From: Klebsormidium nitens
Lineage: Eukaryota > Plantae > Klebsormidiophyceae
NCBI GenBank assembly: GCA_000708835.1
Contig: DF237040.1
Location: forward strand, 1-64,000
Direction: 5' to 3'
Length of the DNA: 64,000 nucleotides
Shown here piece by piece: positions 1-64,000 of this stretch; positions within the stretch are counted from its first letter, which is position 1; each line of letters begins with the position of its first letter. The notes below the pieces were generated by a model. It did not search any database. It worked only from the letters and a program-made list of their open reading frames with translations, and was not told where the DNA came from. The translations under genes were made by a program, and so were the position numbers.

Positions 1-382
1 GGACGAATCCGAATTCGACAGTTCATTCTGAACATTCCCTCGAAGACGTGACGCGAGCAATTGGCCGCTGGACACCCTTTTGTCTCCCCAAACTCCAATC
101 TCTTAGGGAGCTATCACTCAACAGCTATCTTCAGCTTGTATTCAACTCCTCGTATATCGTCTCTCCAGCCCGTATCTCTCTCACCCCGAGTCGATTCTGT
201 TCAACGCCGCTTCACTTGAAATCGACCCTATCTTACTTTACCAGCCGACCTCAAACTCCCACTTGACCCCAAATTCAAGTATTTGCCTGCATAACAAACG
301 AACGCTTCCTCACAAACGAACTCTTCCTCTTCACTTTGCTGTGGATACGCCGTCCAGCTCCTAGACTCTTCTCTCATATGCT

Positions 383-1568
383 TCAGGCCAAGTTGCGAGT
401 TGCACACTTATAAAAGCATGTTGCCAGGAGGATGAGAGGAACTAAGGACGACAGACCGACCAAAAGCTCCCAATCTACTCTCGACTCCCTCGGAGATTGA
501 TCGCCGGAGGATTGCTTGAACGGAGTCCCATTCTCGCGGCGACTCTTCCGCTCCGTGATCTCGTTGCGTAGCTGCTCAAAGCTGGTCACGTGCGGATCGC
601 CCAGCTGAGCACAGCTGTCCGGAAAGCCCACGTAGAAGTCGAACTTTTGGTCCAGGCCAGCTTCGCACAGGTGAAGCTTAAGCCCAGACTTTAATAAAGC
701 TTGGTTCAAATCGGAAACCTCCGGGTCAGGCAGCCTGACCGGCACCTGGGTTGCCACACTGGCAGCCTGATCGATTACGATGCTGAAGGCCATGCACATG
801 GCGGCAAGGGTAATCGAGACAAGCGCCCAAGTAATCTTCTGCCCCTCAATGTTATTTCACTCTTCTGGCGTGCGCGCAGGCTTTGCATTTGCCACGCTTG
901 TCTCAGGTTGCTTGTTTCGTGAGCATCCCATCCACAGAAGAAACGCGAAGGAGCCCAGTGTGGAAGCTATGAGGAAGAACGGCAACCAGAAGTGCTGAAG
1001 GACGAAGAACAATTCCCAATTGGTGTACTCGTGTAACGCCCTCGCCCGCATGCCCGGCCAAGCGTTACACCCCCCCGGATGCTCTATTTGATAGAAATTA
1101 TAGCTTGGCCCTTTGAGCTCGCTTGTGGCAACGCACAAGTTTGAGTGGCGGGTGCGAGGGCATGAGGGGGTTGTTCAAGCCCGGAATCCGCTCAAGGAAG
1201 GCGTTCACTTCTGTGGGTTCAGGCAGGAAGAGCCTATCCGTGCCATTCTTCTCAGTAACTTGCGTACTGTCAGTAAGTTTTGGGTGATCAGGCGCTTCCC
1301 TCAAACTAGGGTGAGGCGCTTCCCGCGTAAGCGACCAGCAAACTTGGGCCAGAAGCGCGATGCCCAGGAAAAATGTCGAAAACTTCCACAGCCAGCTGCC
1401 GCCGTTCTCGCTGCGACTGTGTTTGTTCACACGCTTGGCCTTGTGAAGGGTTATGCACAGCCCCCAGAGAGAAAAGCGCCATGGAAAGCTGGAAGCGTCG
1501 GGGGTTGCTGACGCTGGCGCGCCAGCGTAGTTGCTGACGACTGTCATTCTTGCTGGCGCCTCCACCAC
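383..1568 (-). pseudogene. Disrupted paralog of the 4-TM membrane protein at 2525..3685
   Basis: ORFs 1098..1568, 857..1138 and 383..799 are colinear with the 386-aa protein. There is a +1 nt insertion near 1122 (TGC CAC A AGC GAG vs TGC CGC AGC GAG in the paralog) and an in-frame TGA at 857-859, after which the same frame continues into 383..799. Confidence 0.85.
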
Positions 1569-1780
1569 GTTCTATCAAATGTTGTTTCGACGTTCTAGTA
1601 TACGCTTTTCTGTGGCGCAGCTACATCTTAGTTTGTCCGGATGACTTTGTTCAACAGGCTGCGCTAAAGAGCTAGGCGGCTGCCGTGCCATGCGCGCGGC
1701 CGGCAGTGCGATGAGCGCCCCGCGGCCGCCCTTCGCTCAGCCGCCGGGTTTCAGCTGAGCGCTAGCTTTTGAAAAAGTTA

Positions 1781-1830
1781 GTTAGAGCGACCAGACTCAG
1801 GGTAAGCTCTTCCGTAGTGGGTTTGTCTCG
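1781..1830. promoter_or_regulatory. Conserved upstream block shared by the two membrane-protein paralogs (second copy 3919..3968)
   Basis: GTTAGAGC(G/A)ACCAGACTCA(G/A)G(G/T)TAAGCTCTTCCGTAG(T/C)GGGTTTGTCTCG and a GCGCGGCCGGCAGTGCGA block occur about 100-280 bp upstream of both ATGs. A regulatory role is inferred only. Confidence 0.35.
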
Positions 1831-2524
1831 CGTTGACCTTGCATTACATCTTCTTGCATTCCAGTCAGCTTGCGCTTGGCGGCCAGTGCTAAGCAAACTG
1901 ATTTGACCGCTCTGCATGGAGAGAAATTCTAGAGTACTCATATGATTTGTACCAACGTTCGTGACGGATTATACCATAATATCTGACGGTCATGCAAGGC
2001 AGTGATGAAGTCGACCGCTTTTTCCCGATTGTTGCTGCCCATCTGTATGATTGTCACGGTTTCGTTTCCACTGCCCAAAAGAACTCAATATAAGTCTGCT
2101 GAATATCACGAGTCTTCTCCCGGCTCCAACCCCCAGGGGCGAACCTGAGCGGCGTCCACGAAACATGCAAGCACTGACAACCCCAGTATGTTGTGGACAC
2201 GATGAGCTACAAAGAGGGCAAGTGGGGCCACAAAAGTGATCATGACGCAAGCTCAGCGGACACACAGAAGCCTTCTTAGCTGCAACGCAAGACGGATGCC
2301 ATATGCAACATGACGACAATATCGGATCGCTCGATAGGTCAATTGAGTCAGGCCTCGTAATCCTAGAAAGCGTGATTGTCTTGAGTTTCTACGTTGGTTG
2401 AATTGGCCGCGCTTTGCGCCGTTCCTCAACTAGAGATCTATTAACTTTGATTGTTCTACTCGACTAAGGCTTATCCTCTGCTTTGATAGAATTCTGCCGT
2501 CCTCTGAGAGTTGCTCCTCTTTCT

Positions 2525-3685
2525 TTATGCGAGGATGCGATATGCACATATGTAGAAGCATATCGCTAGGAACGTCACGGTTAACATGGACCCCAGCAAA
2601 ACCCCGCCCATCCAAGAATCATTTTTACTCCGGGGAGACTGGTCGTCAGGAAAGTCCCCTAAGACGGTGCTGAATTGTCCGCTTCTTCTCCACTCCCGCA
2701 TCTGTTCGCGTTGAAGCCGATTAGAGATAGGCAGGTGTGGATCGCCCAGTTGCGAACAGCTGTCCGGAAAGCCCACATAAAAGTCGAACTTTTCGTACAT
2801 GCCAGCCTCGCATCGATACACTTGGCTGAGCCCAGACTCTGCCAGAAAGTGGTTCAGACCATATGAAACCTCCGGGTCAGGCAGCCTAACCGGCACCTCC
2901 GTTACCATATTGACGAGCGTGTCTATATTTGCAAAACACAAAACCATGCCAATGCAGCCGAGCATGAATGAGATCAGCCCCAAAAGTGTCTTGATTGTCT
3001 CCTTTGCCCGTTCTGATCTGCGCGCGCGCTTTGCCAGGCTTGTGGCGGGATCCTTGCCCGGCAAAAAACCGTACCACATCAGAAAGGCGAAGAGGCCCAG
3101 CACAGAAACCACGAGAAAGTAGGGCAACCAAGGAAGCTGTCGGACGAAGAACAGCTCTTTGGGTGTATACTCGTGTAACGCCTTCTCTCGCATCCCCGGC
3201 CTGGCGTTACACCCCCCTGGGTGCTCTACCTGATAGAAATCGTAGCTTGGCCCTTTGAGCTCGCTGCGGCAGCGCGCGACTTTGAGAGGCGGGTGCGTTG
3301 GCATGAGGGGGTTGTTCAAGCCCGGAATCTCCTTAAGAAAGGCGTTCACTTCTGTGGGTTCAGGGAGAAAGAGCGTGTCCGTGCAATTGCTCTCAGAAAC
3401 TTGCGTATTTTCAGTAAACCCATGGTGAGGCGCTTCGCGCGAAAGCAACCAGCAAACGTGGGCCACCAGGGCTGTGCCGAGAAACAGAGTGGAAAGCTTC
3501 CACTGCCAACTGCCGCAGCCCTCCTTTTTGTGTTTGTTCACACGCTTCGTTCTGTGCAGTGTTATGCACAGGCCCCATAAAGAAAAGCGCCATGGAACGC
3601 TCGAAACGTCGGGAGTCGCTGGATCAGATGACGCTGGCGAATTGGCGTAGTCGCTTACGACTGTCATTCTTGCGGGCGCCTGCAC
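2525..3685 (-). CDS. Intronless 386-aa multi-pass (about 4 TM) membrane protein of unknown family
   Basis: Long uninterrupted ORF with four hydrophobic segments (WKLSTLFLGTALVAHVCWLL; PYFLVVSVLGLFAFLMWYGFL; LLGLISFMLGCIGMVLCFANI; WMGGVLLGSMLTVTFLAICFYIC). A diverged tandem paralog conserves the reading frame and the cysteines. Confidence 0.85.
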   Translation of the reverse strand: MQAPARMTVVSDYANSPASSDPATPDVSSVPWRFSLWGLCITLHRTKRVNKHKKEGCGSWQWKLSTLFLGTALVAHVCWLLSREAPHHGFTENTQVSESNCTDTLFLPEPTEVNAFLKEIPGLNNPLMPTHPPLKVARCRSELKGPSYDFYQVEHPGGCNARPGMREKALHEYTPKELFFVRQLPWLPYFLVVSVLGLFAFLMWYGFLPGKDPATSLAKRARRSERAKETIKTLLGLISFMLGCIGMVLCFANIDTLVNMVTEVPVRLPDPEVSYGLNHFLAESGLSQVYRCEAGMYEKFDFYVGFPDSCSQLGDPHLPISNRLQREQMREWRRSGQFSTVLGDFPDDQSPRSKNDSWMGGVLLGSMLTVTFLAICFYICAYRILA

Positions 3686-4335
3686 TACGACCCGTTGTCA
3701 AAGAAAAGAAATATTTTGAAGGTCTGTACCCCGTCCTTAGCGCTGCTACTTGTTCTTTCGTCCAATTAGTGACTTTGTTCAAAAGTCTGCTGCATAGAGC
3801 GCGCGGCTGCCGTGCCAGACGTCGTGCCACGCGCGGCCGGCAGTGCGACTAGCGCCTCTTGGCCGCCTTGCCGGGTTTCAGAGCGCTCAGTCAAGTTTGC
3901 AGAAGATTGCAAAAGTAAGTTAGAGCAACCAGACTCAAGTTAAGCTCTTCCGTAGCGGGTTTGTCTCGTTAACCCTGCATTGGATTTGCCTGCATTGCTT
4001 GGGCTGCCAAGCAAACTGGATTGATGTTCTCTAATAGAACTGCGTCGATCGTTTTGCATGGAACCGCAGCTAAAACTTTTAACCTTTTAGTAAAAGCTTG
4101 CATAGCGCCTCCTGTTGCAAAATTTGTTGTCTGGCAGTCTCGTGCGATTGAGGCAATGCTGGCATACCGAACTCATTCTCCACCCTGATTTGCCTCTCAA
4201 CGACAATTGCGCCCAGCGGAGTGAAGGCACTCGATTCGAAACGCACACTCATTTGGCAGGGCAGACGTCCTACCGACGTCGGAGGTTTTCAGCAACTATA
4301 AACCAATTGCATCGAGGCTCTCCATCGCATGCACA

Positions 4336-7300
4336 ATGCTGCGAGGTAGTTCAATTAGCGTGAGGAGTGTCCGAGGGGCACTCAACAATGGCAGTCCCTT
4401 CTCCCTGCAATTCAACCGGGGCATGGCCGGGCGCATTTTGTACACTGCAGAATCCACTGCTGTAGGGGGCAGGAACGGCACCGCAAAGTCCACTGATGGA
4501 ACCGGTACGTTGCTTGCCAGCCAGGTTGTTGTGCTTTTCTTCTCTGTTGTGGAGGGGCATGATTCATTGTCCTTGATGAGGGTGGTTCCGTAACCATGCA
4601 AGCTGCATCTCAGAAAGTTTTCCTAGCAAAGGCGAGCTGATATGACAGCCCTTGAGATTGGGCTAGTGGGCATCTGCGGGGAGATCTGGAAAGAAAGAGG
4701 AGACAAAATCAGCTAACGCAAAAGTAGATTAGCTTTTTGGGAGAAGGAACTTGGTCGCTTGGGACGTTTCAGCTTCTGCATGCTGCCTTCACTTTGAAAC
4801 CCACCGCAGGCTCCTCTAAATGGATTGTCTGCCTCCTGAATTATCAGGTCACGTCGTGTCAGCTTCCATACACCGATTCTTGCGTCCAGATTCCAACTCC
4901 TCCAGATCAATCAGTGGCTGATTTGCAAAACGTTCCCGGACTTGTGGGGCAATGAACTGCAAACCATCACCTGAAACAGGGGCTTAGTCCCCAAACCACT
5001 TTCCGGGATCATCAAGATCAAGGGAGCCTTCCGTAAACCTTGTGAACCACCAATGAATGTAAGTAATGCTGTATGTTGATGGGCTTTGATCAACACTGTG
5101 CAGATGCGCTCGACTTGAAGCTTTCAATGCCAAAGGCGCTGGGAGGACCTGGGGGCGAGGGGACGAACCCAGAGCAGCTGTTCTCAGCAGGTAAGAATTG
5201 TTCTATGTCTCCAGTCCTAGTTGCCAAAGCGTTTATCAATTTAGATTTTGGTTGCTTGGAATCTGGAAAACACTTCAGGATCATTTGATCGGAGTTGAAG
5301 AAGAGGATCAGTACAAAAAAACTTGGTGGGGAGTCTTCAATTTCAAAAGACACTGGGTGTGTTCACCACTCCAGAATTCGATCTAAAATTTTCCCCTCCC
5401 AAGATTGCTCTGCTCTTCTCTAACAGTAGCTTCAATTGTTCCTATTGAGCTTGATGTTTGTTGGGCCCCCCAATATTGTCAGGCTATGGTTAACAGATTG
5501 TTCCCTTAACACGAACCTGCACGAATATGTCTTCTATTCCAGAGTGATTGCTGTAGTTGTCCTGCTAGCTCGTTACACCGCTACTTGGTGTTGTGGGCAG
5601 AGTTTTTTCCCTGATTCCCACAGGTTCTCAGATTGTGTATGCTTCCCTTCAGTACCCATGACGATAGGCAATTAGACCATCAAGTTATAAGCCAGACTAC
5701 ATTCATTCTCCACTGCAGAAGGTCAACTGTTTCCACTTATTGTCAAAGTCGCCTAGCCTTGACAGTAGGCAGCCTCTACATATAGTATTGAGTTCTTCTT
5801 ATGTCACTCTGACTGGCCCCAGGAACCTAGTTCTAAACCCTCTTCCTCTTAGATTGTCAAGCAGTTTCTCGTGCCAGGGTTTCAAAATTCGACTCATAGA
5901 GCGGTTCAAAGCAGGGCAAAGAAGCCGTCTGTGGATTCTCTTCGAACCAGTCCGAAAGCGCGCTTAGAGTGGGGCGTAGAGACCAATAAGAAACAGTCTT
6001 CAAACCCAGCCGCTCCTTCAAATGATTCTGCCAATTTAAGCGCTCGATTTCTTGACACATAATTCTTGTTGCCGAAGTACGAATGTCATCAGAAACCCTC
6101 TGTTAAAGCAGGACGCCAAAGCCATCTGTTGTCTCCCTTCGAACCACCAGAAAGCCGCGCTCAAAGCGGGGGCGGAGACACCTGTAAGAAATAGTCTTCA
6201 AGCCGAGCCGATCAATCACCTCATCCTTCCAATCTAAAAGCTCCTGTCCTGACACGTACCCTTCTCGCTGAAGCACGGGTTTCATTAGAAACCTGCTCAT
6301 AAAGCAGGACGCAGAAGCCTTGTGTAAACTATCTTCAAACCAGCAAAAAGCCGCCCGTAAAGCGGGGCGGAGAAACCTGTAAGAAACATCCTTCAAAACT
6401 GAGCGTCTTCAACATCGTTCCAAACTAGCGCTCCTTTCCTTGACACATTAGTTCTCGCGCAGGATACGCCGCGTGCTTCCTTGGAGCGATGGGGGCTGCC
6501 GCTAAGAAGCTGAAGAAGAGCCTGCCCGAGTCGACGGCCGTCCGGGGAACCGTCCACTTCATCAGCGACAACGGGAAAGTGAGCGAGCGTCTCGGCGCTT
6601 CTCACAGTGGCAGGAAGCACTTGGTTGTTGTTTCGAAAGTCCAAAGACCGAGAAGCTTCTAATTTCCGTCCAAGAAACTTTCAAGGGTTGGAAGTTGAGA
6701 AGCTGTAGTTCCCGTCCAAGAAACTTAGCAAGAGTCGAAGATTCTGATTCCCGCAACACGCGCCTCAATCCGTGCACCAACGTGGTTCCGTTGAGCAATG
6801 TCTTGCTGCAGCTAACAGGGGAAAACAAGCCGCTTTGGTCGTGGCAGCTTAAAGCCCGTCCAGTTGGAAGACCGACTTCGATGTCAACGTTCGAATCTGT
6901 CGTTGTTCCTCTCTTTGCCATGCTCTCGGTCGTGATCGAGCTCGCGTCTCATGGAGTCCGACTGTAAGCAAAGCATTCGCTCTTTCACTCCATCGCTTCT
7001 GATCCCAGCTCGCAAGAATGGACGGCGGAGTATCCGATTTTGTTCTGCAGACGAAGGAACGGCCAACGGGTGGACTCAACTCATATACGCCCTTCCAGTT
7101 ACTTCAGATCATCTTTCGAAGCATCCTTAGAAACAACTTCAGCCGTTTTCTTGTTTTCGGGTATTTCAAGATCCCACGAAAGCTCTCCTACGACCTGAAT
7201 CGTGTTCCGGCTTTTGAGTGTGAAGCAACCGAAGCAGTTCTCCAAGGGCTGCTGCTTTCGTCTTTGCCGCTTTCATCACGTCAGAGTGGATCCTTCTAAC

Positions 7301-7660
7301 AAGCCAAATAGAAGGCGCTCTTTCCAATGTTCGTCTGCGTGTTATAACGCAAGATCCAAGCTCGTGGGACACATTCCCTAAAACAACGTACGTGTACGCG
7401 TTCATATCGGCCCACCCTGAGCGGCTTCAAGAAGTAACATCTATAAGCGCTTCGCAGATGGGTAAGAGCATGATAACACTTGCTAACTATTCTGCGGCGC
7501 GTTTTTGCAGCTTGGGTTAGGCGTTGGGTTGCATGCCCATTCGCCAGACATCTCGACGGCCGACCTCCAGAAAATAATGGAGGAAGCGCATCAGATCTGC
7601 CCCTACTCAAACGCGACACGTGGCAACATCAACGTGGACCTCTCAGCTGAAGGAGCTTGA
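4336..7660 (+). CDS. ohr: Organic hydroperoxide resistance protein (Ohr/OsmC family, Ohr subfamily), 173 aa; exons 4336-4504, 5104-5190, 6463-6578, 7511-7660
   Basis: The spliced product carries Ohr motifs [38 protein letters not shown] (peroxidatic Cys) and [19 protein letters not shown] (resolving Cys). All introns are GT-AG with consistent phases (1,1,0) and the total is 522 nt. Confidence 0.95.
5860..6462. repeat. Degenerate ~195-bp tandem repeat (3 units) at the 3' end of ohr intron 2
   Basis: AAGAAA(C/T)A(G/T)(T/C)CTTCAA recurs at 5988, 6186 and 6381, and TGACAC recurs at 6053, 6250 and 6441. The last unit supplies the functional acceptor at 6461-6462. Confidence 0.75.
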
Positions 7661-9233
7661 CCGCTTTACTGGAGTTGCCGTGTACAATATCCGCCCGCTT
7701 GCGCATATAATTTGTAGCGGATCTGCACCCACCAATAATATGATAGTGGAGCTATCATCTTTCTTTTGTAAAGATGAATACCGTTGTAAAGTACGAAGGA
7801 TTCCGCAAAGGTGGACTGCAAATCCATACTATCTAGCAGATCACGTCCCGTTAATTGCCGTGCTCAGTGACTGCTGTCGAGGACTGTCTGATATTAGGGG
7901 CTACTTGGGGCTGCAAATGAAGACGTGTAATACAATTGTAAAGATACTAAGTATATTGCAGTATGGTGAAGGTACGTAACTCTTGTGCATGTTTGAGGGG
8001 CCATGTAGCTGAACGCATCGACATATCACAATATTCAGTACCGTCACATGATTGGTTTTGGTGTGCACCCGACTGCAACAATTGCTGACCGTGGAGCAAT
8101 TTAAGGTACTCAGACGACTGGTTAGGGGGCTCTTAGTGACTCGCACCCTAGGATCTGATTTTGAAAAACTTAAGACGGGTCGATATATATTTATGAGATT
8201 CTTCGATGTGAACGTCGGCGGCACCCATTGAGCGGCCGGCCAGTCCAAATGATCTTTAATTGGCGGTGCATGATCCCTCTGATGTCCGCCCCATTCAATC
8301 TATCGACACTACAAACTTGAGCGCGCATGGACCCGCGGTGCATAATCGGATTTGTTGAAGTTCTTGATTGCATGCTAATCATATATTCGAACTTGATTGT
8401 GAATGAAAGTTGGAAATCCAACAATCGATGGATCCGCAGCATCAATGATGTGCGGCAGCACTGAGCTGCAATATACTACCTAATAGAATATGTGAGTCCG
8501 ACATGCTGGCGTGCCGTGCAGCGCAGTCCAGAACACGATCGATCTCATGATTGAAAGCGTCGATTTACAAGTGAGAGCACGAAGGCAAGTACACGTACGG
8601 ACGAAATCTGGAAGTGGCCATCGGCTGCATTGTAATTGCCAGATCGAGCGGTATATGAGCGCGGGCCTGCTGGAAAGGACCTAAGAAAGACACTTGTGGC
8701 CCAAGGCTCATGCGATCCAGAATCTGTACGGTGCCGCGCGCAGCAAAAAAGGGTCGAATGAACATGGCGTTTTGAATGCATGTAACATCGAGTGGAGCCT
8801 GGGTCCGACGGAAGTGGACAGAAGCGTGAAAATTTCGATTAAGGATCAGACAACTGTCTTTTCCGGTCATCCGACCATCCATCTGTAACTTAGGATGCAT
8901 GAAAGACCGTCGAAAAGAGGGCCTCGTGACAAACATCAAACATCAAGTACCTACGTGAATAAGCATAGAATGGTTGCGCTTAGGCAGACCAAAAACGTGT
9001 ACAGGTCCGCAAAAAAATTCCTACTACCGGCCTTTGAAGCATCATATGGTGTCAAACGTGACGCAAGTATGTCCAACAACTGCAATAACCTCTCCAACTA
9101 TGTCCAGGGTCTCAACGAATAGCAGTCCATTGTACACTTGATTTAGCTGCCAAACGGACTTGAGGGTTCAAGCAAAGGCCCTGCTTGTGCGACGTTACTA
9201 TGTGCAATTTGTCTTGTGACACAGCGCGCCAGT

Positions 9234-12200
9234 CTACGAGCAGCAGCTGCTCTTCTGAGGCAAGGGCCGGCTCTCCCCTGGCTTTACGGTCACCCCACCC
9301 TTGTTGCTCACGGCTGGCTGGCTCGCCATCCTGCAACAAACACGACATGCAGTCAGCTTCTGTAGTACGTTGACGCGTCTCTGTAGCCTCTACAAACTTT
9401 CGCCACTAGAGATGTTCGAATCCTCTCCTGTTCCAAATCCAAACATGGGCAGTCGCAGAATGCACTGAATCCCTTTTTCAAAGTCTGCAAAGATTCAAGG
9501 GGCACCGTACTTTGTATAGGTCGGTGCCAAACGAACCTTATGACCGATACAGCAAGCAGATGGAAACCCAATGAACAAATTGTAACCAGGACCCGAGAGA
9601 TGCGCAGTAAGAGTTGCCAGCCAAGCTCAAAGCAAGCCAGAATAACAACCTGCGGGTGTAAGCGACCTTCAAGAAAACAAGTTTTTAAGAGGCTCATGAT
9701 TGCAGGTGCGAAAGGCAGTATCTGTAATCTCACCTGTTCTTGATTTCGGCGGCCATGGTCATGAAAGCCTGCTCGACGTTTGTGGCATTTTTGGCGGAGG
9801 TTTCCAGGAAAGGAATGCCAATCTCGTCAGCAAACGCCTGCAAGACACGACAAGAACCGTGGTCCGTTCAGCAATCCTTCCTACAAAAGATATACTATCG
9901 AATATGTACACTGGTATGACTCTTTGCCCAAATAAAAAGCTGACAGCAATACTAGACACAATCGCTTTGTCAGGGGTACTCTAACGAGGTAACTTCCATC
10001 TCCAGGAAACTCCTCAATAAAGGTCCTTCGTAATAGGTGCTTCCTTGCGCTCAGTCCCAGAATAACGGCCGATTTGTATGGCATACCTGCTCGTCGGCAA
10101 GGCCGATCAAAGCCACATCTTATCCGATCTGACTCCACGCTAATAAGTGACGCTGTTTTTCCACGTTTTATAAACTTTTTTTTTCAAATAACAGCTCGCG
10201 GAAGTATCTCAATGGCAAAGTGTAGCTTTGCCAAGAGCGAAAAACGACTCAGTTTCATCGTTACTTTGCTGACGAGCCTATACGCCCTGCCCCAATTAAT
10301 GTCCGAAAGGACTTGATATTGCCACAGCGACTGATGGACCGAATTTTTAAAACCGAACCTTCTCAAATCGATGAGCAATACGTCAAGAGGATTGTGTCTT
10401 CATCTGTCAAACGTCACAAACACCCCAAACGTGGTGCTCAATTCATCAAGCGGTTTGAGTCACTCAACTTCTGACCGCACCGCATGTCCTCGCTGTAAAA
10501 ACGCTCAAGATTGAGAATGCAAAGGGACCATAATACACAGAATCAACCAACGACTGACGTTTTGTAAAAACTTTACAACAAAGTAAAATCAAACCAATTA
10601 GTGCCAAAGGAACACTACACTGAGGACAGATAAGCGCACAAAATAGGTCCAGATGAATCTTTGAAACCATGCCAGCTGGAACAAGATCCAAACCAACGAG
10701 GTTCCCTCACCTTAGCCGTCTTTGTGTCCACCACCTTCTTTGCCGTGAGGTCGCTCTTGTTTCCTACCAGCAGCTTGTTCACATTCTCATTTGCATACCG
10801 GTCAATCTCGTTGAGCCACTGCTTGACATTGTTGAAGCTCTCCTGGTCAGTGACGTCGTAAACAACCTGCAGCGCAGAAAGATTGTCTTTCAGCACAAGC
10901 GTCCAAATGTCAGCTGGATAATCTGCAAGCCTATCCAGATGTGACATCTGCTCACAGGATAGGATTCTGCGAATGGATTGGAAACAGGACGGCAAACGGA
11001 TGTTGCAAGATTCAAGCACTCCCTGTGTATCCTTTCTACAGACACTTCTTTCTAATGAGAAAATCCAGTTCATCAGCATGTATGCCACAAATCCGTGCTC
11101 TCGCAAAGCATGCAATGAATCCAGCTGAAAGTAGATTCATTTGCCGCCTTCTTAAACAAACTTGCCGTCACTAATACAACCGTCTCTCATACCAATCTCC
11201 AGCGGATCCGGACCAGACACCTATTGATTCTCAACTACATCAAAAAGTGGCAGGGCTGCCACCAAATCTAAGAAGACTAGGGACAAAATAAGTTTCCAAC
11301 CCTGAGCCTTAACCCCAATCTCGATTGAAGTTTGCAGTTCCTATTGCAAGTGAACTCTTGACAACATGAGGCATAAGGTGTAGGCGCAGATGAATGGCCA
11401 CTTTTTGAGCGACACAAATTTAAGCGACAAGTGGGACAACTTTGGTGAACAAACTCCTAATGCCAGTTTCCTTTTTTTGTCAGCGGGGTCTTCATTATGG
11501 ATAAAAGCAACCAAAACATCGTTGATGTCAAAGATGACATCGCAGTGCCACTCACAATGATTCCATGCGCGCCCCGGTAGTAGCTGCTCGTGATAGTCCG
11601 GAAGCGCTCTTGGCCAGCCGTATCCCACTGCAGAAAGCAACAAAGGCTCCAGAAATGACGACAAGCAAGAATGAAGCGATAAGCGAAGACAGCAAATCCT
11701 TCTCATATCGAGCTTCTGTCTGCTGTCAAACCTGATGTACCCTCAAGGCCGCGCATAATCCTTAGATCTGAAGGCTACTTGACTGCAACCTGTGCACTGC
11801 TTCTACAAGCAGTCTCATAAAGATCAGCGTACGCAGGTGGTTCAATTTGTATCTTACTATTGAGCTGAAGAACTCAAAATGAAAGGGGGCCCTTGACCGA
11901 CAGTTGACACCTTGAAGCAACGAGCATCCCAAAAGATGCTCGCCTATGCTCAACACTGGTCACAAAATCGCTACACGTTGACTCAGCATTTTGTGTAAAA
12001 CACCAATCCCAATAATATGCGCCGAAGGAAACATGAAAATGAGAAGCTCACAATCTGCAGCTTGATGGTCTTGCCGTCTAGCTCCACGGTCCGGATCTTC
12101 TGCAAGAGACAAAAGGGATGGCGCCATAAGCGTCACGTGCGCACTAGACCTGATCTGTTTGCATCATTCCTCCAGAGCTTCGTCCAATTCAGAACAAGTG

Positions 12201-13548
12201 CAGATGGCCAACCAGGGGCCCAGGCAACTCTTACAGAACATCTTGTAAGTAATGCAAACAAATGCAAGTATCACAGGGCGCGTTGTGCACACTTCTCACG
12301 CAGACCCTCCAAAGCAAGAACTGAACCCTAACGTCCCTCCTTGCGACCACATAGGAACGCACAGAAACAAGGACTTCTCAAACAGTTTGCAGCTCAGCTG
12401 ATTTGAGAAATAATCTGAGTAAGGCTTGAGCAGAAGCGAAGCTCGTTATGCCAAAATCTAATTCCCCTTGCCCAAAAAAGCCAAGACAGACCCTCTGGGA
12501 TGATTGAAACAGCTGTGTAAGCTACGGCCATCTGACCAGCCTGCATCTATCTTCGGCTTCATCTATCTTCAGCTTAGCCGAAGGGCCCAGAATAGCACCC
12601 TTCCAACACCTAACATGCAGACAGAATTAGGATGATCCGGAGCCTTCGGTACCTCTATATTCTGCACAAATCAAGAGCAAATGAAGATGGAACCAAACTT
12701 ACAAAGTCAACCCCGATTGTGCTGATGTAGCTTTCCAAGTAGGAATCATCCTGCAAATAAACACAGCAAGCTTCGGTCAGCTTCTGACAAAGCGCATGCG
12801 AGGCAAATAATCAGGAGGCCTGCAAATTCCTACTATCTCAAGCAACCTCCAGTTTCTAACGGGCCTGATAACAGACAGGCCCTGAGCTCTAGCACACTGA
12901 ACGCAAGCTTGTCACCCTCTCATGCAGACCACACTTCGCTCCAAGTATACTGATGTCAGTCGCTCTGCAAGGAAAAACTGGTGCCACCTTCTCTGTGCAA
13001 TAACATGCAAAATTGGGCACGGGAGAGTAGGGCTGACAGCTTACCGCAAACCGCAGCAAGAGGCACGATTTTCCCACACCTGAAAGAGCAGGAAGACAAG
13101 AACCAGGTCAGCAATAGTCACTCAACCATTGAAGACATGCCTACATGTCTAGTATCTCCTATACAACCACAAGCACACATGAAGGATACGCAGTCTTAAC
13201 AAGGCAACTCTATATAGAAAGGATTATGCAGCTGGATCGCATCTGACTGTAAAGAATGAATATAACATCTCTAGAGGGCAAGCTTGGAACCCTACCTGAG
13301 TCCCCAATTAGAAGAAGCTTGAAGAGGTAATCACTGTACCATAAGAAGAGGTCAGCAGGTTAGAGGGGCTTCTTGCAACAAACAACGAGAGAGTTTGACA
13401 TTCCTCTCCAGATCTTAAGAAATCTGTCACACACGACTCAATCTGAGCACAGGTCTACCTGCTCCTCTGGACTTGCAGATCCTTCTGCATCCGGATTTAT
13501 CGCATGCCAAGACAAGAGAGAAGTGAGGACTTACTATTCAGGATTCAT
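9234..13548 (-). CDS. RAB1: Rab1/RabD (YPT1) small GTPase, 203 aa; exons 13548-13535, 13333-13296, 13079-13045, 12750-12703, 12099-12052, 11627-11556, 10866-10711, 9837-9734, 9330-9234
   Basis: The spliced product reads [29 protein letters not shown]...YISTIGVDF...[24 protein letters not shown]...NKSDL...[14 protein letters not shown]...QKSSCCS*. It has all G-boxes and a di-Cys prenylation tail, GT-AG introns and 612 nt in frame. Confidence 0.98.
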
Positions 13549-15032
13549 GTTTGGTATAGGGATACAATAAACGCTCTTCAAATGCTCCTCTCCTGTGCTC
13601 AACCTTGCGGTCGACCGTTCGGTCTTGGCGTCCCTTTCAGTTCAAGATTTCCTGACTGCGCAAATCTGCTGTGAAACTTCTTTGTGTTCCCGGACACTTC
13701 TGCGCTTCTCTCTCTTCGTTATTCAAAACTGAGTGAGCCCAACTATTGAGAAAAGTTGCTCCAGATAGCCCTCTCCGTCTTCGTGATCCTGCGCTGCTTT
13801 CTGCTGTCTGCTTCTCGAACTTCGAAGTCAGGAGAGGCTCAGAGTCACGGCATGACTAGGGCCAGGCTGTGTACACAGTACAGTGTGTAGGACCTCGTCT
13901 TCTTCTTCCCTGCAGCTGCTCGCAATCTAGAGGCGGCGCTAAGTACAAAAAGCGTAAGAACTTGGAAGTGCAAAGGAACGTGTCGGAAGAATTTCATTGG
14001 ACGACAAGAGAAGAGAATCCCAGTCGATCCGGCCCCCGGGAACATACTACCGTACGGTACTACGGTCTAGACTCTACCTATTGTCTGGGTGTTATATTTT
14101 ACTTGACATCATTTTTGTGTTATAGTTGTTCGAACTTTGTCTGTGAATTGCAATCAACTCGATCGATTGAAAATCCTGTCAAGAACAACCCAAAGTCGAT
14201 CATGCAATTGTCAGCTATGTAACGATCGCTCATGGATGTGACCCTTCCTCTGCATCGCGAGAGGCCCAGAGATCGATGAAGGATTTTTTAATGAACAATT
14301 TGCTGCAGCAAATATTAATGGATTGATAACATGTAATCAATATTGTGTATTGTTCAAGTTACTATGCAAGGTTCATCTGGGATCCCTGAATTGAAAGTCA
14401 ACATTTTTGGCGCCAACCCACTGCACGTGACACTCAACTTGAGCTTGATCAGTCGTTTGACTAAAGGTTCAATTCGATCTACAAGTTACGACTAGTGTAG
14501 AGTACCATTTCCCATCCATGGGCATGATGTATCATTGGAGGTTACAAAGAATTAAAGGCTTGTGCCATGATGGTAGCTAGATGCTGCATGCCGTGTCCAA
14601 GTTCGTCTCACAAAACGATGAGGGCCTAGTACGCTTGAATGACCTGAACCAAGACGTCAGCTGATCAAATTAATGAATTGAATGACTTGGATCAAGCGAC
14701 GACAACTTGACCGTGTCATTGCGGGTGAGCTCTACCTCTTCTTGATGAGTGTGTACCTTGAATCGACATACCATTTACCTGCCTACGGAGTAAGCCCCGT
14801 CTCAAGAGATTGTTGCCTACCAATTTCGATATCAGATGGACCAGAGGTCTTAGGCTGCCAATGAGGCGGCCTCAGGCTACCTGTCTTTTGCTTGCATGAC
14901 TGTTCACGTCCCTCTATCTCGCAAGCAATCTACAGATTATATAGAGACATCAAGCAGAATCTTCCATGCTAGATAGCAGGCAAAAGCCGGCCTCCTTGTA
15001 ATTTACGACCTGTGTTACATATTGCCCTAAGG

Positions 15033-18000
15033 TCATACAAAGCCTTTTTGCTTGGCTTCCTTGACTGGGGGAACCCTCAAATTCAACCCCGTGACATTCT
15101 CGACTTTCGACACACTCTCGACACCGAAATGCCCCGGTGCCACGACCGGGGGGCACCCTACTAGCCACTGCGCATCCACCGAGCCCAATCTCGCCCCCTG
15201 TTGGGCAACCACGACTGAAGCCACGCGCGCGGCAAAGTTTCCCATGCTCTCTAAGTCCATCCCCCCCCTAAGCAAGCCATACAAGATGCCCGCTGCATAC
15301 GCATCCCCCGCGCCGCAGGTATCAACCGGTTCGCACGGCCAGGGCGGCACAAAGCAAACCTCACCCCTCAGGCCCAGATAGCTGCCCGCAGGACCGTCTG
15401 TGACCACAATCATAGGGCAGTAGCAGCTCAGCTTTTGGGCTACCGAGTGGGGAGTGGCGTCGGCGCCCTCGTTGGCCAGAGCGCGCGCCTCGTCCGTATT
15501 GCAGAACAGCAGGTCAGCGTCCTGAGCCATCACGTTCCTGCAGAAAGCAAGTCTCACTTGAGCTTCAATCAAACGACTCGATTGAAGGTGCAAAACTGGG
15601 AAACCGTCATAACAAGCGTCAGTAGACTGATGACATTTCGGCAAGCAACATGCACACTACAAGATTTCCAAAGTCATCCGGCTCTGCACAACGCTCGCAG
15701 CATCCCCAACCAAGTTCCTCATCAACTCCAAAAGTTGAGGTACGCAGAAGGACCCCATGGCTGCGCTGACTTGTCTGACATTACCCACGAGAAAATGGTT
15801 TTGTTGAATAGTTGGCATGGAAAGTTGTGGACCACTTCATCCCAACGACTGAAGGCAGACAGGTCCCTCCATTCCAAAGCAGACAAGTCGCCACTCACCA
15901 AAACGTCTCCCTGTAGCGCTTCACGCACGTCACGTCACTCGCAGTCAGCGCCACCAAGCAGCCCTGCTCCCTCGCTGCCTTGGTCGCTTTCTGGATTGCC
16001 TCAATAGTTTCGGGGATCTCCCAAAGATACCCCTCGACGACCAAGGCCCGCGCACAGGAGAGCGACTTTTCTAGGGTTTCGTCAAACTCGACCTCAGACG
16101 ACATGCCCTGGTAAGAGAGCATGGTCCGCTGAGCGTCCGGCGTTGTGAGGACGACGACGGTGCCGGTGGTCCCGTCAGAGATGGGGGTGGAGAGGAAGTG
16201 GACGCCAGCGCGAAGTAGCTTCGCCCTGTAACATAGGAAGAAGCATGTCAGGACATGCGCTAGCTGGTTAATGCAAAAAGGCTCTCATGTCCACCTTTCC
16301 TGCCTCTTAGGAAGCTGGATCCTGAAAAGAGCAACGCGTTGAAAAGTAGGACAGTGAGAGTGCTGCTCGACAACCAGGCAGTATCTTAGCCAGGGTAGCT
16401 CAGCGAGATGCGGTATCTACGTAACACAAAACAGAGCTGTGACACCGGCGAATCAGCAAGCTAGACTTACACTTCCTCTGTTCTCTGCATCTGCAGAGAC
16501 CTGAAAAGTGCAGACCCTCTACACTTCCAGCTTCTGCAGAGAGCTTCGAAAAGTGCAGACCCAGCCAAACACTCAGAATTTTTTGACGATTGATTGACAT
16601 ACACTACAGCGATGCCAACTGTCAGGACGATTGCTGCTTTTCACCCTGTTTAAGGTACCCAGAGACACCAGAGACTGCACTTTCTGTCGACCACATTCAA
16701 GCTCAGATGCTTGAGTGTCAAACTTCAAGAAGAAAACGGTATGGTCAGAAAAGCATCTCAACTTTTCTACGCACCAATAGTTGAGTCGGCACAATCTGGA
16801 AAAATGTCAAACCAAAAGACTCCTTGCCGCAAGACCAACGCCCACCTGTAAAACTGCCCCAGAGGATCGCTCCCAACGCTCCCAGTCATGGCCACACTCA
16901 GGGGGGCAACCAGCTCCTTCCCCTCTGCGTCCAGCGCCCCCTGCCCTAACCTCGCCAGCGCAACTAGAGTGTTGGAAAGCGATCCCCCCGCAGTGACCTT
17001 GTAGTTCTTGCCGTCCAGGGCTCCGAGCACCTTGCCCCGCTCGTTGTGATCCACGACTTTGCGCTTGCCCTTTTCCAAAGCAAGGTGGTCTAGCAGGTCG
17101 TCGCTGACGGTGCCCGAGAAATCGACCTGAGAGGAAGCAAGACGACTGATTGCAAGTGCCTTCCAGAAAGACATCTATCAAGTACATATGATGTTGCTGA
17201 CTCGGATGGATACTACAATGTGCCGAAGCTGATCAGGGTTTGCAGTGAAGCGAAAAGGGTCATTCTCTTGTCTTTGATACAACCACCAAAGATGCCACCT
17301 GCCAATGCAAACATTTCAAAAGCAGTTATTGCTGATTGTATTCCTCATGAGGTGAAAGGTGTGCGTCAAGAGTGCTCGGGCATTTTCCAATGCCTATTTG
17401 GAGAGATCACGATGTGACTTTGGGGATATTCCCGACCAAGGGAAACGATCACAGTAGAACGACAACAAGAGCGGTAAGAATAGAGGGCTTGCGAGCTTCA
17501 ATAGCTCTGCTGGACTGATATCATACTTTGAACTCATCTTCACCAAAGGAACTCGGCCATAGATTCACGATTGCATCTGAGAGACCAGCCCCTAAACTGA
17601 AGCATCACCCAGCAAAGATTGCTTGCTTCTGGGTGTGCTTCCGGGTCTGCTTGAAGTTGAATACGATGATTGAATGATTTGAGCTCTTAAAAGTGCTTAC
17701 ATGTTGACTTCAGTGTCTCGCGCTTTGTTAGTTACTCAGACTTCATTTCGACCACGGAAGGACGAAGAGTCGAGCTTCGTTGTCTCACACTTTGTTGAAT
17801 ACGCATCAACCAGCATTGGAGGACTCAAAAGCGATTCAAAGACAGACAAGAACTAAAAGTAGGTGAATGTAGCAGCTGCAGCACAAACACAAACCCGACT
17901 GTGCTGCTTGGCCTCAAACTGTAGTATCAAAGTGAACGCCTGGACTACTAGGACACATCTGTGAAAGATGACGGGCAGAACCCCGATGCCAGCGACAAGC

Positions 18001-18648
18001 TTTAGCCGTGCTCGCATACATCTTCAGTAAATAAGATGGACCACACATGATCAACGACTTGCACGTTTCGAGCCTCCTAAACTTGTGGGGCCGTGGACCA
18101 GTACAGCCTATCAGAGAAAACCTTACCATTGCCTGTCCGAGGCCCACAACGTCCCATCTCTCTGGCCAGTTTGCACCAGACCCTCCAAGTGCTGCCCTCT
18201 CCTCTGTAAATACACTCGACGGGCGCAAGTCCTGGCCCTCACTGTCCGAAAAAGCTGCTTCACATTCATGTTCTGAAGCTGACTCACACCTTAACCTGGC
18301 TGCACGCCGGGATTTCTGAAGGCTCTGCCTAAGCTGCCGAGCATAGAGTCGCGCCCCATCCACTGCAGACAGACATAACCTTCTGCAGCTGGGTGTCAAA
18401 GGGTCGTTGGCTTGTGCACCACAGACAGCTTGACACCGCAGCGTGGCGGAGTCACTGCTGGTTTCTAAGGTGTAAGGAGAAGGAAAGAGGGATGGCTGAG
18501 GAAGGACCAAAGGAGGCTTCAACAAAGAGCGCACCCTGTAGAAAGGGTGAGCTTGGAATGCTGAATCAAAAACCTGCTTGCAGGTAATGCTTGCCACAGG
18601 GGCTGCCCTTGCTGCACTACCAGACCAGGTAACAACACACGAAGCCAT
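15033..18648 (-). CDS. NARA5: pfkB-family carbohydrate kinase, NARA5-like, with a plastid transit-like N-terminus; exons 18648-18127, 17126-16846, 16225-15899, 15537-15033 (about 544 aa)
   Basis: Motifs PERWDVVGLGQAMVDFSG, AGGSLSNTLVALARLG, DGTTGTVVVLTTPDAQRTML and the pfkB signature VDTCGAGDAYAAG closely match Arabidopsis NARA5 as I recall it. Intron phases are consistent. The start codon is inferred. Confidence 0.9.
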
Positions 18649-20257
18649 TGTATGTAAGAAAAGGTCGCGCAGCACTATCCGTTTCCGGCGCCTCACGCAG
18701 CCATCTCTGCCTTGCTCACTCCTGCACCATCATCAATTCTTGACCAGGTTTCCCTCAACCTTGAGATTGAAGGCGAGTCTGCAAGCGACAAGCGTTCATG
18801 GGCCCACGAATCTTGCTAAGAGCCTTTGCAGAGGCAAACCCAAGACTCGGAGTCAGCACCTCGTGGGACTCCTTCGCAGAGTTTGCTCAGTGCTCAGGCT
18901 GCCCACATTCTGACCTGCTTCAGACCTTGCAAACAACCCTGGTCCCTTGTGCAGTGGAGGCTGGACTCTGGAGCCGATGTCCGCTGCTGAGCCGCATACT
19001 TCACTTTTCGGCGAGCAGATTCGGAGTCCTCTTCGGTACACGGTGAAGTCCCCAGTCTGCACTACCTTGATGAGTCAAACTCACCCAGTGACTTTCATGG
19101 CGGCCGCCGCCTTGCGAGGTCTGAAGTCGGTTTACTTCTATTTCGAAGAGCAAGCAAAAGTATGGCCGTCCAAAGTTGTTCCAAAGTGGTTCGGGCTTAT
19201 CTTCCTTGAAAGTTATCATGAGAAATGCAAAAAGGAAGGCCATTCACTTAGGTTTTCCTAGCTGTAAATCACGACCGTCGGTCAAAATAGTGTCCTGCTC
19301 AAAATTACGCAGCTGAGCAGACACATCGGACGGCCCTTTTTGAGTGAAATCAAGTGATCATTTTCAGCATCCAGCTTCTGTCAACAACTTTGATTGGTTG
19401 TTGCATACATTCTCTGAAGAAGAAGCTCAAATTAGAAGTAAACGTACCACCATGCATGATGGCTACCAGGGCCTCTCAAACGGCTAAGTCAGAATCATGG
19501 TCTGTCGCAGTCTGTAGTGTGCGCCCAGGGCTTCAGTCACCCGACCGCAGAGTCCCCTTGAGGAAACACCCCGGTCGAGGGCCCGGGGGAAAAGGCTTGT
19601 TTCCCTGAGCCTCAGCCAGGCCGAAAAGTGAAGTACCGCAGCGGCGCTGGTCAACTTTCACGTTGCACCTTTAATTCCACGTGGCATACCGTGGCTTCCG
19701 ACAGGTCGTCGATGTTGCACATCCGCATTTGCGAGCCGTCGATGGGGATGGAGCTTTGTCAGGAACAAACTTCAAGGCTTTGAAAGCAGCCCGATGACAA
19801 TGTCATTTGTCACGATGCGTCAAATCTTTTCGACGCAGGTCACGAAGCATTATCGAAGGTGTGCTTGGACAGGCCTGTAAATCGAGTTGATTCCACGACA
19901 TGTCGGTAATGCTTGATGCGTTCGGATCGAAGCGTGGCATATCTGACTGGATTTTGTAACTCGGGCATCTAGATCGGAGACTTCAGGGCCTGAAGGGCTC
20001 CCTGGGACGGCTAGCGGCCCATGCGGTGGAGACAGCGCGGCTAGCTAGATTATAGTAGATAGAGACAGAGAAGAATGTGCAGCGTTGCATAGCTGCTTTG
20101 ATATCTTGATCGCTAGCAAACCTGGTGCATTGCGAATGGAGATTCACTCAAAGCTTTCCTCACTGCCTATCGTGATGTCGGCGTGTTTAAGATGCCACAG
20201 AGCTCGAGGGGCAGCTGAAGTTGGAGGACTTGAATAGAAAGTCATTCTGGTATCGAA

Positions 20258-23200
20258 ATGATGACGTCGGTGCTTTCATCCAGACTTGCAAAGGGATCCG
20301 CCTGTTCATTGAGGGAAAGGAACTTGCTTCATTATGGTGAGGCTGCAAGTAGTGCACCCTATCCCCACCTGCATTTGAGGAGATCCTTTGGAAGGAACTG
20401 GAGCGCTTTAAGCGCTTTACTTAAAGGAGGATGTGGCTTGCAAAGTGCAGCTTTGAAAAGGACCGCAGCTTTTGGTAAGCCATCATCACCTGAGAATGCT
20501 GTAGTCTGTCGGTGGAAGGGAAGAGACGCATCAAAAGGGGGACCGAGCGGGTGGTCGCGTCGAGACTCGGTCAGGTGCCAAAGTTCAGAAAAGGAGGTGG
20601 CCACAAAAAATGATGATGCTGACGAAGACCTTTTTAGTGTGTCGCTGGAGGACGTTGTGAGAGATGTGGTGGCAAAAAGGTTAGAAGAAGCAGATGGAAG
20701 CACAGCAGATAGCAGTCACCATCATCATTCTGATGCTCCTCTTGACATCGAAAGAAGAAGTGAATCACAGCACAATGATCTTGAGAAAAGACCGCAGAAT
20801 GAGGACACAAGTTTGAAAATAGATGTAGCTCCAAAAGTTCTTGAAGCTCTGAAAGGTACCGGGGAGTTGGGGGACAAGTCTTTGTTTGATCTGGTGGAAG
20901 AAAAGAGGAAAAAGAAAGTCGCAGAGAAGGCGAGAGCGGAAGCAGAGTCGAAGAGTCTTGTCAATCAGATAAAAGGTGCTCTTTCCAGGATAGGCTTGGC
21001 GCAGTGGTCGAATTCGATGGGGCAGGGAAGGGCTGAAAAGAAGGAAGGTGGAGCAAAAAGACAGGGCGTCAACTATAGAATGGACATGGACTACGTGGAG
21101 CTTCCACCAGTGCAAGTCGCAGTGAATGACCTTCATGAATTCATAGAAGAAGAAGACAGCAATTTCCCAGAGTTCAACGAGCAGGTGCAAGACTTGATCA
21201 CGATGACGGGGATGGGAGTGGATCCTGTGAGGCATCGCTCCCCTCTTTCCCTTGTTTCTCAAGGCTTCTTTGTCTGGCTAACATCGCTTCCGTTTCATCG
21301 ACTCTGCTGAGATCTGCTTCTTCAAGACCACTTTTTCGACAGCGAGTCCTTTCCTCCTCATGCATCTCCACACTCTTCTCGGTAAACTTACTTTCGTCAA
21401 CCAAGGTCTACATCTTCTGCATCCCTGCTTCTTCTGGTTTGCCAGCTATTCTTCCTCCTGCTTCTCATCCTTGCTCTTTCTTTTAATCTCCTTGTGCCCC
21501 ATACGTTTTCCACTCCCTGTCACAATCAGAAGCACACTCTGAGTTGGTCACATTGGTGATTAGATTAGATTGAGCATCTAGGTGGAACGGACTTTACCAA
21601 AGCATTTTTTGCATTCACCAAATGCACGGCAGAGAGATTCTGATCTTGCTTTTTGCATACATCTTATATTGCTAAGGCTTAACCTGATTCATGATCGATC
21701 ATCAAGTCAGTTTAGAAGGGCCAATCTGTAGTAGCTGACTCGCAACCAGGTGGTATTTGACCATACTTCCCCCCTCATACAGGCTGACCCAACTTTGTCA
21801 ACGCTTGTTGAGCAAACAACGGCGTTCAAAGCCATCGCCTGGCTGCGGGCATGCTTAACTGGGGTTAACGGTCAAACCCTGGAAACTGTCCCTACGCCCC
21901 TGGCAGAGCAAGTTTTGGACTGGCAATCGTGCCCGGACGGCGAAGAGTGTCCGGTTCGGACTTAGAGGAGGCAGGTCTGGCGAGTGTTTCAGGGACGGTT
22001 GACGCGCAGCAGCTCCAGCGAGAGGTGTTCCGGTCAGGGCCGTTTTACGCGCAATGGTTTGAGAGGTGGCGGAGCGGTGAGAATATGCCCTGCCTAGCTC
22101 CGACGCTTCCATTTTCATACTTTTGGTGGGCTTGTGGCACTCCCAGTAGTGTAAACTTTCACCTCGGATGGATTTGTAACTTTGTTAGCATGAGCTCGAG
22201 CATGGCTCAGGTCAATTTCTTCAGGTTGTAACCAAATGAGCCTATGCCGGAATACCTAAGTATGGAGATAGAAGGCACCTTATCAGACGTCACCGGACCG
22301 TGCTCAATCCTAATATAACCGACTGCTTTTTGCTTCATGAGCATGGCAACTGTCAAGTTGTGTTTTTTCAAGCTTCTCCATTGGGTCTGTGATTGCCCTG
22401 TCGAAGATTTGTTTAGGGCGTTTGTCTTGACGGGTTTGGAGTCAGCTGCGCTTAACAGTGGGTGCGCCTCGAACTAGAAACGCTTACCTGTGGCAGGTTT
22501 GCACTATAGTCGTACGTTCTGCGTTGAGCCAGTCTCTGCCAACTGCCACTTGCCGTATTTCTAGCCCGCATACAAAGCTGGGTTTGCTACGCCCCCCCTG
22601 CTTTGCTGCGCTCTGTTGATCGGATCCTAGCCCCGCTTTCGCGACCACGTTAAACAGCTCGAATGTTTTCCGGCTGCTTTATTAAAAATCACCCGTTTTT
22701 GTGTCCTTAAACCCTGTCATCAATTCCTCACTTCAATCCGCTTAACCCTCTCGAAACCAGTGCCAATGTCCACCAAGCTTTGCGCAACACTCTTATTTAG
22801 CGAAGTTTCCAACCGCGCAGGTTGGGTGGTGACCGGTTATCTTGACGGAGACCCCGCCGAAACGCGGGCGCGGTTGCAGGCAAGGCTCGACCAACATTTT
22901 CCCGAGCTCAAGCTGGTGAGCTGCTCGAGCCCAGGGCCCCCGTTTTTCCGGATCATCGATCCCCACAAGTATATACTGGGTTCTGATTGTATAGACTCTC
23001 GTCTATGTACTTTTTATTCCTCTCGTACCGTGGTTTCCTGTCTATTCAAGTCAGAGGCCGCCGAACAATCGCCAACCCGACTTCGTCATTAGCAAACACC
23101 GAGCTGCCCTGTCGTGACTAATGGGTGATCGGACTGTTTATATTCCCGAGTATCAGGTCGTTTCCACGGCGAGACTGGCCGGTACTACGCAAAGCCCAGT

Positions 23201-26200
23201 CGTCGTTTTCAGTGCTGATTTCTGTCGCATTAGAATCCGTGAAGACAAATTTCAAGGGCGTTCGAGCGTTTCGAGGGCTATCACCAGCCGCAACTTTCGT
23301 GGTGGCTAAAGCAGACGTTCGTAACGGATACCCTTTCTGTTTGTGTGAAACATGCCCCGCACATATAATCGAACTTCGGTGGTTCGAAGACGGCAAGCTT
23401 GCAAACATCAGGAGATTGCAAAGGTCGCCAGTTTCCCCTGCTGCCTAAGAGACGTATCCCACCGGTTTTCATCTTCTCAGGCTTCCTGTTTTCAACTCTT
23501 CGTCGATCTTCCGCCTCCAACTTCTAAAGCAGATTACCTGGTGCCTCATCTGCACACAAATGGCTTTTCATGTTTCTCGAACCTTAAGTCAATCGCTTTT
23601 CTTGCACATGTTCTGTCACGTCATAAGCCTCCACTTTTCAACCCACAGGTGGCGTTCTCTGATTCTCAGTACCGTAGGCGAAGTCGCCCCAACCGCCGCA
23701 ATACGTTCATTTCCTTTTTCTCTCCCCCGACCTTCACCGCTGGGTGACTGGCAAGTCGGGGTTTTCTTTGGTTAATTCTACTTCTTATATCCATTTCACT
23801 CTGGGACTCATTGGTGACATTTTTTGACGATACAGTACGTCAGTTCTGCTCGGTTCCTCTCCAGGTCGTGTTCCTGCTCAACACTCCCAAAGAGGTCCCC
23901 TGGTGCCCCATCACACTTTCCTCAGATCTCACGGTCTCAGGTTTTTTTTTTCACCGCTTTTCAGCACTTCCAATTATCCGAGTATTTCTCCAGGACGTAC
24001 TCCTGCCCAACACCCCCCCAAGAGGTGCCCTGGTGCCTCATCACACCTTCCTAAGATCTCACGATCTTAGGTCTAGTTTTTCACCGCGTTTTAGCACTTC
24101 CAATTCTTTGAACATTTCTCCAGGTTGTGTTCCTGCTGAAGACCCCCAAAGAGGTCCCCTGGTAACTCATAACCATATATCTTATATGTTACGCTCTTAG
24201 GTTTCTATGTCACCACGTTTTAGCACTTCCATGAGTTCGAGATATCTCTTCAGGTCGTTTTCCTGCTCAACACCCCCCAAGAGGTCCCCTGGTGCCTCAT
24301 CCTCCCCGCCGATGAGCCCGTCGCGTTCGCCGTTCTTCCTGAGTTCCGCCAGGCCGCCTTTGCGAGCGCAGTCGTCAGCGCGCTCGTCATGTGGATCTGC
24401 AAGGGCATTGCCATCGCGGATCCCCTCCTGCTTAAGGGAGAGGTAGGCTGCTCTTGGGGGTTTTGCCTGTTTCGTGCTTCAGACGTGTCATCGGCCCTCT
24501 TCGTAAGGCGGTCAGCAGTCTTGTCATGTGGATCTGCACGTCGGCATTTCGCTCCTGCTCAATGAAGAGGTGAGGGTATAGGATAGGTATTCGGAGAGTG
24601 GGGTTGAAAATTACAGAGTTCGATGTGTTCTCGAGTGGCAAGGAGCTGACATTTGTCAGCTTCAACGGCAAGGGCACCAATATTGCGGACTCAGCTTGCT
24701 GAAAAAGGGGGGAGGTGGGCGAGTTGGTGAATAGATTTCTAGTCGTCAGTTGCTAAGCTGTGAGCTATGAAGGCCGTCTTTGAAAGCGCGTCCGTTTATC
24801 ACTTCCAACGAACTAGAAGTATGACACTATGTAACCCTCCTCGAACAGTAATCCCTCGATCGCCCTCGCTGCCCTTCTTCTGCTCGGCTCTCTCTTCTCG
24901 CTCTGCGCAGTTCTCGGAAGCTTGCACGGCACCAAACTCCTGGATCCTGTGAACCAGTGAATCGTCAAGTTCTTGAGACTTATTTCGCTTCTGCATTGAG
25001 CAGCGATCGCCCTCCCTGCCCTCCCCTTGACCCTCCTTCTCTACTTTCTTCACTCAAGTATGCACCTTTTATAAAGTAACATTACTGCACCGCATAGGAA
25101 ATACATGTTTGTATCCCAGTGATTAAATGCTCAAGCGAAACCCTTTGTTACTTTCTGCAGGAAGCGGCGATCGCCCTCGCCGCTCTCCCCTTGGGCCTCC
25201 TCTCCATCCTCTTCACCGGCTCAGTCGCGCGGTCCGCCGTCGCCTCCCTGTACGGCGTACGGGACCGTTTCCCGATCCCCCTCCCAATGCCGGGGTTAGG
25301 GGCCATCGGCATGACGGCCGGACTGCGGGGAGTGCTGCCTAGCAGGGCAGCACTCATTGACATCCCCCTCGCTGGTGAGAGGTCAAGCGAAGGCATTTTC
25401 ACTTCATTCAAAGGGAAGGGAAAGACAAGTGCCTGTTCTAGTTGAGGCAGAAGATGTTTGTAACTTCTGTTCTTTGAAATGACGGCCTGACTGCGGGGGA
25501 TGCTGCCTGGCAGGCGGCGCTGATTGACATCCCCCTCCCCTGTGAGAGGTCAAGCAAAGGCGTGCAGTATACCTTCTGCGCCTAGTTCTATTGCTCTCAT
25601 GACCAAAGGAGAAAAGGAGATGCTTAAACTTGCTGCGGGAGGTGCCTCGCATAGGGCAGCCCTCAGGGAACTCCCCGCTTCGTGGGTGAGAGCTGATATC
25701 GAAGTGCACCGTTTTGAGGCTTCTGCTCAATCATTTTGTCGGAGCGCTTGTGCCTACTCCTCAAAACGTAGGACTGCAGACCGTACCATCTAGTTCAAAA
25801 TTTGATCGACAACGATACTAGATCAGCTCCTTTCTACTTTGACTCTGCTTGGCCTTGAACCGAAAGATTCCCTCAGCAAGGCGGCTTTACTTGCCCGTGC
25901 TCTAACGTCTGTCCGGCAGTCCGGCTGGCTGTAGAGAAGCTGTTTCGAGAAACTCCTTACCGAGTTGCCTGTGGCTACGACAAGCCTTGAAGAGTCGCTA
26001 TCCGGTCAAGGACGGGTTTCACGGAGAGAGTATTGGTTGACTTCAAATGCTCCCTTGCTACGTCACTTGCCGCTTGTGAATGCTTGTCTCGCAACTTATC
26101 GGACCAGACGTCTCTTTCAATCTCCCAACTCTCTACCTTGCTGTGCTTACACGACAGACAGTCCCTCTACTAGGCCAGAAGTGTGCAGCACGATCCTCAT

Positions 26201-29200
26201 TCCCTGGTCAAGTTTTTGGGCGCAGGTTCTCTAGCGACTGCCGTCACCTCCGTCGCCATGATCACCAGCTCCCACTCCTGGCTCGCCTGGCGCTTCCCGC
26301 AGTCGGGGCCCCTCATCCTAGTTCCGCCCGAGACGCTCCACCACTCGTTCGTCCTCTCGTACCTGGTACGCGATTCTCGCGCACCTTAAACTCGCACCCA
26401 ACATGTTGCACGGCCACTCTGCAATTCATAAGGTGCCAACTTCGCGGAAGTCGACGACATATCGAGTTTTTTTATTAAATAAGAGCTTTTCTTTTCTTTT
26501 CTTTTCACTCTTACTTGTATTGTACACCGTACATGCTATGCTTGTCACATACTAAGAATATTTAAACCGCGTATCAAGCCTTAGACTCCATAGATGCGAC
26601 GCGTTTGACTATGCATCATATGCATATTAGAATCATGTGATGCAACTTATAACAAAAACTTGTTCCCGGCCTTTGTGGGAACTATCGAACCATCCATTGA
26701 ACAACATTTTGCGTGCGAGGTTTTAAGGGGCACAAGACTAACCAGTCCCGGAACTGCGTCTTTCTTGCTTTTCCCTTATCTCTCAGATTGACTTGGCCCT
26801 GCGTGGTTTGTCGTATGTCGTACTATCCCGCCTCTCTTGTCTCGGTACGCCGCTTGTACGCTCCTTAAAAAGAACTGGTTGTACCCCCGCTCGCCCTTTT
26901 TGTGCAGGTCTTCCAGCTGCAAAAGGCGTCTGTCGTCGGCCCCGGTGACGTCATCTACATGGCGATCCACCCGCTCGCTTTCGCAGGTACGTGACGTCAC
27001 TTGTTGGGGTCGGCCTTCAAGGTCTGACGGCACCCTGAGTGTGGACGTGACCCATGTATCGATCCGTTTCAAGTTGGTGCCACTTTCAATGTGGTGCCAT
27101 TTTCGATGAGGTGCCAGAGACTAGGCTTTGGCAGATGTTCATGCCGGTTCGCAGTGACGTCACCCTCCTATGTTTTAGGCCCCAAGCTTGTGCTAGCCCT
27201 CTACTGCATGCAAATGCTGGCAGGCACATCGCTTCGCATTTTAGCCACCACCTTAAAGCTGTTAAACCGGCGACCTCCAAACAGTCTTTCCTCAACCACC
27301 GCCAACCTCACGGCCGAGAATCTTCAGGCTCTTTTTCGGAGCCAGGATAGCCGCACAGCTGATGGAAGGCACACGAATTTGGTCGTTCTTGGTATTTTTC
27401 CGAGCTTCAATTCCATCACTGGCTCGTTCAATAGAGGATGCTGACTGAAAGCGTTTCTTTTCTTTAACGAGAGCCTCAGAACCACGGTTGAGTTCGTCCA
27501 ACTCAGCAAGTATGGAGCATTGGTTATGACAACGGGGTTTCGCACGTGTGGCCGCAAATTCCTTACTGCCTCCATCTACGTGCTACTCCTTTTGGGCGTC
27601 TCGGCCGCAGGGGCGTACTCCTTTCCTCCACTTTGCATGCTGTTATGGGAACCTCTTTTGAGTCCGTTTCAACCCCGGAATAGCGTCTGTAAATCTCTAC
27701 CTTTTGTCTGCATGCTCTGATGGGGACTCGTTTGATCGTGCAGGTTTGCTAGGCCTGAACGCCACCGCTCTGAGCCTGCTGCCCCTCTCCAAGACGGACG
27801 GCGGCCGGATCGCGCAGGGGCTCTTTGGGCGCCAGGGGCATCTGCTGGCAACGGCCGCCACCTTTGTGAGTTCCGTTGGATCGGAGTTCCATTGGTTTGG
27901 GGGCTAGACACGTGCATTTGGAAACGGAATGGAACATATCTTTGTGAAGTTGGGCGTCAGGCGCTCATTTTCGTCGAATGAGCTGGAGGCAAATTATGGT
28001 CAGAAACGAAAAGAAAAGTGTTGTTCAAGATTGAGCTTGTCACGTACTGATATTGAAAAAATCAGATGATGCCGATGCAGCAAGGGCGCAACTTAGACGT
28101 CGACATGCAAGGTGCCGCCCCGCAGGCTCTCAGTAGTGACTGTCACTTCCGAAAAAGCAGGCTGTAATCGACGCGGTCAGATTCCTCCGGAGTCTTGCTA
28201 GTCTTTGTTGATTTGGTGTATTTAAGATGCAGAGAGCACGTCCGCAAGGCGAAATTCTGTTTGCTGTTTGAGATGTGATACTGTGAGACAGCTTCGTACA
28301 AGCAATTGCATTGGAGCAGACGGAACACGTGCTCGATGGACGCGTCATTTCACGACACGCTTTGCGTTCTCGAGCATTCAAATACGCTTTCATTGACCAG
28401 CTTCAGTAGGAGATTCTTGTCAACAAAGTGCGTCGCGGAAATCAAAGTGAACGGCGTTTGTGTAGACGACGAATCAGTCTTGCTTACGCCATGTCCGTTC
28501 TGCAACAGGCGCTCGTCTTGGTCGGCTTCATCTTCGGAGACACGGCGCTGTCTGTCGCGTGAGTGCCGCTCCTTAGGTCCCTTTCCTGCGCTTTTGGACC
28601 GCCTCGTACATGGAAACACTTTCAAAGTCCGCGTGCCTTCGGAAATTGAATTTGTGGACTTCCAAAGGGCAGCCCGCGTCTTCTTGGATACAAAGGCTCA
28701 TTCTTCGCGCCCACGAAGCTACCGTCGGCATAAAATTCGACGGAAAAGTTATGCGACAAAGCCGGCGGCATCCCTTCTGGCTCCGACATTTCAATGCTAG
28801 CTTCCCCTTCGAATATGTTTAAATCCGTCCAAATCGTGCCACGACATCCCGCTTACCTCGACGCTTTCAGATATTGAACAGGGACTACGCGGGCACTGGC
28901 ACATTGCGCCGGACAAGTACTGGAACTCGCCCACTGTTGGACAGCTTTTTTTGCGACTTCGATCGGTTGGGATTGACCCAGTTATGGCCCCTTGCTCGAA
29001 GTCCAAAAAAACGTCGAAATCGATGATTCTGACGCAGCCAGCTTTCGTCTTAGGCAGACCCTGACGCCAGGTGTCGCATGGCACTGCAAACCTGTTTCTC
29101 TGATTCATTGGACGAATTTGAGAAACATCCAAAGCAATTATGCGGAAGCGACCAGAAGTTGAAAAGGGGACGCTTTTGTTTGCACAGGTTGTACGCGTAC

Positions 29201-29680
29201 AACTGGAACGACAACCGGGGGGAGTGGTACCAGAAGGATGAGGTGAGCCCGTCAGTATGTTTGAGTTGCATTCCCCTGGCAAGAGAGATGCAGAGGATGA
29301 GGAACGAAATGTTTGGCATCTGTCTTCAAAAGGCGCGTCGTCAACGTACAAAGCCTTCCGTTAGTCCGTCAGACCTTTCTACTTGCGCGTCCGCCGGCGC
29401 ACACGAACACCTCTTCTATTTGTGTCTCCGACCTGTGACTCGTGTCCGCCTTGGCGGCTTTGACGACACGCATAAGCGGTGAGCGAACATTGTGGTTGAT
29501 CTGCGTCGTGCGGCTTTGCAGGTTTCGGACGTGGGCTTCCTGCGGACCTTCGTCGCGTTCGTCACGATGGCCTTGGGGGTCATCGTGCTATCGCCGACGT
29601 TCAGCTGGATCCCGTTCCACTCCCTGGTCAAGTCGGCGAACCACGTGCAAACGCTGTTGCCAACGTGGGGGAACATGTGA
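20258..29680 (+). CDS. EGY-like M50 (site-2 protease) family chloroplast membrane protein lacking HExxH; exons 20258-21226, 21783-22076 (1-nt frame break near 21955), 22821-22915, 24254-24442, 25161-25374, 26226-26365, 26908-26986, 27744-27865, 28509-28558, 29188-29242, 29522-29680
   Basis: Motifs resemble EGY1/2/3: VFRSGPF..GWVVTGYL, LPSRAALIDIPLAG, IHPLAFAGLLGLNATALSLLPLSKTDGGRIAQGLFGR, QKDEVSDVG. The N-terminus is transit-peptide-like. GT-AG phases are consistent, and the total is 2367 nt (788 aa) if one T is restored at 21955-21956. Confidence 0.85.
23790..24300 (+). repeat. Four tandem ~130-bp units, each an intron 3' end plus the first ~45 nt of the downstream exon
   Basis: CAG|G(T/A)(C/T)GT..TCCTGC..AA.AC.CCC.AAGAGGT.CCCTGGT starts at 23865, 23994, 24124 and 24254 (spacing 129, 130, 130). 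Only the last copy continues as coding exon. Confidence 0.9.
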
Positions 29681-30690
29681 AATTAAGTTTGCGAGAGCGA
29701 CCTTAGCTACGTCAAAATACCCTTCTTGTATTAAGTAGACTTGCTCACGACCTCAGAGTAAGCGCCGTAGGTTTAGCGTCTAGATTGAGACCAGTCATTG
29801 TTGCAGGCTCTGTTGTCAGGCTCCGAAGCGCCTTGGCTGCCGAGCGCCTTGACTCAACTTCCACGGACGTGATAGGAAGTGAGTCCGACCGTGGACTCAA
29901 CCGCGTCGGAACAAATGTACAACGGTGAAAATCGAACATGTCTGAATGATAGGGTGTGAGCCGTACGTGTTTGACGAACTGTTGATTCTATTCATGTTTG
30001 AAGCTGCAGCATGCAACCGCTTTATCCCCCCTCCATTAGCCGGACCATTAGCCGGACCAGGAGGCCGGCTAGCCCCCCCGCTAGAGTCCAATTCTTCATG
30101 TGCTAGCCTTCGAGACCCGGCTTGGGAGCCGGGTTTCGACTTTTTCAAAAATTGGACATCCAGGATGTCCATGACGTCAGCACATCCCAGTTCGGTCTAA
30201 ATAGCTTTTTGACAGCCGGGATGCTCCAACAAAGTTGCGACGTCACATTTTAGCAGGGAAACCCCACATCCTAGGTGCGGTCTGAAAAGGCCCCAAGTGG
30301 CAAGAAGTTACCGAAATGTTGCATGTGGCAAGTGGCAAGCTAGCTAGAAGTAGGTAGGTTACATAAATATTGCTGCACTGAGTGGCCATATGGCCACAGG
30401 CTATAGCTGGATGATGTGTGAAGCACTGAGCACATCGTGACTTTCCTTCTACTGTAGGGTCACCCTAGGACTCCGGGAGGTGTCCGGGAGGCGCCCAGGC
30501 CCCAGTTTAACGGGCCCGGGCTACAAGGCACTGGGCACTGGGCAGGATTCCGAAGTTCTGTCTAGCTTCGCAGTTCCGATCGACCTGGCACTGGGCAGTG
30601 CTGTGTAGGTACTACCGTACCTACCTACCATGACCTATGTGGGTAGTATTAAAGTACCTACCGGGCCTACATGAAACTCAACAAAAATAA

Positions 30691-30838
30691 TAGTAAGCCG
30701 AGATAATAGCAAGGTAACCGCACTGAGACGGGTAGGGTTAGCATGGTGGTTAGGGTGGGTACGGGTCCGGAGCGGGTGTTTTATTTAAGGTTAGGGTTTT
30801 TAGTGTTAGTCGGAGCTTACTATTATCTTGGCTTACTA
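30691..30838. mobile_element. MITE-like element with terminal inverted repeats and a probable TA target duplication (Tc1/mariner-type)
   Basis: TAGTAAGCCGAGATAATAGCAAG (30691-30713) is the reverse complement of CTTACTATTATCTTGGCTTACTA (30816-30838) with 2 mismatches. The interior is non-coding and contains TTAGGG-like motifs. Confidence 0.6.
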
Positions 30839-33799
30839 ATAACTTTCTTGAGAATTTATGCCTACATGAAACTCAACAAAAATAATATATTCCATATATT
30901 CCATGCCGATTCTACGTCGTTTCTACTTCTGGAACAGCCTCAAGCTAGAAGAGGCACGGGCAGCTTATATGTGACAATATCTGGTACGGAGCCACTGCAA
31001 ACACATATAAGTAGGAACACAGCTGTGTGCGGCATGGTGAGTAATGTTTCTAAACTGGCTGGCGGCTCCTATGGCCTTGCTTTCGCATGCATATCCTAAG
31101 CAACTTGGGCGCAGGGTGACGTTCCTCGAGACTCTGAGACCTGCAAGCACGCGAGAAAAGCAGTTTCAAAAGTTTGTCCCAAGTGGAAACAGACACGCCC
31201 TTGGAATTGGCAGGACTTCTAGATGCAAAAAAAACTGGAAGGATCAGCTTCACCAGCTCCGGGTTGAAAACGGTGCACAAAAGATACTTCCCACCGCACA
31301 GAAAACTTGACACCGCCCAGAAGTCTTTCAAAGCAACCTACTGATGTTCAACCCCGAGATACGATTGACGTTCTGGATTCACGCAGCTGTCTAAATATCC
31401 TTTAGGTTATTTAGGTATACAGCTTCTTTCAATGGATTGGTGTCAAGTCTGACACGTCCGAATCAGGAGACAGGAGCTGACACACACACAAGAGACGCTA
31501 AGATTAGCGAGGAGGTGCTCACATCAAGGAGACTTGTCCCTGATGGCCGGTGGCGGTCACTTTTGAACTCCATCAACACGCACCATAGAAGACGGGGAGC
31601 TCGACCTTGCTGCCATCGACGGGGTGAAACGGGAGTTGCTACGCGCTCCTGCAAGAAAAGCAAAGTCGTCAGCCCGGCTCAAAGGATTCGGGTTGAGGGT
31701 GTAACCATTGCTATCCTATGTTACGTGGCAGGTTGTGCAGAGGCCACGTCACTTCCCATGTCACTTGCCCGTACCTTCAACACTGCCGCCGTCGCAGCGG
31801 GGTGCATGTCGGCGCCACCGCTTATTGGCGAGAAATAACGTTCGAACGACATGAGGTAGTGCGGACGAGAGTCTGGGCAGATTTGCCAACAATTGACCGC
31901 TTTCTCACTTCCACCAGTTCCGCCAGCTCTTGGCCCACACCAGAGGCGGCTGAAGTAACTTGAAGCGAGATAAGAGCCATCCAGAGCGCCTCCGAGCGAC
32001 ATAGAATAGGTGAATCAGCCGGCCAATCGGCCAGTGCGTCAGAACTCAAGTTCGAGTGTTGAGCAAAAAATTCTCCTCAATCCAGAATGATCGCTGTTTC
32101 CACGACTTCCCAAATGGTCGCCAGTTCGTTCTCATCAAAACAGTTGGGCACTTCAAGTTTCGCTACAGGAGAATCAAAGCTAACCTCTCCTCAAGACCGA
32201 GCACTGAAGCGGAGACTTTGCAACGCACCTCGCAAAAGGAGCAGGCTCCTCGATCAGACACCGGGTACTACGTGCGCTGGTGTTCCCAGTATCACCCAAT
32301 CGCTCAAGTCGCCGAAGGCGGTAAGGCGGCGACCGCTCCAACAGCCGTGGCCGTCATCAACTCGAAAGCGAGGACAGGATTTGTCCCGCTCAAGCAACAC
32401 CTGGAAAAAGGCGGAACATATGAGGACGAAAAGCGCTGGGCAAAAGGCATCGAGACACAAAAAGCTTACACGGAAGAGGGTGAGAAATAACGGATAAGTA
32501 CGCCAACCTGTCCTAGTGGCACGCGCTGAAGTGAAGAAGACAGTCGAGCATCTACTTGGCCAAGGGGCGAACGCAGGGCGGAGCTAGCAAAGCAAACCCA
32601 CTGAAGTACCAGCTTTTGCCAGCTCTCTTGAAGGAATCCAGAGTAGCATCTTCAGCAACACAACATGTTACATTGATTCTCCGCCCCGGCTATGCCTTCC
32701 TGTGCCCGCCCCTACCATGAATGCGTCCAAGTAGGCTTGCCGCGCTAAGCTCAGAACAAAAGCGTTGAGCTCGTTCCAAGACGAAATATCTTACCTGGGG
32801 TCGAGTTCTCATCGCAGAAAGGAGCAGCGGGGGTTGAAGCGAACTCGGGAGATGGAGAGTCTCTGGCGGGCGCAAAAGTGTCATCCACGAACTGCCCGCG
32901 GCCGCGATTGCGATCAATGGGGTCAACGGGGTCTGCGGCTGGTCGCCTGCGGGAGAGGAGAAGATGTCGTCACAAAAGCACTCGAAGACAGGTGCTGACT
33001 GCTTCCTGCGCCGCTAGCGCACCTTTCGGGGCCGCGGTCTGTCCAAGACTCTGGAGGAGGTAAATCAAAGAGCTGTGCAAAGATCTTGCACGAGAGGATG
33101 TACGGAAGGCAAAGAGGACACATGTCACATGATGAAACCACAGGCGTTGCGCCACTCATGGTCAAATCCGGCAAAAACTGCGAGAAAATTCAAAGGCACA
33201 GAGAGAAGTACGTACTCTTGTCCGAAACATCCTGTCAGAAACTCCTGTCTACAGAATGCTCGTGAAGGGGGATGGAGGATGCAACTGAACCTGTGGCTTG
33301 ATCGAAGAACAAAGTCGCTAGAACAAATACCCTTTTCGAGCCAACTAAAGTGGAGGGTGTTTCGCGCTTCACCTTAACCTGGAAGGTGGCGAGGAGTGCG
33401 CCCGATTGCTCGGAGGAGCGCTTTGATCGGGACCACGGCCTGAAAGCAACCCTCGGAAGTGGATGCGGACGCAGCCCCTCTGCAAGAAAAGGAATGCGCT
33501 CACAAAAAGGTCTGGCAACGAAATCTACTCAAAGCGTGACCAGCCTGGGACACTCGCGTACTGCGCCGGGGACACAGGTGACCTCAGCCCAAGCTGTTGT
33601 GGGGCAATGTAGAAGCTAGGGGCACGCACGTGCATTTGTTCGTCCGGAGCCATTCGTGACAGGCCGGCGCTCGTCCCTTTTCCCTCCCCTCCAGCCCTGG
33701 TAGCGATTTAGGCTGCGCTTTGCAAGCCTCAACAGGATTTAAGATCAAAGACGTCTTTCTTGAGTTGAGTTGGGCTTCACAAAATCTCTCAGAAAGACG

Positions 33800-34530
33800 T
33801 TGGGTCTCACGCTAACAGGAGTTCGTAAGTCACAAGGATGCACCTTTTCTTCCCGAATGACCAACCGAGGTGAGTACAGAATGTCCAAGAACGTTGCCCA
33901 GACCACAAGAAGAAAGGTTAATAGACAGATTGTTGGCTACCTAAAGATGAGCAGGCGCCGATAGACCGGCAGCAAACTGGTCAGAAGATCTTGCCACACC
34001 TTTGAATGCCTACCTGCAACAAGTGACTCCGAGGGTTACCAGCCACGGCTGGACCGAGATGACAATCATCTGATGAACGGACACCGGAGAGGACATCCGA
34101 CTCGATGCAAGAAGAAGTAGCGCGGCTTGGATCATCGCTATCTTCCCCGCTGGTCATCACGAACCCGGTCAGAGTTTGTCAGAACTTCGTGAGAAGCAGT
34201 TCGAGGGTATATTAGCACAGCTCGACCTATTACTATGTGCCCCGCCCTCAAAATTCTGGTTTTCAGATCCCAGTGGATGGAGACCTACTGGAAATCTTCG
34301 AGCTTGCGATCGCTCTTTCCCGTTCTGATTGACCGGGTCAAACTGATCGAGGTTCGGGCCAAGGACTACCAATAAAACAGCCTACTTCTGAAACATGAAC
34401 AACAACAACAGGGAGGAAAGATAACAGCAACCGCGTCCCCAACAAGTCCTCCAGGTACCGAGATGGCGAATTCTTTTTGAGCGACTGCAACGGAACGAAG
34501 TCAGGATGTTGAACAGGATACAGCTTCACT
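33800..34530 (-). mobile_element. Possible decayed tyrosine-recombinase (DIRS/Crypton-like) fragment
   Basis: Broken frames give LLLSFL..HVSEV, GKSD, CPL and GHSGRKGAS in the order expected for YR boxes (R..SE, K, CPV, HxxR). There are many stops, so this is a weak by-eye match only. Confidence 0.25.
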
Positions 34531-35369
34531 GGCCGCCCTTTTTCTCTTACCGAAATGGTTGTCGTGAAAGCTTGTGTGACGAATCCACAGAATGAGAGGA
34601 CCTCTCAGTTTCAAAATGCGTCAATCCGGCCGCACACGATTCTGTCCGCTTCCTAGGACATTTCCGGCGGAACGTTCTAGGCCGTTCTGAAAGTCCCAGT
34701 GCGGACCAATTTCCCTGCAGAATTCACGACCCAAAAACCGCCGCATAGACTTACCACTTGGGCTACTCCAGCCACCAGCCACCGTACCACATATCCGACA
34801 AACTTGAGTGCCGTTTCTGAACTCACCGCTCGATGTACGGACCGTACGGTACTCCAATCAGCCCGAGGGGCGCGCGCGGGCATGTCGCCCGGCCGGGATG
34901 CAGCGCTTGCCGGCCGCGCTTTCGCGGTGCAGCCCGGCCGCCGGCCGGCAGGCGCAGAATGTACACGTAATAATGTGCCCAAATCGGCCCTGCGGAAAGA
35001 AGAGACATGGCATCGAGGCGATGACAATAAACGAAGACCTTCAGGACATGTGAAGTGGTAACTTGAGGTCTTGACTCCAGATTGTTTCCAAGGACATGCA
35101 CTACGGCTCCACCCGTTCCCATGGCGGTTACCATGGAATCTGGACTTCCTTGAATTGATTGTCGATCTGTCGACGACAGTGAAAAAGTCGGACTCTGCAA
35201 CTATGCTGCGGTCAAGGACCTGGAGGAACAAAGAAAGAAATTGCAAAGAAGAAATGACAAGTATTCTGTGTCGGAAGAAGCACTTGTGGAGAAGGTAACC
35301 GTCAGGATCATCCGAGTGTTGACGAGGATCATTGCCGGTGCTGAGGAAAGAGTCGTGCCGTTCGCCTCT

Positions 35370-36282
35370 ACTACCGCATCAAACACTTTGAACTTTTCTA
35401 CCAACAGCTCCTCCCCTGATTCCGCCATCGGCTTGTGCTGAAGAATCTCAATGCAGTCCCCATAGTAGTTGATTACACATGTCAAATGTCCTTCCCCACA
35501 GACATTACCAGTGATCCGCTCAAAGGCCTCCGATGAGAAGTCCCTGAAAAGTCCCACAAATTGAGACACTCCCTCACTGCAGGGAGCCAGGTTGTCCTCA
35601 AAGAAAGCATTCACTGAGAGCTCGAACGAGGGGGCACCGCACCTTGGCGGTCGTTCGCATGCTCTGCTGTTCCTGGGCCGATGCTTCGAAGTACCTGCTA
35701 GCCGTTAACTGCTTTGCGATCGCTGAATTGGGAAAGCCCTGAACCAGGCCCCGGCATGCCCCCAAAGGCAAATCCTCATCTTCGTCCTCTGAGGGGTGCG
35801 CACATATTCTGGTGACAAACAAGGGGTCCAGTCGGAACTGCGCCTTCAGCCGCAAGTCCTTTGCCGCAGCAGGTCCAGTCTAAAAGCCGCCAGCTTCTGG
35901 CTGCACATGGCCCAGCGAGTCTGAGCAGCTTTCGCTGCACTCAGAAACCTCCGAGCAATCTGAAGCACACCGCAAGTCTGGGCAATACAGCAAGAACTTG
36001 AAAACTCCTAGCCAGCCTCCTGGCGGCTGGCTAGAAGCTCCATTACCCATGCGTTAGCACAATGCTGGAGCCGCCTCCAAGCAAAGCTGCTGCAGAGTTT
36101 CTTCCTGCATTATCTTCCGCCAGGCTTTGCACACGCTGGGTAGTGCCTGCTAAGTGCATGGGGCTGGGGCCAAGTTCGAGGAAGATCTTACTGAGCAGTT
36201 CCGAGCCAAGGTCAAGAATGCTGCTTGTGCCAGCACAAGAGCTTTCAGATGCGCTGCGGGCCAGGCGCTTCATTGAGTCCAT
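35370..36282 (-). pseudogene. EID1-like F-box copy A, a 3'-truncated pseudogene and close paralog of copy E
   Basis: Near-identical to 52895-51965. It has a +1 nt near 36146, a TAG at 35880-35882 (CAG in E), a deletion near 35640 that shifts frame, and homology ends near 35370. Confidence 0.9.
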
Positions 36283-36928
36283 TGTGAGGAACACTCAGAT
36301 GATCGCTTGTTGAGAGTACACAACTGCTCAAGACAGCACCGCTAGAGCCCCCGCACAAGAACAGGCGCCAGGCGCTCTTGCTTTACAAACAGCTGCCCAC
36401 ATTGCCTGACTGTGATATGTAGCCTGACAGTGGTAGGCTTTAATAGCAGCTAAGCTCGCTCAGCTGCCTGATCACAGATCAGGCAGCTCGCAAGGAGAGC
36501 ACTCCCTCACCAGCAACTTGACCCTGTTTAATGCAGATCCAAACCCGATACCTGGCATGGAGGCGGGGGTTTTCACCGGGCATCTTTACCCCGATATAAA
36601 ATCACCCCCCGAGGAAAGGCTCCAAGGCATCAGTCAATGTCCGGCTTACATAACACGGAAGGTTAGCCCGACACGCTCCCTTCCTAGAGCTGCAGCCCTT
36701 CACATCTGCCATATGATTCTGAACGTGAAGAATGTGCTGAGCAGCTGGCGTCTGTGCTCAGATTGTCACTGTCAGCATTACAACAAAGGATTGTAGCGCC
36801 TTGCCTGCGTCCTGGCAGTTCCCTTCTTTTCCTGCAGCCACATACTTTTTCTGGTCTTGTGGTTGAGGCACACCAGTCCAGCAAGAAGCCAACCGCCGAA
36901 GGCTGCAGTCACTGGGTAGTCCATCGCA

Positions 36929-39122
36929 ATGGCTTCACAGCGCGTGACTCGCAGCGTGGCGCGCCGAGTCTCAGCCGCCACCAATGGCCGCATCTTCGAC
37001 CTAGGCCCGGAGTTGCTCAATCTTATCTTCACCAAGCTCGCACCCAGCCCTCTGAACTTGGCCGCAGTCCCCTGTGTTTGCCAAGCCTGGCGCAGAATAA
37101 TGCAGGAGCAGACTTGGCAGCAGCTGTGCCTGGAGGTTGCTCCGGGGTTGTGCAGAGCGCTGGGGTATGATGCAGCTGATGGGCCTCCTGGTGGCTGGGC
37201 GGCAATGTACAAGCTCCTCTTCTTCTGCGCGGCGCGTTTCCGCATGTCGTGGTACTTTGACGGGTGGAGCTCCCTAGGGCACGTACAGACACAGTCTAGC
37301 GGTTTCCAGACAGGGCCGGAGATCGCCTCAGACCTGCGCTTGAAAGACCAGTTCCGAAGGGATGTCCTGTTTGTTAGCCGACCGTGCTTTCACGGAGATG
37401 AGATCGGAGACCGGCACTCAACACGGATGCACGTGTGCCGGGGCCTGATCCCGGAAGTTGCCAAGTCGGCCCTTGCGAAACGGGCGGGGGCGAGGAAGTA
37501 CTCGGAATCACCTCCCGAGTTGCAGCAGAGGATGCGGGACTCAGCAAGCGACCGCTGTCAGTACTGTCAAGCACCTTCATACGAGCTTGAGTCCAGGGTC
37601 CTAGCTGATAGAGACTGTTCTTCCTCGGAGGACATGGATTCAGACGAGGAGCTAGAGGGGTTCGACTTCAGCGGTCATGTGTGTGGGAACGGGCACGTTA
37701 TGCTTGAGATTCTGGGTAATCTTGGTGAGACGCCGTTTTCCGGTGCAGAATCAGTGCGGGACGTCAGGGGAGGTCTCCCGGTAGAAACTAGTAAAACAAA
37801 GAAAGAGGTGTGTGGACTCTTTGGGTTGGACCCAACTGCTGAATTTGAACGCAAGCTATGGAAGAGTTTGGACGCGTTCTCGATGTTCAGGAAGCTGGAG
37901 TGCTTAGCGCGTGAGGTTCAGGAGAGAGGAGTCCTGACATATGAGATCTGTGAGGACACGGACAAGGACAGGGTGAGAACAAATTCCTCGACAGGGCGGC
38001 AAGTGATCCTTGACTTGGAGAGAGAACGGACGGGCTTAGAGAAGCAGATTATCAGAATCATTGAAGCTTTTGAGAGGGACTCAAAGGCGGACTCGGAAAC
38101 GGATTCAGAGGCTGACAGAGGACCTGGTCCATTCTGGCAGGTTTCTGCTGACGCCATCCAGTGCGTCAGAGATCTCCTGTTGGCAGTGCCCCAGTGTAAA
38201 AGGATCCTCGCTAGATTCCTGACCGGGAGTTGCAAGCGAAGTGTCGGGACGGTTCTGGCCAGAGTAGAGAGGCTCAAACTGCTGGGTTTGCGAAAGGCAC
38301 AGATCAGGAAGGCGCTTTGGCCGTTCCAGAGAAGAGGGGGGATGAGCCCTCGGAGGCACTTCTGAGGAACGCTGGTATACCCGCAGGATCTGACAAGTAC
38401 CAGTGGCCAGACACTGATTCCGTCTGCAAACACATCAATAAATGGTAAGTCGACCACTCGACCAATCCTGTGAGCTGTTCTTCTTGTGTGACTGCACTTG
38501 GGAGACAATGACTGTCAGCTTTGCTTTGACAGAGGGACGGATCTGCGGCACTCGAGTGGATGAGGGTCCGCATCCGATCGAACCTCATGTGCTGGCCCAG
38601 ACAGGTGGGCAGTTTGCAATCTGATGGATTTCGATCACGGTTTCGTACGGTTCGCCCTCACATTGTTGCACATTGAGAAGTTCTTGTTGTTTGACTGTAT
38701 CTGGCCCCACCAGCTCGGAATTCACCACATTTTCCAAACCTTGAGACAGAATGAACTCCGGCAGATGCAGAAAAGGTTCCTTCTGGTTTGCCACTCTACC
38801 TACATAATGGGCACACTCCCGAGTCAGGTGTTTCAGGATTTTCCTTGACGATAAGGCAGTCGCTTGAAAATTTTGTCTATATTTTGTCCACCTGGATGCT
38901 TTTAGTATTATGGTTTGGAATTCTGACGGACCTCTTCGCTGTTTTGTGCAGCACGAAGACATCGCGGCGGAGGAGGTTATCCATCGTCAGCGGAAAGCTA
39001 TAAAATCGGCGGAGGCAAGGATGGGCGCAGAAGGTAAGGCAAGACGCGGCGGCGGCGCTGGAAGAAAAACGGCCGCGCCCAGCAGAAGGCGTAAAGTAGG
39101 TGAAAGAAGGAAGATTCGTTGA
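36929..39122 (+). CDS. EID1-like (EDL) F-box copy B; 478-aa ORF 36929-38365 ending early through a -1 frameshift near 38315, with an orphaned last exon at 38952-39122
   Basis: F-box DLGPELLNLIFTKL..LAAVPCVCQAW and EDL motifs WQQLCLEVAPGL, GGWAAMYKLLFFC, LGHV, RDVLFVSRPCFH, CRGL, CQYCQA, HVCGNGHV. The shifted frame encodes EKRGD..AG..WPD as in paralog F. Confidence 0.85.
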
Positions 39123-41849
39123 TGAATATAGGATACTACTACCCACCCTACCACACCCTCTAGCTTGGCGGGAAGAGAAACCAGCGGCATGGCAGGGCGC
39201 AAAGAGACGGTGTAAAGTATTGTCAGCCCGTGGATTTTCCGGATGTGCCTACACATCTGAGGTTAGTTTGTAGCTCTCAAACTTCGAGCCACTTTGTCCG
39301 GTTTGCTGCACGAAAGAGTCGAGTCGGCTGCTGTGCCAAGTACTGTGACGCCATTTCTAGTTGGTTTCGGAACAGTGGATTGGCCTGTCGTCAGGATATG
39401 CCGTCCCTCTCTTTTTTCAGTATAGACTGCGGACGTCCGTACAGGTGTACGTTGTGTTTGCATCTGCGGACGGCGGCAGTCCTTACAACAACTAAACACT
39501 GCCCCGAGGCGACCTCTCTCAAACTCGCAATCACGGACGTCCGGATATGTTTACGTGGTCTTTGCACTCGCGGATGACGGCATCGGATTGGAGCACGAAT
39601 ATTGGTCATTTTGTTTTTTCTGCTCTATTGAACCGATCTTCTTATTTAGTCTACGATATATGTTTGGGGGCATAGGAAAGCGCTTGAACTATGGTGCCAG
39701 GGCCTCACAGTGAAGAGCGCTTGCACTCTTTCCATTGTATTCTCGAATACATGCTTTGCAGGCCCCTTCAAGACTTCCAGGCTCCCTGTATCACATACTG
39801 CCGGAGTCGACCAGACACGACGCCAGCGAGTAAACCGGGAAGCTGCGGCGCACTATCAATGTACGTATTCCCTCTTTGGCTTTTTTCTCGATCACTAAAA
39901 GCTACCAGCATGGTCTGCCTTGAGCGTATTTGGCAGGATATGATGTCTGCACCAAGGCATTCAAGGACGGTTTAGATCATACATTACAATCTGATGCAAT
40001 TTTACACAACCCTGCCCTTCTCCGCATTCAGCAGTCGGGCTCACGAACCTTCTTGGCAAATTTGCTTTCCGAGTCGGGCATTCCCTTTGTCGTTCACCCT
40101 GTCGGGTTAGAATCAGCGTTCCGAGCCTGACATGGGGGCTTGCCTGATAACCTCATGTCGCCTTCTTGCTTGTCATTGGATATAGTCATCGATCCCCTTG
40201 GTTCAGGAGATGCTAAAAAGCGGAAGCCTTGATTTCTGCAGCAAGGACAGGTGCCAAGAGTTGGAACGAGCCGGTGTCCATGCTCACGTCATACAAGTAG
40301 CAGGCCGCTGAAGCGGCTGCGGCGGATTGACACTAGAAGAGATGGGCCTCGAGCGACCGAAGCTGCGCATCGGCGCAGACTTTTGCTATCTGCTGCCGGC
40401 ACGAAGGTAAGACTATCAAGGGATTAACGAGCTAGACCGGCAGTCGCATCTTTAAAGTTGGACATCCGAACGGTCTTTGGCCTGTGATCATTACGTCCCT
40501 GTTCCTGCCGCCTGAGTTCGGAAGATTTGTGTCCAAAGTAATCGGACGACACTCTGGTCCCCTTCTAAGATGAGCCAGTAGGTCGCTCGTGCGCTGTACT
40601 CATGTTCAACGTGACTGGTGACAAACCCAAAGGACCCGCAGGCCGGATTCTTGCGCTTACTTATCCAGGTTTTTGTTGAATGAGTTGAGAGCACCAGCGC
40701 TTATCCGCTGCCAGTATACCTTTCTCGCTAGCTCATTCACCTTCCACTCTTCTCTTGTCTGCAGCAACAACGATAAGACCTGAAATAGAAGACAAAGAAA
40801 GGTAAGCTAGCTGGACTCTCACAGTCCCTGTAACAATTCGGGCAGCCATTGGAGTTTTGCATGCACCTCTTTTTCTCCTTGAAAGTTCTTTCCGTCCTTC
40901 GTGCAAAAGATAGTGAGCCCGTTCTCCGTTTGCTTCGACGATCTGCCCTCTGAGTTGTGACCGGCATTGCTCGTTGCCGAGAATCAGTGGTGCAACACCC
41001 CCTCTCCTGATCACTAACCGTGAACGGTCGCGTTTCTAACCGAATTCTGATTCTCTTCTGATGCAGGCAGTCGCAGGCAGTCAGCCAGATGTACCTTCAT
41101 TTCAAGGCACCATAGTTAGCCGTACACACTGTAGGCGTGTCCCCAGACTGATTCTATTGTTCAATACCAATCTGGTGAGCACGATCCGGACTGTGGCAAT
41201 GTACGACACCACCTTGAAACTAGATTCTTTGCCATTCGAAATCGTTGGTCGAAAACGCGCACTTCAAATCACTCAGGTTCGTCCAAAGTCTTTCGTTTGG
41301 ACGGTTGCCGCGTGCACCAGGCTTGTCTATGTCGAAAGAGTGCTCCCGTGAACTGGCCATAATCCGCCGTCAACGTCAGGTCGGCGTGCTCTGCAGCCGG
41401 CTTCCGAGGTTTGTGGAGGCAAAGCTTGAGAATGTTCTGCTGTATGACTTACTAATCGAAGTCGACTTCACCGATTGAAATTCACTGAGGAGAAGTTGCC
41501 TTTCCTGACGTCTTTCAGAGTGTGGTCTTCAGGTGTGTCCTTTTCGAGATCGATAATGTGAACGAAGCGAAGAAGGGTGAGCTCTTTTTATTTCAAACGT
41601 CTCCGGATAATCTTCGTTTCTTCCTGTCTTTCTTTCTTGGTTTCCTTGTTCGCCTGACGCATGCGGACGTCTTGCTAATGAAGGCAGCAAAGAGAACGCG
41701 GGCCATGCAAACCAAGTCAATCATGTATAAGCGGGTACTGCTTTAACGCTAGGCTATTCTTCAGGAACCGCAACCTGAGTACTCAAGCCGTAGATTCTTT
41801 TGCTATATTCCTGATGTTCTCTACGTTACGTTGCTCCGATATGCGCTCC

Positions 41850-42090
41850 GTTTCCAGTCCGGTTCCTGCGAACCGGAGCGGAACTCCTCCCCGGTTTGCA
41901 CGGACCGGGGCCTGAAACGGCTCCGGTTAGTCCCAGGTTTGCGCCAAACCCGTTCCGGTTCGCGGGTTCGGTTTGTGCGAACCGGACCCGCGAACCGGAT
42001 CAGCTCCGGTTCGCTGCGAACCGGCTCCGGTTCCTCCGCCACTTTTCCGGACCTGGCTGGGGGTCCGGTTCGGCTCCGGTTCGCGTGAAG
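41850..42090. repeat. CCGGTTC/GAACCGG-rich element with nested hairpins, resembling a TE subterminal region
   Basis: About ten (A/G)ACCGG/CCGGTT motifs occur in both orientations. Perfect inverted repeats are CCGGTTCGCGGGT...ACCCGCGAACCGG (41955-41998) and CCGGTTCGC-T-GCGAACCGG (42006-42024). Confidence 0.6.
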
Positions 42091-42278
42091 CATCATCTAC
42101 CTACAAGGCCGTCCGTCGTTCGGTCAGATCCTTCTAGTCGCAAGTCTGCCAGCGAACACAATCAGGTATTGGCTGTATCTTTCCAACCTGTGATTCTTGT
42201 CCGCCGTGGCGACTGTGACGGCACGCATAAGCGGTGAGCTCAACATCTGTATTCGAAAGGCATCGTGCGGCTTTGCAG

Positions 42279-42437
42279 GTTTCGGACGTGGGCTTCCTGC
42301 GGACCTTGGTCGCGTTCGTCACTATGGCCTTGGGGGTCATCGTGCTTTCGCCGACGTTCAGCTGGATCCCGTTCCACTCGCTGGTCAAGTCGGCGAACCA
42401 CGTGCAAACGCTGTTGCCAACGTGGGGGAACTTGTGA
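42279..42437 (+). other. Second copy of the EGY-like terminal coding exon, inside a duplicated segment 42090-42700 homologous to 29340-29950
   Basis: The acceptor GGCTTTGCAG| is intact and the ORF VSDVGFLRTLVAF...TWGNL* has the same 159-nt length as 29522-29680, with 5 substitutions. Confidence 0.9.
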
Positions 42438-43675
42438 AGTCAACCTCGCGAGGGCAACTTTAGCTACGTCAAAATATCCTTCTGTGACAAGTGCACTGAC
42501 TTAGAATAAGCACCGTAAGTTGAGCAGCTAAAGTTGAACCAGTAATCCTTTCAGAATCCGCCATGTCTGCGACGCGCCCTGGTTGCCAAGCGCCTCTCGA
42601 GACTAGACTATCACGAACGTGGCAGCAAGTGAGTCTGACCGTGTAGACCACGCTGGGGACAAATGGACAACGGTGAAATCTAACCAACTCTGAATGCAAT
42701 CCCGCGTACCACTGGTACATCTGGAACGTGATAACAAACGAGCTGCTGATACCATACAAAGTAGTTAGCTGCACCATGTATGCAATTGTAGCTGCACCAG
42801 GCATATGCAATTGCTTAATCTCAAGATGGTGCTCCTCTTAAAAGGCCTGGGCAGTGACCGTGGGCGGCCAAGGCCTTCGCTATTACCCTTCTTAAGCCAC
42901 ATGCCAGGTGCATCATTGCATCGACATGAGCTGGCTGCTTTTGATATAATCGATGCTTCATGTTGATGGACTGCATGCCTCAAACTTGAAGTCCGCCTGC
43001 ACTGACGTTTCATCATAGTCCGACGCAGCCTAGCCATTGTGGCTTAAAGCTAGGGTCGGAACCAGAATCACAAATATTTTGATGCAGCATATGCTGTATA
43101 TGACGTGCCAATGATGTCGCGTCGAGTTGATATCAGACTATCTTGACCACCATAACATGACTTGAAGTAGTTGTACGTATATACATCAAGCAATAACGTT
43201 ACATAGCTGCTGATAGTATACTTCAAGTGAGCCCGCGCGCTGCAGCTCTTTAGCGCTCTGCTCAGCACAAAGAAATACGAATTGCTGCCAAGCCTTTGGT
43301 ACCGGCCGTTTCAGCTAGCTGCACATGACCGACATATGATCATATCGATTAAAATAATGTATCATCGCTATCGCCATCAGCTTACATGCAGTCCGTGACA
43401 GTGTGGTTGCAACGTGACTCTCTCAAGATCCGACAAGGCAGACAGCTTCGACCACGACGCGACGTCCGTCTGCACCGGTACTTAGGAACCGGCATATCTA
43501 CTGACATACTTTGATACTTCTTTCCTGTTTCAGTGCGCATCAACTCCTTCCATCTACTGACCGTAACGATCAAACTCACAGGCACTTCGGACAAAAATTG
43601 TTCATCCCGAACAAATCCCGGCTGACGCAATCCTAGACTATCGCATGTACATTGTCACTCTACAGTCCTGACTCC

Positions 43676-46326
43676 TCAGTCCTTCTTATGCCGTTTGCAT
43701 ACCACGCCCATCGTGTATGTACGACAACAACTACCACAAGCTGAAAGGACACAGGCTTCCGAGCCAAGATTATTGCAGCTCTTCCCATCGGACGTGCCTC
43801 GGCAGACCGTGATCCCCTAGGACGCCCTGAAGTCGCGTTCCGCCGCTTTCTTTCGTTCCCGCCAAGCCTTCCGCTCTGCAGCCTTCGTTTCTTGCTCTGC
43901 CCTTCGCATGGCGGTGTCTCTTTCCCGTTGCGCTCGCTCTGCAGCCTTCTTCTCTTGCTCTGCAGCCTTCTTCTCTTCTGCTTCTAGAAAGCACTGCCGC
44001 TGGCGATCGACGGCTTCGTTCAGCAACACGTTCGGATCCTTGAAGAGGTCAACAACAGTCGTCAGTGGTGTGTCTGACTCGTCCCTTTAATTACTTGAAA
44101 CAAAGGCTCGGATGGATCTCAGCATACTGCAAGGTACCATTTCGCCATCTAAACGGCGGAATGGTGGTGGATCTTGAAGGACAAAGAGATGTGCGGGGCA
44201 ATCAATTTCAGCAGATTTGAATCTTCTCATCACAAAACGAGACTCATATCGGCAAAGTTGGAAGAGAGGAGCTAAAGCGATCTAGGCTACGAAAAAACCT
44301 TTCGATGTGTGACGGCCAACGGAGATCTAAAAAATTCAGAGCCGGTGTAGGATTTGCAAAAAAGGAGGACACGGTCAGAAAAGGTAAAGGTCCGACACAA
44401 GAGGACTACCTGCTTCTTCTCGCCAGCCTTAAATTCTGCCAAGAGTCTTCGACATCCAATTGTTCTCCCAGGCACCCAAACCAAGCACCCAAGATGTTGC
44501 ACGGGCCGAGATTGGATTCAAATCAGGTGCGAACTTCTCACATGTCGAGAAAAAGATAGTATATTCCCAACCGTTGTAGAAAGTATCAAACACTTAAACG
44601 GAATAGTATCTTGGGTGCGACTCACGTTACGGGGCCCAAGTCTGAAGCACTGACATGACAGCTCTTGGACCTGTGCCTAAAGCAACCAAAGTCTTTTCAA
44701 TGCAACCAATCGAGTCTTCTGGCAACTTACCTTGATGTAGCTCTGAACTGCGTCAGGGAGAGGCCATTCACCACCACGTTTCTCTACGCCGGCAGCCGTC
44801 AGAGCCGCCTCGATCTCCGCCTTTCGCTCCTGCTTCATCTCCTCAAGCTTGCGCACTGCTTCGGTTCGAAGAACTAACTGATGGTCCATGTTCTTACTCG
44901 TCCTGACAACCATCCGAGCACTCGGGTTTGGCTTGTCATTGCTGAGGTAAGTATACACCATCTGCGCAGCGTTTAATGCCAACGACTCGTTCTGGAAGCT
45001 CTTCACAACCTCAAGGTCGTCAAATGGAACGCTCCAGAAAGGAGGCTCTTCCTTGATCTCCTCATCTGCTGCAGAACCGCTCTCTGAATCTGCAGAGTTG
45101 GCACCGTCGCCTTCGTTGGAACTCTCAGAATCCTCAGAGCTGTCCTCGTAATCCTCCTGGAAACTGTCCTCGTACATTTGCTTAAGATCGTCCATGCGTC
45201 TCTCTAACTTAGGTATCACTTCCACGAAATCAGATATTGTATGCAAGTGCCTTAAAAAGCAGACTAACTCGCGCCCTTCTTCATCCTCCTCATCAATAAC
45301 AAACATTCCAATCTCATTAGCTAGGCGTCCCAGTTTCTGAGAGAGTGTGTACGGGTTCAAGTCCCTCCAAAAAGTAAGCTCGCAGAAGTCGTGTTCCTTT
45401 GGATCAAGCTCCTCGCACACTCGTTGCAGGAGTTCACAGGTTTCTACCTGAAGACCCTTCCCAGACCCAGCCATTGGCGTGCCATCAAGGAACGAAGCCT
45501 CATCCCAGTTGCCAAAGACTTCGAATGTCAGATGCCCATTCCCACACACCTGTCCTGTCACATCGAACCAGTCTGGAATACATCTATCAAACAGTTTCTG
45601 CCACCACGAACGAAAGCTCTCTTGGATGTCAAAGAAGACATCCTCCCGCAGCTCAAACACGGGCGCCCCACAAAATGTACAAGGATCATTGGCCGTCCCC
45701 CGCATCAGCTGCTGTTCTTCAAAGGATGCCTCTGCGTACTTGCTTGCCCCTGACTCTCTTGCGATGGCTGAAACAGGGAAGTTCTGCACAAGGCCCCGAC
45801 AGGCGCACACGGCGAGTCTCATATCTTCATCAAGCCAAGCGTGCTGACACAGTTCCGTAACAAAGAGGCAGTCCCGTTGGAACGGCTTCTTCAGCAGCAA
45901 GTCCCTTGTAACATAAGGTCCCGTTTGGAAGCCACACGCTTCTTCTTGCACATGCCCCAACAAGTCCAGGCAGCTTCCATAATCCCCGTCCCAGTTGATA
46001 TACGATGTTGGAAGGCCCTGCATGCCTGGGCAATACAGCAGCAGTTTGAAGAGAGCCAACCAACCCCCTGGGGGTTGACTGGTCACGTCACACCCCATCT
46101 TCTCACACAGACCAGGGGCGATTTCTAGACAGAGCTGCTGATAAGTGACCTCTTGCATGACGGTGCGCCAAGCTTTGCACACACGGGGAAGCGCTGCCAA
46201 GTGGACAGGGCTGGGGCCAAACTTGTGAAAGATGATACCGAGCAGTTCTGAGCTGAGGTCGCCTATCTCAGTTCTGCAAGCTGAAGGACCAGCGATCACG
46301 CTATGAGCGTGGCGCTTCAACGCCAT
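43676..46326 (-). CDS. EID1-like F-box copy C; exon 1 46326-44731, exon 2 44038-43676 (coiled coil plus zinc finger) with an in-frame TAG at 43817-43819
   Basis: EDL motifs are present in ORF 44677..46380. The donor YIK|GTAAGT joins in phase 0 to DPNVLLNEAV...RAS*GITVCRGTSDGKSCNNLGSEACVLSACGSCCRTYTMGVVCKRHKKD*. The acceptor is AAG and inferred from paralog E. Confidence 0.85.
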
Positions 46327-46908
46327 CTTGTCAAACGTGTAAGCAAGCTGATGCGATTGCCCTTGAATTTGCAGCTTCAATGCCCCTACTGCGAGAAGTG
46401 GAAGCCCACCCGCGATCGTCTCTCTACTTTCTCCTCCTTTGAACAGAAAGCAATTCTGACCAACTTTGTGCCCCTCCAGAAGGGGTCCAGAAGTGCCCCT
46501 TAAAGTTAGGGTTGGCTGAACCCTAGAACATCAATAGCGAGCCAGTTGTTGTTACCCCCTTACTCGATTGCTTTCTTGGGGAGTCCTACCGAGAATATCC
46601 GGATAATTGTCATGCTTGCTTGCGGCCCGTTTTGCTCTGTCATGCAAGGGACACGTTGCTCTGCATACCGTACTCTGGACAGCCATTGCAACTACAAGTT
46701 CAAGAGATCATTGGTGAAAGTTCTGGGCCTGCATGAGCAGTGGTAGGGCGGCCATCTGATCTCGGAGCCCGCAGCTGCTCTCAAATCCCGGAGCCTTTCC
46801 CTTGAAGCTGTTTAATGGCGCCACAACTCCAAGTGCGGCGTCGCTTGATCGAGCCTTGATCGCCGCTTTCGGATGAGTGGAGCTTTCTGGCACTCTGACA
46901 TTGTAGGG

Positions 46909-49178
46909 ATGGCGTCAAATCAGGTGAAGCGCAATCTCATGCGCCGACCCTCAGCCAGCACCACTGACATGTGCGACCTGGGCCCAGAATTGCTCAGTCT
47001 CATCCTCAGAAAGCTCCCCACCAGCCCCGTCTATTTAGCGCCACTCCCTTGTGTCTGCAGAGCCTGGCGCAACGTGATGGAGGAGGAAATCTGGCAGCAC
47101 TTCTGCTTGGAAGCAGCACCAGGGCTGTGCGAAGCATTGGGATATGGCGCAGCTTGTGAGCCCCCCGGAGGCTGGGCGGCATTCTTTGCACTGATTGTCT
47201 ATTGCCCGGGATTGCGCGGCACGTCCATCGTTGGGGATAGAGCTTGTCGCTGGTGGGAAGGCACGTTGGGGCATGTGCAGGAAGAGACGCATGGTTTTAG
47301 GATGGGGCCAAAGATCATGCGTGATTTGGGTCTAAGGGAAGGTTTCCGGGGGGATACTTTGTTTGTAAAGTGAGGCTTGCGAGCATGGAAGTCACTCTAA
47401 CCTTGAGTTGACCCATGTGTCCCGGGGCGTTATCAAGAATGTCGCCCATTCTATTACAGCAGAACGAGCAGGGGCAACTGAGTATTTTGATGCGTCCACT
47501 GAAAAGCAGCGAAAGATGCGGATGAGGGCTAAAAATTGCTGTGTGTACTGCCGAGCACCCTTGTTTCGGCTCCGGCAAGGTCTTTTCTTCAAGAAAGAGG
47601 AGGATTACTTCAATTGTCTACTAATCGATGCCAAGTACTATGACGCGAGTGGTCATGTCTGCGGGAACGGTCACCTCATACTTGGTCTGCAGGGATACTG
47701 GAAGAACCACCCGTTCTTCTGTGCTGAAGAGGTGAAGGGATCTGGCAAGGGTCTCAGCATCAGAACCTCAGATCTGGTGAAGGACGTCTGCGATGCGTTT
47801 GGGCCTTGTGATACCAATGGTCTGCCTGAAGTTGCATTCTGGAAGGATCTAGATGCCTTCGATGTGTCCGAGAAGCTCGAGTGTCTAGCGCGTCTTATTA
47901 AAAATAGCTCCTGTGAGGCGCAACTAGAGGAGACTGGAGCCGCGTGTCCAAGACAGCCGCAAGCATTGTCCAAATTGCAGTGGGAGCTGCATCATTTGAA
48001 GTTACAGATCAGCGAAGTTGCTAGAGACTTTGAGGACAATTGCAAGGAACAGCCAGAGTGCAATCAAAAGGAATCGGTGTCAGGTAGCGACGTGGACTTG
48101 GACTCAGAGCTGGAGGAAGGATCAGAGACGAACTCGGAGTTGAAAGTTGGACATCAGGACGACAAGAAGTATACTTATCACTTTTGGGAGGCTGGGTGCA
48201 TGAACTTGTATCCTGTTTGCGCCTTTGTGAGAGGCATGCCCCAGGCAAGAAGAATCATCACAAGGGTCCTGAGGAACAGGAATCAAAGTGCTCAAAGAGC
48301 TTTCGATGCAGTCCAATACTTGAAGAGACTACAGCTTCGCAGAGACCAAGTTCAGAGTGAACTGGATACGCTGAAACGAAGGAGGAAGGGCATCGAGGCT
48401 GCTCTGGAAAAGGCTGGCATACCTGCATGCCTAAGCTCGCAGCATGGAAAGTGGCCGGACTCAGACGTTGTTGACAAATACATTCTGGTGAGTTTCACAT
48501 AACACTCGGGTATAATTCCACCTTGTGTCCTTAACTGCAGACTCTTTGATATATTATGACGCCTACTCTTGTGACAGTATGCTATTCTTAGGACGGGGTA
48601 AGTTGTATTAAGCTTCTTGTATGGGCCAGTCTGGACGCCTTGGTGGTTGCAGTCTTTTTGAAACTCAAGGGCTTATGCAGGACGGTTTTAAAAGGCAATA
48701 GAGAATCAATCATTCAATCGTTTTTAGGCCTTTTTGTTCTGAATATTTTGCCTTTCTGTTATTGATCCTCGAGAATTTCCCACGCAATCGTTTGTTGTTT
48801 TGGTGAGGAATCAGGCCGCCTTGGTCTTCTTGAGTACTGAGATTGTTCAATTTTACCTTCGGACAGACGAGTTAAAACGTAGGCTCGGTTCAAAGGAGGA
48901 TGTGGTTTGAGCAATCATTGCAGTGATTCGATCAAAAAGCAGAGAGCTTGGATCGAAGGAAGAATTTTCAGTTGGCAATTGAGCCGAGTCGTTTGAGGAA
49001 TATCGACGTGGGTTATTACCTGACTGTTTGCACCTCCTTTTTGAAGGACGAGAGCATGACGGTCGATGAGGTCATCCAGAGCCAGCAGGAACATATGCTG
49101 GGAGGGGCGGCAAGGAGACCCGGCCCAAGAACGAGAGGCGAAGCAAAGAGCACGGCAAAGAGAGAGGGTCAAAGGTAG
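46909..49178 (+). CDS. EID1-like F-box copy D; exon 1 46909-48487 with a +1 frameshift near 47368, exon 2 49047-49178 (basic tail)
   Basis: ORFs 46873..47373 and 47408..48502 join if one A is removed from GTAAAGT, giving LFVSEACEH. The donor KYIL|GTGAGT joins DESMTVDEVIQSQQ...KREGQR*. Confidence 0.85.
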
Positions 49179-50522
49179 GGCATAGGAAGAAGGAACAAGT
49201 GCGGAGCTTCATTGGCTCGGCTAGGCAGAAGAGGTGACACAAAAAGCGAAGCGAGCGCAGCGCAGCGCCGCAAGTCTGTTGCAGGTGCCGGAGTAACCTC
49301 AGATTACAGTAGGTGAATTCGATTACATTTGTATCTGCTTTGCGTGTGGCTACTTCCGATCCTGCTACCCCAGTACTTCATAATTAACGCTCCGTCATGC
49401 AAGTGTCAAATTTGACAGAGGGCAAGGATCGCCCGTTGCCCAGGCTGCCACGTGGTCAACATCAATTGGAGACCAGCTCGTCCATTCAAATGACGCTTTC
49501 TAAACATGGGCTCATCGAAGCACCGGCGGGCCCGTAACCGCGAGCTGCATGACGGGCACAATCTTTGTGCTACTACAATAATGTCGACTTAAATCGCACT
49601 GATTATCAGAATACTGTGGAGAATTATCTCAAGGCGCTGCGCTGCCTGCCAGTGGTATCGACCGTATGAAGTGCATCAGTGCAGGGACGAGTGCGAAGTA
49701 TAAGGGACTCGGATCTAAAAGGCATGCTAGCCTGCTGCACACATCTGACTGGATGCTATGTGATGGCTTAGATGCATACGCGTACTTCCATGCAGGCTCG
49801 AGTCCGATCATGTACGTGTTGGCTCATGCAGCATGGCATGGTCCGATCGCACTGAATCACTCATGTGCATGTCGGACGTGGCGCCCGGCCGATTGGTATT
49901 GCTTAGTGCAAGGCCATGCTCTCTGGCATAGCATGACATGTTGGCCGGACACCTAATTTGCATGATCCGAACTTAATTGGCTTCTGAACTGCATGAGCTG
50001 TCTTCGAAACGCGTTGTCATATCATGCTTCATAAGGGCATGTCGAGTTGTCTGAGTATTTAACAGCTTCGATTACCAAGCCCGGTTTCAAGGTCCAACCA
50101 AACACTCAGTCAAGCTCTCTTCGTAAACTCGCGAACGGACATTTGATTGGGAGGCTTAACTTCAGTGCAGATCCAATAACCGTCTCAATTTCGATCATAC
50201 CGCACGCGCTCTGAAATCGAATGCAAGAGCCGATCTTCCCGCCGCCTGGCAGGGTTTGATACTCTGATTGCAATGGCTTGGGCTTACAACCCCGTACACA
50301 CGGATTCGATGAGTAAAGAATGGGTAAAGAAGTTCGCATCGCAAGCCTGCAACTTTCAAAATTTTCAAACGGAGATTGATAAGACCGTCACCGGGCCAAT
50401 ATTCATGTTGCAAACGGGCAGATCACCTCTTTAGGCTCTTTCAAACTACTCTGATGTCCTACACTTTGTTATAACTGCAGTGGCCGTTAGCTAGTCCATG
50501 TGATTGCATTCGTGGATACTCC

Positions 50523-52895
50523 TTATCGTCGTTTGTGTCGGCGGCAACCTCCCGTCGCGTATGTGCGACAGCAAGCACCGCAAGCCAGACGCACACAAGC
50601 ATCTGAGCCCGTGTTATTGCATTTCGTCCCGTCTGCGCTGCCGGGACACACTAGTTGCGATGCTCTGCTTGCCCGCTTTTCCGCCACCTCTAGTTGCCGT
50701 CGAGCCTTCCGTTCAGCTTCTCGTGCCTCGTGCTCTGCCTTGCGCTTGGCCTTCTCCCTATTTTGCGCCGCTTGCTCTGCGGCCCTCTTTTCCTCCACCT
50801 CTAGCCATTTCTGCCGCACGCTTTTGACGGTCTCCTCCAGCGACCTGTTAGGATCCTGCAGACGACCAAACGGAACTCGTCGGGATCTGCTTTATTGGAT
50901 GTTAGATGCGACTCGAGAGGAAGATTTGAGATTGAGTCCTTTCCAGGATCTAACTAAAGACATATGGTCGAAAAGCTTCAACATCAGAAGAACAGCTCGA
51001 GCTGATAACGAAGTATTTACAAAGCAGCTTGCATCTGACTTCGCACCTATTTTCAGCTTGATTTTGCATGTAATGACGCTCTCGAAACGAGAAATAATGG
51101 CCAGACACGAGCAGATCTTGGTCAGTGCAGTGCACTCATGACTCCAAAAAAGCTATGTCATCAGAACGAACCCTCCAGACTTGAAATTGGGGCCAGAATT
51201 CTTACCTCCGAAAATGTGACTAGAAGAAACTAATCGATTGTTACGTTGTTGAATCACAAGTCCAGATTGGTGTCGTGAAAGCAGCATATCAAGTCCACCC
51301 GAGCACACTTTACGTTGACTCAAACACTTCTGACGATCTTCCAGCATGAGCTTACCTTGACAAAGCTGTACACTGCCTCCGGTTTTGGCCACGCCCCACC
51401 GCGCTTGCACACGCCAGCCTCCTCAAGCGCTCCCTCAATCACAGCCTTCCGATGCGCTTCCATCTCCTCGAGTCTGTGCATGACCTGTTCTCCGATGGAG
51501 TTCAGTCGTTTCAGGTTTCTGACCGTTCGCAAAACCATTTGAGCACTCACCGTGTTTCGACTGAGATAAGTAGCAAGAATCCCCACCCGGTCGTTGGGCA
51601 CTGCTGTCAAAAGGTCCATCACTATGTCTATTTCTTCGACTGGAACCTCCCAGAAAGGGGTGTCAAAATCCTCCTCCTCTTCAGCTTCTGAGTCAGAGTC
51701 TGACTTAGGTGACTCTCTCAAAGCCGTCCTCAAAATCCTTCATGACCTTGCAAGTCAGTCTCGCTATTTCTGGTATACCATTGATGAGTTCCGGCATCGT
51801 TTGCAACCTTGCTAAGGGGCGGAGCTCTTCTAATGTATCCTCCTCATTAGAGGTTTCGTACTCTGTCTCATCTGCCAAGCGCTGCAGCTTTTGCGACACC
51901 GTGAAAGCGCCAAGATGCTTTCGGAAGTCTATTTCATCGTCGCCATCCAGCTCGTCTTCAAAGGTCGCTACCAATGCATTAAACACCTTGAACGTCTCTA
52001 CCAACAGCTCCTCCCCGGATCCTGCCATCGGCTTGTGCTGAAGAATCTCAATGCAGTCCCCATAGTAGTTGATTACAAATGTCAAATGTCCTTCCCCACA
52101 GACATTACCAGTGATCCGCTCAAAGGTCTCCGATGAGAAGTCCCTGAAAATTTCCAGGAATTCAGACACTCCCTCACTGCAGGGAGCCAGGTTGTCCTCA
52201 AAGAAAGCATTCCCTGAGAGCTCGAACAAGGGGGCACCGCAGAAAGCGCATTTCTCCTTGGCACTCTCCTGCATGCTCTGCTGTTCCTGGGGCGATGCTT
52301 CCAGGTACCTGCTCGCCTTTGACTGCTTTGCAATCGCTGAGTTCGGAAAGTCCTGAACCAGGCCCCGGCATGCGCCCAAAGGCAAATCCTCATCTTCGTC
52401 CTCTGAGGGGTGCTCACAAACTCGTGTGACAAACAGGGGGTCCTGTCGGAACTGCGCCTTCAGCCGCAACTCCTTTGCCACTGCAGGTCCAGTCTGAAAG
52501 CCGCCAGCTTCCTGCTGCACGTGGCCCAGTGAGTCCGAGCAGCTCACATTACCCTCAGAAGCCTCCCAGCAATCTGACGGACGACGCAAGTCTGGGCAAT
52601 AAAGCAAGAACTTGAAAACCTCTAGCCAGCCTCCGGGGGGCTGGCTAGAAGCTCCATACCCCATGCACTCGCACAATGCTGGAGCCTCCTCCAAGCAAAG
52701 CTGCTGCAAAGTTTCTTCCTGCATTATGTTCCGCCAGGCTTTGCACACGCTGGGGAGTGCTGCCAAGTGCATGGGGCTGGGGCCAAGTTTGAGGAAGATG
52801 ACATTGAGCAATTCCGGGCCCAGGTCTTGAATGCTGTGTGTGCCAGCAGAAGCGCCCCCAAACACGCTGCGAGCCAGGCGCTTGATCAATTTCAT
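50523..52895 (-). CDS. EID1-like F-box copy E; exon 1 52895-51356 with a frameshift in a GA repeat near 51715, exon 2 50855-50523 (coiled coil plus zinc finger)
   Basis: ORFs 51705..52895 and 51320..51733 join across GAGAGAG. The donor FVK|GTAAGC joins CAG|DPNRSLEETV...CPGSADGTKCNNTGSDACVRLACGACCRTYATGGCRRHKRR*. Confidence 0.85.
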
Positions 52896-53558
52896 TGTGA
52901 GGGAACTTTCAAGTCACTGGTTGAGAGTACACAATTGCAAAGACACCACCGCTGGAGCCCGCAGACAACAGGAGGCGCTAGGCGCTCTTGGTTTACCGTC
53001 AGCTGACCACATTGCCTGACTGTGATATGTAGCCTGATATCAATAGGCTTAGCAGCTAAGCTCGCTCAGCTGCGCTCAGCTGCCTGAACAGGCATGCAGC
53101 TCGTTGAGAGCACTCCCTCATCAGCAACTTGACCCTGTATGATGAAATCAAACCCGATACGTGGCATGGAGGCGGGCATTTTCACCGGGCATCTTTTACC
53201 CGTATAACATTATTCCCCGAGGAAGGGCTCCAAGGCATCAATCAATGTCCCCTTTGCATAACAGGGAAGGTTAAGTTTAACCCGACATGCGCCCTAGCTG
53301 CAGGAGCCCTTCCTAGCTGCAGCCCTTCGCATCTGCCATATGACCTTGATTCTGAACTTTGAAGATTGTGCTGAGCAGCTGAAGTCTGTGCTCAGAATCT
53401 CAAGGTTACGAAAGATTGCAGCGCGTTGCCTGCGTCCTGGCAGGCCCTTCTTTTCCTGTAGCCACCACGCTTTTCTGGTCTCGTGGTTGATGCACACCAA
53501 TCCAGGCAGAAGCGAAGCGCTGAAGGCTGCAGTTTGCGTCACTGGAGGGTCCAGCGCA

Positions 53559-56025
53559 ATGGCTTCAAAGCGCGTGACTCGCAGCGTGGCGCGGCAAGAC
53601 TCAGCCGCCGCCACAGGCATCTCCGACATAGGCCCAGAGTTGCTCAATCTTGTACTCACCAAGCTCGCACCCAGCCCTCTGAACTTGGCCGCAGTCCCCT
53701 GTGTTTGCAAAGCCTGGCGCAGAATAATGCAGGAGCAGACTTGGCAGCAACTCTGCCTGGAGATTGCTCCGGGGTTGTGCAGAGCGCTGGGGTATGATGC
53801 AGCTAGTCAGCCTCCTGGTGGCTGGGCGGCAATGTACAAGCTCCTCTTTTTCTGCCCGGCCCATTTCCACATGTCCTGGTACTTTGACGGGTGGAGCTCC
53901 CTAGGGCACGTACAGACACAGTCCACCGGCTTCCTGACAGGGGCGGAGATTGCCGCAGAGTTGCGCTTGAAAGATCGGTTCAAAAGAGTTGTCCTGTTTG
54001 TCAGCCGACCGTGCTTTCACGGAGATGAGATAGGAGCCCGGCATGCAACACGGGTGCACACCTGCCAGGGCCTGCTTCAGGATGTTGCCAAGTCAGCCCT
54101 TGCGAAACGGGCGGGGGCAAGGGAGTACTCGCAAGCACCTCCCGAGTTGCAGCAGAGGATGCGAGAGTTAGCGAGCGACCGCTGTCAGTACTGTCAAGCG
54201 GCTTTATATGAGCTTGAGTCCAGGGTCCTGGCTGATAGAGAGTGTTCTTCCTCGGAGGACATGGACTCGGACGAGGAGGGGCTAGAGGGGTTCGACTTCA
54301 GCGGTCATGTGTGTGGGAACGGGCACGTTATGCTTGAGATCCTGGGTAATCTGGGCGAGACGCCATTTTCCGGTGCAGAGTCAGTGCGTGAAGTCGAGGA
54401 AGGTCGTCCTGTAGAAACTAGTAAAGTGAAGAAAGAGCTGTGTGGACTCTTTGGGTCGGACCCAAATGCTGAGTTTGAACGCAAGCTGTGGAACACTTTG
54501 GACGCTTTCTCTATGTTCAGGAAGCTGGAGTGCTTAGAGCGAGAGTTTCAGGAGAGTGGATTGAAAGATGAGATCTGTGAGGACACAGATGAGGATGGCG
54601 AGGAGCGAATAGTGCACAGCCCGCGGCATCGGATTCCTTGAGAGGGCGTCAGGTGTTGGCTGACTTGGAGCAAGAATGGTATGACATGGAGAAGCAGGTT
54701 GTCAGCACTGTTGAAGCTTTTGAGAGGGACCTTGATGAGGACTCAGAACCGGTTTTAGGGGCTGATACAGAATCTGTCAGGGAGTCTGGTCCATACTGGG
54801 AGGTTTCGGCTAGTGAAATTCAGTGCGTCAGGAAACTCCTGAACGTTGAGCCCCACTGTACGGATATCTTCGCCAGATTCCTGGCCGGGAGTTGCAAGCG
54901 GAGTGCTAGCGTGGTTTTGGACACAGTGAAGAGGCTGAAACTGCTGAACTCGCCCCAAGAGCAGATTAGGAGTGAACTGCAAGCGATCCGGGAAAAGAGG
55001 GGGGATGAGGTTGGAGCAGCGCTGCGAGTTGCTGGATTACCCGAGGGATCTTACTCGAACCCTTGGCCGGATTATGAGTCCGTTCGCAAATACATCTATA
55101 CGGTGAGTCGTTGTGAGCTGCCGTATTTTGTGTGATTGCACTTGTGGGACTATGACTGTCAGCATTGCTTCGGAAGAAGATGGATCTGTGGCACCCAGCG
55201 GAGAAGGGACACCATCCGATCACATTGCTGTTATGTGCTGGCTCAGACTCAAGGCAGAAACGCATTTCATATGCTTTTCCGTCTGCAAATACATCAGATT
55301 GGTGAGTCGACCAGTTGTCCGATGTTCTAAGCTGTCGTCATTGGGTGACCGCACTTCTGAAACTGTGACCGTAGCTGTCAGACTTGCTTTGGACGAGTGA
55401 TGGAGTTTCCGCCACTCCAGCATAAAAAGGGACATCATCCAATAGACGATCAGGGCTGGTCTGCAAAGGAGGGCAGAACGCAATCCGTATGGATCACGCC
55501 TTTCCAATGGTTCGTTCTCACATGATTGGAGATTGAGATGTTTTTCTGTTGAACCGTGATCTGGCTGCCCGCTGGGGCGTCTCTAGGGTTTTATTAAGAG
55601 ACGTTGGACTCTGGCAGATGCTGCAAAGTTCCCTTTCAATCTATAAAGGCAGAGGTCGGGTTAGAAAGGTCGTTGAGAAGCTTTGCTATGGTCTGTCTGG
55701 CTTGCCACTTTACCGGGATTTTGACAAAAGGGCACGCTCCCTAGTCAGGTGCTTCAGAGCTTTTTCTTGACGAGAAGGCAGTCGCTAAAAACTCATTCAG
55801 AATCTGTCCACCTGAATGTGTCCCAAGTGTAAGCGACTAAAATCGGATGGACTTCTTCGTTTTTGTGTGAAGTCCGAAGACATCTCGTTGGAGGAGGTGA
55901 TCCGCTGTCAGCAGAAAGCCTTAAAAACGGCGAAGGCAAGGAAGGGCGCAGAAGGTGAGGCAAGACGCGGCGGCGGCGCTGGGAAGAAAACGACCGCGCC
56001 AAGTGGAAGGCGTAGCAAGAGGTAA
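53559..56025 (+). CDS. EID1-like F-box copy F; exon 1 53559-55102 with a -1 frameshift near 54620, exon 2 55873-56025 (basic tail)
   Basis: Close paralog of copy B. ORFs 53340..54641 and 54638..55135 are colinear with B. The donor KYIYT|GTGAGT joins SEDISLEEVI...GRRSKR*. Confidence 0.85.
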
Positions 56026-58739
56026 AAAGTAGTATGGGTCGTTGATCGACATAAGATGATGCGCACCCTCGAAGTTGGCGGGAAGTGAAAACAGCGCCAT
56101 GCGAGATGCAAAGAGACGGCAGAAAGTGTAGTCAGCCTGTGGGTACTCCGGATGTGCCTACACATGTGAGGTTGGTTTGCAATTTTCAAGCTTAGAGCCC
56201 CTTTGTCTCTTCGCTGCTTAGAAGAGTTGACTCGGCTACTGTGCCACGTACTCTGACGCCGTTGCTTTCCGGAACAACGGCTCGAACCCTTTGCTTTGTG
56301 AACATTGATGCAACATTCTATATAAACGCAAAGCATAGCATCCAGAGACATGGCCCGCCGCCAGCGCGGGCCGCGTCCAGTACACGGTTTGGTGCCTGCA
56401 AATGCTCGGTTCTGCAAACTGAAACCGGCGATAGGTATTTGATGTACAGGAATGATAAACTTGCACTGAACTAGAGTGTATATTTCTTGCAAAAAGTCGA
56501 TCTACTCGTGCTTGCGCTCAAGCGAGTGCACATCATCACTGCCCGCACAAAGTAGCTTCAATCCATATCATCGATGAAGTAATCAAATTCGTAGCTTGTA
56601 ACTCGTGGGCCGCGCAAAGTTCAATGATGCTATTTCGAGTGTGCGCTGGTCGATCGTCGATCATGATCTTAGCCCGTTAGTACCAGACGCGCGTGCACCC
56701 AATAAAGTTGGCCGGATCCGCTGACACATGGGCTCACCAAATCTGATCGACACGCGTCTAGAATCTGGACACGCCCGGCCGCGGCCGTCATGTGATCATG
56801 TCATGCCGGCGGGCGTCCGGGCTGCTATAGTATGCCGCGAAGTGCATGTAATGATGCACGAGGTTTTAGTGACTTAAGCCAGACGCAAGCCATGTCATGA
56901 GCACATGAACTTCTTTGTCGATTCATCATATACTGTATGCCACGCCTGGTTGCAACATGGACGTAAGACTTGGAATACTGATAGCATCTTGGCATGATGC
57001 ATGTGAAAGGATGCATCCACTGAGCAACCGTCCATCCAGCAGCGGCCTGGCTCCTCGCATGCTTTTAAGCTCTCGAATGGTTAGCCAACACAGATTGTCA
57101 AGGCGGAATATTCGTACTCCAATTGCATGGCCGGGGCGGATCCCATGAGCTTGGCCGCGGTGAGGGCGTATAGGTTTTTTTAATCAGCCCGGCCTGCTAG
57201 GAGCAAGTCGGGAATGGATTCATCAAGCGTGATGCGTAAAGTGCGCGCTCTTGGGGCTCAACACTTCTTGCAATTCCCATCCGCAGCAGACTCTGGAGAA
57301 CCCCCACCGGTCAATAAAGACACAACGGTGCCAACTCACAACCTGAAGATAGCAGCGTTCTCGAGTCGTTTTAACGGGATCAAAATCTCGAACTAAGAAA
57401 GCTCCTTCACTAAGATCGTTGATCTGAAAACGTATGGCATGCCCAACAGAAGTATACGCGTTCACTTGGTCCGCATGTCCACATAAAGCATAGGAAACAG
57501 ATAACGCCTCCCCGATGTACAAAGGAACAGGACATACGGAACGTGTCCATCCGTCTCTGGCTTACTATCCTGACAAAGGAAAGTAAGGCTGTGTCCCTCT
57601 ATCTATTGAAACTCTGCCTGAACAATACAAGCATTATCCTCCGACAAAACGTGACAATCCGAACTTTCTAGCGGGGGAAAACAAGGTCCGATTACTCGGT
57701 CAAGTTGGATGCTCATGCATTAGAGGCCCGTTGATAATGTTCCGCAAGCGTTCTTGACCCTCAACCCGCTTGACTTGACGTCTACGAATAACGGCGAGGC
57801 GGGGAGTCAATGGCCTTCACCGCGTCTTCGGTGGTAAACTCTCCTGCAGAAGAAGAACATTGCTGTGAGATGTCGACTCGTACAAATTAAAAGAGAGAAT
57901 CTTCAACAGCGGGCGTCTGCAGCACGTGCTTGCGCGGCGACATTCGGGTGAACCACATCGCCCTCAAGTCGCCGTGAATATCAGACGTTCTGACTTTTCG
58001 AAGCGACTTTGAAGCGATTATCTTGCGGGCAATTCGTCTCCAGGTGTGATGAGTACTTCGTACAGGCAACGACCGCAAACGCCTGACGTCGGTTGGGTGT
58101 TGGTTCAATGCCAACCCAAACCCAGTTCAAGCATATCTCTTTCTTTGTCAGTGCTTTTGAGTTTTCACAGATTACACTGAACGGGATCGCGTGAGCAATT
58201 CTCCCAAGAAAAATCCCAAGAACGAGGATGACCTTCTGGTGTCTAAATGTACTTATCGGACTTTCCCTTCCAGTCATGATTCGTCCTATTCGGGGTGAGA
58301 CGCGGATCCACAATGTAGTGACCACCAGAAGATGGCAACCAAACAAAGAAGATAGTAAGGTCGGACGATCATAAGCGACAGGGCGACTTTCTGTTGCGGG
58401 AGGCGCCCATGATGGTCGCCCTTTGTGTGGGTGCAGGCGTCCCACACCTCGAAGCAATCGAGACGAAAGTGGAAGCTCAAAAATGGCGGAATTCGAGGTA
58501 CCCGTTTGTCAATCAGGGCCGGAACCATCCCGTACTCCCTGAGGTGCGGGATGACTTTCTTGTAGAGTGGATCCGCAATTCGTCGCAAGAAAAATGCAAA
58601 GCGAGCAGAAAGAGGAAGAGGGCCTTCGACCAGGACAAGTGACCATCTTTTTGCAAAATGTCCTACTGACAACCATGGAGCCCCTCAAGGACAGTCACAA
58701 AGTTCCAGGAAAATTTGCTGGAAGGAGAGGGCGACCTAC

Positions 58740-60781
58740 CGTGGTGCAGCAGCTGCTTCGTGGTCGCCGTCTCCCTGGGCTTGAAGTAGCCCACCTTCTT
58801 GACGAAGTCGTAGACCAGCACGGCGGCCAGAACGGAGGCGCAGAAGCCGATCCCCCCGAAGGTCAGCCCGTAGACGGCGTTCGTGCGGCGCTGGTCAGGG
58901 GGGTAGTCTGCGGAGACGGTTAAGGCGAGATGGTCAAGATGGTTAGGGCTAGATGGTTAAGAATAGACAAAGATGGTTAAGGCTTAGAAATGAACATTGG
59001 AGAAAAGTCCCGGTCCTTGAGGTTATTCACCAGCTTTACCAACTTGGAAGTGATTTGGGAAAGGGAGATACGTTGGGGGTGTGACCAAGGTTCTAGACAA
59101 GTTTCTCTGAAGCAAAATCTTTTCAGGACAATCAAAAGGCTGTCTGACAGGCCGTACGACAGCTCGATGCTGAGACGGACTTTTCGAAAAGTAGAACAGG
59201 CTGCCCAGTAAGTATATGCAAATCATGAAATCCTGAACAAATGGCAGCGCTTGGCACGAAATGTTTGCCTTTTGCCAGCTGCACTTGGGCTTGTCTGACC
59301 GGCAGCTGGAACTGACAAATGATGAGATTGTACCCACAGGTTAGATCCGATCAGGGACAAACAATTGAAGGTCCGGCCGAAATCCAAAAGGCCCTCTGAT
59401 CGTTGGCTCCTGTTTGAGCCCTCTACCGAACCCAAAAACCATCAGCCAGATATCCGCTATCTCCTGAGTCAACCAATCACCAAAAATGTCCTCTCTTCTG
59501 TGTCTTCCTGCAAGTCCCTCCCTCCCTGGTGTCAGCAGGCAACGGTCCAGACGATCTCGATATCGTGCTCTGCCCGACAAAGCAATGCCCAGTCAATCAC
59601 GCTTTTCAAGGCAGAGTAGCTGACGCAATTTAGCTGACAATATCTCTTGTTAAGGATGGCGTCAGCGTATGAAGGAAGGCTCACGTGGCGGCGGCGGCGG
59701 GGGAGCCTTCTTGGGTGCGGGGGCGGGCGCTTTCTTTGGGGAGGGGCCGGGGGCTTTGGCGGGGGAAGCCACCGCCGATGTTGTGTTTGTAGCAGTACTG
59801 TTAGAAGCTGCAAAACAGAGGAGACACGTCAGCGTAGAGTGGGTAGGGCGGTCGCTTTCTATGGAGCGGGACCAATGGCTTTGGTGGGGGATGCGACCGC
59901 CGTCATTGTGTTTGTGGCGGTTCTGTTAAAGGCTGCAAGATGGGAACGACATATCAAGATGCAGTAAACGCTATTTTGATGCAAATGTAGCTTAATGTGA
60001 TGATGGGTATCTTGATATCAGAGTAGCAGGACATTCTGACATGATAACGTACATGTGCTACGATGGTCAGGTGGAAAGAGAAGACTGTCGATACCAACGT
60101 TATAGTAAAGGTAGGAAACCTAGGGCTGTGTTCAGGAAATGCATGGAAGACACAGAGGAAGAAGAGGATAGGAGTGATATAAAGGTTTTTGATCTATGAG
60201 TATGGTCAAACGGGGCTCTAATAATGAATGCATTTAAAATGATCAACGTCCCTAATCACGGCGATGCCCATGCTCTGAATCAAGTCGGACAAGAAACAGC
60301 TCCGCTTGACCAGGAATAACAAGGATGCACCAGATGCATAGGCGAAGAGTGAAAGCTTGTAGACTAGAGAGGCGGAAGGGACTGAGAGGTCTGCAGAGAG
60401 GACAGGGGTAAAACAATCCCGCGGTTTCATGCGTTGCTTCAGCAGAGTACTTCTCTTCTACTGGCTCCGCGAGACCCTTGGCAGGTTGACCTTCGCACAA
60501 AAGCTACCCAGAACCATAACTTTTTGAAAGCTTTGAGGGATTGCGCAATAGACAAGAATCGAAACCCCAACAAAGGCACAGCTTTTCATATCATGAACAA
60601 ATTGGCGATTGCCTCTGGGGAAGCTTGGAGTGAGAGCCTTACTCTGAGCATGCGATGATGGAAGGTTGGAAAGCGCAATCAGGGCCAGCAAAAGAACCAC
60701 AAGGGTCCAGGTACCTGGAAGATACGCAGGAAGAAAGTGGGTTGATTGAAGACCGTATAAACTGGAATCTTTCCCCGCCAA
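58740..60781 (-). CDS. Small type-I membrane Pro/Ala/Lys-rich (AGP/extensin-like HRGP) protein; exons 60781-60643, 59807-59685, 58907-58740; 3' end not resolved
   Basis: The spliced product reads signal peptide (WTLVVLLLALIALSNLPSSHAQ), TSNSTATNTTSAVASPAKAPGPSPKKAPAPAPKKAPPPPPPHY, TM (VYGLTFGGIGFCASVLAAVLVY), then KKVGYFKPRE. All junctions are GT-AG phase 1, and the TM exon has strong GC3 bias. Confidence 0.75.
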
Positions 60782-63621
60782 AGCTCTTCTATCGAAGAGG
60801 ATATTGAAAAGTAGGGTAGAACAAGCATGGCAGGCAGTTCAGCTAAAGACAGTCTTCTTGCACTTGGTCATCCTTCTTGCACTTGGGAACTTTTTTCTAT
60901 GAGAAACTCCACTGTCTTGCGCTTGTGCAGAAATGAAATTCGAAGACTCTGCAGTGAACAGGTGTCTATAGTGTCAATCTGAGTCCTCAGAGCTGCCAAC
61001 CAAAACACTCCGTAGGCATGACTTTTGGCTGGTGTATTTCAAGTAGAATCAGTGCCAGATCCTGGTTCAAACTTTCACGTTACTCGCCGAAAGCCCATCA
61101 AAGAGGCCCTCATCTTTCAGCCTTAGCTTGAATCATTTCAAAGAACCCAGCGCTAACTTAGTTTTCAAAGCTCTCCTCCTCAAGTTCCCCATTCCCCACA
61201 TTATGCAAGGCGCTACACTATTTTTGGGAGAAGGCAGGAAGACTCTTGACTCTTGACCACTCAACTTGCAGCTGCCCCTTCCACAAACAATGACTGCAGG
61301 GGATCCCCATAAAGAAAGCCAGTGGACTCCCAAAATGTTTAGCTTCTGTTTAAGGGTGACACCCAGGAATAGCCACTCAAGATCAGCCACTCAAAACCTT
61401 GCCGTTGGCAGCTAACGATTGATCAATGTTCTAGCACTTGGTGAAAAGATTGGTGTTATGACAATGTGAGATTCTTAAACTCTCAGCACAAGACATGATG
61501 GCACTGTGGCGGTCAGGCAGCTGAAAGGCATCAGGTAGTGCAAACGCATTGTCGTTCTTGAAAATAAATGTTCCACTCACCTTGCAATCTTAGCGACCGA
61601 GCCATGTTTTATAGCCTCACTCAGCAGTCCTTCTTTTCAGAGTGTTGCCTATGGGCAGCTCAAACGTCCCCTTTTGGCTTTGACCAGCTTCCCTACTTGC
61701 ACTGGTGCCTCTATCTGATCTTTGTTATGTGATCTGTACAATCACAGCTTTGCTCTTCGAGAGCTTCTTGCCAAACGATGATCGAGTTTCTTCACGTTTT
61801 TCGGCTACTACCAATACTGGACTGTGACAAACTTTCTGCGTGATCAATCTCTGTGAAGGTCGGAGGAGGAGCGGCAGTCAATTGCGATCAAGGGCTGCTC
61901 CAAAAGTATCATATGCAAGCTCAAACGAGAGTGCAAAAAGTCTCTCGATCGGGCATTCAATGCACCTGTGAGAGCAATGTCCAAGGAAGAAGGAATGCAA
62001 ATGCACTCTTATGATAACAGGGTTCCAGCTCTGAGCTCTGCATCCATATGCACAAGCTTGCTAGCGAGAGGACACCACATGCACAGACGTGAGCAAACTT
62101 GCAGTCTGGACGGCAAAAGAAGGAGAGGCGCACCGATCGAACCTTCTGCATGAACATTGCGCAACTGATACGGTATGCACGCCGTGGCGTGGTGTCCAGG
62201 TCCTCGGAACCGAATGCCTGGCCGGTGGAGACTCCCGGGCAAACATGTACCCCGCTGCATCGTTGATTGGATTTGCTGCTTCCATGTGATTGTCCGATGA
62301 GGCGCTGGATAGCCCGGTGATCCTCCGGGAGAGCATGCACGTGCGCGTCATGCTTCAGACCAGATGCACTGCACCTACCACACTGCGGTGCCAAAGTTTC
62401 CAGTCGACTCAATGATTGGAATAGGAGGCGGAACTAAATGCTGGTGTCAGAACGAGCTCGGCCGTACGGCCTTCCGGCTTTTTGCCAAATTGTGCAACTA
62501 TAGCATCCGAAGCGCGGCCGCGGCTTGGACGGTCACCGTTGGGGGCGGCCGGGCCGCCCGCGGGCGCCGGACAGGCCGCGCTCACTGTATAGTATATGCA
62601 CTTCCTCTCACCAACTTAGATTACAACAACAACAACGATATAAACAATAGTTCGCTGGCCAAGCCAACTCAAAGTCGGGCAGTGAGTGCCACAGCACCTC
62701 AGATACTAGCATGTCGAGCGGGAGGGGCATGAGTCGCATGACGCATCAAAGATGCTGCATGTGCATGGTACTAACAATATTCATGCCCGGTTCGATGCAA
62801 ACGATCGAAAGAATCAATCCTGAGTTCTGAAAATGCTTTCAATCAATATGCGCGCCGGCCCGCGACAAAACAGTGCGCTAGATCCAATTTCATCATGTGT
62901 GGTATAGGGTAGTACGCGACTACACCAAATTGCTTCTTTTGAGCATGTGCAGCTAGCTTAGTTTGCAATAGCGCGTGGCCAAATGGCACCCAAATAAGTT
63001 GACCTAGCCCTTTGGCTAGTGCAGATTTGGCGCTGCACTTGATTGCATTAACATACATACCGAGCTGCATGACCATCGGCCCCTTTGTACAATCGCATGT
63101 TGGAGTGGAATACGAGCTTCCAACGTGGTACGTGGGAACCTAGACTCAACAGTGACAGAAGTTTTTTGATGCATCAGATCGCCAACATGACAGAAGTCGA
63201 GCCAAGCGACCAAAGGCGTCTTGTATGGTTCCGAAAGTAGCTAAAGAAATGCTCCATCACTCTCGAGTGCGCTACTTGGCGCACAGATGGGGACCCTATA
63301 CTGACCCTATATCGACCCTATATCGTACATTTTGAAGCAGGACACGAACCCTCTCCGCCCCCTCTATCCGTCTTTGGTTCACAGTCTCGAGCTCCGGCCC
63401 CCACAACCCCATTCTTATTTCTTCTGCCGACCTTGTTCCGGAACCCCCCTCAAGGGGCAACCGACAACCCTCCCAACCGAATCCCCCGACCCCTCTCCGA
63501 GTGTCAAACTACGACTCGCCGCACGCATCCCCCAAACCCTCTCAGGGCTTGACCGAGACCTCCCGACCGCCCCCCCAAACCCCTAAAAACGGCCTCCCAA
63601 CCGCGTCCCCCGGGGGATCCC

Positions 63622-63882
63622 TCAAAGCGCATACGGCGACCTCCCGAGCTCCACGTCCTTGGCCGGGTCCGGCGCGTCACTGTACTTGGCCCGCATCTGG
63701 TCGCCCAAAATCTGCGCCTTGGATTGTTGGCGCTCTTCATTATCGCGGCCCTTCCATGGCACCCAGCCCCGCTTGGGCGGCAAGTGCTTGAAGCGGCGCC
63801 CGGTGGCCGGGTCGATCTTGTCCACCGGGAGCGGCGCGCGCTGACAGCTGTACACCATGCACGCGAGCACGAACGCCACGGC
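63622..63882 (-). CDS. Terminal exon of a membrane-protein gene that starts beyond the window end
   Basis: Acceptor CTCTGCAG| is followed by AVAFVLACMVYSCQRAPLPVDKIDPATGRRFKHLPP...SPYAL* (261 nt, high GC3), which reads as the end of a TM segment plus a cytoplasmic tail. Family unknown. Confidence 0.65.
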   Translation of the reverse strand, partial: AVAFVLACMVYSCQRAPLPVDKIDPATGRRFKHLPPKRGWVPWKGRDNEERQQSKAQILGDQMRAKYSDAPDPAKDVELGRSPYAL

Positions 63883-64000
63883 CTGCAGAGCAAAGAATGC
63901 AAATCGAAGATGAGACACGAGGGTCAAATCCCCTTAAGGGTACCTTAAAATTATTCTTAGGGATGCACGTGTTGGTGATGCTAAGAGCTGTACACAAAAG

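Follow-up and report, generated by a model that had tools for sequence, protein, structure and literature searches.

Six EID1-like F-box genes in three divergent pairs

The window analysed here is a stretch of 64,000 nucleotides from Klebsormidium nitens scaffold DF237040.1 (strain NIES-2285), and all coordinates refer to the whole of it. It contains six homologous F-box genes of the EID1/EDL family, lying as three divergent pairs where an earlier note on this DNA had placed them. All six start codons are ATG: A at 36282 (minus strand) and B at 36929 (plus), C at 46326 (minus) and D at 46909 (plus), and E at 52895 (minus) and F at 53559 (plus). The ATG-to-ATG spacers of A-B, C-D and E-F are 646, 582 and 663 bp, exactly as first reported. 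A body of about 520 residues and the position of the last intron are common to all six genes. At the N-terminus, the F-box profiles PF12937 and PF00646 match B, C, D, E and F with E-values from 5e-6 to 8e-3, some of these matches being slightly under the gathering score; the F-box of the homologue P0007 is over the cut-off, with 37.7 bits. The F-box is followed by an EID2_C domain (PF27778), with precomputed matches for C, E, F and B and for all homologues. The nearest Atlas clusters, named 'EID1-like F-box protein 2' and 'Phytochrome A-associated F-box protein', score 0.93-0.95 and carry PF27778 in 100% of cases. The domain matches and cluster names uphold the proposed EID1-like assignment; the earlier note had described a small land-plant family, but the organism is a streptophyte alga. 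By their domains, the six products are presumed to be SCF substrate adaptors. At least 11 family copies are present in K. nitens, many with lesions, and six of them form the divergent pairs. The family profile covers 535 positions and includes a conserved C-terminal helical domain and a tail exon, rather than the compact EID1/EDL architecture of about 250-390 aa. The first 345 residues of C, modelled with AlphaFold2 (mean pLDDT 57.8), matched no PDB fold, and neither did a model of the C-terminal part of the intact homologue KFL_000910160 (pLDDT 79.8), a helical bundle with a 65-residue helix in which the finger described below is unmodelled. PDB sequence searches gave weak F-box matches only.

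The genes fall into two clades, A, C and E in clade I and B, D and F in clade II, and inspection of the last exons bore out the two tail types noted before, a coiled coil plus Cys/His finger on the minus strand vs a short Lys/Arg-rich tail on the plus strand. In clade I, E (KFL_000910100) has its main exon at 51355..52895 (minus strand), with a frameshift near 51716-51728, and its last exon at 50523..50854 (minus), which encodes the coiled coil and a Cys7His finger. The cysteines of the clade I finger are spaced as C-x7-C-x4-C-x2-CC-x7-C-x2-H, and the finger tail has no match in Pfam or NCBIfam even at E<=10, PF05142 included. The main exon of C (KFL_000910080; 44731..46326, minus strand), with 532 codons, is the sole uninterrupted main open reading frame among the six. 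Its last exon (43685..44038, minus) encodes the coiled coil at 43817-44038; the earlier note had C ending in a finger, but as assembled this part is lost behind an in-frame TAG (43817-43819), and only a remnant, still recognisable and conserved, lies 3′ of it (43685-43813). A (35366..36282, minus) is a copy of the 5′ part of an E-type gene and has decayed into five reading-frame pieces. As had been noticed, it is truncated and E-like: it has 83% amino-acid identity to E and is cut at 35366-35368, at position 307 of the family profile, which is the edge of a segmental duplication.

In clade II, the main exon of B (36929..38444, plus strand) is frameshifted near 38315 and differs from F by 2 nt directly before the predicted donor; the B-specific bases were found in one RNA contig. 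The last exon of B, with the short Lys/Arg tail, is predicted at 38952..39122 (plus); it would fit neither of the two upstream frames if splicing took place at the homologous sites. The main exon of D (46909..48487, plus) has a 1-nt frameshift at about 47365-47369, at profile position 155/156, and then a stop at 47371-47373; its predicted last exon with the short Lys/Arg tail (49047..49178, plus) is in phase with the downstream frame. The main exon of F (53559..55102, plus) spans KFL_000910110 and the next annotated model, with a frameshift between 54605 and 54629. It is joined to a last exon with the short Lys/Arg tail (55873..56025, plus) across a GT..AG intron (55103-55872) seen in RNA contigs from three studies, in which the last intron of E (50854 to 51355) is also spliced out.

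Duplication of the pairs and their spacers

The family tree comprises 18 rows and is unrooted, without a land-plant outgroup. Clade I consists of (A,E) and a group of C, P0002 from a second Klebsormidium-like assembly (the relative) and KFL_000910160 (support 100/99), and clade II of D with the relative's L005 partner, and of (B,F) with the relative's P0009 (support 97/96). Region trees agree with the full tree. The two subtypes thus form reciprocal clades, the tree test that the earlier note had proposed, and pair partners are never grouped together; independent inverted duplications, in which partner should group with partner, are contradicted by the tree and by an AU test that rejects a C+D lineage clade (p=0.00017). 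The topologies of the two clades mirror each other, and the stretch 35368-39358 is a segmental copy of 51968-56266 with about 81% nucleotide identity, spacer included, in agreement with the earlier suggestion that the pairs were duplicated as units. In the second assembly, the same head-to-head pairs of a clade I and a clade II gene lie on contigs L005 and L010, and the layout has been kept in both pair lineages across dS of about 0.6-0.8. Five other K. nitens family members are solo. Since segmental duplication of a whole unit keeps the orientation by default, the layout alone is no proof of function.

The A-B spacer (36283..36928) is a paralogue of the E-F spacer (52896..53558), with about 81-91% identity in blocks, and the C-D spacer (46327..46908) has a block at 46499-46526, CTAGGGTT..AACCCTAACTTTAAG, whose conservation extends to the orthologous spacer of the relative. 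Candidate conserved blocks in the E-F spacer lie at 53107-53134, 53217-53224 and 53281-53290. RNA contigs from three studies end within this last spacer, stopping at about 52981-53036 on the E side and starting at about 53353-53367 on the F side, although contig ends do not mark exact transcription start sites. RNA depth is about zero over 53118-53304, and transcription of E and F runs outward from a gap of about 320 bp that is itself not transcribed. It is therefore plausible that the two genes share a divergent promoter; the bidirectional promoter proposed earlier is indicated by the transcript ends for E/F, and A-B and C-D would have it by analogy.

Selection acting on a shared promoter, and not inertia, could be the cause of the kept layout and the short spacer blocks. 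If so, the pairing would have been kept for co-regulation only, by a compact bidirectional promoter serving proteins that do not interact. The E-F gap, bounded by transcript ends that agree among three studies, the blocks shared with the relative inside this gap and the C-D spacer, and the similar spacer lengths (582-663 bp in all pairs) are consistent with this. However, the blocks are short (12-28 bp) and barely beyond chance at such divergence, contig depths are no measure of co-expression, orientation is preserved by segmental duplication anyway, and the decayed partners show that the second gene is dispensable. Selection for co-regulation alone is accordingly a rather unlikely reason for the arrangement.

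Lesions and the fate of the cluster

The frame breaks in B, D, E and F were absent from the first reading of the sequence. Those of E and F are unchanged in independent DNA and RNA contigs: one independent DNA-like and three RNA-like runs have no indels there, and assembly error was rejected for these two genes. This confirmation covers E and F, and the frameshifts of B and D and the stop of C are given as assembled. Small introns at the breaks were also considered and rejected, because the family profile is gap-free across each break and RNA contigs are collinear over those of E and F; the sole candidate intron at the D break would be only 43 nt. As read from their frames, B, E and F can encode at most truncated proteins with the F-box and EID domain, and D not even that. 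D, E and F have one lesion each, and their downstream reading frames are open and conserved; truncated or alternative products of some of the three may still be of use. The lesions are considered young, because dN/dS is 0.2-0.45 throughout.

With frame lesions or truncation in five of the six copies, the whole cluster might be taken for a transcribed pseudogene graveyard with no function left. This is improbable, since the main exon of C is intact and has a dN/dS of 0.33 against its orthologue, dN/dS stays within 0.2-0.45 throughout, and D, E and F have only single lesions despite a dS of 0.34 between B and F, whereas the truly neutral A has at least four within 900 bp; moreover, the reading frames of E, F and B would still suffice for an F-box and EID domain of about the size of a land-plant EID1.

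The earlier note had likened the pairs to paired immune receptors and suggested that the two products cooperate or heterodimerise as SCF adaptors; the layout would then be kept as both proteins are needed. The reciprocal clades with mirrored topologies, the same pairing in the second lineage and the transcription of both E and F in three studies are compatible with this. But such an obligate pair is highly improbable, because both partners are intact in none of the pairs that can be evaluated: C adjoins D, frameshifted at codon 155, the orthologue of C in the relative adjoins a truncated remnant of D type, and A has decayed next to B. In addition, the clade I gene KFL_000910160 is intact but has no F-box neighbour. 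It is similarly hard to credit that a finger-bearing clade I gene and a finger-less clade II gene are a selected two-gene module under one promoter, acting together and older than the split of the Klebsormidium lineages, in which case the lesions in NIES-2285 would be recent and strain-level. If this were true, the module could be, for example, a heterodimeric SCF receptor of which only one subunit has a nucleic-acid- or protein-binding finger.

Most probably, the EID1/EDL-type F-box genes of this locus instead form a birth-and-death cluster that arose by one old inverted duplication and duplications of the whole unit and is now decaying. A single old inverted duplication would have given a head-to-head pair, in which the clade I partner kept the long last exon with the coiled coil and Cys-rich finger, and the clade II partner has the short basic tail. 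The whole pair would then have been duplicated at least twice: the first duplication, earlier than the split from the second Klebsormidium-like lineage, would have produced the C-D and E-F lineages, and a second, more recent one would have produced A-B from E-F. Whole-segment copying would have retained the orientation and the spacer, which presumably is the divergent promoter, as the transcript ends suggest for E/F and as may hold for A-B and C-D. The decay is seen in the fragment A, the frameshifts of B, D, E and F, and the finger of C lost to a stop, and nothing indicates that the partners need one another.

Comparison with known systems

To our knowledge, the EID1/EDL F-box family has so far been studied only in flowering plants, and a literature search on EID1 in Klebsormidium or streptophyte algae and on head-to-head F-box paralogues found nothing relevant. 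The family is present and locally expanded already in a streptophyte alga, with a longer architecture in which the C-terminal helical domain is combined with one of two tails, the Cys finger or the basic one. The analysis corrects several database gene models; it opens no new mechanism.

Arabidopsis EID1 and EDL1-3 resemble the Klebsormidium proteins in having an N-terminal F-box and then an EID-type domain (PF27778, EID2_C), and for both the presumed role is that of SCF substrate adaptors. EID1/EDL proteins of land plants bind SKP1/ASK and act in phytochrome A, clock or ABA signalling, and the Klebsormidium proteins may or may not do the same. In contrast, the Klebsormidium proteins have about 520-620 aa, vs 233-385 aa in the land-plant clusters listed, and are extended by an acidic linker, by the helical domain at the C-terminus and by a tail that is spliced on from an exon of its own; their genes differ by the copy number, the many lesions and the divergent pairing given above. 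The Cys spacing of the clade I tail is like that of the SHI/STY/LRP1-type zinc finger (DUF702, PF05142), and DUF702 Atlas clusters are weak leads from the finger (feature score 0.82; structure TM 0.51). However, the finger is part of an F-box protein in Klebsormidium and of a transcription factor in SHI/STY/LRP1.

In head-to-head NLR pairs such as RRS1/RPS4 and RGA4/RGA5, both partners are required and retained. The Klebsormidium pairs share with them the divergent orientation, the short shared spacer, duplication as a unit, one member from each of two clades in every pair, and a layout kept across lineages. They lack the retention of both partners intact: whereas NLR pairs keep both, A-B, C-D and the relative's pair orthologous to C-D each include a gene that has clearly decayed, so that decay of one is repeated, and solo members exist. 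Tandem F-box arrays in plants, which undergo birth-and-death evolution, are similar in local segmental duplication, fast divergence (dN/dS in the range given above) and frequent young pseudogenes. The Klebsormidium unit differs from such arrays in being an inverted two-gene module with differing C-terminal exons that is conserved in a second lineage, and it is a clean example of an inverted two-gene unit that spreads by segmental duplication and then decays.

Six EID1-like loci and two tail subtypes

The translation of gene C is GenBank protein KFL_000910080 of Klebsormidium nitens. Used as a translated query, it detects six homologous loci and none further in the whole window, and the same six are found by a family profile HMM on six-frame translations of the window. 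These genes, A to F, form three divergent pairs with start ATGs at 36282 (−; A) and 36929 (+; B), 46326 (−; C) and 46909 (+; D), and 52895 (−; E) and 53559 (+; F), as implied by the spacers of 646, 582 and 663 bp in the earlier note. F-box matches are weak to clear in B to F, a precomputed match to PF27778 ('EID2_C') is carried by every database homologue, and the nearest protein-language-model clusters are 'EID1-like F-box protein 2' and 'Phytochrome A-associated F-box protein' (score 0.93–0.95). On these similarities, assignment of the six genes to the EID1-like F-box family stands; the host is a streptophyte green alga and not a land plant. Upstream of the cluster lie ORF fragments of two ordinary neighbour genes, matching the Ras family (10615–11115, −; E = 8e-16) and the pfkB carbohydrate kinase family (15033–15644, −; E = 1e-23).

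All members share a body of ~520 residues consisting of an F-box, an EID domain with invariant Cys/His positions, an acidic linker and a PFW-led helical domain that terminates in 'WP....V..YI', and a canonical GT donor follows immediately at the identical place in all of them. The last exon opens with a related motif, [DE]..V..E[VA][IV]..Q, in every member and then diverges: in C and E it continues into a Lys/Arg/Glu helix of ~65 residues and a Cys7His finger, whereas in B, D and F it stops after ~40–55 Lys-, Arg- and Gly-rich residues. The two tail subtypes distinguished previously are therefore real. Gene C had been described as ending in a coiled coil plus finger, of which only the coiled coil holds for the assembled gene, because an in-frame TAG (43817–43819, −) precedes the well-conserved finger coding stretch (the two spanning 43685–43819). 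This TAG replaces a Gln found in KFL_000910160, directly before the highly conserved part; either the finger was lost very recently, or the TAG may be a fault of the assembly or a peculiarity of the strain. In the C orthologue of a second Klebsormidium-like assembly (the Logan assembly of SRR23617307, hereafter the relative), the tail exon itself has decayed.

Duplication history of the pairs

For the tree, each frame piece was aligned to the family profile and the pieces of one gene were merged into one row with gaps at the breaks; search queries were single ORF pieces or database proteins, none joined or frame-corrected. In the unrooted ML tree of 18 rows, the A/C/E type (clade I) comprises (A,E) and (C, the relative's P0002, KFL_000910160) with support 100/99, and the B/D/F type (clade II) comprises (D, the minus-strand partner at the relative's L005) and ((B,F), the relative's P0009) with support 97/96. 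Grouping of partners within pairs is ruled out, as it appears in no tree built from the N-terminal, the middle or the C-terminal third alone and a clade of the C and D lineages is rejected by the AU test (p = 0.00017). The same tests uphold the supposition that the two subtypes form reciprocal clades.

Because the topology of one clade is the mirror image of the other, the pair appears to have formed first, and duplication of the complete pair would then have given rise to the lineages C-D and E-F. This duplication would be older than the divergence of the relative (dS 0.6–0.8 between orthologues), and A-B would have been derived from E-F later (dS about 0.26–0.34). In DNA self-comparison, 35368–39358 (A-B) is a segmental copy of 51968–56266 (E-F) with ~81% identity including the spacer, in further agreement with duplication as a unit, and A terminates precisely at the edge of this copy. 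dS between B (36929–38444) and F (53559–55102) is uneven, 0.22 over codons 1–340 and 0.55–0.79 downstream, which could reflect gene conversion of one duplicated unit by the other within their 5′ halves. The long finger tail is present also in the P0012/P0004 clade, sister of clade II, so that clade II, with its short tail, has probably lost it secondarily, a polarity that hangs on the unrooted tree.

Transcription, spacers and lesions

Contigs from four public runs of four studies, one DNA-like and three RNA-like, were mapped onto 50500–56100, the E-F region covered by the RNA evidence. Spliced RNA contigs join 51355 to 50854 in E (GT..AG, minus strand) and 55102 to 55873 in F (GT..AG), confirming both last introns. 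E-side RNA contigs stop at 52981–53036 and F-side ones start at 53353–53367, and at 53118–53304 RNA depth is ~0 and DNA depth normal; in 3/3 studies, the transcripts of E and F therefore run outward, away from a ~320-bp gap that is not transcribed. B is transcribed too, since one RNA contig differs from F at 13 positions and is identical to B at all of them. RNA contigs of 50500–56100 support neither the internal intron by which the database model of E (KFL_000910100, 50523–52664) bypasses the frameshift, nor the first exon overlapping E in that of F (KFL_000910110, 52726–56025), nor the division of F into two gene models. RNA contig depth, which cannot rank expression levels, is ~16–20 in the last intron of F (55175–55735) vs 74–89 in exon, and ~4 in that of E (50874–51247) vs 23–28; some transcripts may be unspliced or retain the intron, or the runs may contain some DNA.

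The spacers of A-B and E-F are paralogues of each other along their whole length. Between the E-F spacer and that of the relative's L010, similarity is confined to short blocks at 53107–53134, 53217–53224 and 53281–53290, all three within the untranscribed gap, and a 28-bp block with CTAGGGTT..AACCCTAACTTTAAG in the C-D spacer (46499–46526) is kept in the relative's orthologous L005 spacer. The latter block, in mid-spacer, is near-palindromic with a telo-box-like AACCCTAA. Only modestly beyond chance at this divergence, the blocks are candidate promoter elements.

Lesions are found in all pairs. A (−) is broken into five reading-frame pieces and ends at profile position 307 of the family HMM. 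B (+) has a frameshift near 38315 and, compared with F, 2 extra nucleotides ahead of the donor, so that, given homologous splice sites, its tail exon would continue neither of the two upstream reading frames. D (+) has a 1-nt frameshift and then a stop (~47365–47369, profile position 155/156). The frameshifts of E (~51716–51728, −, profile position 394) and F (between 54605 and 54629, +, profile position 361/362) recur without indels or splicing in an independent DNA-like run and 3/3 RNA-like runs, and are real in the sequenced strain. Single lesions are frequent across the family: K. nitens P0012 (L008 10001–11570 and 12151–12459) has a frameshift at profile position ~413 with its finger tail exon intact, and in-frame stops interrupt otherwise conserved ORFs once in a metagenome contig gene (L004 9459–9464) and twice in a gene of the relative (L012 7284–7286, 8310–8318). 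dN/dS is 0.2–0.45 between paralogues as well as between orthologues, also in the stretches that follow the shifts, and D, E and F carry one lesion each vs at least four within 900 bp in A at similar dS. Most lesions are thus young, and moderate constraint acted on the genes for most of their history. An F-box plus EID-domain protein of about land-plant EID1 size could still be made from B, E and F, but not from D.

Pairing and the nature of the cluster

The earlier note had proposed a cooperating or heterodimeric SCF pair. This functional claim is not supported, because the partners have decayed independently of each other, some clade I genes are intact where an intact partner is missing, and the divergent layout is preserved by default under segmental duplication. 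At the relative's L005, the C orthologue stands head-to-head with a truncated D-type remnant; at its L010, the B/F orthologue P0009 faces a clade I-like N-terminus cut off at the contig end. Five further family members in K. nitens (KFL_000910160, KFL_000910260, P0007, P0012 and P0013) stand without an F-box gene beside them; one of these, KFL_000910160, belongs to clade I and is intact, finger included. The note's description and evolutionary inference (two subtypes, reciprocal clades, unit duplication and shared divergent promoter) withstood its own grounds for refutation. The locus is best read as a birth-and-death F-box cluster of an ordinary kind, in which the two-gene repeat unit is unusual and conserved and the EID1-like architecture is extended. 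The finger of this architecture, spaced C-x7-C-x4-C-x2-CC-x7-C-x2-H (P0003 residues 556–617; window 50535–50621, −), gave zero matches in Pfam and NCBIfam, and its likeness to a known system consists of weak leads to SHI/STY DUF702 (Atlas 0.82; TM 0.51).
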